This document shows, one piece after another, positions 1 through 49,592 of a stretch of 49,592 nucleotides of DNA; position 1 is the stretch's first letter, and each line of letters opens with the position of its first letter. The position numbers were made by a program, and so were the translations under genes. The DNA comes from an uncultured Treponemataceae bacterium (GTDB lineage Bacteria; Spirochaetota; Spirochaetia; Treponematales; Rectinemataceae), in contig CAYPHO010000001.1 in assembly GCA_964410245.1 (NCBI GenBank), positions 1 to 49,592 of the forward strand, in the 5' to 3' direction. The notes beneath the pieces were generated by a model. The model made no database searches. It saw only the letters and a list, made by a program, of their open reading frames with translations, and had not been told where the DNA came from.

Positions 1-378
1 AAGGAAGAAGACGGTCTTGAGGTTCAGGTTCATGACGTCGTCCCATTCCTTCTCGGTGAAGTCGATGGCCGCGCGGCGGAGGATGGTGCCGGCGTTGTTG
101 ACCAGGATGTCGATCTTGCCGAACTCGGCGACGGCGCGTTCGACCACGGCCGGGACGGACCCGAGGCCCATGAGGTCGGCCTTCATGTGGACGTACTTCC
201 GGCCCGCCGCCTTGACCGCGGCCGCGGTCTCGTCGGCCCGGTCGGCGTAGGTCGCGCCCAGGACGTCCGCGCCGGCCTGCGCCAGCGCGACGCAGTAGGC
301 CTGCCCCAGCCCGCGCTCGGACCCGGTAACGATCGCGGCCTTGCCGCTTAGGCTGAACGTATCGAGGATGCCCGCCAT
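1..378 (-). CDS. kduD: 2-dehydro-3-deoxy-D-gluconate 5-dehydrogenase (SDR family); the C-terminal part lies beyond the window edge
   Basis: Hand translation of the minus strand from ATG (complement of 376-378) gives MAGILDTFSLSGKAAIVTGSERGLGQAY...FGKIDILVNNAGTILRRAAIDFTEKEWDDVMNLNLKTVFF. It has the TGxxxGxG Rossmann motif and the NNAG motif, and resembles E. coli KduD as I remember it. It sits next to kduI. It is absent from the ORF track because it runs off the window. Confidence 0.85.
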   Translation of the reverse strand, partial: MAGILDTFSLSGKAAIVTGSERGLGQAYCVALAQAGADVLGATYADRADETAAAVKAAGRKYVHMKADLMGLGSVPAVVERAVAEFGKIDILVNNAGTILRRAAIDFTEKEWDDVMNLNLKTVFFL

Positions 379-403
379 TCTTCGCCTCCTATTCGCGCCC
401 TCG

Positions 404-1240
404 TCAGCGGATCGCCGACGGGGCCAGGTTGTCCATATCGTCGAAGTTCTGGTTCTCGCCCGCCATCGCCCAGATGAACGTGTACGCGCCCGTGCCCACT
501 CCCGAGTGGATCGACCAGGATGGCGAGATGACGGCCTCTTCGTTCGACACGACTATATGGCGCGTCTCGTCCGGCCGGCCGTGCATGTGGAAGACGCGGG
601 TGGGCTCGTCCATGTCGAAGTAGAGATAGACCTCCATGCGCCTCTCGTGGGTGTGCGGCGGCCAGGTGTTCCACACGCTGCCCGGCTCCAGGACGGTCAG
701 CCCCATGACGAGCTGGCAGCTCTCGCAGACCGCGGGGTGCACGTACTGGTAGATGGTTCGCACGTTGCACGACTCCGGAGCGCCGAGCCTGCGCGGATTG
801 GCCTTGGAGCGCTCGATTTTGACGGTCGGGCAGCTTCGGTGCGCCGGAGAGCTGACGATGTAGAACTTCGAGGGAGCCGCGCTATCGGCGCTCTCGAAGC
901 CGACCGACGCGACGCCCATGCCCGCGTAGAGCCCGTCGCCTTTGCCCAGCTCGATCGGCTCGCCGTCCAGGACGACGCGGCCGGGCGCGCCGATATTGAT
1001 GACGCCCAGCTCGCGGCGGTCCAGGAAGCGCTCGGTCCCCAGCTCCTTGCCGCCCTCGAGCTCGAGCCTCTTCCCGGCAGGGCAAGCCCCGCCGAAGATG
1101 ACGCGGTCGACGTGGGTATAGGCGAGATTGAGCTCTCCCGGGACGAAGATCCCCTGCTTGAGGAAATGGCGGCGCAAGTCGTCGGTATCGTATCCCTTCA
1201 CGTCATCGGGGTGGTTTCCGTATCGCATATCGAGCTTCAT
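404..1240 (-). CDS. kduI: 5-dehydro-4-deoxy-D-glucuronate isomerase
   Basis: This is the C-terminal 278 aa of ORF 404..1348. I trimmed the start to ATG 1238-1240 (MKLDMRYGNHPDD...), which has AAGGAG 6 nt upstream; ATG 1244-1246 is an alternative. The length equals that of KduI. Cupin-type motifs HTHERRMEVYLYF and SPSWSIHSG are present. Stop is TGA. Confidence 0.9.
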   Translation of the reverse strand: MKLDMRYGNHPDDVKGYDTDDLRRHFLKQGIFVPGELNLAYTHVDRVIFGGACPAGKRLELEGGKELGTERFLDRRELGVINIGAPGRVVLDGEPIELGKGDGLYAGMGVASVGFESADSAAPSKFYIVSSPAHRSCPTVKIERSKANPRRLGAPESCNVRTIYQYVHPAVCESCQLVMGLTVLEPGSVWNTWPPHTHERRMEVYLYFDMDEPTRVFHMHGRPDETRHIVVSNEEAVISPSWSIHSGVGTGAYTFIWAMAGENQNFDDMDNLAPSAIR

Positions 1241-1250
1241 ACGCATCTCC

Positions 1251-1589
1251 TTACTTTGCGAGGAAGTCCTCGCGCTGGGGCGTGAAGACGTCGAGCAGCC
1301 TGCCTTCGGCCTCGCAGACCGTCCCGTGCCGCGCGTTGGCCGCGACATACGCCGTGTCGCCGGGCCCGAGGATCCTCGCGTCGCCCTCGACCGAGAACCT
1401 GAACCGGCCGGAGAGGCAGTAGGTCGCCTGCTCGTGGGGATGGCTATGCTCAGGCCCGACGCCTCCCGCGGCGAAGGAAACCTCGACCATCATCATCGCG
1501 CCGCCCCGCGCCTTGATCCTGCGCGAGACCTTGCCCGGGTCCACGATCTCGGCCGGGGACTCGGAATCCGGGAAAAAGACGCCGTCCAT
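1251..1589 (-). CDS. kdgF: Small single-domain cupin, KdgF-like (unsaturated uronate linearisation)
   Basis: A 112-aa ORF with the cupin metal motif GPEHSHPHEQATYCLSG, ARHG, and the C-terminal DVFTPQREDFL typical of KdgF as I recall it. It lies between kduI and kdgK, the classical kdgF context. GGAGGG sits upstream of the ATG. Confidence 0.65.
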   Translation of the reverse strand: MDGVFFPDSESPAEIVDPGKVSRRIKARGGAMMMVEVSFAAGGVGPEHSHPHEQATYCLSGRFRFSVEGDARILGPGDTAYVAANARHGTVCEAEGRLLDVFTPQREDFLAK

Positions 1590-1631
1590 CGCGCTACCCT
1601 CCTATCTCACGACGCGGCCCGTCGGGTCGCC

Positions 1632-2660
1632 TTATCGTACGACGCGACCCGCGCCGTCGCCGGCCGCGAGGCGCTCGACCTCCTCGCGCGACGCGAGATT
1701 GAAGTCGCCCGGGATCGTATGCTTCAGCGCCGAGGCGGCGACCGCGAACTCCAGGGCCCGCGCCTCGTCCCCGTATTCGAGGAGGCCGAAGATGAGCCCC
1801 GCCGCGAAGGCGTCGCCGCCCCCCACGCGATCGACGATGTCCTCGATCCCGTATTTCCTGGAGGAGATGAAGCCCTTCTTCCCGAGCAGCACGGCCGACC
1901 AGCCGTTGCGGTCCGCCGACCTCGACTCGCGCAGGGTGATCGCGACGATCTCGAGATTCGGGAACTCGGCCCTGGTCCTCTCGGCCAGGGCGCGGTAGGC
2001 CTCGGCCTCGACCTTCCCGGCGGAGGGATCGGAGTCGGCGGCGATGCCCAGGGCGAGCTGTATATCCTCCTCGTTCGCGACGAGGACGTCGGCCAGGGCC
2101 GCGAGCTCGCGCATCACCTCGGGGGCCTTCGCGCCGTAGTTCCAGAGCTTCTTGCGGTAGTTGAGGTCGAGCGAGACCTTCGCTCCGGCGGCCCGAGCGG
2201 CGCGGACGGCCTCGAGCGCGGCGTCGGCCGCCGATCGGGACAGGGCGGGCGTGATGCCGGTGACGTGGAACCAGGACGCGCCGGCGAGGACGGCCGGCCA
2301 GTCGAAGTCCCCGGGGGCCATGGCCGAGGCGGCGCTGCCCGATCGGTCGTAGGCGACGAGGGAGGGCCTCGAGTCGGCGCCCGCCTCGAGGAAGTAGATC
2401 CCGGTCCTCAGGTCGGAGCGGCGCACGGCGGAGACGTCGACGCCATGAGCGCGCAGGGCGGCGAGGGCCGCGTCGCCGACCGCGTCCCTGGACAGGGCGC
2501 CGACGAAGGCCGCCTTCATCCCGAGGCGCGCCAGGGAGACGGCGACGTTCGCCTCGCCCCCGCCGAAGCTGGCCTCGAGGGAAGGGGACTGGAAGAGCCT
2601 CTCCCGCCCGGGGGACTTGAGCCTGAGCATTATCTCGCCGAAGCATACGGCCTTGTTCAT
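1632..2660 (-). CDS. kdgK: 2-dehydro-3-deoxygluconokinase (PfkB/ribokinase family)
   Basis: A 342-aa ORF, MNKAVCFGEIMLRLKSPG...SFGGGEANVAVSLARLG...GGGDAFAAGLIFGLL. It has the PfkB N-terminal GG motif and the C-terminal DTxGAGD-like motif. Context is kdu/eda. Confidence 0.85.
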   Translation of the reverse strand: MNKAVCFGEIMLRLKSPGRERLFQSPSLEASFGGGEANVAVSLARLGMKAAFVGALSRDAVGDAALAALRAHGVDVSAVRRSDLRTGIYFLEAGADSRPSLVAYDRSGSAASAMAPGDFDWPAVLAGASWFHVTGITPALSRSAADAALEAVRAARAAGAKVSLDLNYRKKLWNYGAKAPEVMRELAALADVLVANEEDIQLALGIAADSDPSAGKVEAEAYRALAERTRAEFPNLEIVAITLRESRSADRNGWSAVLLGKKGFISSRKYGIEDIVDRVGGGDAFAAGLIFGLLEYGDEARALEFAVAASALKHTIPGDFNLASREEVERLAAGDGAGRVVR

Positions 2661-2728
2661 GCGGACCTCGTATCGTATATTCGCGAGTTCGAGGCCAGTC
2701 TAGCACGCGGGGAAGTCCGACGCAATAT

Positions 2729-2762
2729 CGTTTTTGAAACACTGGTCCATTTTCGAAAAACG
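2729..2762. promoter_or_regulatory. Candidate operator (imperfect inverted repeat) in the divergent kdgK/eda promoter region
   Basis: An AT-rich island in an otherwise GC-rich intergenic region: CGTTTTTGAAAC-ACTGGTCCAT-TTTCGAAAAACG. The arms are complementary except for one extra G. The TGAAA/TTTC half-sites are reminiscent of KdgR-type boxes. This rests on sequence only. Confidence 0.3.
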
Positions 2763-2793
2763 AGCTACACTGCAAGCCGGTGGAGGGCCCCAG

Positions 2794-3750
2794 ATGAATG
2801 ACGCGCTGAAGCGGATCGGCGAGATCGGAATCGTTCCCGTTATCAAGCTCGAGGGCGCCGACAAGGCCGTCCCCCTGGGACGCGCGCTCGCGGCCGGGGG
2901 CATAGGCGCGGCCGAGGTCACCTTCAGGACGAAGGCGGCGCCCGACGCCATCCGCGCCGTCGCCGAGGCCCTTCCCGACCTGCTCGTCGGCGCCGGCACC
3001 GTGACCTCGGTCGCCATGGCCCGGGCCGCCGCCGAGGCTGGGGCGCGCTTCATCGTCAGCCCCGGCTGGGACGACGCGGTCGTCGACTTCTGCCTCGAGC
3101 GGGGCATCCCGGTCCTGCCGGGCGTCTCGAGCCCGGACGGAGTGATGAGGGGGATCGCGAAGGGCCTCGACGCCCTGAAATTCTTCCCCGCCGAGGCCTC
3201 GGGCGGCCTTCAGATGCTCGACGCCCTGGCCGGCCCCTTCGCCGGGATCCGCTTCGTGCCGACCGGCGGCATCGACGCCTCGAACATCGGCGCCTACGCG
3301 CGCAAGCCCTCGGTCCTCGCGGTGGGCGGGTCCTGGATGGTCAAGGCCGAGCTCGTCGAGGCCGGGGACTGGGCCGAGATCGAGCGCTTGGCGCGCGAGG
3401 CCGTATTCGCCCTGCACGGCTTCGAGCTGGCCCATATCGGCGTCAACGAGCCCGACGCCGAGGCGGCGTCGAGGGACGCGGCGGCCCTCGCCTCGCTCTT
3501 CGGCTTCCCGGTCAAGGAAGGCGCCTCCTCGATATTCGCGGCCGGAATCGAGCTGCTGAAATCGCCCTACCTCGGCGAGAAGGGCCACGTCGCGATCCGC
3601 TGCAACGACGTGGAGCGCGCCCTCGCGCGCTTCCGCGGCATGGGCATCGGCTCCGAGCCCGGCACGGAGAAATCCGAAAAGGGCCGTCTCAAGACCGCCT
3701 ACCTCGACCGCCCGATCGGCGGCTTCGCCTTCCACCTGATCCGCGCCTGA
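2794..3750 (+). CDS. eda: KDPG/KHG aldolase (Eda) fused to a ~110-aa C-terminal VOC/glyoxalase-like domain
   Basis: From ORF 2734..3750, with the start moved to ATG 2794 (GGAGG 7 nt upstream). The N-terminal ~210 aa are IVPVIKL...GGIGAAEVTFRT...GAGTV...FIVSPG...PGVSSPDGV...LKFFPAE..FVPTGGI, typical of Eda. An extra region follows: HGFELAHIGVN...GHVAIRCNDVERA...GFAFHLI. Confidence 0.8.
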   Translation: MNDALKRIGEIGIVPVIKLEGADKAVPLGRALAAGGIGAAEVTFRTKAAPDAIRAVAEALPDLLVGAGTVTSVAMARAAAEAGARFIVSPGWDDAVVDFCLERGIPVLPGVSSPDGVMRGIAKGLDALKFFPAEASGGLQMLDALAGPFAGIRFVPTGGIDASNIGAYARKPSVLAVGGSWMVKAELVEAGDWAEIERLAREAVFALHGFELAHIGVNEPDAEAASRDAAALASLFGFPVKEGASSIFAAGIELLKSPYLGEKGHVAIRCNDVERALARFRGMGIGSEPGTEKSEKGRLKTAYLDRPIGGFAFHLIRA

Positions 3751-3841
3751 AAAAAGGTGGCGCGCCCCCATGAGACTCGGGAGGGCGCGCCGGATCAAGG
3801 AGGATCCCTGAAGCGAGAGCCGAAGGGGGGATCGCGGCATA

Positions 3842-5194
3842 TCACTTGCTCAAGATGAGCCTCGGGAGCCAGAGCGTGATGTCGGGAACGAAGGTGACCA
3901 GCACAAGGCCGATCACCATCACGGCGTACATCGGGAGCGTCTTCAAGGCCGTGCGCTCGATGGGCGTCTTGCCGATCGCGCAGCCGACGAAGAGGGCGCT
4001 GCCCACCGGCGGCGTGCAAAGGCCTACCGCCAAATTCAGGATGAGCATGATGCCGAACTGAACCGGGTCCATGCCGATGACCGGGCCCGTGACCACGGGC
4101 AGGAGTATGGGCGTCATGATCAGGATGAGGGGCGCCATGTCCATGAAGCAGCCGAGGACGAGGAGGAGCGCGTTGATGATGAGGAGGAGGAGGACCCGGT
4201 TGTCGGTCAGGCTGAGCAGGGCCGTCGTCAGGGCGTCCGGGATCCGCAGCACGGTCATCATGTAGGCGAAGGCCTTGGCCGCGGCGATCAGGGTCAGGAC
4301 GATTGCCAGGGTCTTCAGGGCGTTCCTGAGCACGGGGCCGAAGGTCTTGTAGGTCGACTTGACCTCGGACCAGAGCGGCTTCTTCAGGGCGATAGCGCGG
4401 TAGATCACGAACACGACGTAGGTCAGTATGAAGGTGTAGAGGCAGGCGACGGCCGCCGACTCCGTGACCGTGAAGATGCCGACGGCTATGCCGCCCATGA
4501 TGATGACGAAGATCATCATCGGCAGGATGCCGCCGAGCACGATGGCCAGGCGATGCCCGCGGGGAATCGGGTCGCAGCGCGGGAAGTTGTATTTCCTCGC
4601 CATGACGAAGCAGAGGATCATGAGGAGGCAGCCCAGCATGACGCCCGGCACCAGGCCTCCCCAGAGCAGGTCGGCGATCTGGCCGCCGATGCCCGCGGCC
4701 AGGGCGTAGATGACCATGTTGTGGCTGGGAGGCACCAGGACGCCCTGGCAGGCCGTCGTGACGGTCAGGCCGACGGCGAAGTCCTCGTCGTAGCCCTGCT
4801 TCTTCATGAGCGGTATCACGATCGACCCGAGCGAGGAGACGTCGGCGACGGCCGATCCCGAGATGCCGCCGAAGAACATCGAGTCGACGCAGTTGATGTA
4901 GGCCAGGCCCCCGCGGAAGCGGCCGACGATGAGGTTCGCCAGATCGACGATCTTCTCCGATATCCGGCCCGCGCTCATGATCTCGCCCATGATGATGAAG
5001 AAGGGAATGGCGAGCAGGGTGAAGCTGTCGATGCCCTTGACCATCTGCTGGATCAGGGTCGACAGGCCCTGGCCGTGGACGAGGGCGCCGAAGATCGCCG
5101 AGAGGAGGAGCGAGAAGGCGACGGGAATACGGAGGAACATCAGGACGACGAAGCTGCCCAGGAGGACGACGATCGCGAGGGTATCGGCGCTCAT
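3842..5194 (-). CDS. dctM: TRAP transporter large permease
   Basis: A 450-aa polytopic membrane protein with DctM-like sequence (FFIIMGEIM, GISGSAVADV, GMDPVQFGIMLILN). Its ATG overlaps the dctQ stop (ATGA). Confidence 0.9.
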   Translation of the reverse strand: MSADTLAIVVLLGSFVVLMFLRIPVAFSLLLSAIFGALVHGQGLSTLIQQMVKGIDSFTLLAIPFFIIMGEIMSAGRISEKIVDLANLIVGRFRGGLAYINCVDSMFFGGISGSAVADVSSLGSIVIPLMKKQGYDEDFAVGLTVTTACQGVLVPPSHNMVIYALAAGIGGQIADLLWGGLVPGVMLGCLLMILCFVMARKYNFPRCDPIPRGHRLAIVLGGILPMMIFVIIMGGIAVGIFTVTESAAVACLYTFILTYVVFVIYRAIALKKPLWSEVKSTYKTFGPVLRNALKTLAIVLTLIAAAKAFAYMMTVLRIPDALTTALLSLTDNRVLLLLIINALLLVLGCFMDMAPLILIMTPILLPVVTGPVIGMDPVQFGIMLILNLAVGLCTPPVGSALFVGCAIGKTPIERTALKTLPMYAVMVIGLVLVTFVPDITLWLPRLILSK

Positions 5195-5766
5195 GCCTGG
5201 CCCCCGGCGGCGCCGCTCCCCGCGTCCTTGCCGACGTGGATGACCTCGTACTCCTCCTCCTTCTCCGAGAAGAGGCGATCGTCGTCCTTAAGCACGCCGA
5301 AGAGGAAGAGGAGGGAGTCGTACACGATGATGACTCCCGCGATCGGCATCGAGATGTATTGGACCGAGCGGGGGAATCCCGTCGCGGCCATGGTAAAGCG
5401 CCAGAGCTGGGCGCAGAGATTCCAGCCGTAGACCGTCATGATGGCGCCGCAGGCGAGGGTCGAGAGATTGAGCAGCGTGTCCATGATCCTGCGCGCCGCT
5501 CCGCCCGCCTTGAAGAGGCGGTAGACGACGGCGACGCTGATATGCAGGCGGTCGCGCACGCCCATGGCGCACGCGATGAAGGCGAAGAGGGCGACGAGGG
5601 TGCGCGGCACCTCCTCGGCCCAGATGATCCCGGTATTCAGGACATAGCGGTAGAACACCGTGACGCACACGATGACGACCATCCCGACGAGGGCGAGCTG
5701 CGCGACGAGGAGCAGGACCCTATGGACGGCCGTATCGATCGAGCGCAATGCGGAGGGAATCGTCAT
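5191..5766 (-). CDS. dctQ: TRAP transporter small permease
   Basis: A 191-aa protein with four predicted TM segments, located between dctP and dctM. It has an acidic C-terminal tail. Confidence 0.85.
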   Translation of the reverse strand: MTIPSALRSIDTAVHRVLLLVAQLALVGMVVIVCVTVFYRYVLNTGIIWAEEVPRTLVALFAFIACAMGVRDRLHISVAVVYRLFKAGGAARRIMDTLLNLSTLACGAIMTVYGWNLCAQLWRFTMAATGFPRSVQYISMPIAGVIIVYDSLLFLFGVLKDDDRLFSEKEEEYEVIHVGKDAGSGAAGGQA

Positions 5767-5838
5767 GCGCGTACCCCTTAAGGAGCGGAAGCGGGGGGCG
5801 CTCCGGCGTCGCGGCGGGATCGCCCCCTCGGCGAGGTC

Positions 5839-6834
5839 CTAGTACTTCTTGCCGATCTCGGCGATGGCGTTGATGATGCTCGTGTACTTGGCGCCGTACT
5901 CGGCGTACAGGGGCTTCATCGCGTCCTGGAAGAGCTTCATCTGGGCCGCGGTCAGCGGGACGACGGTCGTGCCGCCCGCGCGGACGTTCGCCTCGGACTT
6001 CTTCTCCATCTCCTTCCACTGGGCGATCTCGTACTCCTGGGTCGCCTTGGCGCACTGCTTGATGATCTCGATGTCCGCGGCCGAGACCTTGCGGGCCTTC
6101 ATCGAGGCCTCGGACATGAGGAGGATCTCGGGGACGCGGGTGTGGTGGTCGAGGATGTAGTACTTGGCGGCCTTGTAGTCGCCCTTGGTGTCGTAGGTGG
6201 GCCAGTTGTTCTCCGCCCCGTCGAGGACGCCGGACATGATGTTGGAGTAGATGTCGTTCGAGCCGATGCCGGTCACGGGCACGCCGCCCAGGAGCTCGGT
6301 CATCTTGCAGGCCATCTTGTTGTCCTGCATGCGGATCTTCAGGCCCTTCATCTCGGCGGGGGTCGTGATCTTCTTGGTCAGGTAGTAGCAGCGGCTGCCG
6401 GCGTCGTACCAGCACAGGCCGACGAGGCCCGAGCCCGAGGACTGGAGCTTGGCCAGCATGTCCTGCCCGATCTTGCCGTTGAGGACGGCCCACATGTGCT
6501 CGGAGCTCTTGTACAGGTAGGGCAGCTGGATGGCGTTGAGGTCGGGCACGAACTCGGCGACGGGCGCGGCGGAGACGCGGGCGAAGCCCAGCTCGCCGAT
6601 GACCAGGGCCTCGATGCCCTCGGCCTCGGTGGCGTTGAGGACGCCGCCGGAGTACACCGTAATCTCGATGCGGCCCTCGGTCTTCTCCTTGACCAACCTG
6701 GCGAACTCCCGGTCGGCCAGCGTGGTGGGATAGCCTTCCATGTGGATCTCGCTGAGCTTGAGCTTGATCGGGGCGGCCGAGAGGAGCCCGGCGGCCAAGG
6801 CGAGCGACGCGAGTATGAATAGGACTTTTTTCAC
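5839..6834 (-). CDS. dctP: TRAP periplasmic solute-binding protein (DctP family)
   Basis: A 331-aa ORF with GTG start and GGAGG 6 nt upstream. It has a signal peptide (MKKVLFILASLALAAGLLSA) and DctP-like motifs (LPYLY, GLKIRMQ, DGAENNW). Stop is TAG. Confidence 0.9.
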   Translation of the reverse strand: MKKVLFILASLALAAGLLSAAPIKLKLSEIHMEGYPTTLADREFARLVKEKTEGRIEITVYSGGVLNATEAEGIEALVIGELGFARVSAAPVAEFVPDLNAIQLPYLYKSSEHMWAVLNGKIGQDMLAKLQSSGSGLVGLCWYDAGSRCYYLTKKITTPAEMKGLKIRMQDNKMACKMTELLGGVPVTGIGSNDIYSNIMSGVLDGAENNWPTYDTKGDYKAAKYYILDHHTRVPEILLMSEASMKARKVSAADIEIIKQCAKATQEYEIAQWKEMEKKSEANVRAGGTTVVPLTAAQMKLFQDAMKPLYAEYGAKYTSIINAIAEIGKKY

Positions 6835-6845
6835 GAGACGCCTCC

Positions 6846-6878
6846 TTCGCGAATCCCGACGGATCGGTCTTTCGCGAA
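6846..6878. promoter_or_regulatory. Two copies of the palindromic octamer TTCGCGAA directly upstream of the dctP ribosome-binding site (candidate regulator sites)
   Basis: TTCGCGAA(T) occurs at 6846-6853 and 6871-6878, 25 bp apart, in the 142-bp gap between the sensor-module SBP gene and dctP. Function is inferred only. Confidence 0.25.
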
Positions 6879-6976
6879 TGGAGCCTATACCCGCTACGCC
6901 CCCGGCGGGCGGGTACCTTCATGCGATCGCCGGTACTCTCATGCCGCGCGCGGGCGCCGGCCGCCCGCCGAGGACC

Positions 6977-7975
6977 CTAGTCGGCGGCGCGGATGCGGGC
7001 GATCAGGGCGCGGATCTCCGGACCCTGCCTCTCGTAGGCCGAGGCGAAGGCCGCCTTCCACGGGGCCGGATCCCGGATCTCGATGATCTCGACGCCGGCC
7101 TCGAGCGCCTGCCTCCGCGCGAGGAGCTCGTACTCGGCCCAGGCCGCCCTCTGGAAGTCGATCGCGTCCATGGCCGCCCTCGCGATCAGGCCGCGGTCGG
7201 CCTCCGAGAGCGCGGCGAGGGCGGAGGCCGATCCCACGATGATCTCGGGAATGCGGACGTGCTCGGTAAGGGTGTAGAAGGGCGCGATCTTGTAGTGCTC
7301 GGACGTGCGATAGGTCGAGGCGTTGTTCTCGGCCGCGTCCATCGCCCCCGTCTGGATGGCGCTGTACACCTCGCCGAAGGCCATCGGCACCGCGGCGGCG
7401 CCCAGGGCCTCGACCGCCTCGGCCATGACGCTTCCCTCCTGGACGCGGACGCGCATGCCCCGGAGGTCGGCGGGGGAGCGTATCGGCTCGCGGGCGGAAT
7501 AGAAGCTGCGGGCTCCCGCCTCGAACCAGCCGAGTCCCTCGAAGCCCGCTTCGGAGACCGAGGACAGGAGCTCGCGGCCGATGCCGCCCTTGAGGACGCG
7601 CCACATGTGCTCGTCGTCGCGGTAGAGGTAGGGCATCTGCAGGGCCCTGAGGCGCGGGACGTAGACGGCGACGGCCGCGACCGAGACGCGCGCGATGTCG
7701 ATGGCGCCGAACTGGAGCTGCTCGAGAACGGCGACTTCCTGGCCGAGTACCGAGTCGGCGTAGACCGAGACGCGGATGCGCCCGCCCGACCGCTCGCCGA
7801 CCAGCCGGGCGAACTCGAAGTCGGCGCGGGCGGTGGGATGGTCGGCGGGATGGAGCTCCGCCAGCCTGAGCTCGATCTCCGGCCGCGCGGGCGGCCGGGC
7901 CTGGGCGGCCGCGCCCGCCGCGGCGCAGAGGCAGGCCAGGGCGATGGCGATCCGTAACGCGTCGCGCGATTTCAT
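6977..7975 (-). CDS. Second DctP-family solute-binding protein, encoded with the two-component system (likely sensor partner)
   Basis: A 332-aa ORF with signal peptide and DctP-like motifs (MPYLY, GMRVRVQ, DAAENN). Its ATG overlaps the response-regulator stop (ATGA). Stop is TAG. It is very Lys-poor and Arg-rich compared with the dctP at 5839..6834. Confidence 0.85.
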   Translation of the reverse strand: MKSRDALRIAIALACLCAAAGAAAQARPPARPEIELRLAELHPADHPTARADFEFARLVGERSGGRIRVSVYADSVLGQEVAVLEQLQFGAIDIARVSVAAVAVYVPRLRALQMPYLYRDDEHMWRVLKGGIGRELLSSVSEAGFEGLGWFEAGARSFYSAREPIRSPADLRGMRVRVQEGSVMAEAVEALGAAAVPMAFGEVYSAIQTGAMDAAENNASTYRTSEHYKIAPFYTLTEHVRIPEIIVGSASALAALSEADRGLIARAAMDAIDFQRAAWAEYELLARRQALEAGVEIIEIRDPAPWKAAFASAYERQGPEIRALIARIRAAD

Positions 7976-9252
7976 ATCTCGCCTCCCTCCGGCCCGAAGG
8001 CCCTCGAGCGGAACTCGGCCGGGCTCTCGCCGGCGAAGCGCCTGAAGACGCGGGCGAAGTAGGCGGGATCCCGGTAGCCCACCATGGCCGAGGCCTCCTT
8101 CACCGAGAGCCCCGGCGAGGAGAGATAGGCCTTGGCCCGCTCCACGCGCAGCCTGGCCAGGCAGTCCGCGAAGCCCGAGCCCGCGTGGCGGCAGAGCAGC
8201 CTCGAGAGATGCGAGGGCGAGACGCCGAGCGCGAGCGCGACGGACTCGAGCGACAGCTCCTCGGCGTGCCGCTCCTCGAGGAGCTCGAGGGCGCGCAGGG
8301 CGGTCTTCCTTCCCGCCGCAGGCCGCGGCTTCCCGCCTCCCGCGGAGGCGCCCGCGCCGGGCGCCCCGGGAAGGGCCGAGAGCGCGAGGACGAGGACCGG
8401 GCGGGAAGGGCCGGCGAGGGCGGCCGCGCGGCGCGCCGCCCTCGCGAGCTCGGCGGTCGCGCCGGGGGCCGGGCGCGGCGAGGCCGCGGCCCCGACGAGG
8501 ACGGAAAGGCCCAGCTCGTCGCGGGCCCGGGCGACGAGTTCCTCGAGCCGGGGAGCCAGCTTATCGCCGCAGGCGACGCCCTCGCCGCAGGCGACGAGGC
8601 ACAGGACGAAGCCGTCGCCCGAGCCGGCGATCGCGAGGCCGCGATCCGGGGAGAGAGCGCGCTCGGCGAGGGCGGCGGCGGACCTCGAGGCGCCGGCGCG
8701 GCGCGAGGCCTCGCCCTCGATGCGCATCGCCACGACGGCCCCGACGCGCTCCCCCTTCCCCGCCAGCTTGAGGCAGCGCGCGATCAGGTCCTCCGGCACG
8801 AGTCCCCTGCCGAGCTCCGAGCGGAGCTCCCCTTCCAGGATGGACGCCGCCTCCTCGATGCCCGCCTCGCCGATCGGCTCGCGGGAGGAGAGGGCGCGCT
8901 CGAGGGCCGCGGCGACTTCCTCGGCCGAGGCGGGCTTCAGGAGGAAGTCCTCGACCCGGAGCCGGAGCGCGCTGCGCGCGTACTCGAAGCTGTCGTAGGC
9001 CGTCAGGAACACGATCGGCAGCCCGGGCCTCGAGCGCCTGAGCTCGCGGGCGGTCTCGATGCCGTCCATTCCGGGCATCCTGATGTCGAGGAAGGCGGCG
9101 TCGAGCGGCCCGGAGCCGGCCGCGGCCAGGGCCTCGAGGCCGTTCGAGGCCTCGAGCATCTCGAGCTCGGGCATGCCCTCGGCCCCGAGGATGAGCCTGA
9201 GCGCGCGCCGCTCCAGCTCCTCGTCGTCGGCGACGAGCACCCTACGCGGCAT
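7972..9252 (-). CDS. Response regulator: receiver domain plus AraC-type HTH (YesN-like)
   Basis: From ORF 7972..9471, trimmed to ATG 9250-9252 (MPRRVLVADDEELE..., GGGAGGGAGG upstream). Receiver motifs are DIRMPGMDG and FLTAYD..KP. The C-terminal AraC HTH is SPSHLSRLL...GYRDPAYFARVFRR. Confidence 0.85.
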   Translation of the reverse strand: MPRRVLVADDEELERRALRLILGAEGMPELEMLEASNGLEALAAAGSGPLDAAFLDIRMPGMDGIETARELRRSRPGLPIVFLTAYDSFEYARSALRLRVEDFLLKPASAEEVAAALERALSSREPIGEAGIEEAASILEGELRSELGRGLVPEDLIARCLKLAGKGERVGAVVAMRIEGEASRRAGASRSAAALAERALSPDRGLAIAGSGDGFVLCLVACGEGVACGDKLAPRLEELVARARDELGLSVLVGAAASPRPAPGATAELARAARRAAALAGPSRPVLVLALSALPGAPGAGASAGGGKPRPAAGRKTALRALELLEERHAEELSLESVALALGVSPSHLSRLLCRHAGSGFADCLARLRVERAKAYLSSPGLSVKEASAMVGYRDPAYFARVFRRFAGESPAEFRSRAFGPEGGEI

Positions 9253-10765
9253 CGCCGCCTCCCTCCCTAAGGGGCAGCGAGACCCGCACGATCGTCCCCT
9301 TCCCCGGCCGCGAGGCGATGGCGAGGGCCGCGGCCTCGCCGTAGCGGTAGGCGAGGCGCTCCTCGAGGTTGGCCATGCCGATGCCCGGCCCGCCCTGCCC
9401 GGGCACGGCCTGGGGCCTCGAGCCCGCGCCCGCGGCCGCGGCGCGCAGCCGCTCGAGCAGGCCGCGCCCAATGCCGACGCCCGAGTCCGCGACGACCAGC
9501 CTCACGCGGGAGCCGCGCAGCCGCGCGGACACGACCACGCGGCCTCCCTCGACCTTGGGCTCGACGCCGTGGCGTACCGCGTTCTCCACGATCGGCTGCA
9601 GGATGAAGCGCGGGACGCTCAGGGACTCGGCCTCGGGATCGGAGCGGATCTACCACTCGAGGCGCTCGCCGAAGCGCATGCTCTGGAAGGTCAGGTACTC
9701 GCGGAGCACCGAGAGCTCCTCGCCCAGGGTCGAGAAGGCCCCGCCCTCGGACAGGGAGTAGCGCATGAGCTTCCCGAGGCTGGTCGCGAGGAGCTCGGTC
9801 CTGGGCGCGAGCTCGAGGAGGGCGCTGCGCGAGATGGTGTTGAGCGCGTTGAAGAGGAAGTGCGGCCTGATCTGGTCCTGCAGGTTCATGAACTGGGCCT
9901 CGCGGAGGGCGCGGCCCATCGAGACGCCGCGCAGGGTCTCGTCGTGAAGGAGGCGCTCGAGCTCGGCCTTCTCCTTGAGCCCCTCGATCAGCGCGCGGAT
10001 GTTCGCGCTCATCGCGTTGAAGTCCCTGGCGAGGTCGGCCACCTCGTCCTTGGTCGCGACGCGCACCGGCTCGACGTCGAGGTCGCCGGAGGCCATCCGG
10101 TCCGCGGCCTCCGCGAGCCTGCGGACCGGCGAGGCGATCGAGCGCGCGAAGAAGGCGGCGAAGCCGAGGGCCAGCGCGCCCGCGGCGACGAGTCCGATGA
10201 TGGCTATCCTTCGCCGGGAAGCGGCGACCGCCAGCGCCTCCTCGTAGCGCTCGGTGCCCGTGGCCATCGAGATCGAGAGCAACTTGCCCAGGTAGCCGTC
10301 CACGTAGGCGGCGACCCGATCGGCGCGCTGATAGGCCTCGTAGGCGCCCTCGAGCCCCGACGCCCTCGAGTCCAGGGCCGGCTCGACCGCGGCCTTCCAG
10401 GCCTCGATACCGCGGCGGGCCGCCCTCGCCTCGAAGAAGGCCTCGATAGGCTCGTCCGGATCCGCCGAGAGCGCGGCCGCTTCCTCCGATATGCCGGAAA
10501 GGTAGTCGGCGAGGGCCGCCCGCTGGACCTCCTAGCGCTCGCGCATGTAGCGCTCGCCCAGGGAGCGGAATTCGGAGAGGGCCGCGCGGAGGCTCTGGAT
10601 CGAGTAGTGCCGGGCGAGCCTGGCCTCGAACTCCAGCCCCGCCTTCGACGCGGCGTCCTGGGCGAAGAGCTCGACCGCGGTGACGATCGCGATGGTCAGG
10701 GCGTACGCGGCGAGGAGCTTCCCGCGGATCCCGATCCGTGGCGCGGCCATGCCCCCCTCGCTCAC
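9242..10765 (-). pseudogene. YesM/LytS-type sensor histidine kinase interrupted by two in-frame TAG codons
   Basis: ORF-track pieces 10532..10765, 9650..10303 and 9242..9589 are all in the same frame. I translated the gaps by hand and found no other stops. The internal TAGs lie at 10532-10534 and 9650-9652 (complement). The conceptual product is fully canonical: TM1, a periplasmic domain, TM2, HAMP, the His_kinase motif QIRPHFLFNALNTI, and HATPase_c (ILQPIVENAVRHG, GIGMANLEERL). Confidence 0.8.
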
Positions 10766-11556
10766 TCCGGGGGATAGCCGAGGGCCGAGGAGATGCGGGC
10801 CGCGGCCGCGACGACGGCGGCCGCCGGCCCGGAGGGATCGGTCGCGTCGTAGCGGAACCTGGGCCAGGACGCCGAGAGCGCGGCGACCAGGGCGCCTTCC
10901 CGGTCGAAAACCGGGGCGCCGATGCAGACTATGCCCTCCTCGTGCTCCTCGTCATCCATCGCGAAGCCCTGGGAAGCGACCTTCTTGAGCTCCGCGTCGA
11001 GGGCGGCGCGCTTGGACAGGGTCTTCGGCGTATGGGCGACGAGCCTGACGTCCTCGAGCGAGGCCCTGCGCGTCTCGGCGTCCGAGAAGGCGAGGAGGAC
11101 CTTGCCGATCGCCGTGCAGTAGAGGGGGATGCGCCGGCCGACGCGCGAGAACATGCGGATCGTGTACTTGGACTCGATCTTCAGGATATAGACCGCGGAA
11201 TCGCCCTCGAGGACGCCCATGTGGACCGTCTCCCCCAGCTCCTCCGCGAGCTCCTCGGCGACGGGGCGCGATATCGCGTGGAGGTCCAGGTGGTCGAGGG
11301 CCCTGGAGCCGACGTTGAAGAGCTTGAGCGTGATCGCCCAGCGGTCACCCTCGATGCGCCTGGCGTAGCCCAGCGACTGCAGCGTCAGGAGGAAGCGGTA
11401 GACCGTCGGCTTGGCGAGGGCGACGGCGCGCGACAGCTCCTCCAGGCCGACGGACCTCGTCCGCGACATGCTTTCCAGGATAGCGAGCGCGCGGGCCGCG
11501 GCGCTGACCACCGGGCCGCGATCCTGCGCCGGCGCGGCGCTGCGTTTCTTCGCCAA
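10762..11556 (-). CDS. IclR-family transcriptional regulator (KdgR-like by context)
   Basis: A 264-aa ORF with a TTG start and GAGGT upstream. The N-terminal wHTH is ARALAILESM...GLEELSRAVALAKPTVYRFLLTL, followed by a C-terminal IclR effector domain. Stop is TGA. Confidence 0.85.
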   Translation of the reverse strand: MAKKRSAAPAQDRGPVVSAAARALAILESMSRTRSVGLEELSRAVALAKPTVYRFLLTLQSLGYARRIEGDRWAITLKLFNVGSRALDHLDLHAISRPVAEELAEELGETVHMGVLEGDSAVYILKIESKYTIRMFSRVGRRIPLYCTAIGKVLLAFSDAETRRASLEDVRLVAHTPKTLSKRAALDAELKKVASQGFAMDDEEHEEGIVCIGAPVFDREGALVAALSASWPRFRYDATDPSGPAAAVVAAAARISSALGYPPE

Positions 11557-11621
11557 AATCGTACCTCGGTTCCATTCTGCGCGAGTACCGGCGACTCGTC
11601 AAGGACGGCGAACGGGGCGGG

Positions 11622-12227
11622 CTAGGCCTTCCTCGCGATCATGATGAAGTACTTGAGCAGGCCGAGGGCCCTGACTTCCTCGAAGCGCAGGATCTCGAGG
11701 CCGATCTCGATCGCGTAACGCTTGAACTCGTCCGCGGAAAGCATCTCGCCGTAGGGATGCGCGGTCAGGCGCTTGAAGATCCTGCCGGCGGCGAACTCGA
11801 AGGACTCCCGCGACATGTCCTCCATGACGAGGAGGCCGCCGGGCTTAAGTACGCGCCGCAGGGCGCCGAGGCCGGCGCGCCAGTCCGCGTAGTTATGCAG
11901 GTCCGCCAGGTTGAAGACCGCATCGAAGGAGCCTTCAGGGAAGTCCATGGAGAAGACGTCGCCGGCCAGGAACTCGAAACGCCCCGGATCGTGCGTGGCG
12001 CGAGCTATCTCGACCAGCTCGCTCTCCCGCTCGATCGCGGTCAGGAAGCGGGGCGCGAAGGCGCGCATGAGCTGCGACGAGGATGAGCCGACCCCGCAGG
12101 CGATCTGCAGCGCGCGCCCGATGCCGTCGATATCCGTCGCCTTCCGTAAAGGGCGGACTTCCATCAGCTCCCGCACGAAGGCGCGGGCGCGGTTGTTCTC
12201 GAGGTAGTACTCGAAGTCCTTCCTCAC
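11622..12227 (-). CDS. Class I SAM-dependent methyltransferase
   Basis: This is the last 201 codons of ORF 11622..12944. The GTG start at 12225-12227 overlaps the upstream GT4 stop (GTGA). The SAM motif is ALQIACGVG, followed by FDAVFNL and LKPGGLLVMED. Confidence 0.75.
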   Translation of the reverse strand: MRKDFEYYLENNRARAFVRELMEVRPLRKATDIDGIGRALQIACGVGSSSSQLMRAFAPRFLTAIERESELVEIARATHDPGRFEFLAGDVFSMDFPEGSFDAVFNLADLHNYADWRAGLGALRRVLKPGGLLVMEDMSRESFEFAAGRIFKRLTAHPYGEMLSADEFKRYAIEIGLEILRFEEVRALGLLKYFIMIARKA

Positions 12228-13411
12228 GCCGCCCCCTCGGCCCTGGAGCCCTTTATCGAGAGGATATCGAGATAGCGCCCCTTCACCTCGCGCGCCACGT
12301 CCTCCCAAGAGCGGCAGAGCGTGCGCTGGGCCTCGGCGCCGACGGCGGCGAGGGCGCGGCGATCGCCGAGGGCGCGGGCGACGACGGCCGCGTAGGCTTC
12401 CTCCCGAGCCTCGGAGAGGTAGCCGTTGACGCCGTCCCGGATCACCTCGGCGGCGGTCGAGCCGGCCAGGAGCGCCGAGGGCGTCCGGAAGGCGGCCGCC
12501 TCGCGGACGACCAGGGGCGCGTTGTCCCAGAGCGAGGGGAGGAGGAAGACGTCGCCCCTCGCGTAGATCGCGCCCAGCTCCTCGCGATCGGACACGGGCC
12601 CGTGGAAGAGGACGCGGGGGCCGAGCCCCAGCCGCGCGCACAGGGCCTCGAGCCGCGGCCGCGCACAGCCCTGCCCGACGAAGACCATGCGGAAGCTCGG
12701 AACGCGCCTGACGATTTCGGGGAGGGAGCGTATCAGGAACTCGAGGTTCTTCTCGAGGATGTGCTGGCCCACGAAGAGGCCGACCGCCTCGCCCCTCCCG
12801 ATCCCCAGGATCGCCTCGCCGCGATCGCGCGCCTCCTCGATATCCCGGGGCATGCAGTAGTCGATCCCGTTCTCGACGACCTCGCAGCGGCCGCGGTAGC
12901 CGTACTCGCGTAAGGCGTCCTCGACCGAGCCCTGGGGCACCCATACCTCGTCGACCGAGTGGTAGAAGTCGACGATGCGGCGCATCTCGGCCTCGACGAC
13001 GCGCTCGAAGGGTATCGCCAGGCGGAGATTGTCGCGGAACTTCGAATGGAAGGTGGCGACGATGGGAAGCCCCGACTCGCGGGCGATCCGCAGGGCCAGG
13101 CGGCCCGCCCCGAAGGGCGAGTGCGCGTGCAGCAGGGAGAAACGCCGCTTCCCCATGCGGCGCCGCAGCGTAGGGTCGAGGCCGGGAAGTCCTACTCGGT
13201 ACGGAGGATGCACGAAGGTGGGGATCGAGAAGAAGCGGAGTATGGGGAAATCCTCGACTTCCCTGTGGAAGGGCGCCGAGGGAGCGACCACGCAGGCCGG
13301 CCCGAGCATCCTATTGAGCCAATACGCGTAATTGCGGACGGCCAGGGTGACGCCGTCGATGATCGGCGTGAAGCTGTCGTTAAAAAGGCCGATCGATACG
13401 CTACTCTCCAT
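12224..13411 (-). CDS. Family 4 glycosyltransferase (GT-B), resembling diacylglycerol glycosyltransferases
   Basis: A 395-aa ORF. The N-terminal FNDSFTPIIDGV is typical of MGS-type GT4 enzymes. C-terminal features are ...LLPSLWDNAPLVVREAAAF..P and the E..G motif region. Confidence 0.8.
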   Translation of the reverse strand: MESSVSIGLFNDSFTPIIDGVTLAVRNYAYWLNRMLGPACVVAPSAPFHREVEDFPILRFFSIPTFVHPPYRVGLPGLDPTLRRRMGKRRFSLLHAHSPFGAGRLALRIARESGLPIVATFHSKFRDNLRLAIPFERVVEAEMRRIVDFYHSVDEVWVPQGSVEDALREYGYRGRCEVVENGIDYCMPRDIEEARDRGEAILGIGRGEAVGLFVGQHILEKNLEFLIRSLPEIVRRVPSFRMVFVGQGCARPRLEALCARLGLGPRVLFHGPVSDREELGAIYARGDVFLLPSLWDNAPLVVREAAAFRTPSALLAGSTAAEVIRDGVNGYLSEAREEAYAAVVARALGDRRALAAVGAEAQRTLCRSWEDVAREVKGRYLDILSIKGSRAEGAA

Positions 13412-14261
13412 CGCGGGCCTCCTTCAGGGCCGTCCTCGCCTCGCCGCGGAGAGCGGCCATGAGGGGCGCGTCGATCCGCCGGTTGTCCCGGAACATCCGT
13501 AATAGGACGATAGCCCTGCCCGGGCAGCGGTGCATGCACCTCCCGCAGAGCTCGCAGCGATCCGGGTCGTGGGCGGGCCCGTCCTCTCCCATGGACCAGG
13601 CCCCGCGCCGGCACATCTCGACGCAGGAGCCGCAGGAGGAGCAGCGCTCCCCGATCACGCGCACGTGCCAGCGGAAGAGATCGAAGTGATTCAAGAAAAG
13701 AAGCTGGAGGAGCTGAGTGAAGGGCGTATACCACTTCGGCGGGGGAATCTCCTCGCGGATCCCGGGGTCGCGGGCTATGGCCAGGATCTCGCCGGCGACG
13801 GCGCGCAGCTTCTCGGGGAAGCGCCTCTCGAAGCGGAACCACCAGGGAATGAGGCCGCTGGGCAGGGCCAGCGTGACGTCGCTTCCGGGCGCGTGGATCG
13901 CGGCCGAGCCCGCGACGGCGAGGCCGCGCTCCTTAAGGAGGAGCGAGAGGCGCCGGATCGAGTTCTCGGTATAGAGCTCGCAGGTCGTGACGACGTAGGC
14001 CGGCCGAGGCCGATCGGAGGGCGGAAGGCTCTCCGCGAACTCCCGCATGGAAGGAGCGGGCTTCAGGTAGTAGGTCGGGTAGCACAGGACCAGGAGATCC
14101 CGGGACGAGGCGAGCTCGCGCGCGCTCGGGTCCTCGATCGAGGCGACCGCGCAATCGACGCCCTCCGACACCAGCTCGCCCAGGAGGGCCGCGACGACCT
14201 CGGTGCCGCCCGTTCCCGAGAAGTACAGTATCGCGACGCTCCGCGCCCGCGGCGGCGTCAC
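13401..14261 (-). CDS. Flavodoxin-like domain fused to a 2x[4Fe-4S] ferredoxin domain (EFR1-type)
   Basis: A 286-aa ORF. The N-terminus is ILYFSGTGGTE (flavodoxin-like). C-terminal Cys clusters are CSSCGSCVEMC and CELCGRCMHRCP. The GTG start overlaps the SDR stop, and the TAG stop lies 11 nt inside the GT4 gene. Confidence 0.7.
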   Translation of the reverse strand: MTPPRARSVAILYFSGTGGTEVVAALLGELVSEGVDCAVASIEDPSARELASSRDLLVLCYPTYYLKPAPSMREFAESLPPSDRPRPAYVVTTCELYTENSIRRLSLLLKERGLAVAGSAAIHAPGSDVTLALPSGLIPWWFRFERRFPEKLRAVAGEILAIARDPGIREEIPPPKWYTPFTQLLQLLFLNHFDLFRWHVRVIGERCSSCGSCVEMCRRGAWSMGEDGPAHDPDRCELCGRCMHRCPGRAIVLLRMFRDNRRIDAPLMAALRGEARTALKEARDGE

Positions 14262-15121
14262 GACCGCGCCCTCGCGGCAAGGTCCGCATCGGCCGTCCCG
14301 GCGGCGGCCCGGGGCCGGACGGATTCGTCCCGTTCGGCGAAGCCGCCCCAGTAATGGCGGATAACGCGCATGGCGAGGCCGCGCGGGGCGAAGCGGGAAA
14401 GCGCCGCCAAGGCTCGATTGAAGCGGCCGGGCACGATGACCGCCTTGCCGGCCGCGGCGCCGTCGAGGGCGATGCGGGCGATCCTCTCGGGCCGCATGCA
14501 GGCGAGGCGCGCCGCCAGGCCGAGCTCCGAGGCGTAGCCGTCCACGCAGGCGTTGGTCAGTATGGCGTTCGGGCAGAGGACGCTGACGCTCGCGCGCCTT
14601 CCCAGCTCGGCGCCCAGGGCCAGGCTGAAATCGAGGACGAAGCCCTTGGTCGCGGAATAGACCGCGAGGCTCGGCATGGGGAAGAATGACCCGAGGCTCG
14701 CCACGTTGAGGATCCGGAGCCTATCGTCTTGCTCCCGCTCCTCGAGGACGAGGGACGTCAGCTCGACCAGGGCGATCGCGTTGAGCCGGATGGTCGCGAC
14801 GTGATGCCGGAGGGGAAGGTCCGAGAAGAGGCCGACGCCGCCCAGCCCCGCGTTGTTGATGAGCATCATGGGGCCGCGGGGCCTGGCGCGCAGGAGAGCG
14901 CGCAACGCGTCGATGGTCGCGCCCTCGGATAAGTCGCCCTCGACGCAGTCGACCTTGACCCCCGCGCCGCGGGCGATCGACTCGCCCGTCTCCCGCAGTC
15001 CCTCGCCGGGAAGGGAGGACAGGATGAGATCCATGCCCCGCGCCGCGCACTCGGCGGCGAAAGCCCTGCCGAGGCCCATGCTCGCGCCGGTAATAAGCGC
15101 GAGCTCCCTGGCTCGTTCCAT
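14258..15121 (-). CDS. Short-chain dehydrogenase/reductase
   Basis: A 287-aa ORF with TGASMGLG, NNAG and the YSATK catalytic motif. GGAGG lies upstream of the ATG. It is the first gene of the four-gene operon. Confidence 0.85.
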   Translation of the reverse strand: MERARELALITGASMGLGRAFAAECAARGMDLILSSLPGEGLRETGESIARGAGVKVDCVEGDLSEGATIDALRALLRARPRGPMMLINNAGLGGVGLFSDLPLRHHVATIRLNAIALVELTSLVLEEREQDDRLRILNVASLGSFFPMPSLAVYSATKGFVLDFSLALGAELGRRASVSVLCPNAILTNACVDGYASELGLAARLACMRPERIARIALDGAAAGKAVIVPGRFNRALAALSRFAPRGLAMRVIRHYWGGFAERDESVRPRAAAGTADADLAARARS

Positions 15122-15441
15122 ACACTACCTCCGCTCGCGAGGCGTCGCCGGAAGAATGCTGCCCGCGATCCGCCGACCTAATCGCGCGGAAACATAGACG
15201 GCCCGCCGGCGCGCCGCGCGGACCCAGGCCCGGAATCATCCCGAGGCCGCTAGTATAATATTTATCCCCGGTAGCTAGGGCAAGCTTCCGAGCGGGGAGA
15301 GCGCGGCGCGACCAGCAGATCGCGTTCCGAAAGAGCTCCCAGAGGGTTAATGAAAAATACGGCGATTCGTTACCTTTCGTCGCGGAACGCGTATATGAGG
15401 AGTACGCGCTATATTCGACCGCATATAGAAGGAGGAACGAT

Positions 15442-17496
15442 ATGCCGAGATTGGCAAGAACTCGCGCGATCGCTCAGGCCGCGCTGGGGGCGATGCTCCT
15501 CGCCTCGGCCCTGACGCCCGCCTGGACCCAAGCTTCTCCCAAGGATGCCGAGCTACCGATCACGAAAGTCGCGCTCTTCTCGTCGGGCGTCGGCTATTTC
15601 GAGCATAACGGCAAGGTATCGGGCGACTCCCTCGTCCGCCTGAGCTTCCGCGCCGAGGAAGTGAACGATGCGCTGAAATCCCTGATAGTCCGAGACGGGA
15701 CGGGAGCCTCCGCGGGCTCGCCGACTATCAGCTACCCCTCGCAGGAAAGCCTCGATCGGACCCTATCCGGACTCCTGATCGACCTTACGGGGGCTCCCGA
15801 CGTCGCGAGCATGCTCGGCCGGCTTCGAGGCGCGGAAGTCTCGATCGATACGCCGCAGACGGTAACGGGGCGCATCGTCTCGATCGAGTACCGCCCCTCG
15901 GAGAAGCCCGATATCTCGCTTCCCTACCTATCCCTCCTCGGCTCCTCCGGGCTTCGGTCGATCGCCCTTAGCGAGATCGTCGCCCTGCGCTTCACGGACA
16001 AGCGCATCTCCGATGACTTCGAGCGCGCCCTGACCCTGATCCTCGAGGCCCGAGACCAAAAGATGCGCAACCTCGACATCCGCCTGCCCGGCGCGGGGAC
16101 GCGCTCCGCGTCCATCGGATACGTCGTCGAGTCCCCGGTATGGAAAGCCTCCTACCGGCTCGACCTGACGGCGGCCAAGCCCCTTCTCCAGGGCTGGGCT
16201 ATCGTCGACAACCCGACGGACCGGGACTGGGAGGGCGTCGCCCTCTCGCTCGTCTCGGGAAGGCCCGTATCCTTCATCCAGGATCTCTACGCGCCCCTGC
16301 GGCTCGCGCGGCCGACCCTGCCCTTGGCCATCGCGGGGACGGCCTCGGCGCGGAGCTTCGAATCGGGATTCGGCCTCGCGACGGACTCGCTGTTGTCCTT
16401 CGACGCGCCGAAGGCGAAGAGGGCCGAGGATTCGCGGGTCAGGTCGGCGCTCGCCGCGCCCGCGCCCGCCTACTCGCTCTCCGAGTCGGCCGCAGGGCCG
16501 TTGCCCCTGGGCCAGGCCGCCCTCGAGACGACCCAGGCCCGCAGCGCCGGGGACCAGTTCGAGTTTACCGTCAAGAAGCCGGTCAGCCTGGAGCGCCGCA
16601 AGAGCGCCATGCTTCCCCTGGTCGCCGGAGAGATCGCGGCAGAGAAGGTCTCGGTCTACGATCCGAACCAAGACGCCCTACGGCCCATGCTCGGCGCCTG
16701 GCTCCGGAACTCCATGGGCATGAAGCTCCCGGCCGGGCCGATCACCGTCTTCGACGGCGGAGTCTACGCGGGCGACGCCCTCCTCGACTTCCTTTCCGAG
16801 AAGGACAAGCGGCTCATAGTCTTCGGCGAGGACCTCGGCGTCAGCGTCGACTCGTCGCTGTCCTCGACCGAGGAGACGACCGCGGTGGCGATCGCGAAGG
16901 GCGTCATGACTTTCTCGCGCAGGACCACCTTCGCGAAGACCTATACGTTCAAGAACTCCACCGGCGCCGCGAAGAAAATCGTCATCGAGCATCCGATCAT
17001 CGCCGGGGCCGAGCTCTTCGAGCCGAAGGCCTTCGAGGAGAAGACATCCTCGGCCTATCGCTTTAGCCTGGCCCTGCCCGCGGCCGGGGAGGCGAAGCTG
17101 ACGGTCAAGGAACGGATGCCCCGATACGACCGCGTCGTCCTAGGCTCGCTCTCGCAGGACGCCTTCCTGTCCTACTCGAGCTCGAAGGACATTCCCGGGT
17201 CGATACGGGACGCGCTTAAGAAGGCTATCGACCTGAAGGGCAAGGTCGAGGACGCGAAGCGCTCGCTGGCGGAGCTCCAGGCCAAGCGCCAGGAACTGAC
17301 ATCCGACCAGTCGCGCTATCGCGACAACCTCGGCTCGGTCGGCCGCGATTCCAGCCAGGGCCAGCAGTACCTGAAGCGGCTCGTCGATGCCGAGAACGCG
17401 ATCGAGCAGCTCGACGGCAAGATCGGCGAGGCCAAGAAGGCGCAGATCGAGGCTCAGAAGAGTTACGAGGCCTATATCGCGAATCTGAGCTTGTAG
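15442..17496 (+). CDS. Secreted DUF4139-type protein (MuiA-like) with a C-terminal coiled coil
   Basis: A 684-aa ORF with AGGAGG upstream and a signal peptide. The N-terminal VALFSSGVGYFEH..., the central WKASYRLDL, and VSGRPVSF are as I recall for DUF4140/DUF4139 proteins. The C-terminal heptad-like region is KGKVEDAKRSLAELQAKRQEL. It ends in a tandem TAG TAG stop. Confidence 0.65.
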   Translation: MPRLARTRAIAQAALGAMLLASALTPAWTQASPKDAELPITKVALFSSGVGYFEHNGKVSGDSLVRLSFRAEEVNDALKSLIVRDGTGASAGSPTISYPSQESLDRTLSGLLIDLTGAPDVASMLGRLRGAEVSIDTPQTVTGRIVSIEYRPSEKPDISLPYLSLLGSSGLRSIALSEIVALRFTDKRISDDFERALTLILEARDQKMRNLDIRLPGAGTRSASIGYVVESPVWKASYRLDLTAAKPLLQGWAIVDNPTDRDWEGVALSLVSGRPVSFIQDLYAPLRLARPTLPLAIAGTASARSFESGFGLATDSLLSFDAPKAKRAEDSRVRSALAAPAPAYSLSESAAGPLPLGQAALETTQARSAGDQFEFTVKKPVSLERRKSAMLPLVAGEIAAEKVSVYDPNQDALRPMLGAWLRNSMGMKLPAGPITVFDGGVYAGDALLDFLSEKDKRLIVFGEDLGVSVDSSLSSTEETTAVAIAKGVMTFSRRTTFAKTYTFKNSTGAAKKIVIEHPIIAGAELFEPKAFEEKTSSAYRFSLALPAAGEAKLTVKERMPRYDRVVLGSLSQDAFLSYSSSKDIPGSIRDALKKAIDLKGKVEDAKRSLAELQAKRQELTSDQSRYRDNLGSVGRDSSQGQQYLKRLVDAENAIEQLDGKIGEAKKAQIEAQKSYEAYIANLSL

Positions 17497-17520
17497 TAGA
17501 AGGAAGGATATTGAAAGGAA

Positions 17521-17544
17521 GCCGACCGAGAGCTCTCGGCCGGC
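17521..17544. terminator. Bidirectional hairpin between convergent DUF4139 and slyX genes
   Basis: GCCGACCGAGAG/CTCTCGGCCGGC (one mismatch) is flanked by TTTCATCTTTC on the plus strand and TTCCTTTCAA on the minus strand. Confidence 0.5.
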
Positions 17545-17556
17545 TTTCATCTTTCA

Positions 17557-17592
17557 AACGTTTGGATTTTTCCTAACGTTTGGTATTTTTCT
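17557..17592. repeat. 18-bp AT-rich tandem duplication
   Basis: AACGTTTGGATTTTTCCT (17557-17574) is followed by AACGTTTGGTATTTTTCT (17575-17592). The first copy is embedded in the 10-bp palindrome CAAACGTTTG. It lies downstream of the slyX stop. Confidence 0.6.
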
Positions 17593-17601
17593 AATGTTCG
17601 C

Positions 17602-17823
17602 TCAATAATGCGGCGGCCTCTCTCCCTGCGGCAAAGGCCCCTGCCCTTCTCCTGCCAACTCCTTAACCTTATCCCTCAGCAGTTTAACGACCGCCTCCAA
17701 TGACTCGATGCGCGCAGTCTGCTCGACGATGACCGCATTAAGGTCGATCAAGGCCGCCTCGTGGAAACTGTGCTTCGTCTCCAGGTCGACAAGACGCTTA
17801 TCAATATCGCGATCTTCGATCAT
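17602..17823 (-). CDS. slyX: SlyX family protein
   Basis: A 73-aa coiled-coil protein, LETKHSFHEAALIDLNAVIVEQ...LRDKVKEL, ending in the SlyX-typical ...ERPPHY. Confidence 0.75.
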   Translation of the reverse strand: MIEDRDIDKRLVDLETKHSFHEAALIDLNAVIVEQTARIESLEAVVKLLRDKVKELAGEGQGPLPQGERPPHY

Positions 17824-18010
17824 CTCTTTCTCTCCTCGCCCTCATGGCCCTACGGCGACAGCGGTCATTGTAACCCTATTCACCCTGCTTGCCTTGCTCT
17901 CCTCGAGAGCGCCAGCTTCTCCGCCGCGATCGGACCTTCCCCGTTTTCGCGAAGGGCCTGGCCGAGGATATCGTCGTCGAGCTCGCCTATCGCCGAGCCG
18001 GCATCGGAGC

Positions 18011-18048
18011 GGGAAAAGGAGAGGGGCCGCGCTAAGGCGGCCCCTCTC
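18011..18048 (-). terminator. Probable rho-independent terminator of the 5'-nucleotidase gene
   Basis: A perfect 12-bp stem GAGAGGGGCCGC/GCGGCCCCTCTC (18019-18030 / 18037-18048) with a 6-nt loop. On the minus strand it is followed by CTTTTCCC, a weak U-tract. Confidence 0.5.
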
Positions 18049-18071
18049 GGCATCGACTCGAAGAGCGCGCC

Positions 18072-19637
18072 TTATTTCATCTCGATATTGTCCGCGGTCA
18101 CGGTGCCCAGCTTCTGGATGTAGGCCATCGTGATCTCTGCGTCGCTCTGGAATTCGTTGTAGGCCTTGCCCTTGAACATCGTGTACTCGTCGCCGCCGTT
18201 GAACTCGAAGTTGAGCAGGGCTAGCACGTATTCCTTGCCGTCGACGATCGGCGCGCCGCCGATCTTGATGTCCGAGACCCGCTGCCCCGCCGGGGCGGCC
18301 GCGTCTAGGGCGTAGGTCAGGTTGGCCCAGTGCGGGAATCGGCCGTCGGCGGCCGGCAGCTTGCCGACGCCGTGCTCGACGATCGCGTCGAGCTCCGATC
18401 CCTTGACCTTCGTGGTCCAGACGAGATTGCCGAAGGGCTGAACCGTGAAGATCTGCTTCTTCGTGATATCGCCGACGGGGATCGAGTCGCGGATGCCGCC
18501 GCCGTTTATGAAGGCGATATCGGCGCCGGTCGCGCTGCGCATTCCGTTGGCGATGAGCTTCCCGAGATTCGACTCGGAGGTCCTGACGATCTCGCGCTTG
18601 CCCTCGAGGGCCACCGCGGTGGCGCCTACCTTGACGGACAGGATCGCGTCCTGCTCCTTGGTTATCCCGTCCAGCATGCCCTTCACCCTGGGGTCGGGCG
18701 CGAGATCGGGCTCGCTCGCCACGGTAATCGTCCGCGCGGACCTCTTCGCGATCTTGCGATCGGTCCCGACCTCGATCTCGACTACGCCGAGGCCGGTGCC
18801 GTAGGAGCCGGCGCTCGCGATGAGGGCGCCGGTCTTATTGACGAGCTCGATGTCGGCGAGGCTCGAGTGGCTGTGCCCGTCGATCACGACGTCGATCTGG
18901 GGCACGGCCTCGGCGACCTTCACGCTGGTCGGATCGCTCGACGCGTCGATGCCGAGATGCGCGACCGCGATCAGGAGGTCGTACTCCCCGGCCAGTTCCG
19001 CGACGACCTTCTTGGCCTCCGCGATCGGATCCGCGAAGGTCAGGCCCTGGGTATTCTTGGGATCGCTCTTGAACAGCGTCTCTGGAGTCGCCAATCCGAA
19101 GATCGCGACGCGGAGGCCGTCGTAATCCCCGATATAGTAGGGCGTGAACAGCCTCTCGCCGCCCTTATAGACATTCGCGGCGAGGATCGTGAACGAGGCC
19201 TGCTTATTGAGCTCGAGGAGGCGCTCCTGCCCGTAGTTGAAGTCGTGGTTGCCCGGCGTCATGAAGTCGTAGCCGACGGCGTTCATCAGCCTGACGATGC
19301 TCGCTCCCGTCTCGACGTTCGCGATGGGAAGCCCGTGGAAGGCGTCGCCGGCGTCGATGACGATCGTGTTCGGGTTCTCGGCCCGGGTTCGCCCGACGAC
19401 GGTCGCGATCCTGGCGTAGCCGAGCTCGGCCTTGCCCTCGACCGCGCGCGCGTGGACGTCGTTGGTATGCAGGATGACGAGCGATACCGGCTTAGCCAGC
19501 GGCGGCGGACCGGCCTGGACCGCCGGAGCTGCGGCGGCCGCGGACGGCCCAGACGCGACGGGCGCCGAGCCCGCGCAGCCGACGACGGCCAGCGCGAGCG
19601 CGATGAGCATCGCGAGCGAGAGAATACGTTTCATCAT
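18072..19637 (-). CDS. Bifunctional metallophosphatase/5'-nucleotidase lipoprotein (UshA-like)
   Basis: A 521-aa ORF with lipobox LAVVGC. Calcineurin-like motifs are HTNDVH, DAGD, GNHDF and GHSH, followed by a C-terminal 5'-nucleotidase domain. Confidence 0.85.
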   Translation of the reverse strand: MMKRILSLAMLIALALAVVGCAGSAPVASGPSAAAAAPAVQAGPPPLAKPVSLVILHTNDVHARAVEGKAELGYARIATVVGRTRAENPNTIVIDAGDAFHGLPIANVETGASIVRLMNAVGYDFMTPGNHDFNYGQERLLELNKQASFTILAANVYKGGERLFTPYYIGDYDGLRVAIFGLATPETLFKSDPKNTQGLTFADPIAEAKKVVAELAGEYDLLIAVAHLGIDASSDPTSVKVAEAVPQIDVVIDGHSHSSLADIELVNKTGALIASAGSYGTGLGVVEIEVGTDRKIAKRSARTITVASEPDLAPDPRVKGMLDGITKEQDAILSVKVGATAVALEGKREIVRTSESNLGKLIANGMRSATGADIAFINGGGIRDSIPVGDITKKQIFTVQPFGNLVWTTKVKGSELDAIVEHGVGKLPAADGRFPHWANLTYALDAAAPAGQRVSDIKIGGAPIVDGKEYVLALLNFEFNGGDEYTMFKGKAYNEFQSDAEITMAYIQKLGTVTADNIEMK

Positions 19638-19768
19638 GTGCCCCCTTTATGGAATGCCTACGGAATCCCGAGCGTCATATCCGGCCCAGGACCGGACGCG
19701 CCACGTCGGCAAGACAATCCTAGTTCGCATCCGATAGGGGAACAAGCGAAAGCGAATGCTGAATTCCC

Positions 19769-19796
19769 TTGCTAAACCGGTTTAGACGAGTATAAT
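19769..19796 (+). promoter_or_regulatory. Near-consensus sigma70-type promoter placing the transcription start at or next to the malQ ATG (leaderless-type)
   Basis: TTGCTA (19769-19774), a 16-nt spacer, then TATAAT (19791-19796). The malQ ATG is at 19803, and there is no Shine-Dalgarno sequence in between. Confidence 0.4.
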
Positions 19797-19802
19797 CAAG
19801 CC

Positions 19803-21343
19803 ATGCAGCTTAGGCGAAGCTCGGGCGTACTCCTTCATCCGACATCTCTTCCCGGTCCCTACGGCATCGGCGACCTGGGACCGAGCGCCCGGCGCTTCAT
19901 CGACCTCCTCGTCCGATCCGGCCAGGGCATCTGGCAGGTGCTTCCGCTCGGCCCGACGGGCTACGGCGACTCGCCCTACGCGTCCTTTTCCTCCTTCGCG
20001 GGCAACGAGCTGCTCATCAGCCCGGACATCCTGGCCGAGGAGGGGCTTATCGAGGGCCGGGCGCTGCGGGAGGCCCCCCCCTTCCCCGATGACGGCGTCG
20101 ACTACGGCGCGGTCATTCCCTGGAAGCGTAAGCTCCTCATGGGCGCCGCCGATCGCTTCCTGCGGGAGGCTCCTCCCTCGCGCCGGGCCGAGCTCGAGGC
20201 CTTCAAGGATGCCGAGCGCGCGTGGCTCCAGGACTACGCCCTCTTCAGGGCCATAAAGGACGAGTACGACGCGAAGGCCCAGGCCGAGCATCGGAGCGGC
20301 GCGCTCTGGAACAACTATTGGCCCGAGCCGCTCGCCCTGCGCGACGGGACCGCGATCGCCGCCGAGCGCGGCCGCAGGGCGCCCCAGATCGCCCGCTACG
20401 AGGCCCTTCAGTTCTTCTTCTCGGAACAGTGGCGCGCGCTCAAGGAATCGGCGAACGAGGCCGGCCTTCTTGTCGTCGGGGACCTCCCTATATTCGCGGC
20501 GGAGGATTCCGCCGACGTCTGGACCCGCCGAGAGCTCTTCCTCCTCGACGGCCGGGGCCGCCCCCTCGAGGTCGCGGGCGTGCCGCCGGACTATTTCAGC
20601 GAGGACGGGCAGCTCTGGGGCAATCCCCTCTACGACTGGAAGGCGCACGAGAAGGAGGGCTTCGCCTGGTGGGCTTCCCGCCTGCGCTCATCGCTCCGGC
20701 TCTACGACGCCCTGCGCATCGATCACTTCCGGCCGTGCCCTCCGGGGAGGCGACGGCGCGCAGCGGCGCCTGGCGCAAGGCTCCCGGCGCGAGGCTCTTC
20801 GCCCAGATGCGGCGCGAGCTCGGCAACGAGATCCCGATCATCGCCGAGGACCTCGGCTTCATCACCGACGAGGTCAAGGCGCTCCGCGACGGGCTGGGGC
20901 TGCCGGGCATGCGCATCCTGCAGTTCGCCTTCGACCTGGCCGAGTCGGGCGGCGCCTTCGATCCCCGCAATCCCTTCCTGCCGCACAACTACGCGGAGCG
21001 ATGCGTCGCTTATACCGGTACCCACGACAACGACACGCTGGCGGGCTGGCTGGCCCAGGCGAGCGCCGAGGAGCGCGCATGCATCGTCCGCTATCTCGGC
21101 TACGAGGGAGCGGACAGTCCCGAGTCCCTGGTCCGAGAGCTCCTTAAGTCGACCGCCGCCTGGGCTATCGTCCCGCTGCAGGACCTGCTCGGGCTGGGAA
21201 CCGAGGCTCGGATGAACCGGCCGTCGACCGTCGGGGGCAACTGGCGCTGGCGATTCCGCGAGGGAGTTCTGTCCGCCCAGCGGGCCGACGCCCTGAGGGA
21301 ATCGGCGATACTGTACGGCCGCTGCCCGGAATCCCCCGCCTAG
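19803..21343 (+). pseudogene. malQ: 4-alpha-glucanotransferase (amylomaltase) with a frame-disrupting internal deletion
   Basis: The frame of ORF 19803..21215 is MalQ-like up to ...LRIDHFR (ending at 20732). The rest continues in the frame of ORF 20222..21343 from AVPSGEATARSGAWRKAPG... to the C-terminus (IIAEDLG, LQFAF, YTGTHDNDT, NRPSTVGGNWRWR). The conserved GF..YW segment that follows RIDHFR in amylomaltases is absent. Confidence 0.8.
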
Positions 21344-21432
21344 GCTCTGCTTCTTCGATCTCTTATCAAAGGCGCTCGGCTCCGATACTATACTGACGCC
21401 TTCATGAAGCGATTCCCGCGAACGGAGCATCG

Positions 21433-23544
21433 ATGAAATTCCGCATAGTCGCCGCGGCCATGGCCGTCGCGTCCTCTGGCCTCTTCCTCCTCGCGGCCGC
21501 GAGCGGCGCTCCCGGCGCAGACGCGGCGGCCCCGGCCCGGAAGCCCGTCCTGGCCGGCTACGACGCCGGCCTCTATCGGATCGAGGACGAGCGGACGGCG
21601 ACTCCCCTGTGGACCGACGGGGAAGTGCGCAAGATCGTCAAGACGGGCGAGGGCTGGTTCCTCCTCACCTCGAAGGGAATCGTCTTCTCGAAGGACCTCG
21701 CGGTCTTCGAGGACCGCTCGGCGGGCCTGCCCGTCAAGACCTACAAGCGATACGACGGCTCGAAGGCCTCGTTCCTGACCGAGAGCCAGGATCTCAAGGA
21801 CCTCGAAGCCGATCCCGCCGACGGATCCGCCCTGGCGACCTGCACGAAGGACGAGGTCTTCGTCACGCGCGACGGCGGCAAGAGCTGGAAGTCCTACGGC
21901 TCGCCCTCGGATACGACCGGTATGAAGGCCGTCGCGCTGGCGAGCTACCCGGGAACGGCCGAGAGCGCGGTCTGGGCCTCTCATCCCATCAAGGGACTCT
22001 TCGCCCGCAGGCTGGCCTCGGGCGGCTGGGCGAGCGCGGGCGCGGGGCTCGCGACGATCGCCGGGACCACGAGCGCCGAGGAGGTCGCCGACCTCATCCC
22101 CGCTTCCGGCGGCGGGGCCTGGGCCTCGAACAGCTTCCTCCCCCGCATCTACCGGATGGACGCCTCCGCGAAGTCCTTCGCGACCGCGTGGAAGGGCGAG
22201 GGCGACTTCGGCTGCGTCGAGTCCCTCGAGCGCCTGCCCGACGGGTCGCTGCGCTTCGTGACCGACGGCTACGTCGGCCGCCTGGACCCGGCGACGGGCC
22301 TCGTCTCGCCCGACGGCGTCGCCAACCCGCTGGTGCGCGACGCGCGCGAGGCGAAGAAGGATCTCCAGCTCCTGTGCGCCTCCTGGGACGAGGACGGGCG
22401 CCAGGCCTCGGTCTCGGAGCTCTGGCTCGTCTCCTTCACGGACCGCAAGCCCTTCCGCGCCAGGGCCGAGGACCGGCACGGCCTCTATCTCGCGACCGGC
22501 TTCGTCGTCCATCAGGACACCAGGACGAAATACGACAAGGTAATGGAGGGCCGCCGCCTGGACACGGTGGTCATCGACATGAAGGACGACACGGGAAGGC
22601 TCCGCTACCGCCCGAACGATCCCCTCGTCGCCAAGATAGGGAAGGTGGCATCGCCCCTCGACGTCGAGGGCTTCGTCGCCGAGTGGAAGGCCAAGGGCCG
22701 CTACCTGGTCGCGCGCATCGTCGTGTTCAAGGACGAGGTCGTCTACGGCTACGGCGGCGGTATGTACGCCGTCTGGAACGCGAAGGCCGGGAAGCCCTGG
22801 CAGGGCTACTTCACCGTCAAGACGGAAGCGAAGGACGGGGCGCCCTCCAGCATGATGCTCGATTACATGGAAGAGTACTGGGTCGATCCCTACTGCGAGG
22901 AAGTCTGGGCCTACAACATCGCGATCGCGAACGAGATCGTCGCGCGCGGCTTCGACGAGGTGCAGTTCGACTACATCCGCTTCCCGACCGACGGGGAGAA
23001 CCTCGGCTCGGCCTCGTATCGCTGGAAGAGCCCCGGCATGGACAAGGAGAGCGCCCTCGCCTCCTTCATGCGCTACGCCCGGGAGAACATAGCGGCGCCG
23101 ATCAGCATCGACATCTACGGGGCGAACGGCTGGTACCGCTCGGGCGTACGGACGGGGCAGGACGTCGAGCTCCTCTCGAAGTACGTGGACGTGATCTGCC
23201 CGATGCTCTATCCCTCGCACTTCGAGCAGGGCTTCCTGGCCCAGGACCCCGCGAGGATGCGCCCCTACCGGATCTACCGCATCGGGTCGCTGCGCAATAC
23301 CTATATCGCGCGGAAGAAGATCGTGGTCAGGCCCTTCGTGCAGGCCTTCTTCCTCAACGTCAGCTACGACCGCGCGTATTACGACCTGGACTACGTGAAG
23401 CGGGAGGTCGAGGGCGTACGCGACTCGATCAACCTGGGCATGACCTTCTGGAACAACTCGGGCCGCTACGACGACGTGCCGGTGCTGGATATCGCGCCCG
23501 ACGGGAAGCTCGCGTCGAAGGCGCCGCCGGGCGTCGCGAACTAG
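21433..23544 (+). CDS. Secreted protein: N-terminal beta-propeller/BNR-like region plus C-terminal putative glycoside hydrolase TIM barrel (GHL/DUF4015-like)
   Basis: A 703-aa ORF with a signal peptide and a BNR-like TRDGGKSW. The C-terminal half (VVIDMKDD.G...FDEVQFDYIRFP...IDIYG...CPMLYPSHF) matches my memory of the DUF4015 putative glycosyl hydrolase domain. Confidence 0.6.
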   Translation: MKFRIVAAAMAVASSGLFLLAAASGAPGADAAAPARKPVLAGYDAGLYRIEDERTATPLWTDGEVRKIVKTGEGWFLLTSKGIVFSKDLAVFEDRSAGLPVKTYKRYDGSKASFLTESQDLKDLEADPADGSALATCTKDEVFVTRDGGKSWKSYGSPSDTTGMKAVALASYPGTAESAVWASHPIKGLFARRLASGGWASAGAGLATIAGTTSAEEVADLIPASGGGAWASNSFLPRIYRMDASAKSFATAWKGEGDFGCVESLERLPDGSLRFVTDGYVGRLDPATGLVSPDGVANPLVRDAREAKKDLQLLCASWDEDGRQASVSELWLVSFTDRKPFRARAEDRHGLYLATGFVVHQDTRTKYDKVMEGRRLDTVVIDMKDDTGRLRYRPNDPLVAKIGKVASPLDVEGFVAEWKAKGRYLVARIVVFKDEVVYGYGGGMYAVWNAKAGKPWQGYFTVKTEAKDGAPSSMMLDYMEEYWVDPYCEEVWAYNIAIANEIVARGFDEVQFDYIRFPTDGENLGSASYRWKSPGMDKESALASFMRYARENIAAPISIDIYGANGWYRSGVRTGQDVELLSKYVDVICPMLYPSHFEQGFLAQDPARMRPYRIYRIGSLRNTYIARKKIVVRPFVQAFFLNVSYDRAYYDLDYVKREVEGVRDSINLGMTFWNNSGRYDDVPVLDIAPDGKLASKAPPGVAN

Positions 23545-23552
23545 GAGGGCTT

Positions 23553-24755
23553 ATGAGCGCCTTTATCCGTAAGGCCGCGCTCCCGTGGGCGGGAGCCGCC
23601 GCCCTGGCCATGGCGGCCTGCCTCTCCTTCGCCTTCACGCGCCAGGGCACGATCGGCCTCTTCCAATGGCAGGCCGACTGGCGCGGGATCCTGATCGGCC
23701 TGGGAGTCCTGGGCCTCCTGCCGCTCGCCTTGGCCCTGGCGGTAATCCGCGTTATCCGCGATCGGGCGCGGAAGGCGGGGACCGTCCTGGCGTGGATCGC
23801 GTCCGCGCTGGGAACCCTCGCCTTGGCCGCCGCCCTCGGCGTCCTCGGCTATATCACGGGAACCTCGCGGAGCTTCGAGGGCCCCGTGCCTCCGATAGTC
23901 CTCGTCGATCCTCGCGCCGGCATCGAGCCCTCGAAGGGCTCGGTCAGGCTCTCGCTCGGATCGGACGCCCACTGGGACGCCGAGACCGCGAACGCCCCCG
24001 CCCGCTCGGCGATCCTAAAGAGCGTCTCCGCCTCGGTGCCTCGGCGCGACGCGCTCTTCCTGCTCGGGGATACGGTCGAGCGCGGCATGGACGGAGCGCC
24101 CTGGCACGACGCGATCGCCGAGATGTCCGCGGTCTTGGGCGATATGCCCATCCGCCCGATCATGGGCAACCACGACGCGGTCATCGACGGCGAATACCAT
24201 TACAAGCGCTACTTCATGCCCGAAGGAATGGAAACGGACTCGGGCAGTCCCTACTACTACTCGATGAGCGCGGGGCCCGCGACGATCATCGTCCTCAATC
24301 TCCTATGGGGAGCTGAAAGTTTCAGCCGCGCCCAGGCCGACTGGCTCGAAAGCGCGCTGTCCGCCCTGCCCCGCGGCAGGCAGGTAATCGTAGTATCGCA
24401 TTGCTTCTTCTACGCCTCGGGCTACGTATCGAGCGGGATGCCCTGGTACGACCACTTCGGCACCATCAAGGAAGTCGCGCCCATACTGGAGCGGCACGGC
24501 GTCGACCTCGTGGTCTCGGGACACAATCACTACCTCGAGCTCTTGCGGAAGAACGGCGTGACCTACGCGGTCGTCGGGGCGATGGGGGGAAAGCCGGACC
24601 CGGCGCCGACCTACGCCTCGCCCGCCTCGCTTTGGATCGAGCAAGGGACTTTCGGATACCTCGACCTGGACATCGACGAGTCCGGCATCGCGATGACCTT
24701 CCGAGACCAGGGAGGAAGGGCGCTGCGCGAGGAGTTCATCCCGGCCGCGAAGTAG
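23553..24755 (+). CDS. Membrane-anchored calcineurin-like metallophosphoesterase
   Basis: This is the last 400 codons of ORF 21609..24755, with its ATG 8 nt after the upstream stop. About four N-terminal TM segments are followed by GDTVERG, GNHD and SGHNH motifs. Confidence 0.75.
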   Translation: MSAFIRKAALPWAGAAALAMAACLSFAFTRQGTIGLFQWQADWRGILIGLGVLGLLPLALALAVIRVIRDRARKAGTVLAWIASALGTLALAAALGVLGYITGTSRSFEGPVPPIVLVDPRAGIEPSKGSVRLSLGSDAHWDAETANAPARSAILKSVSASVPRRDALFLLGDTVERGMDGAPWHDAIAEMSAVLGDMPIRPIMGNHDAVIDGEYHYKRYFMPEGMETDSGSPYYYSMSAGPATIIVLNLLWGAESFSRAQADWLESALSALPRGRQVIVVSHCFFYASGYVSSGMPWYDHFGTIKEVAPILERHGVDLVVSGHNHYLELLRKNGVTYAVVGAMGGKPDPAPTYASPASLWIEQGTFGYLDLDIDESGIAMTFRDQGGRALREEFIPAAK

Positions 24756-24776
24756 GCGCCGGCCCGCTCGGGCCTC

Positions 24777-25418
24777 TCAGAAGCCCAGGCTCTCTCCCGC
24801 GATATAGACCGAGAAGTCCGACATTAAGGGCTTACGCCTGAGTATCTGATAAGCGCGGCAAATGCGCGCCTCGCCCTTGCAGTCCTCGCAGGTGCCCGTC
24901 TTCAGGCAGGGATTCGGCTTCTCGAAGCGCTTGTTGTTCATGGGCGAGGCTATAGTCTCGATGCGGGCGAGGGCCTCGTCGATATCGCGCGCGACCTTGT
25001 TGGCCCCGACGACGACGACCGTTTTCTTGGGGCCGAAGGCCAGGGCGGCGACGCGGTTGCCGTTCCCGTCGACGTTGACGATGTCGCCGTCGAGGGTCAC
25101 CGCGTTGGACCCGGAGAGGAAGAGGTCGCAGGTCAGCTGGGCGCGCATGATCTCCAGCTTCCGCCCCGTATCCAGGCCCGGCGCGTTATGGTCGAGGACG
25201 AGGCCCCCCAGGGCCTTGACCGTCTCGGGCAGGCCCAGGGCCTGGAGCGTCATGGATCCGCCGAAGCCGACCTTCATGCCCCGCCTGACCAGGGAGGCGA
25301 CGCGCTCGGCGGCCTCGGCCCCGGTCGGGACGTAATGCGCGTCGAAGCCCGAGCGCCTCAGGGCTTCGCAGGCTTCCTTGCCGATCGTCTCAAGACGCCA
25401 TGCCTCGATTGGGATCAT
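24777..25418 (-). CDS. LUD-domain (LutC/YkgG-like) protein with a C-terminal Cys cluster
   Basis: A 213-aa ORF with GFGGSMTL...FLSGSNAVTLDG.IVNVDGNGNRV...VVVGANK and C-terminal CLKTGTCEDCKGEARIC. Confidence 0.65.
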   Translation of the reverse strand: MIPIEAWRLETIGKEACEALRRSGFDAHYVPTGAEAAERVASLVRRGMKVGFGGSMTLQALGLPETVKALGGLVLDHNAPGLDTGRKLEIMRAQLTCDLFLSGSNAVTLDGDIVNVDGNGNRVAALAFGPKKTVVVVGANKVARDIDEALARIETIASPMNNKRFEKPNPCLKTGTCEDCKGEARICRAYQILRRKPLMSDFSVYIAGESLGF

Positions 25419-25538
25419 GCTCGCCCCCTTGGCCGTAAATCATAGGCCGCGAAAGTATCGATGTAAAGACTCGATAGCGGCGACGATCCGGGCCCGTCGC
25501 GGGTAATACCGAGCCCCGGACGCGCCGACAATTATGGC

Positions 25539-27080
25539 GTGAGGCGAGCTTCCGCGATCGCGGCCCTGTTCCTGCTCGGAGCGGGCTTCCTCCCGGCGCA
25601 GGGCTCGCCCTCGCCCCTCTCGATCCTGCCCGGCGACCTCCGCATCGAGGCCCGCGAGGACGGGGGCTACGATCTGTACATCCGCAAGAAGCCGGGCATA
25701 GGCTCGGTCCTCCTCACCGAGTCCACCAAGGACCCCGCGATGAAGGCCGACAACTACGCGTACCGGGCCGCCGAGTACAATCCGGTAAACGGGGACGAGA
25801 GGCGCATGCTCGACGGCAAGCTCCTGCCCGCTTCCGGCGGACTCTACTCCCTCATCTCCTCGACGGGCCGCACCGATCCCGAGCTGGGAGAGGCCTTCCG
25901 CGTCCTCATACCGCCCGTCCTCGTCTACGGCTATCCCTGGAGCCGCTCGGGAACGGTCGCGGTGGGCATGGGCACCTACATCAATATCCGGGCCTTCGCC
26001 AAGCCCTACGCCGACTACTCGGGAGCCTTCCTCGACAATCCCTACCAGATTTCCATGCGCTCGATCCCGATAGCGAGCGCGCCTCCCGCCGAGGCGGAGC
26101 GCCAGGAGCCCGGGATCGAGGCCGAGGCGGACGACACCTCGAGCAGGATCGCCGCCCTCATCCCGACGGCGGGCAGGAGCCTCGACCTGGTGATCTGCCT
26201 CGATACCACCGATAGCATGAAGCCCTATATCGACGAGGTAAAGCGCAGCCTCTCGCCCTTGGTGCGGCGGAGGACCGAGGGCTTCGAGTCCTTCCGCATC
26301 GGCGTCGTGCTGTACCGCGACTACTGGCCCGACGACTACATCACGCTGAAGATGCCCTTCACTTCCGACATCGAGGCCTTCGACCGCTTCGTCGGGGGCG
26401 TTACCGTCTTCGGGGGCATGGACATCCCCGAGGCCGTCTACGAGGCCGTCCATTCGGCGGCGACCGAGTTCGATTGGAAGGCGGACGTCCGGCAGATCAT
26501 CATCCTCGGCGACGCGCCGCCCCATCTCGCGCCGAAGGGCAAGATCGGCTTCGCCCAGGCGGCGGCCGAGGCCGCGTCCCGGCGCATCGCCGTCGACGCC
26601 CTCATCGAGCCCGTGGACTTCCCGAAGGGCGCCTCGGCCGCCGCGCTGAAGGCCGCCTCCGAGGCCGGCCCGGCCTCGCGGTACGCGAACGCGTCCAGGG
26701 TCCTCGCCTTCGCGGTCGCCGGCGGCGCTTCCTGCCGCGTCATCGCGATGTCCGGCGACGAGGCCGAGCTGAAAGCGCTCGCGGCCGAATTGCCCTCCGA
26801 GCTTCCAGCCGATCCCCTCCTGTCCTTCATGGGCGCCCGGCGCCTTAAGGCCGGCTCTTCGAGGGCCGAGGCGATCGCGGCGGCCAAGGCCGCGGGCGCT
26901 ACGCACCTGGCCCTCGCGACGGCCTCGTCCTACCCGGCCGGCGGCGATGCGTTGCGCGAAATCAAAACCGTCCTGATCGAAGTGGCGACGGGCCGGATCG
27001 CCGCGACGGATACGGCCTTCTCGACGCTGTCCTCGACGGGGAGGTCGTCGCTGTTCCGGAACGGCAAGCGGGTCAAGTGA
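25539..27080 (+). CDS. Secreted von Willebrand factor A (VWA) domain protein with an unassigned ~190-aa N-terminal domain
   Basis: A 513-aa ORF with GTG start and a signal peptide ending FLPAQG. The MIDAS-like motif is DLVICLDTTDSM, with downstream GGMDIPEAVYEA and IIILGDAPPH. Confidence 0.7.
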   Translation: MRRASAIAALFLLGAGFLPAQGSPSPLSILPGDLRIEAREDGGYDLYIRKKPGIGSVLLTESTKDPAMKADNYAYRAAEYNPVNGDERRMLDGKLLPASGGLYSLISSTGRTDPELGEAFRVLIPPVLVYGYPWSRSGTVAVGMGTYINIRAFAKPYADYSGAFLDNPYQISMRSIPIASAPPAEAERQEPGIEAEADDTSSRIAALIPTAGRSLDLVICLDTTDSMKPYIDEVKRSLSPLVRRRTEGFESFRIGVVLYRDYWPDDYITLKMPFTSDIEAFDRFVGGVTVFGGMDIPEAVYEAVHSAATEFDWKADVRQIIILGDAPPHLAPKGKIGFAQAAAEAASRRIAVDALIEPVDFPKGASAAALKAASEAGPASRYANASRVLAFAVAGGASCRVIAMSGDEAELKALAAELPSELPADPLLSFMGARRLKAGSSRAEAIAAAKAAGATHLALATASSYPAGGDALREIKTVLIEVATGRIAATDTAFSTLSSTGRSSLFRNGKRVK

Positions 27081-27834
27081 CGAGCGCGCCTGGGACGCGG
27101 TCGATGAGCGATCGCGCCGCGAAGGGCCCTCGCGGCCGCGCTTCCGCGCGCTCGCGCGCCTCTCGGAAGCGCGAGATGAACTCGGAGCGGGGCACGACCT
27201 CGGCCCCCAGCGTCTCTTTATAATCGAGCGGCATGCCGAGGTCCCAGAGCGCGACGCCCGCCAGCTCGAGGTAGCGCGCGGTAGCGGCCAGCTGGACCGT
27301 GCCCGCGCCCGCCTCGCGCCTGAAGCCGGTCAGGCTGGTGTACGCGGCGCCGGCGAAGACTCCGATCTCGCCGGCGGCGAGGCGGCCCTCGGCGTAGAGC
27401 TCCATCGACGAGAACCTGACGGCCCTGGAATCCCGCGTCGAGAAGAGCTCCTTCCAGGCGGCCACCAGGGACGGCCTCAGCCAGCCGTCGCCGTGCGTCT
27501 CCACGCAGGCGTCCAGGGTCTCATCGAAGCGCTCGTCCAGCCTGAGCTCGTAGCGCGGGCTTTGCCGGCGCGCCGTCCTGGTCACGACCGCCTCGCGCGG
27601 CCTCATGACGCTGCGCTCGACGTGCATCTTGGGAATTAGGTACTCGGCCTCATCCCCGTCGCGCGTCGCCATGGGGATGAAGCCGGCCCTGCAGAGCGCG
27701 TCCACGAAATCGGCGTCGAAGGAGGAGCTCGCCAGGAACTCGTCGGGATATGCGTCCTCCATCCAGTCGGCGAGCGCGTCGCAGTCCTCGGGAGGCATGA
27801 CGAAGGGAATGCGCCCTTCCGCGTACCACAGCAT
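27073..27834 (-). CDS. Leucyl/phenylalanyl-tRNA-protein transferase-like protein (Aat fold, divergent)
   Basis: This is the last 253 codons of ORF 27073..29166 (ATG 27832-27834). By eye it aligns segment by segment with E. coli Aat: CRAGFIPM vs YQRGIFPW; SMELYAEGRLAAGEIGVFAGAAY vs IEVW..ELVGGMYGV; LWDLGMP..ETLGAEVVPRSEFISRF vs LIDCQ...SLGACEIPRRDYLNYL. Confidence 0.5.
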   Translation of the reverse strand: MLWYAEGRIPFVMPPEDCDALADWMEDAYPDEFLASSSFDADFVDALCRAGFIPMATRDGDEAEYLIPKMHVERSVMRPREAVVTRTARRQSPRYELRLDERFDETLDACVETHGDGWLRPSLVAAWKELFSTRDSRAVRFSSMELYAEGRLAAGEIGVFAGAAYTSLTGFRREAGAGTVQLAATARYLELAGVALWDLGMPLDYKETLGAEVVPRSEFISRFREARERAEARPRGPFAARSLIDRVPGALVT

Positions 27835-27863
27835 TATGCTTCGAGTATAGCGCAGGGAATCCG

Positions 27864-29216
27864 CTAGTCGCCTACGGACGCGCGCATGAAGAGCGAGAGC
27901 GCGGGCGGGGGGAAGGCTTTCGCGGCGAATGCCCCGCCGACGCCGAAGTCGAGGGCGATCCTCTCGCCCGAGTCCTCGCCTATCGCGATATCGAGGAGCC
28001 TGAGGCCGGCGTAGGCCTTCGCGAGGAATCCGGCCGAGGATCGGATGAGCTCGCTTCGCTCGAGGTCGGCGTAGGCCAGGTTGTCCTGCCGTACTCCAGC
28101 GGCCAGCCCGGCGAAGGGCGCGAGCCGCAGGAAGGAGTCTCGGCCGGCGGCGAAGACTTCCGCCGCGAGGCATATCTCCTGGTAGTGCGGCCATCCCAGC
28201 TCGTCCCAGAGGAACCTCGTCGCTCCGGACACGGCCTCGACGCCCGCGTGGATCTCGACGCCAGGATCGAAAATAACGAAGCGCGAGGTCGCGAGCGCGG
28301 ACTCGAGCAGGGAGGTCCCGACCGAAAGCTCCCGGCGCGGGGCCCCGCCCCCGGCCGCGCCGTCCCCGCCGAAGCGGAGGGCGATCGTGGCCATGGCGAA
28401 ATTCGTATTGAGGTTGACGGCGCTTTCGAGCGAGAGGAATCCCGTGCTCGCGGCCGCGACCAGCCAGGAGCCCTCCTCGTACTCCGCGGCGAGGGCATCG
28501 TTGCGGTCGAAGCCGCCGACGCGGTCCTGCCTCGACAGGCCGATGCTGTCGATCGATGCGCCGTCGCGCCGCGAGACGAGGAAGGCTATCGAGCTTTCGA
28601 GGCCGCCCGAGCCCAGGACGAGCTCGCGCATCGCGATCGCGGCCTCGACGGGAAAATCTCCGCGAAGGGCTAGATCGGCCGTCGCGTAGGCGAAGGGGCG
28701 GAAAGAGGCGCCGGCCTGGACCGTCGGGAATGGCCGCGAGACGTCGAGGAAGGCGTGCCAATACTCCTGCGTCGCCTGGAAGCCGAAGTCGCCCCAGGCG
28801 CGGAAGCCGGCCCCGGCGCCGAAGCGCGCGCTCGCGAAGCCGGCGCCGAGCTCGGGGCCCAGCCACGCGGCGCTCAGCGACAGCTCGTCGGATCGCGTCG
28901 CTAAGGCGGGATCGTCGCCGCGGAAGGTGAATCCGTCGTAGGACAGGGCGACCGCGCAATCGCGGAAAGAGGCGTAGCCCCGGAGCCCGAAGCTCCGCAT
29001 GTCGTCGGTCTCGATCCTGTCCCAGGTCGTCCCGGTCGAATCGTTGATCGTCTCGATCGACCAAGCCGGCTCCTCGTACGAGAAGCGATCGACGGGGACG
29101 ACGCCCGCGCTCTCGAGGGCGGCGAGGGGGACGGCGGCGACCGCGAGCGCGATGGCCGCCAGGCAAGGACGGGAAACGATCCCGATCGCGCCGCTCCGGC
29201 TTAAGCTCATGCCCAT
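27864..29216 (-). CDS. Secreted hypothetical protein, Gly/Ala/Phe-rich, possibly a beta-barrel
   Basis: A 450-aa ORF with a signal peptide (CLAAIALAVAAVPLAALES). It has alternating-hydrophobic stretches and many G-F/A-F pairs. I recognise no family. Stop is TAG. Confidence 0.5.
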   Translation of the reverse strand: MGMSLSRSGAIGIVSRPCLAAIALAVAAVPLAALESAGVVPVDRFSYEEPAWSIETINDSTGTTWDRIETDDMRSFGLRGYASFRDCAVALSYDGFTFRGDDPALATRSDELSLSAAWLGPELGAGFASARFGAGAGFRAWGDFGFQATQEYWHAFLDVSRPFPTVQAGASFRPFAYATADLALRGDFPVEAAIAMRELVLGSGGLESSIAFLVSRRDGASIDSIGLSRQDRVGGFDRNDALAAEYEEGSWLVAAASTGFLSLESAVNLNTNFAMATIALRFGGDGAAGGGAPRRELSVGTSLLESALATSRFVIFDPGVEIHAGVEAVSGATRFLWDELGWPHYQEICLAAEVFAAGRDSFLRLAPFAGLAAGVRQDNLAYADLERSELIRSSAGFLAKAYAGLRLLDIAIGEDSGERIALDFGVGGAFAAKAFPPPALSLFMRASVGD

Positions 29217-29226
29217 CGCGCGCCGC

Positions 29227-29874
29227 CTAGCCTAGGAAGGCCCGCTTGAATCCGGCCCAGAGGAAGCTGAGCGCGAAGAAGCACAGGAGGGCGGCGCAGA
29301 TCCCGATTAATACCCGATAACGCGGCGTGTTCAGGAACTTGCGCCCCCTCGATACGCCGAAGGACACGAGGCTGTACCATAGATAGTCCCCGGAGATGTG
29401 GCCGAGGTAGAAGGCCGCCCCGCCCGCGAGCCCGTAAGCCATGGACTTCTGCATGAGGCCCAGGCCGATCGTCACCCACCAGATCGTCCAGTAGGGATTC
29501 GAGAGGCTAAGGACGATGCCCGAAACGAGGATGCGGCCGTATCTCTTCCCGTCGTCGCGAAGGTCGAACTCGAGCTTGGGGAGTGAGAGGAACATCGAGC
29601 CGCCCATCCAAAGCATGATTGCCCCGCCCGCGAGGGCCGTGACGACGAACACCGGATCGAGCGAGAGGAATGGGCCGAGTCCCAGGCCGATCGCGACGAC
29701 CAGGCCCAGCTCGAGGATAGAGTGCCCCGTTATGAAGAGCGGGCCGGCGACGGCGCCGCGCCTCGTGCTCTCGCTGACGACGGCGGTGAATACGGGGCCG
29801 GGCATGACCGCGCCGGAGAAGGCGATCGCCAGCGAGGCGAGGAAGACCGAGGCGAGGCCGAGGGCGGCGCTCAT
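29227..29874 (-). CDS. LysE-family amino-acid exporter
   Basis: A 215-aa, six-TM protein. It has the N-terminal ...SGAVMPGPVFTAVV motif and SNPYWTIWW. Confidence 0.8.
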   Translation of the reverse strand: MSAALGLASVFLASLAIAFSGAVMPGPVFTAVVSESTRRGAVAGPLFITGHSILELGLVVAIGLGLGPFLSLDPVFVVTALAGGAIMLWMGGSMFLSLPKLEFDLRDDGKRYGRILVSGIVLSLSNPYWTIWWVTIGLGLMQKSMAYGLAGGAAFYLGHISGDYLWYSLVSFGVSRGRKFLNTPRYRVLIGICAALLCFFALSFLWAGFKRAFLG

Positions 29875-31196
29875 GGGCGGGCGGCCCCGCCCTCGTCGGC
29901 GGCATCGAAGAGGCCGCCCTCGACAGCCGCGTCGTCGCCGCCCGAGTCCGTCAACAGCGAGGCGACCGAGGATTCGGGCAGGGCCTCGACATGGCGCAGC
30001 TTCGACTGGATGGTCCTGGTCTTCGTGCTCGCGCTGTCGATCGTATCGCCGGCCTCCTGGATCTTCTTCTTCGTCTTCTCCAAGAGGTCGCCGAACTTGC
30101 CGAACTCGGTCTTTACCGCGCCCAGGATCTGCCAGACCTCGCTCGACCGCTTCTCGATCGCCAAGGTGCGGAAACCCATCTGCAGGCTGTTGATGAAGGC
30201 CGCGAGGGTCGTAGGCCCGGCTACGTTGACGCGGTAGTCCTTCTGCAGGGACTCGATAAAGCCGGGCCGGCGCAGGCTCTCGGCATAAAGACTTTCGGAG
30301 GGAAGGAACATGATGCCGAAGTCCGTCGTAGCCGGAGGGTTCAGGTACTTGTCGCGGATATCCTTCGCGCTGGACTTAAGGCGCGCGAGCAGGGCCTTCG
30401 AGGCCTCCTCGGCGGCTAGTGCGTCGCCCAGCTCCTGCGCGGCGAGGAGGCGCTCGTAGTCCTCCTTGGGGAACTTCGCGTCGATGGGCAGGAGGACGCG
30501 GTCGCCGTCCTTCTCGCCCCGCCCCGGCAGGATGATCGCGAACTCGACGCGCTCTGCGCTGCCCTTCTTGGTCGCGACGTTCTCAAGGTACTGCGCGGGC
30601 GTAAGGACGTCCTCGATGATCGCCTTCAGCGCGACCTCGCCCCAAGTGCCGCGGCTCTTCACGTTGGTCAGGACGCGCTTCAAGTCCCCTACGCCCGTCG
30701 CCAATCCCTGCATCTCGCCCAGGCCCTTCTGCACTTGCTCGAGCCGCTCGGACACCAGCTTAAAGGACTCGCCCAGCCGAGTCTCCAAGGTCTGGTGTAG
30801 CTTCTCGTCGACGGTGGCGCGCATCTTCTCGAGCTTCTCGGCGTTGTCTTTCTGGATCAGGGCAAGCTTCTGGTCGATGGTCTCGCGCAGCTTGTCGAAT
30901 CTCTGGTCGTTGCCGGAAGTCAGGACGCGGAGCTGCTCGACCAAACTCGATCGGAAGGTCTCAAGAGTCCGTATCGTCTCCTCGCGCCCCTGGAGCTGGG
31001 CCTTCCCGGCCTCCTCGCGATTCAAGGACATCTCCTTGCGCAGGCTTTCGTCGAGGCGGCCCTGGGCGGACTCGATCAGCGCGAGCTTCTCGTCGTAACG
31101 GGCGGGCGAGGCTTTCCTTTGGAGGATGGCCAGGATAAGAAGCGCTATGTTCAGCGCTATGACGAGCGCGATCAAGGCGATCATTGCGACGGTCAT
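29871..31196 (-). CDS. rmuC: DNA recombination protein RmuC
   Basis: A 441-aa ORF with an N-terminal TM helix and a long coiled coil. The C-terminal RmuC nuclease-like domain is (VEFAIILPG...LLPIDAKFP..Y...MFLPSESLY). Its stop overlaps the LysE start (ATGA). Confidence 0.85.
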   Translation of the reverse strand: MTVAMIALIALVIALNIALLILAILQRKASPARYDEKLALIESAQGRLDESLRKEMSLNREEAGKAQLQGREETIRTLETFRSSLVEQLRVLTSGNDQRFDKLRETIDQKLALIQKDNAEKLEKMRATVDEKLHQTLETRLGESFKLVSERLEQVQKGLGEMQGLATGVGDLKRVLTNVKSRGTWGEVALKAIIEDVLTPAQYLENVATKKGSAERVEFAIILPGRGEKDGDRVLLPIDAKFPKEDYERLLAAQELGDALAAEEASKALLARLKSSAKDIRDKYLNPPATTDFGIMFLPSESLYAESLRRPGFIESLQKDYRVNVAGPTTLAAFINSLQMGFRTLAIEKRSSEVWQILGAVKTEFGKFGDLLEKTKKKIQEAGDTIDSASTKTRTIQSKLRHVEALPESSVASLLTDSGGDDAAVEGGLFDAADEGGAARP

Positions 31197-31242
31197 GGGA
31201 TCCTCCGGGGGCGTAACGATTCGCGGCTCGCGGTCCTAGTCC

Positions 31243-32268
31243 TCACTCTTCGTCCAGCCCTTCCATATAGCTTATCCACTTGTCCATGTCTATCGACAGG
31301 CTGCCGAGGAGGGCTTTCCATGCGAGTTTATCCTTCACGGCCTGCTCTTCATCCTTGTTTGCAGGATAGCGCATGATGACGACCGCGAAATAGTCATCCC
31401 GTATCTTGCAGCATGTCGAGATGATGTCTTCGGGCGTCCGGATATCGGCCGCGAACCATGTATTCCCGGACAGGGACGTCGCGACGGGCTTCTCTATCCA
31501 TTCGCTTCCCGAGAACGCCTCCTTGATCTCCCCGAGGAGGCCGAGCTCGTCGATTCCTGAAGGCGATAATCCGATTTCCTCGAGCCGGGTGATCTTGATC
31601 ATGATATTCGCGAAAGGCTCTCCCAAGCGGCCCGAGCCATTGAGGCGCACAAAGAATCCGCCCGGGAATCCGTCGCATTGGACATTGTCGGGATACTCGA
31701 ACGATACGCCCTGATCGTCGTCCGTAAAAGTCCGGACGCCCGTCGCGTCGATGGCGAAAGAAAATCGAATTCCCTCCATTAAGCTCTCCCAAGCGATCCG
31801 CGCTTCGTTTTCGTTGAAGTACGTATCGATGAGGATAAGCCGTCTTCCACGTATCCCCGCGTAGAGCAGTCCCAGGGAGCCGTCATCCTTCGAATACTCC
31901 GCGAAACTCCATTTATCCGGGATATATTTGCTTATATATTTATAATACGGATCACCGATCAGCACGTCGCCGTGCAGATCGGCGAGGAACCGGCTCATCC
32001 CCATCCGTATCGCGCTCTCGTCCTCGGAGGCCGAGTTCTCGATCTTGATCGTAAGGGCCGAGGAAAGGTCAAAGGAGCGGATCTCGACCAGGTCGCCCAG
32101 ATCCTTGAGCCGCCAGGGTTTCGGGTAGGCAAGGGAGTACCCCTCCTGAACGTTCCGATAGATCTTAAAATTATCGGCCGAATCCTGTCCCGAGAGCGGC
32201 GAGAGCGCTAGGAACGCGGCCGCGATGATCGCGGCCGCCGATCCGCGTGTCGTAGAAGCGCTATTCAT
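31243..32268 (-). CDS. Secreted hypothetical protein with two similar halves
   Basis: From ORF 31243..32286, with the start taken at ATG 32266-32268 (MNSASTTRGSAAAIIAAAFLALSPLSGQD). Two internally similar segments begin ...EGYSLAYPKPW... and ...QGVSFEYPDNV.... GC content is visibly lower than in neighbouring genes. No family recognised. Confidence 0.55.
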   Translation of the reverse strand: MNSASTTRGSAAAIIAAAFLALSPLSGQDSADNFKIYRNVQEGYSLAYPKPWRLKDLGDLVEIRSFDLSSALTIKIENSASEDESAIRMGMSRFLADLHGDVLIGDPYYKYISKYIPDKWSFAEYSKDDGSLGLLYAGIRGRRLILIDTYFNENEARIAWESLMEGIRFSFAIDATGVRTFTDDDQGVSFEYPDNVQCDGFPGGFFVRLNGSGRLGEPFANIMIKITRLEEIGLSPSGIDELGLLGEIKEAFSGSEWIEKPVATSLSGNTWFAADIRTPEDIISTCCKIRDDYFAVVIMRYPANKDEEQAVKDKLAWKALLGSLSIDMDKWISYMEGLDEE

Positions 32269-32348
32269 CCTTGCCACCCCGATCAATTCCCGCCCAAGCC
32301 GCCGCCGCGCTTGCGAGAATCGCCTTTCGAGACCATAGTATCGCAGGA

Positions 32349-33161
32349 ATGGAAACGAGAAAACCAGCGCGCGATCCCCTCGGATTCGTAATCGCGCCGA
32401 TTCTCCTGCTCGCCTCGGCCTCCGCCTTCGCCCAAGCCTCGGACTTCTCCTTCATGGACGACTACTTTAAGGCGAACGGGATAGCCGGGACCGTCATCGT
32501 CGAGAATCTAAAGGGCGACAAACGCTTCGTCTGCGGGGAGGAGGGCGCGGACCTGCGCTTCCTGCCCGCCTCGACCTTCAAGATCCCGAACACCCTAATC
32601 GCACTCGAAGAGGGCGCGGTGAAGGACGCGTCGGAAATAATCAGATGGGACGGCAAGGACAAAGGATACCCGGAATGGAACAAGGACCAGTGCGTCATGA
32701 CGGCCCTTCCCTCGAGCTGCGTCTGGTTCTACCAGGAGCTGGCCCGGCGCGTCGGCAACGCCGCCTACCTTCGATACCTGAAGGCGACGGATTACGGCAA
32801 CGCGGAGACGGGCAAGAACCTAGACACTTTCTGGCTGGACGGCGATCTTCGAATATCGCCCAACGAGCAAATCGCCTTCCTGAAGAAGGTATACCGAGAG
32901 GAGTTCCCCTTCATGCGATCCTCCTACGCGGCGCTCAAGGAAGCGCTCATCGTGAAGAGGGGTCCCGGTTATATCGTCCGGGCGAAGACGGGCTGGACCA
33001 TGCGCGTGAAGCCGCAGATCGGGTGGTATATCGGCTATGCGGAGACGAAAGAAGAAGTCTGGTTCTTCGCCGTCCGCATCGACATCGGAAGCGACCGCGA
33101 CGCGGGCTTCCGCGAGAAGGCCGCGTTTAGGGCCTTGGAAGGGCTGGGCTTGATTCCATGA
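32349..33161 (+). CDS. Class D (OXA-type) beta-lactamase
   Basis: From ORF 32271..33161, trimmed to ATG 32349 (METRKP..., with a signal peptide ending AFAQA). All class D signature motifs are present: STFK, SCV (SxV), DYGN (YGN), FWLDGDLRIS and KTGW (KTG). Confidence 0.85.
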   Translation: METRKPARDPLGFVIAPILLLASASAFAQASDFSFMDDYFKANGIAGTVIVENLKGDKRFVCGEEGADLRFLPASTFKIPNTLIALEEGAVKDASEIIRWDGKDKGYPEWNKDQCVMTALPSSCVWFYQELARRVGNAAYLRYLKATDYGNAETGKNLDTFWLDGDLRISPNEQIAFLKKVYREEFPFMRSSYAALKEALIVKRGPGYIVRAKTGWTMRVKPQIGWYIGYAETKEEVWFFAVRIDIGSDRDAGFREKAAFRALEGLGLIP

Positions 33162-35107
33162 AACCATTGAACCGATCTTTCGCCGCGAGCGCGCTCCTCC
33201 TAGTAGCCGTCCTGCTCTCTTCGTGCATGTCCCTGACGCAAAGCGCGCCCGGCGGCCGCGCGAGCTCGGCCGCCTCGAGCCCGGATTCGAAGAAAATGCC
33301 AGGCCATCGCCTATATCGCGCCGCCGTCGACAGCGGCGATCCGGTCGCCTTCCTGGAGGGTTACGTCCGATCCGGCGGCAGGATCGACATACCGGGAAAC
33401 GACGGATTCACGGCCCTTCATATCGCGGCATTGTATAAGAACTTTCCCGTCGCGGAATTCCTCCTGAAGAACGGCGCTGATATTCGCAAGAAGACTCTCG
33501 ACGGTACGACCGCGGGGGAGATGATGCTCATCTCCATGAAATCGAACGAGATTACGGAATGGCTTGAAACGGAGATACCGACGATCCTTATCGAGCGCGG
33601 GCTCGACCCGAACGCGCTCTTCGGAGACGGCGCGACGATCCTGCACCGCATCGCGTGGCAGCGGAATACTACGGAAGCGACGCTGAAGCTCGCGCGGCTC
33701 CTCCTATCGCGCGGAGCCGATCCGGCGCTGAAGAATAATGCCGGATACTCAGCCTTCGCGGATTCGATCGCCTTCCGTCCGAAGCCGGAGCTCCTGCGCC
33801 TCATGCTGGACAAGGAGCTCGCGAAGGCCTCGACGATCGACCTGAAGAACCTGACGCGGCCGGCGCGGGACAACATCTGCCAGGCCGTGGAATCCATGCA
33901 GAAGGACCAGGCCTATCGAGAGGTGGCGATGGTCCTCGCCGAGGCGGGATTCGACGGCGGCATCCAGGACCGCGACGGGGACTCGCTGTTGCGCGTCATG
34001 CTGAGCTCGTATAGCGGCTTCTCGATCGAATTCCTCGAGAAGCTCCTGGACAACGGCCTCCCGCTCTCCGGCCCCTATTCGGCCGATCCGAAGCGCAGCC
34101 TCTTCAGGGACTCCGCGCGCAAAGAGGACGCTGGCCTCATTCGGCTGCTTCTAGCGCGCGGCATGCCGCTTACCGACAAGGAGAGGGCGGAGGCGGCCGC
34201 CCTCGACTGGATGGAGGAGCCGGATCAGCTCGAATGCGTCCGCGTCCTCCTAAGCCGCGGCTTCGACATCAACAAGAGCGTCGGCTGGTACGGCCATAGA
34301 TCGCTCCTCCTCGACGCGGTGACGCGGGACAGGCCTTCGATACTCGAGCTCTGCCTGGACCTCGGCGCGGATCCTCGTATCGACGATTCCCGCTGGCCCG
34401 ATATCTTCCACGCGGCCGCCGATAAGGCGGGGCCAGAAATCATGGGCCTCCTGCTGGGCGGCCTCGCGTACGCGGACGCTCCCGACGCCAAGGGGCGTAC
34501 CGCCCTGCATATCGCCGCCGCCCGGCCAGGTCCCTACAACGAGACGATCCGGCTGTTGGTCGGCGCCGGCGCATCGCTCGACGCTATCGACGACGGGGGA
34601 TACACGCCCTTGGCCGCGGCGGTCGCGGCCGACCGCATGGACGTCGCGCTATTCCTCATCGAGGCCGGATCGGACGCCTCCGCGCCCCTGGCCGACCGGG
34701 GCCGCTCGCTCCTCGATATCGCGGTCCTGCACGGGCGCGAGGACATCATCCGCTTCCTCTTGGAACGTTATCCGAACTTATCCCTCTCGGTCATGGAGCG
34801 AACGATCTTCGACAAACTGCTCGCCATGAAGGGGCCGGTCGGCTACGAGTGGTACTACGGCGCGGCGAGTTCCCCCATAGCCGGGGGCGGCTACGGCTTC
34901 CCCGACGATCGGACCTGCTACTACAGATGGCGATCGGACGAGAAGAAGACCTGGGAGCTGGAGGGACGCGATCTTCGGATCTACGACGCATCGGGCAAGG
35001 AAGAAGAAGTCCTCGATTGGTACGACATGAAATGGCCCGGCGGCGACATCGACTGGTGCACCTTCCGTATCTCCGACCGGAAGATCGACGCTCACCTGAA
35101 GCCCTGA
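33158..35107 (+). CDS. Ankyrin-repeat lipoprotein
   Basis: A 649-aa ORF whose ATG overlaps the beta-lactamase stop (ATGA). The lipobox is VLLSSC. Multiple ankyrin repeats are present, e.g. GFTALHIAALYKNFPVAEFLLKNGADI and GRTALHIAAA...GGYTPLAAAVAADRMDVALFLIEAGSD. A C-terminal ~100-aa Trp/Tyr-rich region is unassigned. Confidence 0.8.
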   Translation: MKPLNRSFAASALLLVAVLLSSCMSLTQSAPGGRASSAASSPDSKKMPGHRLYRAAVDSGDPVAFLEGYVRSGGRIDIPGNDGFTALHIAALYKNFPVAEFLLKNGADIRKKTLDGTTAGEMMLISMKSNEITEWLETEIPTILIERGLDPNALFGDGATILHRIAWQRNTTEATLKLARLLLSRGADPALKNNAGYSAFADSIAFRPKPELLRLMLDKELAKASTIDLKNLTRPARDNICQAVESMQKDQAYREVAMVLAEAGFDGGIQDRDGDSLLRVMLSSYSGFSIEFLEKLLDNGLPLSGPYSADPKRSLFRDSARKEDAGLIRLLLARGMPLTDKERAEAAALDWMEEPDQLECVRVLLSRGFDINKSVGWYGHRSLLLDAVTRDRPSILELCLDLGADPRIDDSRWPDIFHAAADKAGPEIMGLLLGGLAYADAPDAKGRTALHIAAARPGPYNETIRLLVGAGASLDAIDDGGYTPLAAAVAADRMDVALFLIEAGSDASAPLADRGRSLLDIAVLHGREDIIRFLLERYPNLSLSVMERTIFDKLLAMKGPVGYEWYYGAASSPIAGGGYGFPDDRTCYYRWRSDEKKTWELEGRDLRIYDASGKEEEVLDWYDMKWPGGDIDWCTFRISDRKIDAHLKP

Positions 35108-35117
35108 GGCGGGGGCG

Positions 35118-35283
35118 GCCGCGAGAGCCGGGCGCCCTGCCCCGCGAGAGCCGCGCGACACGTGTCGCGCGGCAGCGCGGGCAGGTGCCGCGCCCCGCGA
35201 GAGCCGCGCGGCCGTGTCGCGCGGCAGCGCGGTCAGGTGCCGTGCCCCGCGAGAGCCGCGCGAAACGTGTCGCGCGGCTTCAG
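35118..35283. repeat. Three tandem ~52-bp units (plus a partial fourth), each containing a 23-24-nt GC-rich palindromic hairpin; REP-like, probable bidirectional terminator array
   Basis: The unit is CCCCGCGAGAGCCGCGCGACACGTGTCGCGCGGCAGCGCGGGCAGGTGCCGCG. Hairpins lie at 35150-35173 (a perfect 24-nt palindrome), 35203-35225 and 35255-35278. The array sits between the convergent ankyrin and pbpC genes, and the last hairpin abuts the pbpC stop. Confidence 0.8.
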
Positions 35284-37664
35284 CCTCCCGATACGCTGAC
35301 CGACACCGTCCCGCTCTCCACGAAGGCGCGGGGGAAGGCCGCGCGTATGGTGTGCGTGCCCGGCGAGATCGGCCAACGCGCCTCGTAGGGAAAGCCGACC
35401 CGCGCGAACTCGACGCCGTCGACGTACCACACGATCTGGGGCACGGCCGGGCTGACGCTAGCGCGCAGCGCCAGGGTCTGGAAGCGCGCGGGTATCTCGG
35501 GATCGACTAGTACGCGCGTCCCGTCGACGGGCGAGGTCAGGGCGACGGAGGCCGTCATGAGATCGGCGTCGCTCGCGCCCGGGACGCCGTAGCCGCGCGC
35601 GAGGGAGAAGGCGGCGTACTCGGGCCCCAGCTCGGTCACGGCCCGCATAGCGACCCGCTCCGCGGGAGTATCGGCGTCGGCCTCCTTCCCGGTCGCGGCA
35701 TCGACGACGATCCGCTTGTGGACGCCGCAGGGAAGGCGGGGCTCGGTGCCGGGCGCGAAGTACTCCAGGACGGCGCGAGGGCAGGATTCCCCCGCGCGGA
35801 AGCCCGAGTCGGGGCAGATCCTGACCGCGTTCCAGCCGCGCGGCGGCGGGAAGGGCTCCTCGCCGACCCCGCGCGCGGCCCCGGGCTGGAGCGCCGTGAA
35901 GAGGTCCAGGAGGAGCTCGGCCGCGGTCGAGCCCGCGACGTGGTTCATGCGCAGGAAATCCGAGTGGCCGATCCAGATGCCGGCGACGTAGCGGCGCGAG
36001 TAGCCGATGGCCCAGGCGTCGCGGAAGCCGTTCGAGGTGCCGGTCTTCACGGCCACGGGGAAGGGGAAGTTCGTCAGCGCCGTTCCCGCGAAGCCGGGGA
36101 GCCGCGCCTCGGTATCGGAGAGGAAGAGCGAGACCATGCGGGCGCTCGGCTCGGAGACGAGCGGGGAGCCGCCGCCGGCCGGCTGGTCGGCGAGCCAGCG
36201 CAGGGGGAGGCTCTCCCCGTCGTTGGCCAGGCATGCGTAGGCCTCGATCAGGCGGTCGAGGCTCGTGTAGATGCCGCCTACGGCCATGCCGTAGCCGTAG
36301 AAGTCCGCCGGCCGCTCGTAGTCGTGCAGGCCCAGGGCCCCCAGGCGGCCGTAGCATTCCTCCAGCCCCACTCCCTCCAGCACCTTGATCGCGGGCACGT
36401 TGCGCGAATTACCCAGGGCCGCGCGGTAGAGCATGGGGCCGAGGTAGGAGTCGTCGTAATCGGTCAGGCTGTACTCGCCTCCCTTGTCCTTCATGCGCAG
36501 GGGCATGTCGGCGAGGACGGACGAGGGGCCGAAGGCTCCCGTCTCCAGCCCCAGGGCGTAGAAGAAGGGCTTCAGCGTCGAGCCCGACGATCGGGGCACG
36601 CGGCAATAATCGATGGAGCCCTTATGCGCGTCGTCGAAGTAGTCGGCGGACCCTACGTAGGCGAGGACGTCCCCCGTCCTCGCGTCGGCCACCATGACGG
36701 CCATGTTGTCCGCCCCCAGGCGGCGGTACTCGGGGACGGCCCCGGCCGCGAGTTCGGTGGCCAGGTCCTGGATATCGGGGTCGAGGGTAGTCCGCGCGGG
36801 CCGGTCGTAGTCTCCCGGGCTCGAGCGGGCCTGCTCCTCTACGAGGCGGAGGATGTAGTGATAGCTGTCGGGCGGCCTCCGCTCGCGGATAAGCGGGTCC
36901 TTCGCCTCGAGCTCGTAGAGGGCCGCCTCGTAGCCGTCGCGATCGATCGCTCCTTGCTCGTACAGCTGGCCCAGTATGACACGGCCCCTGGCGCGGGCGG
37001 AGTAGTAGCCCTCGCGCGCGAAGAGGGCGCGGCCGTTCGGGTCCTGCGGCACCGCCATGAGCAGGGCGCACTCGGCCCAGGAGAGGTCCTGGACCGGCTT
37101 GCCGAAGCAGCGCCGGGCCGAGTAGGCGATGCCGTACATATTGCCGCCCTGGGGCAGGAGCCTTAAGTAGCGCTCCAGCATGGCCTCGCGGCCGTAGGCC
37201 AAGGTGGCGATGACGGCGGAGGCGGACTCCTCTATCTTGGCCAGGATCGTGCGCGGCCTCGGATGGGCCAGCCGGATCGCCTGCATGGCGATGGTCGAGC
37301 CGCCCTGGATCTCGCCGCCGAGGCTGCGTACGACCGCCCGGCCGAAGCCGATCGGATCGAAGCCGGGGTGGCGGTAGAACCTCCGATCCTCGACGGCGAT
37401 CGCGGTCGCGCGGACGCGTTCCGGAACGGGGTCCGGCAGGGACCAGAAGCCCAGCGCGCCGTAGATCGCCTCGCCGTCGGAGAGGAAGTCGCCGCGGGAG
37501 TCCTCGAAGAGGGGCGTGGGCTCGGGGAAGCGCGGCGGCGCGGCGGCCACGACGAGGGCGAGCCTCCAGGCCGCGAGCGCCGCGAGGAGGAATGCCGGCG
37601 CGAGGGACAGGGCCCTGCGCGCCGGCTTTAGGCGCCCGACGCGGATATCCGTCGGCCCGCTCAC
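35280..37664 (-). CDS. pbpC: Penicillin-binding protein 1C (bifunctional transglycosylase/transpeptidase-type)
   Basis: A 794-aa ORF whose GTG start overlaps the A2M stop (GTGA). GT51 motifs are EDRRFYRHPGFD and GGSTIAMQ. Transpeptidase motifs are STLKP (SxxK), SRN (SxN) and KTGT. The long C-terminal extension is as in PBP1C. Confidence 0.85.
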   Translation of the reverse strand: MSGPTDIRVGRLKPARRALSLAPAFLLAALAAWRLALVVAAAPPRFPEPTPLFEDSRGDFLSDGEAIYGALGFWSLPDPVPERVRATAIAVEDRRFYRHPGFDPIGFGRAVVRSLGGEIQGGSTIAMQAIRLAHPRPRTILAKIEESASAVIATLAYGREAMLERYLRLLPQGGNMYGIAYSARRCFGKPVQDLSWAECALLMAVPQDPNGRALFAREGYYSARARGRVILGQLYEQGAIDRDGYEAALYELEAKDPLIRERRPPDSYHYILRLVEEQARSSPGDYDRPARTTLDPDIQDLATELAAGAVPEYRRLGADNMAVMVADARTGDVLAYVGSADYFDDAHKGSIDYCRVPRSSGSTLKPFFYALGLETGAFGPSSVLADMPLRMKDKGGEYSLTDYDDSYLGPMLYRAALGNSRNVPAIKVLEGVGLEECYGRLGALGLHDYERPADFYGYGMAVGGIYTSLDRLIEAYACLANDGESLPLRWLADQPAGGGSPLVSEPSARMVSLFLSDTEARLPGFAGTALTNFPFPVAVKTGTSNGFRDAWAIGYSRRYVAGIWIGHSDFLRMNHVAGSTAAELLLDLFTALQPGAARGVGEEPFPPPRGWNAVRICPDSGFRAGESCPRAVLEYFAPGTEPRLPCGVHKRIVVDAATGKEADADTPAERVAMRAVTELGPEYAAFSLARGYGVPGASDADLMTASVALTSPVDGTRVLVDPEIPARFQTLALRASVSPAVPQIVWYVDGVEFARVGFPYEARWPISPGTHTIRAAFPRAFVESGTVSVSVSGG

Positions 37665-40600
37665 TCTCCTCCTTCGGCCTTCTTCGCCATGACCGCCGCG
37701 CCGTCGCTCGAGCCCTGGACCTCGAGCTCGTACATTCCCTGGGCCACGGCGGGCGGCAGGCCGTACTCGCCCTCGAAGTTGACGCGGGCGCGGTAGTAGA
37801 AGTCGTAGGTCCCGGCCGGCAGCGAATCGTAGTAGAAGGTGACCTGGTCGTCCTCGTAGTCGGCGTAGGCCGGCTTGCGCGTCAGGATTCCCTCCGGCTT
37901 GGCCTCGGCCGGCGAGGTGGCGAGGTTCGGGTTCATCGGCTCGAAGCCCGAGGCGAGAGGGAGGCGCACGGCCACGAACTCGCGGTCCTGCGGGTTGTAG
38001 ACGCGGACGTGGTCCTCGACCACGGTCCCGACGTCGAGGAACATGACCAGGCCCGCCTTCGCCTCCATCTTCCTGGCGAGCCGCTTCCCGTCGCCGTAGT
38101 CCAGGATCTCGCGCGTTACCGCGAAGCCCTCGTTGACCGCGGCCACCTTCGAGCCGGGCAGGGCCGGCACGTAGCTCGTATCGAGGTAGAGGGTCAGGCC
38201 CTTCGCCGCGCTGCCCTTGATCCTGGCCTTGAGCATCGAGTCCGAGTCGATCGAGAGCCTGGCGATGGCCTTGTCCTTCAGGTCCACGGCCTTCCAGGCC
38301 TTGCCGTCCCAGAGCTCCGCGACTCCCTTGCTTTTTGTCCCGCTCTTGATCGCGTCGGCCAGGCTCATGATGACGCAGGTCGTCGTGTACGTGTCGCCCC
38401 AGCCCCGCTCGCCCGCGGCCGCCAGGAGGTAGTCGAGGATCGCCTTGGTCTCGGCGGACCTGGGCTTGTCCTTGGCGTAGGCCGAGTAGATCGCGGCCAT
38501 AGTCCTATAGTCGCGATAGAGGAAGGGATTGCCGAACCAGGAGCGCTTCTCCTGCAAGCCCGCGACGACGAGGGCCCCTCCCTGGCGCTGGAAGGCCACG
38601 GCTGCCTGGACCTTGCCCAGGAGCTTGCCGAGCTGAGATGAGTTCACGCCCTTCTTTCCCTTCAGGACGAGCCAGATCCGCGCCTGCGTATAGGCGTCGG
38701 CTTCCTGCGCGAGCGACAGGAGCTCCTGGCCGTAGGCCGGGTCGTAATAGCCCGCCGCGTCGAGGGCGCAGAGCGCCATGCTCCGCTCCAGGGCGCCGTA
38801 GCCGCGGGTGAGCCGCCGGTAGTCCGAGCGCAGGGCCTCCCTCAGGGCCCGAAGGGGCCTGTCCAGGAGGACGGCGGGGACGGAGTAGCCCGCGGCCTTC
38901 GCGTCGACGAGGAACTCGACGACGTAGGCGGTCAAGTACACCTTGCCCTCGGAGCCCGGGTAGAAGGAATACAGGCCGCTGTCGGTAATGACCGACTCGA
39001 GGTAATTGAAGAGATAGCCGAGGGCGCCCTCGGAGACGCGCAGCTCGTCGGGCATGCCCGCGGCGCCCAGCGCGACGCTCATCGCGATCGGCGCGTGCAG
39101 CTTGGCGATGCGCTGCTCGGTGCAGCCGTAGGGATAGGCGGCCTGGAAGCGCAGCGAGCGCAGGACCTGGACGAGCTCGGGCATCGCGGTGAGGTAGAGG
39201 GTCTGCGTGGTCGCCCCCTCGCGCGCCTTCTCGCTCGGCCAGGGGAAATCGTAGGCCTGGCCGGCCTTCGGCTCGTACGTCGCCTCGAGCCGCTTGGTGA
39301 TCGTGTCGCGCCTGACGGGCAGCTCGAGCATGAAGGCGTCCTTGGCGCCGTCGGACAGCCTTCCCGCGCCCAGGGTGACCGATACGGACTGGTCGGCCTT
39401 GGCCGCCAGCGAGAGGGGCGCCTTCAGGGGGAAGTAGAGGCGGGTCGGCAGCTTCTGATCGAGCTCGATCGCCCGCGTCGTCCCGGTTTGTCCCGTCGAG
39501 AGCAGGAGCCCGCCGCCGAGCTCGATCTCGGCCTGGGCCTTCCCTCCCTCGCCCTCGACCACGCGGGCCATGCCGCCGGCCGTGATCTCGTCGCCCGGCC
39601 TGACGAAGCGCGGCAGGGCTTCCTGCACCACGACGGGCAGGCGCATGGCGACCGTGGACTTGGCGGTCCCGAATTTGTCGGCGCCCGAGGTCGCGATCGC
39701 GCGGACCGCGAACTCGGTGAGGTTGTCGGGCATGTCGATGGTGACCGAGCCCTTGCCGCCCTTGATCTCGATGGCGGGATTGAAGTAGGGGACGGTCTTG
39801 AAATTCTTCCGCACGGTGTTCTTGTCCAGGAGGTCGGCGAACTTCATGGCCTCGGCCATGTCGCCGCCGGCCAGCTCGTCGAAGCTCAGGTTGCCGACGG
39901 TCAGGTTGCGCGTGTCCGAGATGCTGACGGCGGACTGCACGTCCGTGATGAAGGAGGACAGGGGCGAGGCGAAGCGCTCCTGGGCCAGGGCCAGGACCGC
40001 GCGGTCGACCAGCCACAGCGCCACGCTGCCGTCGGCGGGCTTGCCCTCGCGGTCGACCATGACCATGTCGATCGTGAGCTTGGCGCCCGGCGTCGACTTC
40101 CCGTCGTGCATGAGCTGGAGGTCGACGCGGTTGGACGAGGGATCGACGGTTATCCAAGTGGTATTCGCCACGGAGACCGGCTTCAGGCGGTCGGACCCGG
40201 CCTCGAAGGAAAGCGGGCCCGGCAGGCGGCCGCGCATCAGGACGATATGGACGGGGAAGCGGGGGACGAGGTCCTCCGTGACCGCGAGCTCGATCATGCC
40301 CTGCCCGTTCTCGACGTCGATCCAGCGGTACAGGTTACCGCTGGGCCGCTCGATGACGACGAGGGCCTCGGCGGACTGGTAGGGGCTTTGGATGAGGATC
40401 TTGGCCGTATCGCCGCTCTCGTAGACCTTCTTGTCGAGGCTGGTCTCGAAGACCGCCGCGGTCGTCCGCTTCCAGGCGACGGGAGTCGGCCCCGAGACGT
40501 AGAGGTCGCGCTTGACCGACTGCATGCGCCCGACCGAGTCGTAGCCCTGGATCTCGACGATGTACACGCCCGCGTTCTCGACGGGGATATCGACGGACAG

Positions 40601-43450
40601 CGCGTCGGCTCCCGAGACGAGGGCCTTCTCCGAGACCAGGTTGTCGACGACGTCGGATACGTACTTCGCCTCGCCGGTCGTGATGTCGCTCTCCGACAAG
40701 TAGGAATGCCACTGGCGCTCGTAGAGCCGGAGCTTCAGCTCCTTGCCGGCCAGGGTCTTCTCGAGGTGGTCGAGCACGACGACAGAGGCCTTGACCGCCA
40801 TCGACTCGGTCTCGAATTTCGGGAGCTTGAGGCCGATCGAGAAGGGCGGCAGGGCCAGCACGGTCTTCGACTGCGACACCGTCTGCGCGTCGGCGCCGTA
40901 CACCGAGGCCTGGACGCGGTAGTAGCGGCTCTGAATGGACTGGGCCGCTCGGGGATCGATGGTCAATTTCGCGCGCCCGTCGTCGTCGGTGACGTCCTCG
41001 GACTCCGAGGCGGAGATGCCCTCCTCGCGGTAGCCGCCCCCGACGCTCAGGTAGCTGGAGAAGCTGTAGTCGGGCCAGGCCGCCGGCGATATGCGCCAGG
41101 AGCCCTCGCTGACCGACCACTCGACGCTCTGCCCGACTACCTTTCCGCCGGCGTAGTACGAGGCGTTCAGCTCGATCTCGAAGGGCTCGTCGAAGGGCAC
41201 GCGGTCGGGGCCGTTCAGGTCTATCTCGAAGCTGGGTACCCGGTACTCCTCCTTCTGGAAGCTTACCGAGGCGAGCGGCGCCTCCTTCTCGTCGAGGAGC
41301 GTCGCCCTATAGGAGCCCGAGGGCAGGTCCTTCTCGTCGAAGAGCTGGTAGAAGTAGCCGGAGCCCTTGACCTCGACCTTGTAGCGGAACTCCTTGCCGT
41401 CGGGGCAGTACACGGACAGCGTCCGCTTGGCCGACGCGTCGTCGCGCTTTATCAGGCCCTTCTCCCGGATGCGGACGAAGCCCTGGATGTGGACGGCCTC
41501 GGCCGAGCGGTAGATGGGGCGCTCGGTGAAGAGGTAGGCGAGGTGCTGGGCTGCGAGGTCGCGCTCGTCGGCCTTCATGGTCAGCCAGCCCAGCCAGCGC
41601 GAGCGGGGCCCGTACCAGTGGTTGTTGTGGAAGTAGGGCGGCGCCTGGGCGGCGTCGACGACGAGGACGTCGCCCGCCTGGGACACGACGATCCGGTCCA
41701 CCTCCTCGTCGAGGGGCTTCGAGTGGATGTATGTTAATTTTCCTTCGCGGTCGGTCTTGCCCGAGACGAGGGACTTGGCCGCGACCGAGCCGTCCTTGTC
41801 CGCGTAGATCGAGTCGAGCGAGATCGAGGCCCCGGGCACCGGCTGCCCGGTGGAGAGCGAGGTCACCGCGAACACGATGCCGCGGCGCTCCTCGACGACG
41901 GTCAGGCAGAGGTCGGTGACCTGGACGCGCATGAAATTCCGGCCGCCGTCCGAGCCGAGGCTCCGGTAGCCGACGAGGTAGGTCCCCGGAGCTCCCTCTT
42001 TGCCCATCCTCTTGAAGGCGGGCGCGAGGTCCACGCCGAAGGAGGCCGCCCCGCCCTTCTCCTTGGAGGGAAGGGAGACGACCTCGGAATACTCGGGGCT
42101 GCCCAGGAGCCTGATCTGCCTGGCGAGATCTGTGCCGTAGGCGGGCTCCTCGCCCGGCATGGGGGGAGCGGCCTTCTCGTCGACGCTCAGGACCGACTCG
42201 GGGAAGGGCCAGTAGTTCAGGTCCAAGGGATCGATCGCGTTGACGCGGAGGTCGACCTTATCGAAGCCCCGAGCCTCCATGGGCAGGCTGCGCGGGCCGT
42301 AGCGCTCGAGTATCGCCTGACCCCCGGTCCACTTGATGTAGGGCGAGAGGGCCTTGTAATAGAAGTGGAAGGACGAGGGGGCGAAGGCCGAGAGCCTCCT
42401 GCCCGAGGAGCTCGCCAGGTCCTGGTGCCGTAGCTCGAGCTTGTAGTCGGTGTCGGGATCGCGGTCGAAGTACAAGAGTAGCCTCTGTCCCGAGATATCG
42501 AATCGCAGGTCCCTGACCGAGGGCGAGAGCGAGACGAAGGACTTGAGCGCCGCCACCGAGGTCGAGGAGGAGAGCGACTCGGAGAACTGGATTACCAGGG
42601 GGCTCGTTCCCGTGCCGCAGTTGATCGCCTGGTCGGCCGGATAGGAGGAGCCCGAGGACGAGACCGGATAGCTCGTCGAGCTGGAGCCGAAGGAGAGCAC
42701 CCTGAAGTCGGTGCGGGTGGCGTACTGGTACACCGCCGCCGAACCGGGAATTCCCTCGTCCAGCGACAGCCGTATGCGCAGGGTAATCGCCTTCCCGTCC
42801 CCGATGGGGGCGTTCAGGTGCACGAGGTACTTGGCCGCCGACTTGCGGTCGATGCGGTCGAGCTCCTTGATCTCGAAGTCGCGCCTGCCCAGGCGGGTCG
42901 GCTGCTGCGAACCCAAGCCCGGCAGGCTCCTGACCTCGAGGCCTATCATATCGGCCAGCGAGTCGAGCGGCACCGGGGAGGCGAAGCCGATCGTGATGTC
43001 CTGGACCGAGGAGAGATTGGTAGAGCCGTGGGAAGGCGCCACCGAGATCGGCGGCGACAGGAGGGTCGAGCGCGAGAAGCTGCCTCCCGGCGTCTTGAAG
43101 GAGAAGGTCCTAAGCGCGGGCCAGCTCTCGGCCGGCAGGAACTGCAGGGTCTTCGAGTCGAGCCAGCGGTACTCGCCCGGGTGCGCGGGAGAGATCGACA
43201 GGAGGCTCGACGCGTCGTCGCCGGGGCCGCCGTTCTTCGGCCCGCGGTCCTGCGCGAAGAAGACCGTAACCGGATCGTATTCCCGCAGGAAGCGCTCGGG
43301 CAGGAGCCGCTCGGGCTCGTTCGAGCGGGCGCCCGATTGAGCGGACGCGCTTCCCGCGAGAAGCAGCGCGAAGGCGATCGTCGCCAGCGCGCCCGAGATC
43401 GAGGGCCGCCTGGCGGCGCCGAGGATCGTCCTGGCCGTCTTATCTCCCAT
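37661..43450 (-). CDS. Bacterial alpha-2-macroglobulin family protein with an intact thioester motif (YfhM/ECAM-type by pbpC linkage)
   Basis: From ORF 37661..43543, trimmed to ATG 43448-43450 (MGDKTARTILGAARRPSISGALATIAFALLLAGSASAQS, a type-I-like signal peptide), giving 1,929 aa. The thioester motif YPYGCTEQ has its CTEQ codons at 39113-39124 (complement). The protein is large and multi-domain, and is followed directly by pbpC. Confidence 0.85.
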   Translation of the reverse strand: MGDKTARTILGAARRPSISGALATIAFALLLAGSASAQSGARSNEPERLLPERFLREYDPVTVFFAQDRGPKNGGPGDDASSLLSISPAHPGEYRWLDSKTLQFLPAESWPALRTFSFKTPGGSFSRSTLLSPPISVAPSHGSTNLSSVQDITIGFASPVPLDSLADMIGLEVRSLPGLGSQQPTRLGRRDFEIKELDRIDRKSAAKYLVHLNAPIGDGKAITLRIRLSLDEGIPGSAAVYQYATRTDFRVLSFGSSSTSYPVSSSGSSYPADQAINCGTGTSPLVIQFSESLSSSTSVAALKSFVSLSPSVRDLRFDISGQRLLLYFDRDPDTDYKLELRHQDLASSSGRRLSAFAPSSFHFYYKALSPYIKWTGGQAILERYGPRSLPMEARGFDKVDLRVNAIDPLDLNYWPFPESVLSVDEKAAPPMPGEEPAYGTDLARQIRLLGSPEYSEVVSLPSKEKGGAASFGVDLAPAFKRMGKEGAPGTYLVGYRSLGSDGGRNFMRVQVTDLCLTVVEERRGIVFAVTSLSTGQPVPGASISLDSIYADKDGSVAAKSLVSGKTDREGKLTYIHSKPLDEEVDRIVVSQAGDVLVVDAAQAPPYFHNNHWYGPRSRWLGWLTMKADERDLAAQHLAYLFTERPIYRSAEAVHIQGFVRIREKGLIKRDDASAKRTLSVYCPDGKEFRYKVEVKGSGYFYQLFDEKDLPSGSYRATLLDEKEAPLASVSFQKEEYRVPSFEIDLNGPDRVPFDEPFEIELNASYYAGGKVVGQSVEWSVSEGSWRISPAAWPDYSFSSYLSVGGGYREEGISASESEDVTDDDGRAKLTIDPRAAQSIQSRYYRVQASVYGADAQTVSQSKTVLALPPFSIGLKLPKFETESMAVKASVVVLDHLEKTLAGKELKLRLYERQWHSYLSESDITTGEAKYVSDVVDNLVSEKALVSGADALSVDIPVENAGVYIVEIQGYDSVGRMQSVKRDLYVSGPTPVAWKRTTAAVFETSLDKKVYESGDTAKILIQSPYQSAEALVVIERPSGNLYRWIDVENGQGMIELAVTEDLVPRFPVHIVLMRGRLPGPLSFEAGSDRLKPVSVANTTWITVDPSSNRVDLQLMHDGKSTPGAKLTIDMVMVDREGKPADGSVALWLVDRAVLALAQERFASPLSSFITDVQSAVSISDTRNLTVGNLSFDELAGGDMAEAMKFADLLDKNTVRKNFKTVPYFNPAIEIKGGKGSVTIDMPDNLTEFAVRAIATSGADKFGTAKSTVAMRLPVVVQEALPRFVRPGDEITAGGMARVVEGEGGKAQAEIELGGGLLLSTGQTGTTRAIELDQKLPTRLYFPLKAPLSLAAKADQSVSVTLGAGRLSDGAKDAFMLELPVRRDTITKRLEATYEPKAGQAYDFPWPSEKAREGATTQTLYLTAMPELVQVLRSLRFQAAYPYGCTEQRIAKLHAPIAMSVALGAAGMPDELRVSEGALGYLFNYLESVITDSGLYSFYPGSEGKVYLTAYVVEFLVDAKAAGYSVPAVLLDRPLRALREALRSDYRRLTRGYGALERSMALCALDAAGYYDPAYGQELLSLAQEADAYTQARIWLVLKGKKGVNSSQLGKLLGKVQAAVAFQRQGGALVVAGLQEKRSWFGNPFLYRDYRTMAAIYSAYAKDKPRSAETKAILDYLLAAAGERGWGDTYTTTCVIMSLADAIKSGTKSKGVAELWDGKAWKAVDLKDKAIARLSIDSDSMLKARIKGSAAKGLTLYLDTSYVPALPGSKVAAVNEGFAVTREILDYGDGKRLARKMEAKAGLVMFLDVGTVVEDHVRVYNPQDREFVAVRLPLASGFEPMNPNLATSPAEAKPEGILTRKPAYADYEDDQVTFYYDSLPAGTYDFYYRARVNFEGEYGLPPAVAQGMYELEVQGSSDGAAVMAKKAEGGE

Positions 43451-46400
43451 TGTCGTAGTCCTCGCTTTCGTAATCGCCCTCGTAGTACTCGTCTTCGTAG
43501 TATTCGCCGTCTTCGTAGTACTCGTCCTCGCCGTAGTAGTCATCCTCGACGTACCGGTCGCGGCCGCCCTGCGAGGACGCGGAGCGCCTCGTCATCGGAA
43601 CCGAGATCGAGGCGGAAGCCCCGCCCTCGGACTTATAGCGGTCGACGACCTCCCGGGGAACGCCGACCCTCGAGCCGTCCAGGCCCTCGAGCGCCAGCTC
43701 GTACTCGATCGGCGCCGAGTCCAGGCCCTTCACGACGAAGAGGTAGGAGCCCGCCTCGAGGACGGGGAAGCAGAGCGGGCCCTCGGCTACCAGGCCCTGG
43801 CGGGAATCGTAGAGGAAGCCCGTAAGGCCGTCGGTCTCGGCCTTGACGCCGACGCCGACCCGGCCGGGAGCGGCCGCCTCGAAGGACCAGGCCTGGTACT
43901 CGCGGACTCCTATGAAGGCGCTCGTGCCCACGGCGTCCGCAGCAGGGCGGCTCTCGACCCTGTCGGCCCTGATATAGCCTCCCGCGGCGGCCCCGCGCGC
44001 GGGCCGCTGCCACACCGAGTACTTGCCGGCGGGCAGCCAGGCGAAGAGGTGCATGTCCTCGCGGCTTCCCGACAGGGCGACGCGCCGCTCTATCGAGCCT
44101 CCCGACAGCGAGAGGACGCCGGGGCCGGGGCAGGAGAGGTCGACGTAGCCGGGGGCCTTCATCGTCAGGTCGAAGGCGTCGCCCTTGCCCGTCAGCGTCG
44201 CGGCGCCGTCCAAGGCGCGCGTCGCGGACTTGCCCTGCTCGATCAGGCCCTCGACCTCCTTGCCTTTCTTGGCCAGGTAGGCGCGCGCCAGCCCCCCGGA
44301 GGCCGAGCGCAGCCTCAGCCTTCCCGAGGCCGCGGCCATGGAGCTGTAGAGCCCCGAGGCGGGATCGTGAATGAGTTTCGCATAACTTCCGTCCGCGGCC
44401 TCGAGCTCGGCCTCGCACTCGTCTCCCGCGAGGCACAAAAGGTCGCCCTCGGAAGCCTTTACGACGAGGGCGACGCCCTCGGGGGGGATGCCGACGGCCT
44501 CGAAGCTCCTCGAGGCGGAAAGCTCGCCCGAGCCGGCCGGGCCGGGCGGCATGACCGAGAGCCTGAGGCTCGACTCGGCCGATCCCGTATTGGCGACGAT
44601 CAGGACGCAGGCGCCGAGCGCTATGGTGTCGGCCTTCCGCTCGTCCAGGCTCGCGGCGGTGGCGTAGGCCTCCCCGCCCTTCCAGGCGGACAGCACGAGA
44701 TCGCGGCCCATCAGCAGGGACAGGGCGCAGGCCGGGGCGTCCATCGCTATCGCCTGGCCCGGCGCGACGGAGATCGTGCGCTTGTCCCCGACCTTCAGCG
44801 CGGGGAGCGAGGCCATCGCGTAGTACCCGACCCCGGCGCCTGCGCGCCTCGTCGGCGATTCGCCGGATGCGGCGGCGCCGCGCTCGCCGTCCCAGATCCT
44901 CGCCTTCCAGTCCCCCGGGGGAAGGAGGGCGACGCTGCCCTGGGACCAGGACGCCGAGGCGTCCCAATCGAAGAGGGGCGCGCCCTTGGCGGCGGATTCC
45001 TTGGCCGAGACGCCGCAGCGGAACTGGCCCCTGGTGTCGACCGACACCAGGATCGCCGCGTCCCGCGAGGAGACCGAGAATCCCTGGCCTAGGTCCGACA
45101 GCGCGAGCACGGCGCCGTTATCCTCGCCGAGCGCGAGGCTCCGAGTCGAGGAATCGGCGTCGGGGGCCCAGGCCCAGCCCCCGGCCTCGTAGGTCGAGAA
45201 GGGGGCGGCGCCCGGATCGGCGCAGGGAATCTCCAGGCCGGGCGAGACGAGGAGGGCGCCGGACGCGACGACCGCCGACAGGGCGTCGGGGTTCAGCATC
45301 CGCGCGGCCTCGCCCGCCTTGAGCGAGAGCGGCGCGGATATCGACGCTTGCTTCTCGGGCAGGCGCTTGACCGAGAGGGTCGGCCTGGAGGGAATCGGAG
45401 TCCATGCGTAGACCGAGTAGCGCGCGTTCGCCCGCAGGGGGACGGCGACCTGGCCCTCGCCCGCCGCGATGAAGTCGTCGCCGCGGTAGATCCGGAGGCT
45501 GACCGGCGCCCCGGACTGGGGATCGGCGGCCGCCCGTATCAGGTAGAGCCCCTCGCCGGCCTTCGCGTCGAAGGGAAGGATCACCCCCTCCGCGTCCATG
45601 CGAAGGGCGCCCTCGTAGGGCGCTGCCGCGACGACGGCGCTCTTCGCGTTGCGCGACGTCAGCCTGAGCTCCACCGGCTCGCTCGAGCCGGCCAGCGAGC
45701 CGACGTCCAGCCGGTATACGCCGGCCTTCAGCCGCCGCACGATGTCGAAGTTCCAGTCGGGCCCGTTGTCGTCGGACCGGTCGACCAGCGTAGCCCCCGC
45801 CTCGTCCATGCGGTACAGCCGCGCCGAGACGTCGCTGCGCCCCAGGCTCCACAGCTCGTAGAAGCCGTCCTCGGGCACGCTGACGCCGGTCGAGCTGGGC
45901 CTCGAGCCGGATACCGCGATCCCGGAGACGCCGGGCGCGAGGACCGAGGTGTAGACGCCGATCGAGTAGCGCAGCTGGTTCGCCTTATCGCGCGGCCGGA
46001 CCGACAGCGTATAGGCGCCGCGGCCCAGCTTGATCTCGCCGCGCTCGTCCGGCCCCAGGCCGCGCTTCTCGCCCGGTCCCTCCAGGACCGCGTCGAAGGC
46101 GGCGGGCAGGTCGAGCCGCGCCAGGAGCGGGGAGGGAACCGAGAAGGACCAGCGGTCGGGCTCGGCCTTCTCGCTCCAATCCGCGGAGGCGGGGAAGTTC
46201 AGGACGAGGCCCCTCGTCCCGGGGACCGGGGCGGCGATCGCGGGCGGCTCGAGGCTGCGCACCCAGGTCAGCCTGTTCGTGTCGATGGACACGGGCAGCG
46301 AATAGAGCAGGTAGCGGCCGGCGCTAAGGCGCAGCCGAGTCCTGCCGTCGCCGCGATAGGCCGGGAAGCCCGCCTCGTCCTCGAGCCGGACCTGGAAGCC

Positions 46401-48704
46401 GCCCGTCAGCGCGATCGAGCGGAGTTCGATCTCCTCTTCCTTCGAAAGCGAGAAGGAGAAGATAGCGGCCTCGTCGGCCGGCACCGCCCTGCGATCGATC
46501 GCGCCGCCCTCCAGCGAGGCGGTGGCGGCCAAGGGCACGTTGTCCATGCGTACGGCGCCCCTGCCCGTCGAGCGGTCGAGGGTCGAGGCCGCAAGGTAGT
46601 ATCGGCCCGGGCGCAGCCAGGCGCGGATCGCGGCGTTCTTTCCGTAGCCGTTCGCCCTGGCCGAGAAGAGGCCCAGCCTAGACGCGCTGCGGATCGACAG
46701 CGAGGTCGACAGCCTTCCCAAAGTCTCGATGACGTAGACCCCGCTTTCCTTCACGGTGAAGGAATAGAGGGCGGTATCGGATCGGCCGAAGTCCCTCCAA
46801 TCGAGCTTCCCGGGAGAGAGGGCGGTCGTGCCCGAGCCGAAAGCCGTGGAGACGGGCGCGGGAAGATCGTCGAAGGACCTCGTCATCGAGAAGGCGGCGC
46901 CGAGATCGGCGGCCGAGGAATTGCGAAGCGACAGGGTCCGGTTGCCGGGGATGATTGTCCCCCCGTCGAGGGGCGCCTGCCCGCCCAGGGTCAAGCTTCC
47001 CTGGCCGGAGGCCCAGGCTAGGACGGAGCGGCTGGAGATCGAGCTGGGGAACTCGAGGCTCTCCCTGGGACCCAAGTCGAGCGATAGCCCGCCGTCGAGG
47101 GCTATCGGATAGGGCGTGAAGGAGTAGCCGAAGGCGCGGGACGGTCCGGGACCCGCCGTCACGTAATACGACCTTCCCGAGCTATCCGGGGCGATCGCCC
47201 AGGACATCGACTGCCTATTCTTGGGCGGCTCCTTCCCCAGGGCAGAGGACGACTTCCCTAATCCCTTCTTCTGCACCGCGAAGTCGAGCACTCCCAGGCT
47301 GCGCGCCGAGACCGTCAGGACGTAGTAGCCCTGGCGAAGCTCATAGGTCTCGGCCCATGCGGGCGCCGCTTTCGTCCCCGAAGCATAGCTCCTAAGGCTC
47401 GAGTCGAGCGAGCGCAGCGTGTAGAGGGCCGCGCCCTGCGTCTTCCCCTCCTTCTCGGCTATCTGGTAGGAGCCCTCCTCGTCCACGCGCAAGAGGACCT
47501 GTCTAGCGCCAGAATCCCCGAGATTGCATCGCGCCCTGAAGGGATCCGACCTGGTCAGGGGAATGGCGAAGTCGATGGCCACGGAAGCGTCTCCCCGCGA
47601 GTCGACGCGGTAGACGAGCCCGCTTAAGGGAAGCTCCGGAGCGTTGCTCCTGGCTCCGATGACCGTCAGGAGGCCGCCGGCCTTGGGAACGAAGCCCGCG
47701 GCCGAGGCCGGCTCGAGGCCGCGGAAGGCGTCGAGACGGAGCTTGTCGCCGGGCGCGGCCTCGACCCGAAGGAGGGCCTTGCCAGTAGGCACGCGGACGG
47801 AGCAGCGCAGGTCGATCGAATCCTTCCGGATGCCCGAGTTGCTGGAGGAAGCCAGGCGATCGCCGCCCGGGGAGTACGAGAGCGAGGCGAGGGAAGCGAG
47901 CCCCTCGGATTCCCGGGAGAGCCAGGACGTATCGACGTCCTCGACCATGATGAAGTCGCGTCCGAAGGGCGAGACGGAAAGATCCAGCCTGCCTCCGACC
48001 GGCATGTCGGCGAAGCCCGAGCGGACGTACAGGGGAGATCGGCCATCGTCCTTTTCCCATGGCCTGCGCTCCCCGCCGTACAGCCGCGCGAGGTAGAGCC
48101 CGGCCTTGGCCGGGACCGAGGCGCAGGCGTAGCCCATGGGCCTCCCCTCCTCGACCTGGCGGATCTCCCGCACGGGATAGGAGCCTAGTAGGTACTGCCC
48201 CTCGCGCCAGAGCTCCAGGACCGCTAAGTCCCGACCCAGGGCCTCGACCTCGACCGCCCCGTCCTCGCGCAGGTATATCCAATAGGAAGCCGACTGCAGG
48301 TCGGCGAGCGACCCGCCCACCGCCTTGCCGGGAATAAGCAGGGGCCACGCGGACTCCTTCGCGCCATTGACCTCCGCGAAGGCCCGGGCCTCGAGGCTAG
48401 GCCGTGCCCCCTCGGCATCCATACCCTCGACTCGAACCCTATACTCGCCCGGATCGAGGCTGATATCGATGCGGCCGTCCTTCGAGCCGAGGGAGCCGCT
48501 CCTCGCGATCTCCCCTTCCATCTTATCGTGCAGGCTGATCGGCACTCCCGTCGGCGACTTCGCGACGACGCTTACCCGAGCCGCCTTCCCGAGCGATAGG
48601 AGGGCCGCGTTCCCTTCCAGCGGCCCGAGCGCGACGCCCGATCCTGCCTGGGCGTACAAGGACGCCGCGAACGCGGCGGCGGCAATCGCGAAGAGTTTCC
48701 TCAT
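43440..48704 (-). CDS. Giant secreted protein (1,754 aa) built from repeated PPC-like beta-sandwich modules with an acidic Tyr-rich C-terminal tail
   Basis: The ORF has an ATG with GAGGT upstream and the signal peptide MRKLFAIAAAAFAASLYAQA. A recurring pattern (D/E..Y/W.F ... G.Y.[LIV].[LIV]) appears at least 10 times, e.g. DTALYSFTVKESGVYVIETLGR...LRPGRYYLAAS and REYQAWSFEAAAPG...LEAGSYLFVVKG. The tail is YVEDDYYGEDEYYEDGEYYEDEYYEGDYESEDYDNGR. The TAA stop lies 11 nt inside the A2M gene. Confidence 0.75.
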   Translation of the reverse strand: MRKLFAIAAAAFAASLYAQAGSGVALGPLEGNAALLSLGKAARVSVVAKSPTGVPISLHDKMEGEIARSGSLGSKDGRIDISLDPGEYRVRVEGMDAEGARPSLEARAFAEVNGAKESAWPLLIPGKAVGGSLADLQSASYWIYLREDGAVEVEALGRDLAVLELWREGQYLLGSYPVREIRQVEEGRPMGYACASVPAKAGLYLARLYGGERRPWEKDDGRSPLYVRSGFADMPVGGRLDLSVSPFGRDFIMVEDVDTSWLSRESEGLASLASLSYSPGGDRLASSSNSGIRKDSIDLRCSVRVPTGKALLRVEAAPGDKLRLDAFRGLEPASAAGFVPKAGGLLTVIGARSNAPELPLSGLVYRVDSRGDASVAIDFAIPLTRSDPFRARCNLGDSGARQVLLRVDEEGSYQIAEKEGKTQGAALYTLRSLDSSLRSYASGTKAAPAWAETYELRQGYYVLTVSARSLGVLDFAVQKKGLGKSSSALGKEPPKNRQSMSWAIAPDSSGRSYYVTAGPGPSRAFGYSFTPYPIALDGGLSLDLGPRESLEFPSSISSRSVLAWASGQGSLTLGGQAPLDGGTIIPGNRTLSLRNSSAADLGAAFSMTRSFDDLPAPVSTAFGSGTTALSPGKLDWRDFGRSDTALYSFTVKESGVYVIETLGRLSTSLSIRSASRLGLFSARANGYGKNAAIRAWLRPGRYYLAASTLDRSTGRGAVRMDNVPLAATASLEGGAIDRRAVPADEAAIFSFSLSKEEEIELRSIALTGGFQVRLEDEAGFPAYRGDGRTRLRLSAGRYLLYSLPVSIDTNRLTWVRSLEPPAIAAPVPGTRGLVLNFPASADWSEKAEPDRWSFSVPSPLLARLDLPAAFDAVLEGPGEKRGLGPDERGEIKLGRGAYTLSVRPRDKANQLRYSIGVYTSVLAPGVSGIAVSGSRPSSTGVSVPEDGFYELWSLGRSDVSARLYRMDEAGATLVDRSDDNGPDWNFDIVRRLKAGVYRLDVGSLAGSSEPVELRLTSRNAKSAVVAAAPYEGALRMDAEGVILPFDAKAGEGLYLIRAAADPQSGAPVSLRIYRGDDFIAAGEGQVAVPLRANARYSVYAWTPIPSRPTLSVKRLPEKQASISAPLSLKAGEAARMLNPDALSAVVASGALLVSPGLEIPCADPGAAPFSTYEAGGWAWAPDADSSTRSLALGEDNGAVLALSDLGQGFSVSSRDAAILVSVDTRGQFRCGVSAKESAAKGAPLFDWDASASWSQGSVALLPPGDWKARIWDGERGAAASGESPTRRAGAGVGYYAMASLPALKVGDKRTISVAPGQAIAMDAPACALSLLMGRDLVLSAWKGGEAYATAASLDERKADTIALGACVLIVANTGSAESSLRLSVMPPGPAGSGELSASRSFEAVGIPPEGVALVVKASEGDLLCLAGDECEAELEAADGSYAKLIHDPASGLYSSMAAASGRLRLRSASGGLARAYLAKKGKEVEGLIEQGKSATRALDGAATLTGKGDAFDLTMKAPGYVDLSCPGPGVLSLSGGSIERRVALSGSREDMHLFAWLPAGKYSVWQRPARGAAAGGYIRADRVESRPAADAVGTSAFIGVREYQAWSFEAAAPGRVGVGVKAETDGLTGFLYDSRQGLVAEGPLCFPVLEAGSYLFVVKGLDSAPIEYELALEGLDGSRVGVPREVVDRYKSEGGASASISVPMTRRSASSQGGRDRYVEDDYYGEDEYYEDGEYYEDEYYEGDYESEDYDNGR

Positions 48705-48730
48705 GTCGACCTCGATTCGATCGTCCGATT

Positions 48731-48770
48731 TGGCGTATACATTAGATATCGGTAATATATACCGTAAGAG
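48731..48770. promoter_or_regulatory. AT-rich palindrome-containing core of the divergent promoter region between the giant-protein operon and trxA
   Basis: Within the 117-bp intergenic region are GTATAC, GATATC and CGGTA-ATATA-TACCG (48750-48764, 5-bp arms). These include TAATAT/TATATT -10-like hexamers. Function is inferred only. Confidence 0.3.
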
Positions 48771-48821
48771 CGCCCGCTTCGATACCGCGGGAACGCTGAA
48801 CGACCGCTCGAAGGGGGAAAA

Positions 48822-49142
48822 ATGAGCGCTTTGAAAGAGCTGAACGAAGCGAATTTCGACCAGGAAACCGCGAACGGGCTCGTAATGGTAGATTTCTGGG
48901 CCGCTTGGTGCGGTCCCTGCCGGATGCAGACTCCCATCCTCGAATCCGTAGACAGAAAAATCGGTACGAAGGTCAAAATCCGCAAGCTGAACGTCGACGA
49001 TGCCCCGAACGTCGCGGCGCGCTTCGGCATCCAGAGCATCCCGACCATCCTCGTCTTCAAGGACGGCAAGGTCGCCCAGAACCTCGTAGGCCTTCAGACC
49101 GAGGTCACTCTCGTTTCGATCGCGGATTCGCTGTCTAAATAG
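48822..49142 (+). CDS. trxA: Thioredoxin
   Basis: A 106-aa ORF with the WCGPC active site and typical thioredoxin sequence (FGIQSIPTILVFKDGK). AAGGGGG lies upstream of the ATG. Confidence 0.9.
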   Translation: MSALKELNEANFDQETANGLVMVDFWAAWCGPCRMQTPILESVDRKIGTKVKIRKLNVDDAPNVAARFGIQSIPTILVFKDGKVAQNLVGLQTEVTLVSIADSLSK

Positions 49143-49179
49143 AAGATTCCGAGAAGCGCGCAGATCGGCGAACAGCGAA

Positions 49180-49211
49180 GGCCCCGGAGCGATCCGGGGC
49201 CTATGTTTTTT
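49180..49211 (+). terminator. Rho-independent terminator of trxA
   Basis: A perfect 9-bp stem GGCCCCGGA/TCCGGGGCC with a GCGA tetraloop, followed by TATGTTTTTT. Confidence 0.75.
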
Positions 49212-49213
49212 CC

Positions 49214-49425
49214 TTATAATAATTTAGTACGAATAAAGCCTTCAGCGAAGGGCCCCGGAAGAACCGCGCCGCTTCGCTTGTTTCCAAAGTAATCAGTGGC
49301 GAAAACTATATCCGTACCGTCAGAGTTCTCGTATCTCTCCTCGGGCTCGAAGGCTTTCCTAGCGTATCCGAATCGATCATCTTCGCGGCGAAGTCCTTAA
49401 TGTAGTCTTTAGTGCTCCTCATCAT
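49214..49425 (-). pseudogene. Possible small frameshifted ORF in the AT-rich right-edge segment
   Basis: The minus strand reads ATG ATG AGG... (MMRSTKDYIKDFAAKMIDSD...) and soon hits TAG. A protein-like reading continues in another frame (...RFGYARKAFEPEERYENSDGTDIVFATDYFGNKRSGAVLPGPFAEGFIRTKLL*, stop at 49214-49216), but that frame has no start codon of its own. The total length is not a multiple of 3. No family recognised. Confidence 0.2.
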
Positions 49426-49488
49426 TTGTCGCAAAAAATTGTATCAATAATTACATTACTCATCTCTTGCATCGATTGTGCCGGAAGC

Positions 49489-49592
49489 TTATGCATCGTC
49501 CGTAAAGAGCTTGATATAGGGCCCGAAACTGAACCGGCGATTCCTTGAGTAGCCCGTTATCTCTTGCAGGAGTCCCAGCGAGACGAAGCGCG
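49489..49592 (-). CDS. 3' end of an unidentified minus-strand ORF entering from beyond the window
   Basis: The only open minus-strand frame that looks protein-like gives ...RFVSLGLLQEITGYSRNRRFSFGPYIKLFTDDA*, with TAA at 49489-49491 (complement). It is too short to classify. Confidence 0.2.
   Translation of the reverse strand, partial: RFVSLGLLQEITGYSRNRRFSFGPYIKLFTDDA

Follow-up and report, generated by a model that had tools for sequence, protein, structure and literature searches.

The window, by which we mean the whole analysed stretch of 49,592 nucleotides from an uncultured Treponemataceae bacterium, carries three minus-strand genes with zero intergenic DNA between them. They encode a giant secreted protein, an alpha-2-macroglobulin (A2M) and a class A penicillin-binding protein of the PBP1c type (PbpC); their limits, checked on the open reading frames, are listed with the other features in Table 1. 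An earlier note on this DNA had described the gapless run from 48704 down to 35280, and its coordinates matched when they were read again. The same is true for both junctions: the stop codon of the giant gene lies 11 nt inside the A2M reading frame, the GAGGA 8 nt before the A2M start codon is located within the giant gene, and the A2M stop codon and the GTG start codon of pbpC overlap. The A2M reading frame is open up to 43543 (37661..43543). A start at that position was rejected, as the upstream extension is an out-of-frame read of the Tyr/Asp/Glu tail of the giant protein; therefore 43450 is the credible start, and a signal peptide follows from there.

Table 1 Features of the three-gene unit and its flanks (positions in the window)
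Feature	Position	Strand	Description
Palindromic tandem unit, GC-rich	35139..35278	.	52 bp, 2.7 copies; between pbpC and convergent ankyrin-repeat gene
PBP1c-type class A penicillin-binding protein (pbpC)	35280..37664	-	794 aa, GTG start, N-terminal membrane helix
A2M/pbpC junction GTGA	37661..37664	-	stop and start codons overlap; GGAGGAG precedes
Alpha-2-macroglobulin	37661..43450	-	1,929 aa, thioester type, Sec signal peptide, no lipid anchor
Thioester motif CTEQ	39113..39124	-	A2M residues 1443-1446
Motif PERFLREYDPV	43268..43300	-	A2M residues 51-61; hallmark of the giant-linked A2M clade
Giant/A2M junction	43440..43463	-	GAGGA 43459-43463, 8 nt, A2M ATG 43448-43450, giant stop TAA 43440-43442; overlap 11 nt
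Giant gene	43440..48704	-	1,754 aa, ATG start; predicted secreted all-beta protein, ~15-16 PPC/CUB-like beta-sandwich domains
C-terminal tail of giant, disordered	43443..43568	-	42 aa, 11 Tyr and 19 Asp/Glu; holds A2M ribosome-binding site and start codon
PPC match (PF04151) in giant	46587..46778	-	residues 643-706; 26.7 bits vs cut-off 25.9; within conserved block 651-850
Giant signal peptide MRKLFAIAAAAFAASLYA/QAG	48642..48704	-	Sec-type, no lipobox cysteine; read from translation
Spacer, giant gene to divergent thioredoxin gene	48705..48821	.	117 bp, lower G+C; presumed promoter region of three-gene unit
Thioredoxin gene, divergent	48822-49142	+	upstream neighbour of giant gene

The divergent thioredoxin gene and the upstream region of lower G+C content pointed out in the earlier note were both found; the G+C content is ~0.57-0.60 over positions 48500-49299 compared with 0.65-0.74 within the operon. 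The promoter of the three-gene unit presumably sits in the spacer, where a search for the sigma-70 consensus gave no match. The hairpin array that had been noticed 3' of the operon is made up of the palindromic units given in Table 1. This array has an RNA fold z-score of -4 and no T-tract, and is possibly a transcript end or stabiliser. Within the unit, no sequence sign of an internal boundary was found, terminator-like sites being at chance level and promoter-like sites zero.

Profile searches and structure prediction, which had been suggested for the 1,754-aa product, gave a marginal PPC match and a predicted array of PPC/CUB-like beta-sandwich domains. Residues 643-706 are the sole stretch of the giant protein above the Pfam threshold, a match to CsgH stayed below it, and NCBIfam gave no match. 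The other PPC-like units are detectable by hhalign self-comparison only, in which internal repeats of ~100 aa reached probabilities of up to 95%. The AlphaFold model of residues 1-1130 had a pLDDT of 82 and a pTM of 0.67, which suggests a defined packing between the domains, although the underlying alignment was shallow with 11 sequences. The top match in Foldseek was the tandem collagen-binding domains s3a-s3b of ColG (PDB 5iku; E = 7e-8, probability 1.00), which ranked fourth for the C-terminal model, and further top matches were CUB arrays, cubilin and neuropilin. Structure prediction and Foldseek revealed no enzyme fold or domain, and according to the Pfam scan LprI/DUF1311 (PF07007) and SH3 domains are absent from the giant protein of the window.

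The A2M of the window contains the Pfam domains bMG3, MG2, A2M_BRD, A2M and bMG10 and matches the PDB entries 4u48 and 5a42 with E about 1e-25. Both entries are named lipoprotein; the signal peptide of the window protein ends with ...LLLAGSASA/QSG and has no Cys. PbpC is composed of Transgly, Transpeptidase and BiPBP_C domains, its hydrophobic helix spans residues about 19-45, and its motifs EDRRFYRHPG (92), GGSTI (121), STLK (362), SRN (420) and KTG (540) are all intact. With 450.7 bits PbpC remains below the cut-off of 494.2 bits of TIGR02073, the PBP1c equivalog. No other model scored higher, and both the domain architecture and BiPBP_C at the C-terminus agree with PBP1c.

Relatives of the giant protein form 859 clusters at 50% identity (E <= 1e-30). 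Judged by these comparisons, the giant is the founder of an unnamed protein family that comprises no fewer than about 860 such clusters, lacks a dedicated Pfam or NCBIfam model and is annotated as "hypothetical" in every source. Its members have a median length of 1,746 aa (5-95% range 1,649-1,864 aa), and a peptidase domain was found in none of the members scanned. A possible lipobox occurs in just 3 of 151 members, the remaining 148 being without a membrane anchor, and almost all members have neither anchor nor sorting signal. Conservation is strong in residues 51-250 and 651-850 and lowest in the C-terminal third. The acidic tail is lineage-specific, with similar tails in several lineages. 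One reading of these features is that the giant is a decoy or bait of a sacrificial or sequestering kind. Its many exposed beta-sandwich domains and, in some lineages, the acidic Tyr-rich tail would absorb proteases or cationic proteins with lytic action such as lysozyme and antimicrobial peptides, and the giant would either present these to A2M or simply buffer them. A faster evolution of the giant than of its partners (28% mean identity compared with 43-44% for A2M and PbpC) would fit this idea, as would the weakly conserved C-terminal third, the composition of the window tail (Table 1) and the presence of PPC domains, which the Pfam description calls typical appendages of secreted proteases. 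However, most family members lack the tail (81-95% gaps in the alignment), no bait-like protease-sensitive region was identified in the giant, and if the giant were nothing but a decoy, neither its constant length and domain number nor the two conserved blocks would be expected. We regard a decoy function as unlikely.

The three genes recur together in other genomes. Where the DNA downstream of a giant homologue could be read, A2M follows directly in 18 of 18 cases, with pbpC as the next gene in 15 of 16. Seen from A2M, 67 of 70 loci of this subfamily from metagenomes have the giant gene directly upstream, and 61 of 69 have pbpC downstream. The flanking genes vary at every three-gene locus. 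Because the arrangement recurs in dozens of unrelated contigs, it is far beyond chance. This survey in both directions strongly supports the proposal of the earlier note that the giant is a linked third component; its homologues proved not to be unlinked from A2M and pbpC. Carriers were found in Spirochaetota, Acidobacteriota (Vicinamibacteria, Thermoanaerobaculia), Elusimicrobiota, metagenome-assembled genomes of Alphaproteobacteria and cultured Rhizobium such as R. acidisoli FH23 and Rhizobium sp. CIAT894, so that conservation of the unit extends over at least four bacterial phyla. For 47 triads, Spearman coefficients of 0.86-0.90 between the pairwise-identity matrices of giant, A2M and PbpC show co-inheritance. 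At three loci (L047, L081, L095) an A2M of the clade has no adjacent giant gene, which shows that it can exist without this gene, at least locally. Neither the second A2M-pbpC pair of locus L001 nor yfhM-pbpC of E. coli K-12, where a divergent sseA takes its place, has a giant gene.

The giant and A2M genes overlap or are separated by <=7 nt in 13 of the 14 loci that were called independently, and the distance from the giant stop codon to the N-terminal A2M motif has a median of 161 nt (67 loci), approximately the length of a signal peptide plus linker. By these measures the tight junction is itself conserved. We disfavour, as extremely improbable, the view that the giant is a repeat protein of the adhesin or surface-layer type that has a function of its own and merely shares the A2M transcript. 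Adhesins often contain all-beta repeat arrays, and one giant relative weakly matches a T9SS sorting domain (E = 9e-4), but an unrelated neighbour would not account for an adjacency that in either direction is about 96-100% and holds across phyla and between unrelated flanks, nor for conserved and overlapping junctions. The constant length of the family also differs from the variable repeat numbers of adhesins, and almost all members lack the anchor or sorting signal.

Alternatively, the giant might mainly act on behalf of PBP1c, attaching to the cell wall or to hydrolases as a ruler or activator in the periplasm; the module would then be a unit for wall maintenance instead of protease defence. 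Besides the frequent presence of pbpC and the intact catalytic motifs of PBP1c, domain fusions would agree with such an accessory of peptidoglycan synthesis: nine giant relatives carry an N-terminal LprI/DUF1311 domain and one has an SH3_3 insertion, both pointing to peptidoglycan or hydrolase binding. Proteins known for the LprI domain are periplasmic and connected with peptidoglycan hydrolases; the domain is without proven lysozyme-inhibiting activity, and ScwA gives no lysozyme protection (PMC7933661). These fusions place the giant in the peptidoglycan compartment. However, the linkage to A2M is tighter than that to pbpC, since the giant gene always abuts A2M and never pbpC, six loci have kept giant and A2M without pbpC (L004, L017, L023, L024, L028, L070), and the gaps between A2M and pbpC can be as large as 100-435 nt. 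A role centred on PBP1c is thus quite unlikely.

The A2Ms linked to a giant gene are a distinct clade. A lipobox is present in 0 of 38, CxEQ is found in 43 of 47 A2Ms from complete three-gene units, and the extended N-terminus contains the conserved motif FLRxWDP; the clade is therefore non-lipoprotein and mostly of the thioester type. As the giant gene is first in the operon, is translationally coupled to A2M and encodes a protein of similar size, the giant could be an assembly or restraint factor that chaperones A2M during folding, protects its thioester or prevents premature conformational triggering, and that is released on activation, in the way MagB controls MagD, the stability of which is MagB-dependent (PMC5764988). 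Against this stands the persistence of the triad where A2M has lost CxEQ (L005, Rhizobium), and thioester protection can therefore not be the whole role of the giant. The sequence offers nothing to tell such a chaperone apart from a scaffold, and we hold it to be decidedly improbable.

We consider it rather probable that the three genes form a conserved, coupled periplasmic module in which the giant is the dedicated partner, scaffold or recognition platform of this A2M clade. In favour of this reading stand the linkage seen from both sides, the varying flanks, the junctions, the co-inheritance, the fixed architecture and the fold of the giant, the distinct A2M clade, the LprI and SH3_3 fusions and the precedent of MagD with its operon-encoded partners. 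We propose that the genes are co-transcribed and translationally coupled, that the giant is exported by the Sec system and that it folds into a non-catalytic array with a fixed length of ~15-16 domains. It would bind the clade A2M in a defined, perhaps 1:1, stoichiometry, retain this soluble trap within the cell-wall compartment and possibly engage incoming lytic proteins, while the membrane-anchored PBP1c would repair peptidoglycan. Since 148 of 151 family members have no membrane anchor, tethering of A2M by the giant alone would require the giant to attach to peptidoglycan, to PBP1c or to the outer membrane. More speculatively, the triad could represent another class of bacterial macroglobulin systems, the third and a widespread one, in which recognition falls to the CUB/PPC array of the giant and capture to the soluble thioester A2M. 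Incoming lytic enzymes, either proteases or hydrolases of the lysozyme type, or damaged wall would be bound by the array, which would bring in A2M or trigger it, and PBP1c would carry out the repair. Such a division of labour would parallel complement, in which recognition components with CUB domains act together with thioester proteins of the C3 family; in this specific form we think it has only a small chance of being correct.

Structurally, bacterial alpha-2-macroglobulins are homologous to complement and A2M proteins of animals. What they do physiologically and why they are paired with PBP1c are matters of hypothesis only, and the defence role of A2M-PBP1c is treated as a hypothesis in the A2M literature. 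Our analysis shows that a large A2M clade from at least four phyla is almost always paired with an undescribed 190-kDa partner, which shifts the unit to be studied from two genes to three and points to an undescribed third component of the proposed envelope-defence system. Rhizobium plasmids are genetically tractable carriers with which the envelope-defence hypothesis can be addressed. A name or description for the three-gene operon was not found in Pfam, NCBIfam, PADLOC or the A2M literature consulted: the anti-phage models of PADLOC matched none of the three proteins, and this literature recognises only the two-gene Type I/PBP1c and the six-gene Mag arrangements.

With respect to its fold, the giant resembles the PPC/collagen-binding superfamily (PF04151; ColG s3a-s3b, PDB 5iku) and CUB arrays in its predicted tandem jelly-roll beta-sandwiches, with a marginal sequence match and TM-scores that are low as only domain pairs superpose. 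While known PPC domains occur as one to three C-terminal copies on secreted peptidases, the giant has ~15 or more domains, no peptidase and a fixed architecture. LprI/DUF1311 proteins such as M. tuberculosis LprI and Salmonella ScwA are periplasmic and tied to lysozyme or lytic transglycosylase biology (PMC7933661); they share their domain with the nine giant relatives and not with the giant of the window. Compared with the Type I systems (YfhM/ECAM-PbpC, Salmonella Sa-A2M), the unit has in common the CTEQ thioester, the MG, bait-region and MG10 domains, pbpC directly 3' of A2M with overlapping stop and start codons, and presumably the periplasmic location. In contrast to Type I, a coupled 5.3-kb gene is added upstream, for which E. 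coli has no counterpart, and the A2M is not a lipoprotein, whereas YfhM and Sa-A2M are inner-membrane lipoproteins. The window A2M is also ~280 aa longer than YfhM, with which it shares 23% identity from residue 639 onward only; its N-terminal region differs, exceeds that of YfhM by about 250 aa and carries the conserved motif of the clade (FLRxWDP). Type II systems (P. aeruginosa magABCDEF, E. coli yfaS operon) comprise six genes instead of three; the mag operon has no pbpC and MagD is without a thioester, while the only neighbours of A2M in the window unit are the giant gene and pbpC. In the Pfam scan the giant showed no family besides PPC and the sub-threshold CsgH. Common to both is an A2M that is encoded beside dedicated periplasmic accessory proteins. 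In Type II these form a complex with A2M and control its stability and localisation, for both of which MagD requires its operon-encoded partners (PMC5764988). In functional terms, the mag system offers the closest analogy to the giant protein.

The three minus-strand genes at this locus, encoding a giant repeat protein, an alpha-2-macroglobulin (A2M) and a penicillin-binding protein of the PBP1c type (pbpC), follow one another directly in this order, here called the triad. The earlier note had described them as lacking any intergenic DNA, and the ORF scan and both junctions agree. The 3' end of the giant gene reads GAC AAT GGG AGA TAA, with the TAA (43440-43442) inside the A2M reading frame. 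The A2M start codon ATG (43448-43450) thus produces an overlap of 11 nt and is preceded by GAGGA (43459-43463) at a spacing of exactly 8 nt, in agreement with the earlier note. The A2M stop and the pbpC start likewise overlap as it had described, in a common GTGA (37661-37664) that is preceded by GGAGGAG. In the longest version of its reading frame the A2M would start at the ATG at 43543, which we rejected: the extra stretch (MTTTARTSTTKTANTT...) corresponds to the Tyr/Asp/Glu tail of the giant protein read in another frame. The start at 43450 is credible because a normal signal peptide comes right after it. The tail itself (43443-43568; 42 amino acids, of which 11 are Tyr and 19 Asp or Glu, DDYYGEDEYYEDGEYYEDEYYEGDYESEDY) is lineage-specific and has the ribosome-binding site and start codon of the A2M gene embedded within it. 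Similar acidic Gly/Tyr tails are found in the close clade and in the family members P0013 and P0028, while most of the family is without one.

The flanks of the triad also correspond to the earlier description. Towards the divergent thioredoxin gene the GC content falls to ~0.57-0.60 (48500-49299) compared with 0.65-0.74 within the operon, and a scan for promoters and terminators inside the operon gave none above chance. The hairpin array downstream of pbpC consists of 52-bp units, each containing the palindrome GCCGCGCGAC-N4-GTCGCGCGGC, and folds far more strongly than shuffled sequence (z = -4). It is without a T-tract, has no other occurrence within the window and may be either an element of the REP kind or an atypical transcript end. 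Ankyrin repeats, which make up most of the convergent gene product, are uncommon in free-living bacteria. An ankyrin-repeat gene also lies ~8 kb upstream of the triad at the Elusimicrobiota locus L100, which is probably a coincidence. Further away in the window, a 697-aa minus-strand ORF (27073-29166) has a Leu/Phe-tRNA protein transferase domain (residues 493-658) as its sole Pfam match and is about three times the usual length of this enzyme.

Features at and next to the triad, in forward-strand coordinates of the window
Feature	Position	Strand	Basis and remarks
Giant gene	43440-48704	-	ORF scan; 1,754 aa, ATG start
A2M reading frame, longest version	37661-43543	-	ORF scan
pbpC	35280-37664	-	ORF scan; 794 aa, GTG start
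Thioredoxin gene	48822-49142	+	Pfam E = 7.5e-26; divergent from the triad across a 117-bp spacer
52-bp GC-rich unit, 2.7 tandem copies	35139-35278		Separates pbpC from the convergent ankyrin-repeat gene
Ankyrin-repeat gene	33158-35107	+	Convergent with pbpC; 649 aa, largely ankyrin repeats

It is very unlikely that the giant gene is an unrelated neighbour of the A2M gene, and the gene order in other genomes speaks against this rival explanation from two sides. On the giant side we surveyed contigs of family members down to 25% identity, together with two Rhizobium plasmids, two MAGs whose phylum is named and five Spirochaetota MAG loci obtained by scanning genomes. The A2M gene directly followed the giant gene at all 18 loci with readable downstream DNA, and pbpC came next at 15 of 16; the single clear exception, locus L004, retains the giant and A2M genes. 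The genes flanking the triad vary and are different at every one of these loci. At the distant locus L009 the triad is preceded, a few kb away, by genes for an S8 subtilisin-type and a trypsin-type peptidase (1347-6448). On the A2M side, scanning metagenomes with an A2M alignment gave 80 loci with A2Ms 33-45% identical to that of the window, and their ORFs were searched with the giant-family HMM. A giant gene was found directly upstream of the A2M gene at 67 of the 70 informative loci, and pbpC downstream at 61 of 69. A2M loci without a giant gene do exist and are genuine: L047 is a solo A2M amid housekeeping genes, and L095 has genes for an EcsC-family protein and an Acyl_transf_3 acyltransferase (12979-15285) between A2M and pbpC. 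The junction of giant and A2M genes is overlapping or at most 7 nt long at 13 of the 14 loci with independent gene calls. Measured over 67 loci, the giant stop codon and the conserved N-terminal A2M motif are a median of 161 nt apart, about the length of a signal peptide and linker, so that the two genes usually have no DNA between them. In 47 complete triads the three proteins have strongly correlated matrices of pairwise identity (Spearman 0.86-0.90), and the giant protein evolves fastest, with a mean identity of 27.8% where A2M has 42.6% and PbpC 44.2%. The three genes form a conserved, tightly coupled and co-inherited unit. The three-component operon proposed in the earlier note is supported by this two-way survey and extended to other lineages.

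The giant protein belongs to a large family. A first homology search returned 31 homologues of 1,600-1,880 aa, each annotated as hypothetical, and a further search with a 44-sequence family profile yielded no proteins beyond those already found. For a census, an HMM covering the first 1,130 residues was compared with 1.84 billion representative proteins. Of the clusters at 50% identity, 859 matched with E <= 1e-30 and 1,660 with E <= 1e-10; the best 150 matches all scored >930 bits and covered the full profile. Named sources include Spirochaetales, Treponemataceae and Rectinemataceae, which are relatives of the window's organism, Alphaproteobacteria and Pseudomonadota MAGs, Thermoanaerobaculia, Vicinamibacteria and Elusimicrobiota. 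We verified the triad in one Elusimicrobiota and one Vicinamibacteria MAG. On plasmid pRapFH23b of Rhizobium acidisoli FH23 it is annotated, in order, as a hypothetical protein, an MG2 domain-containing protein and a transglycosylase domain-containing protein, under the accessions WP_245293026.1, WP_054185423.1 and WP_054185422.1, and plasmid pRheCIAT894e of Rhizobium sp. CIAT894 carries it too. The RefSeq start of the R. acidisoli giant gene (locus L098, 10043; LLTVDTPG...) lies within the first of the conserved domains, so that the annotated product has no signal peptide; the true start is probably further upstream.

At the window locus the giant protein has a Sec signal peptide (MRKLFAIAAAAFAASLYA/QAG), and a possible lipobox was seen in only 3 of 151 family members. 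Pfam gave one marginal match (PPC, 26.7 bits, residues 643-706), and no NCBIfam or PADLOC model matched. In a profile self-comparison, units of ~85-100 residues recur over most of the chain with probabilities of up to 95%. AlphaFold2 models of residues 1-1130 (mean pLDDT 82.1, pTM 0.67) and 1100-1754 (pLDDT 71.8) are entirely beta, with a disordered stretch of ~80 residues at the C-terminus. Foldseek matched the chain best, among PDB entries, to the ColG tandem of collagen-binding, PPC-type domains (5iku) and to the CUB-domain arrays of cubilin and neuropilin, and to no enzyme fold; a PDB sequence search with the family profile found no significant match. Domain search and structure prediction, which the earlier note had proposed for the 1,754-aa product, thus describe a PPC/CUB-like all-beta array. 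We also considered a diverged A2M paralogue and rejected it, as hhalign of the two family profiles gave a probability of just 0.6% and Foldseek matches to A2M, TEP1 and C5 reached only probabilities of 0.14-0.28 with TM <0.1. Conservation peaks at residues 51-250, 651-850 and 951-1000 and is lowest at 1000-1550. A decoy or bait array is an unlikely rival explanation. The length of the family is narrowly constrained (median 1,746 aa, 5-95% range 1,649-1,864 aa), which at ~28% identity is unusual for a repeat protein and argues for a fixed three-dimensional architecture. This constancy also argues against a variable beads-on-a-string adhesin.

The A2M of the window (1,929 aa) contains bMG3, MG2, bait-region, A2M and bMG10 domains according to Pfam and a thioester motif, CTEQ, at residue 1443; NCBIfam returned nothing for it. 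Of the solved structures, Salmonella Sa-A2M and E. coli YfhM come closest (E ~1e-25). The identity to YfhM is 23%, and since the two can be aligned only from residue 639 (YfhM residue 389), the N-terminal region is ~250 residues longer and different. The signal peptide (…LLLAGSASA/QSG) is without a lipobox cysteine. PbpC has Transgly, Transpeptidase and BiPBP_C domains, an N-terminal membrane helix and intact motifs (EDxxFxxHxG, GGSTI, STLK, SRN, KTG); its best NCBIfam model is PBP_1c with 450.7 bits, under the equivalog cut-off of 494.2. Together the three genes encode a Sec-exported all-beta array, a thioester A2M that is soluble and belongs to a separate clade, and a PBP1c anchored in the membrane.

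None of 38 giant-linked A2Ms has a lipobox, and all 38 have the motif P-(E/D)-x-F-L-R-x-(W/Y)-D-P soon after the signal peptide. CxEQ is present in 43 of the 47 A2Ms of complete three-gene units. It is also absent from the A2Ms of L005 (15439-21156), which retains the giant gene on a contig that ends before the gene after A2M can be identified, and of R. acidisoli L098 (15136-21105), which retains giant gene and pbpC; therefore the partnership of giant protein and A2M does not depend on the thioester. There is no giant gene at yfhM-pbpC of E. coli K-12. At locus L001, from a relative of the window's organism with a giant protein 59% identical, a second A2M-pbpC pair (58-8131, minus strand) lies divergently 2 kb upstream of the triad, again with no giant gene. 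This second A2M is 23% identical and lacks both CxEQ and the N-terminal motif, so that two different A2M systems stand side by side. The giant protein is thus specific to one A2M subfamily and not general to A2M loci.

Functional clues come from domain fusions. Among unusually long family members Pfam found LprI, SH3_3 and otherwise weak PKD/beta-sandwich noise. Nine relatives have an N-terminal LprI/DUF1311 (PF07007) domain, namely that of Rhizobium sp. CIAT894 (L099, 8467-14115), P0062, P0163, P0113, P0124, P0031 at L005, which came from the first homology search, and those of L076, L084 and L096. The LprI domain alone accounts for the RefSeq name "lysozyme inhibitor LprI family protein" in CIAT894. 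In P0043 (2,073 aa), which also has a Y_Y_Y match, SH3_3 domains, which are typical cell-wall-binding modules, are inserted in the C-terminal half (residues 1456-1545). A precomputed PF21226 tag was dismissed as a sub-threshold MalQ_N beta-sandwich match. LprI domains are found in periplasmic proteins tied to the biology of peptidoglycan hydrolases: Salmonella ScwA controls MltD levels, and LprI of M. tuberculosis carries an MliC domain too, while lysozyme inhibition by the LprI domain itself has no experimental demonstration (PMC7933661). These fusions locate the giant protein to the peptidoglycan compartment and tie it to lytic enzymes thematically, no more than that. They would suit the unlikely rival explanation of a PBP1c accessory, against which L004 speaks by keeping the giant and A2M genes together where pbpC is missing.

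We propose that the three genes would be transcribed together, that giant protein and A2M would be produced in linked amounts, and that in the periplasm the giant protein may bind the A2M and serve it as scaffold or as recognition platform. The giant protein is very likely a functional partner dedicated to the A2M; the specific role of scaffold or recognition platform is a tentative suggestion and somewhat doubtful. For the explanation as a whole, a coupled periplasmic module with the giant protein as A2M partner or scaffold and PBP1c for repair, we see a reasonable though not strong probability. A positioning protein partner is a reasonable expectation for an A2M clade that has lost or never had the YfhM-type lipid anchor. 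The weak point of a scaffold is that the giant protein is likewise unanchored and could stay in place only by attaching to peptidoglycan, PBP1c or the outer membrane. Precedent comes from the six-gene mag/yfaS operon, in which stability and membrane localisation of MagD need MagB and other operon partners (PMC5764988). The same precedent could be read in favour of the unlikely rival explanation that the giant protein is an assembly or restraint factor. The mechanism is directly testable in the cultured Rhizobium carriers.

The A2M literature consulted recognises two arrangements of the bacterial genes: Type I, in which pbpC accompanies a thioester A2M, and Type II, the six-gene mag/yfaS operon (PMC5764988). 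Papers on A2M in connection with yfhM, PBP1c, spirochaetes, gene neighbourhoods and Rhizobium yielded no account of a third gene coupled to the pair; Budd et al. 2004 may mention one in passing. The window locus does not fit Type II at all. It agrees with Type I in the domain content of the A2M and the adjacency of pbpC, but departs from it by a non-lipoprotein A2M and the third gene. We therefore class the triad as a Type I-related system built around an undescribed protein family.
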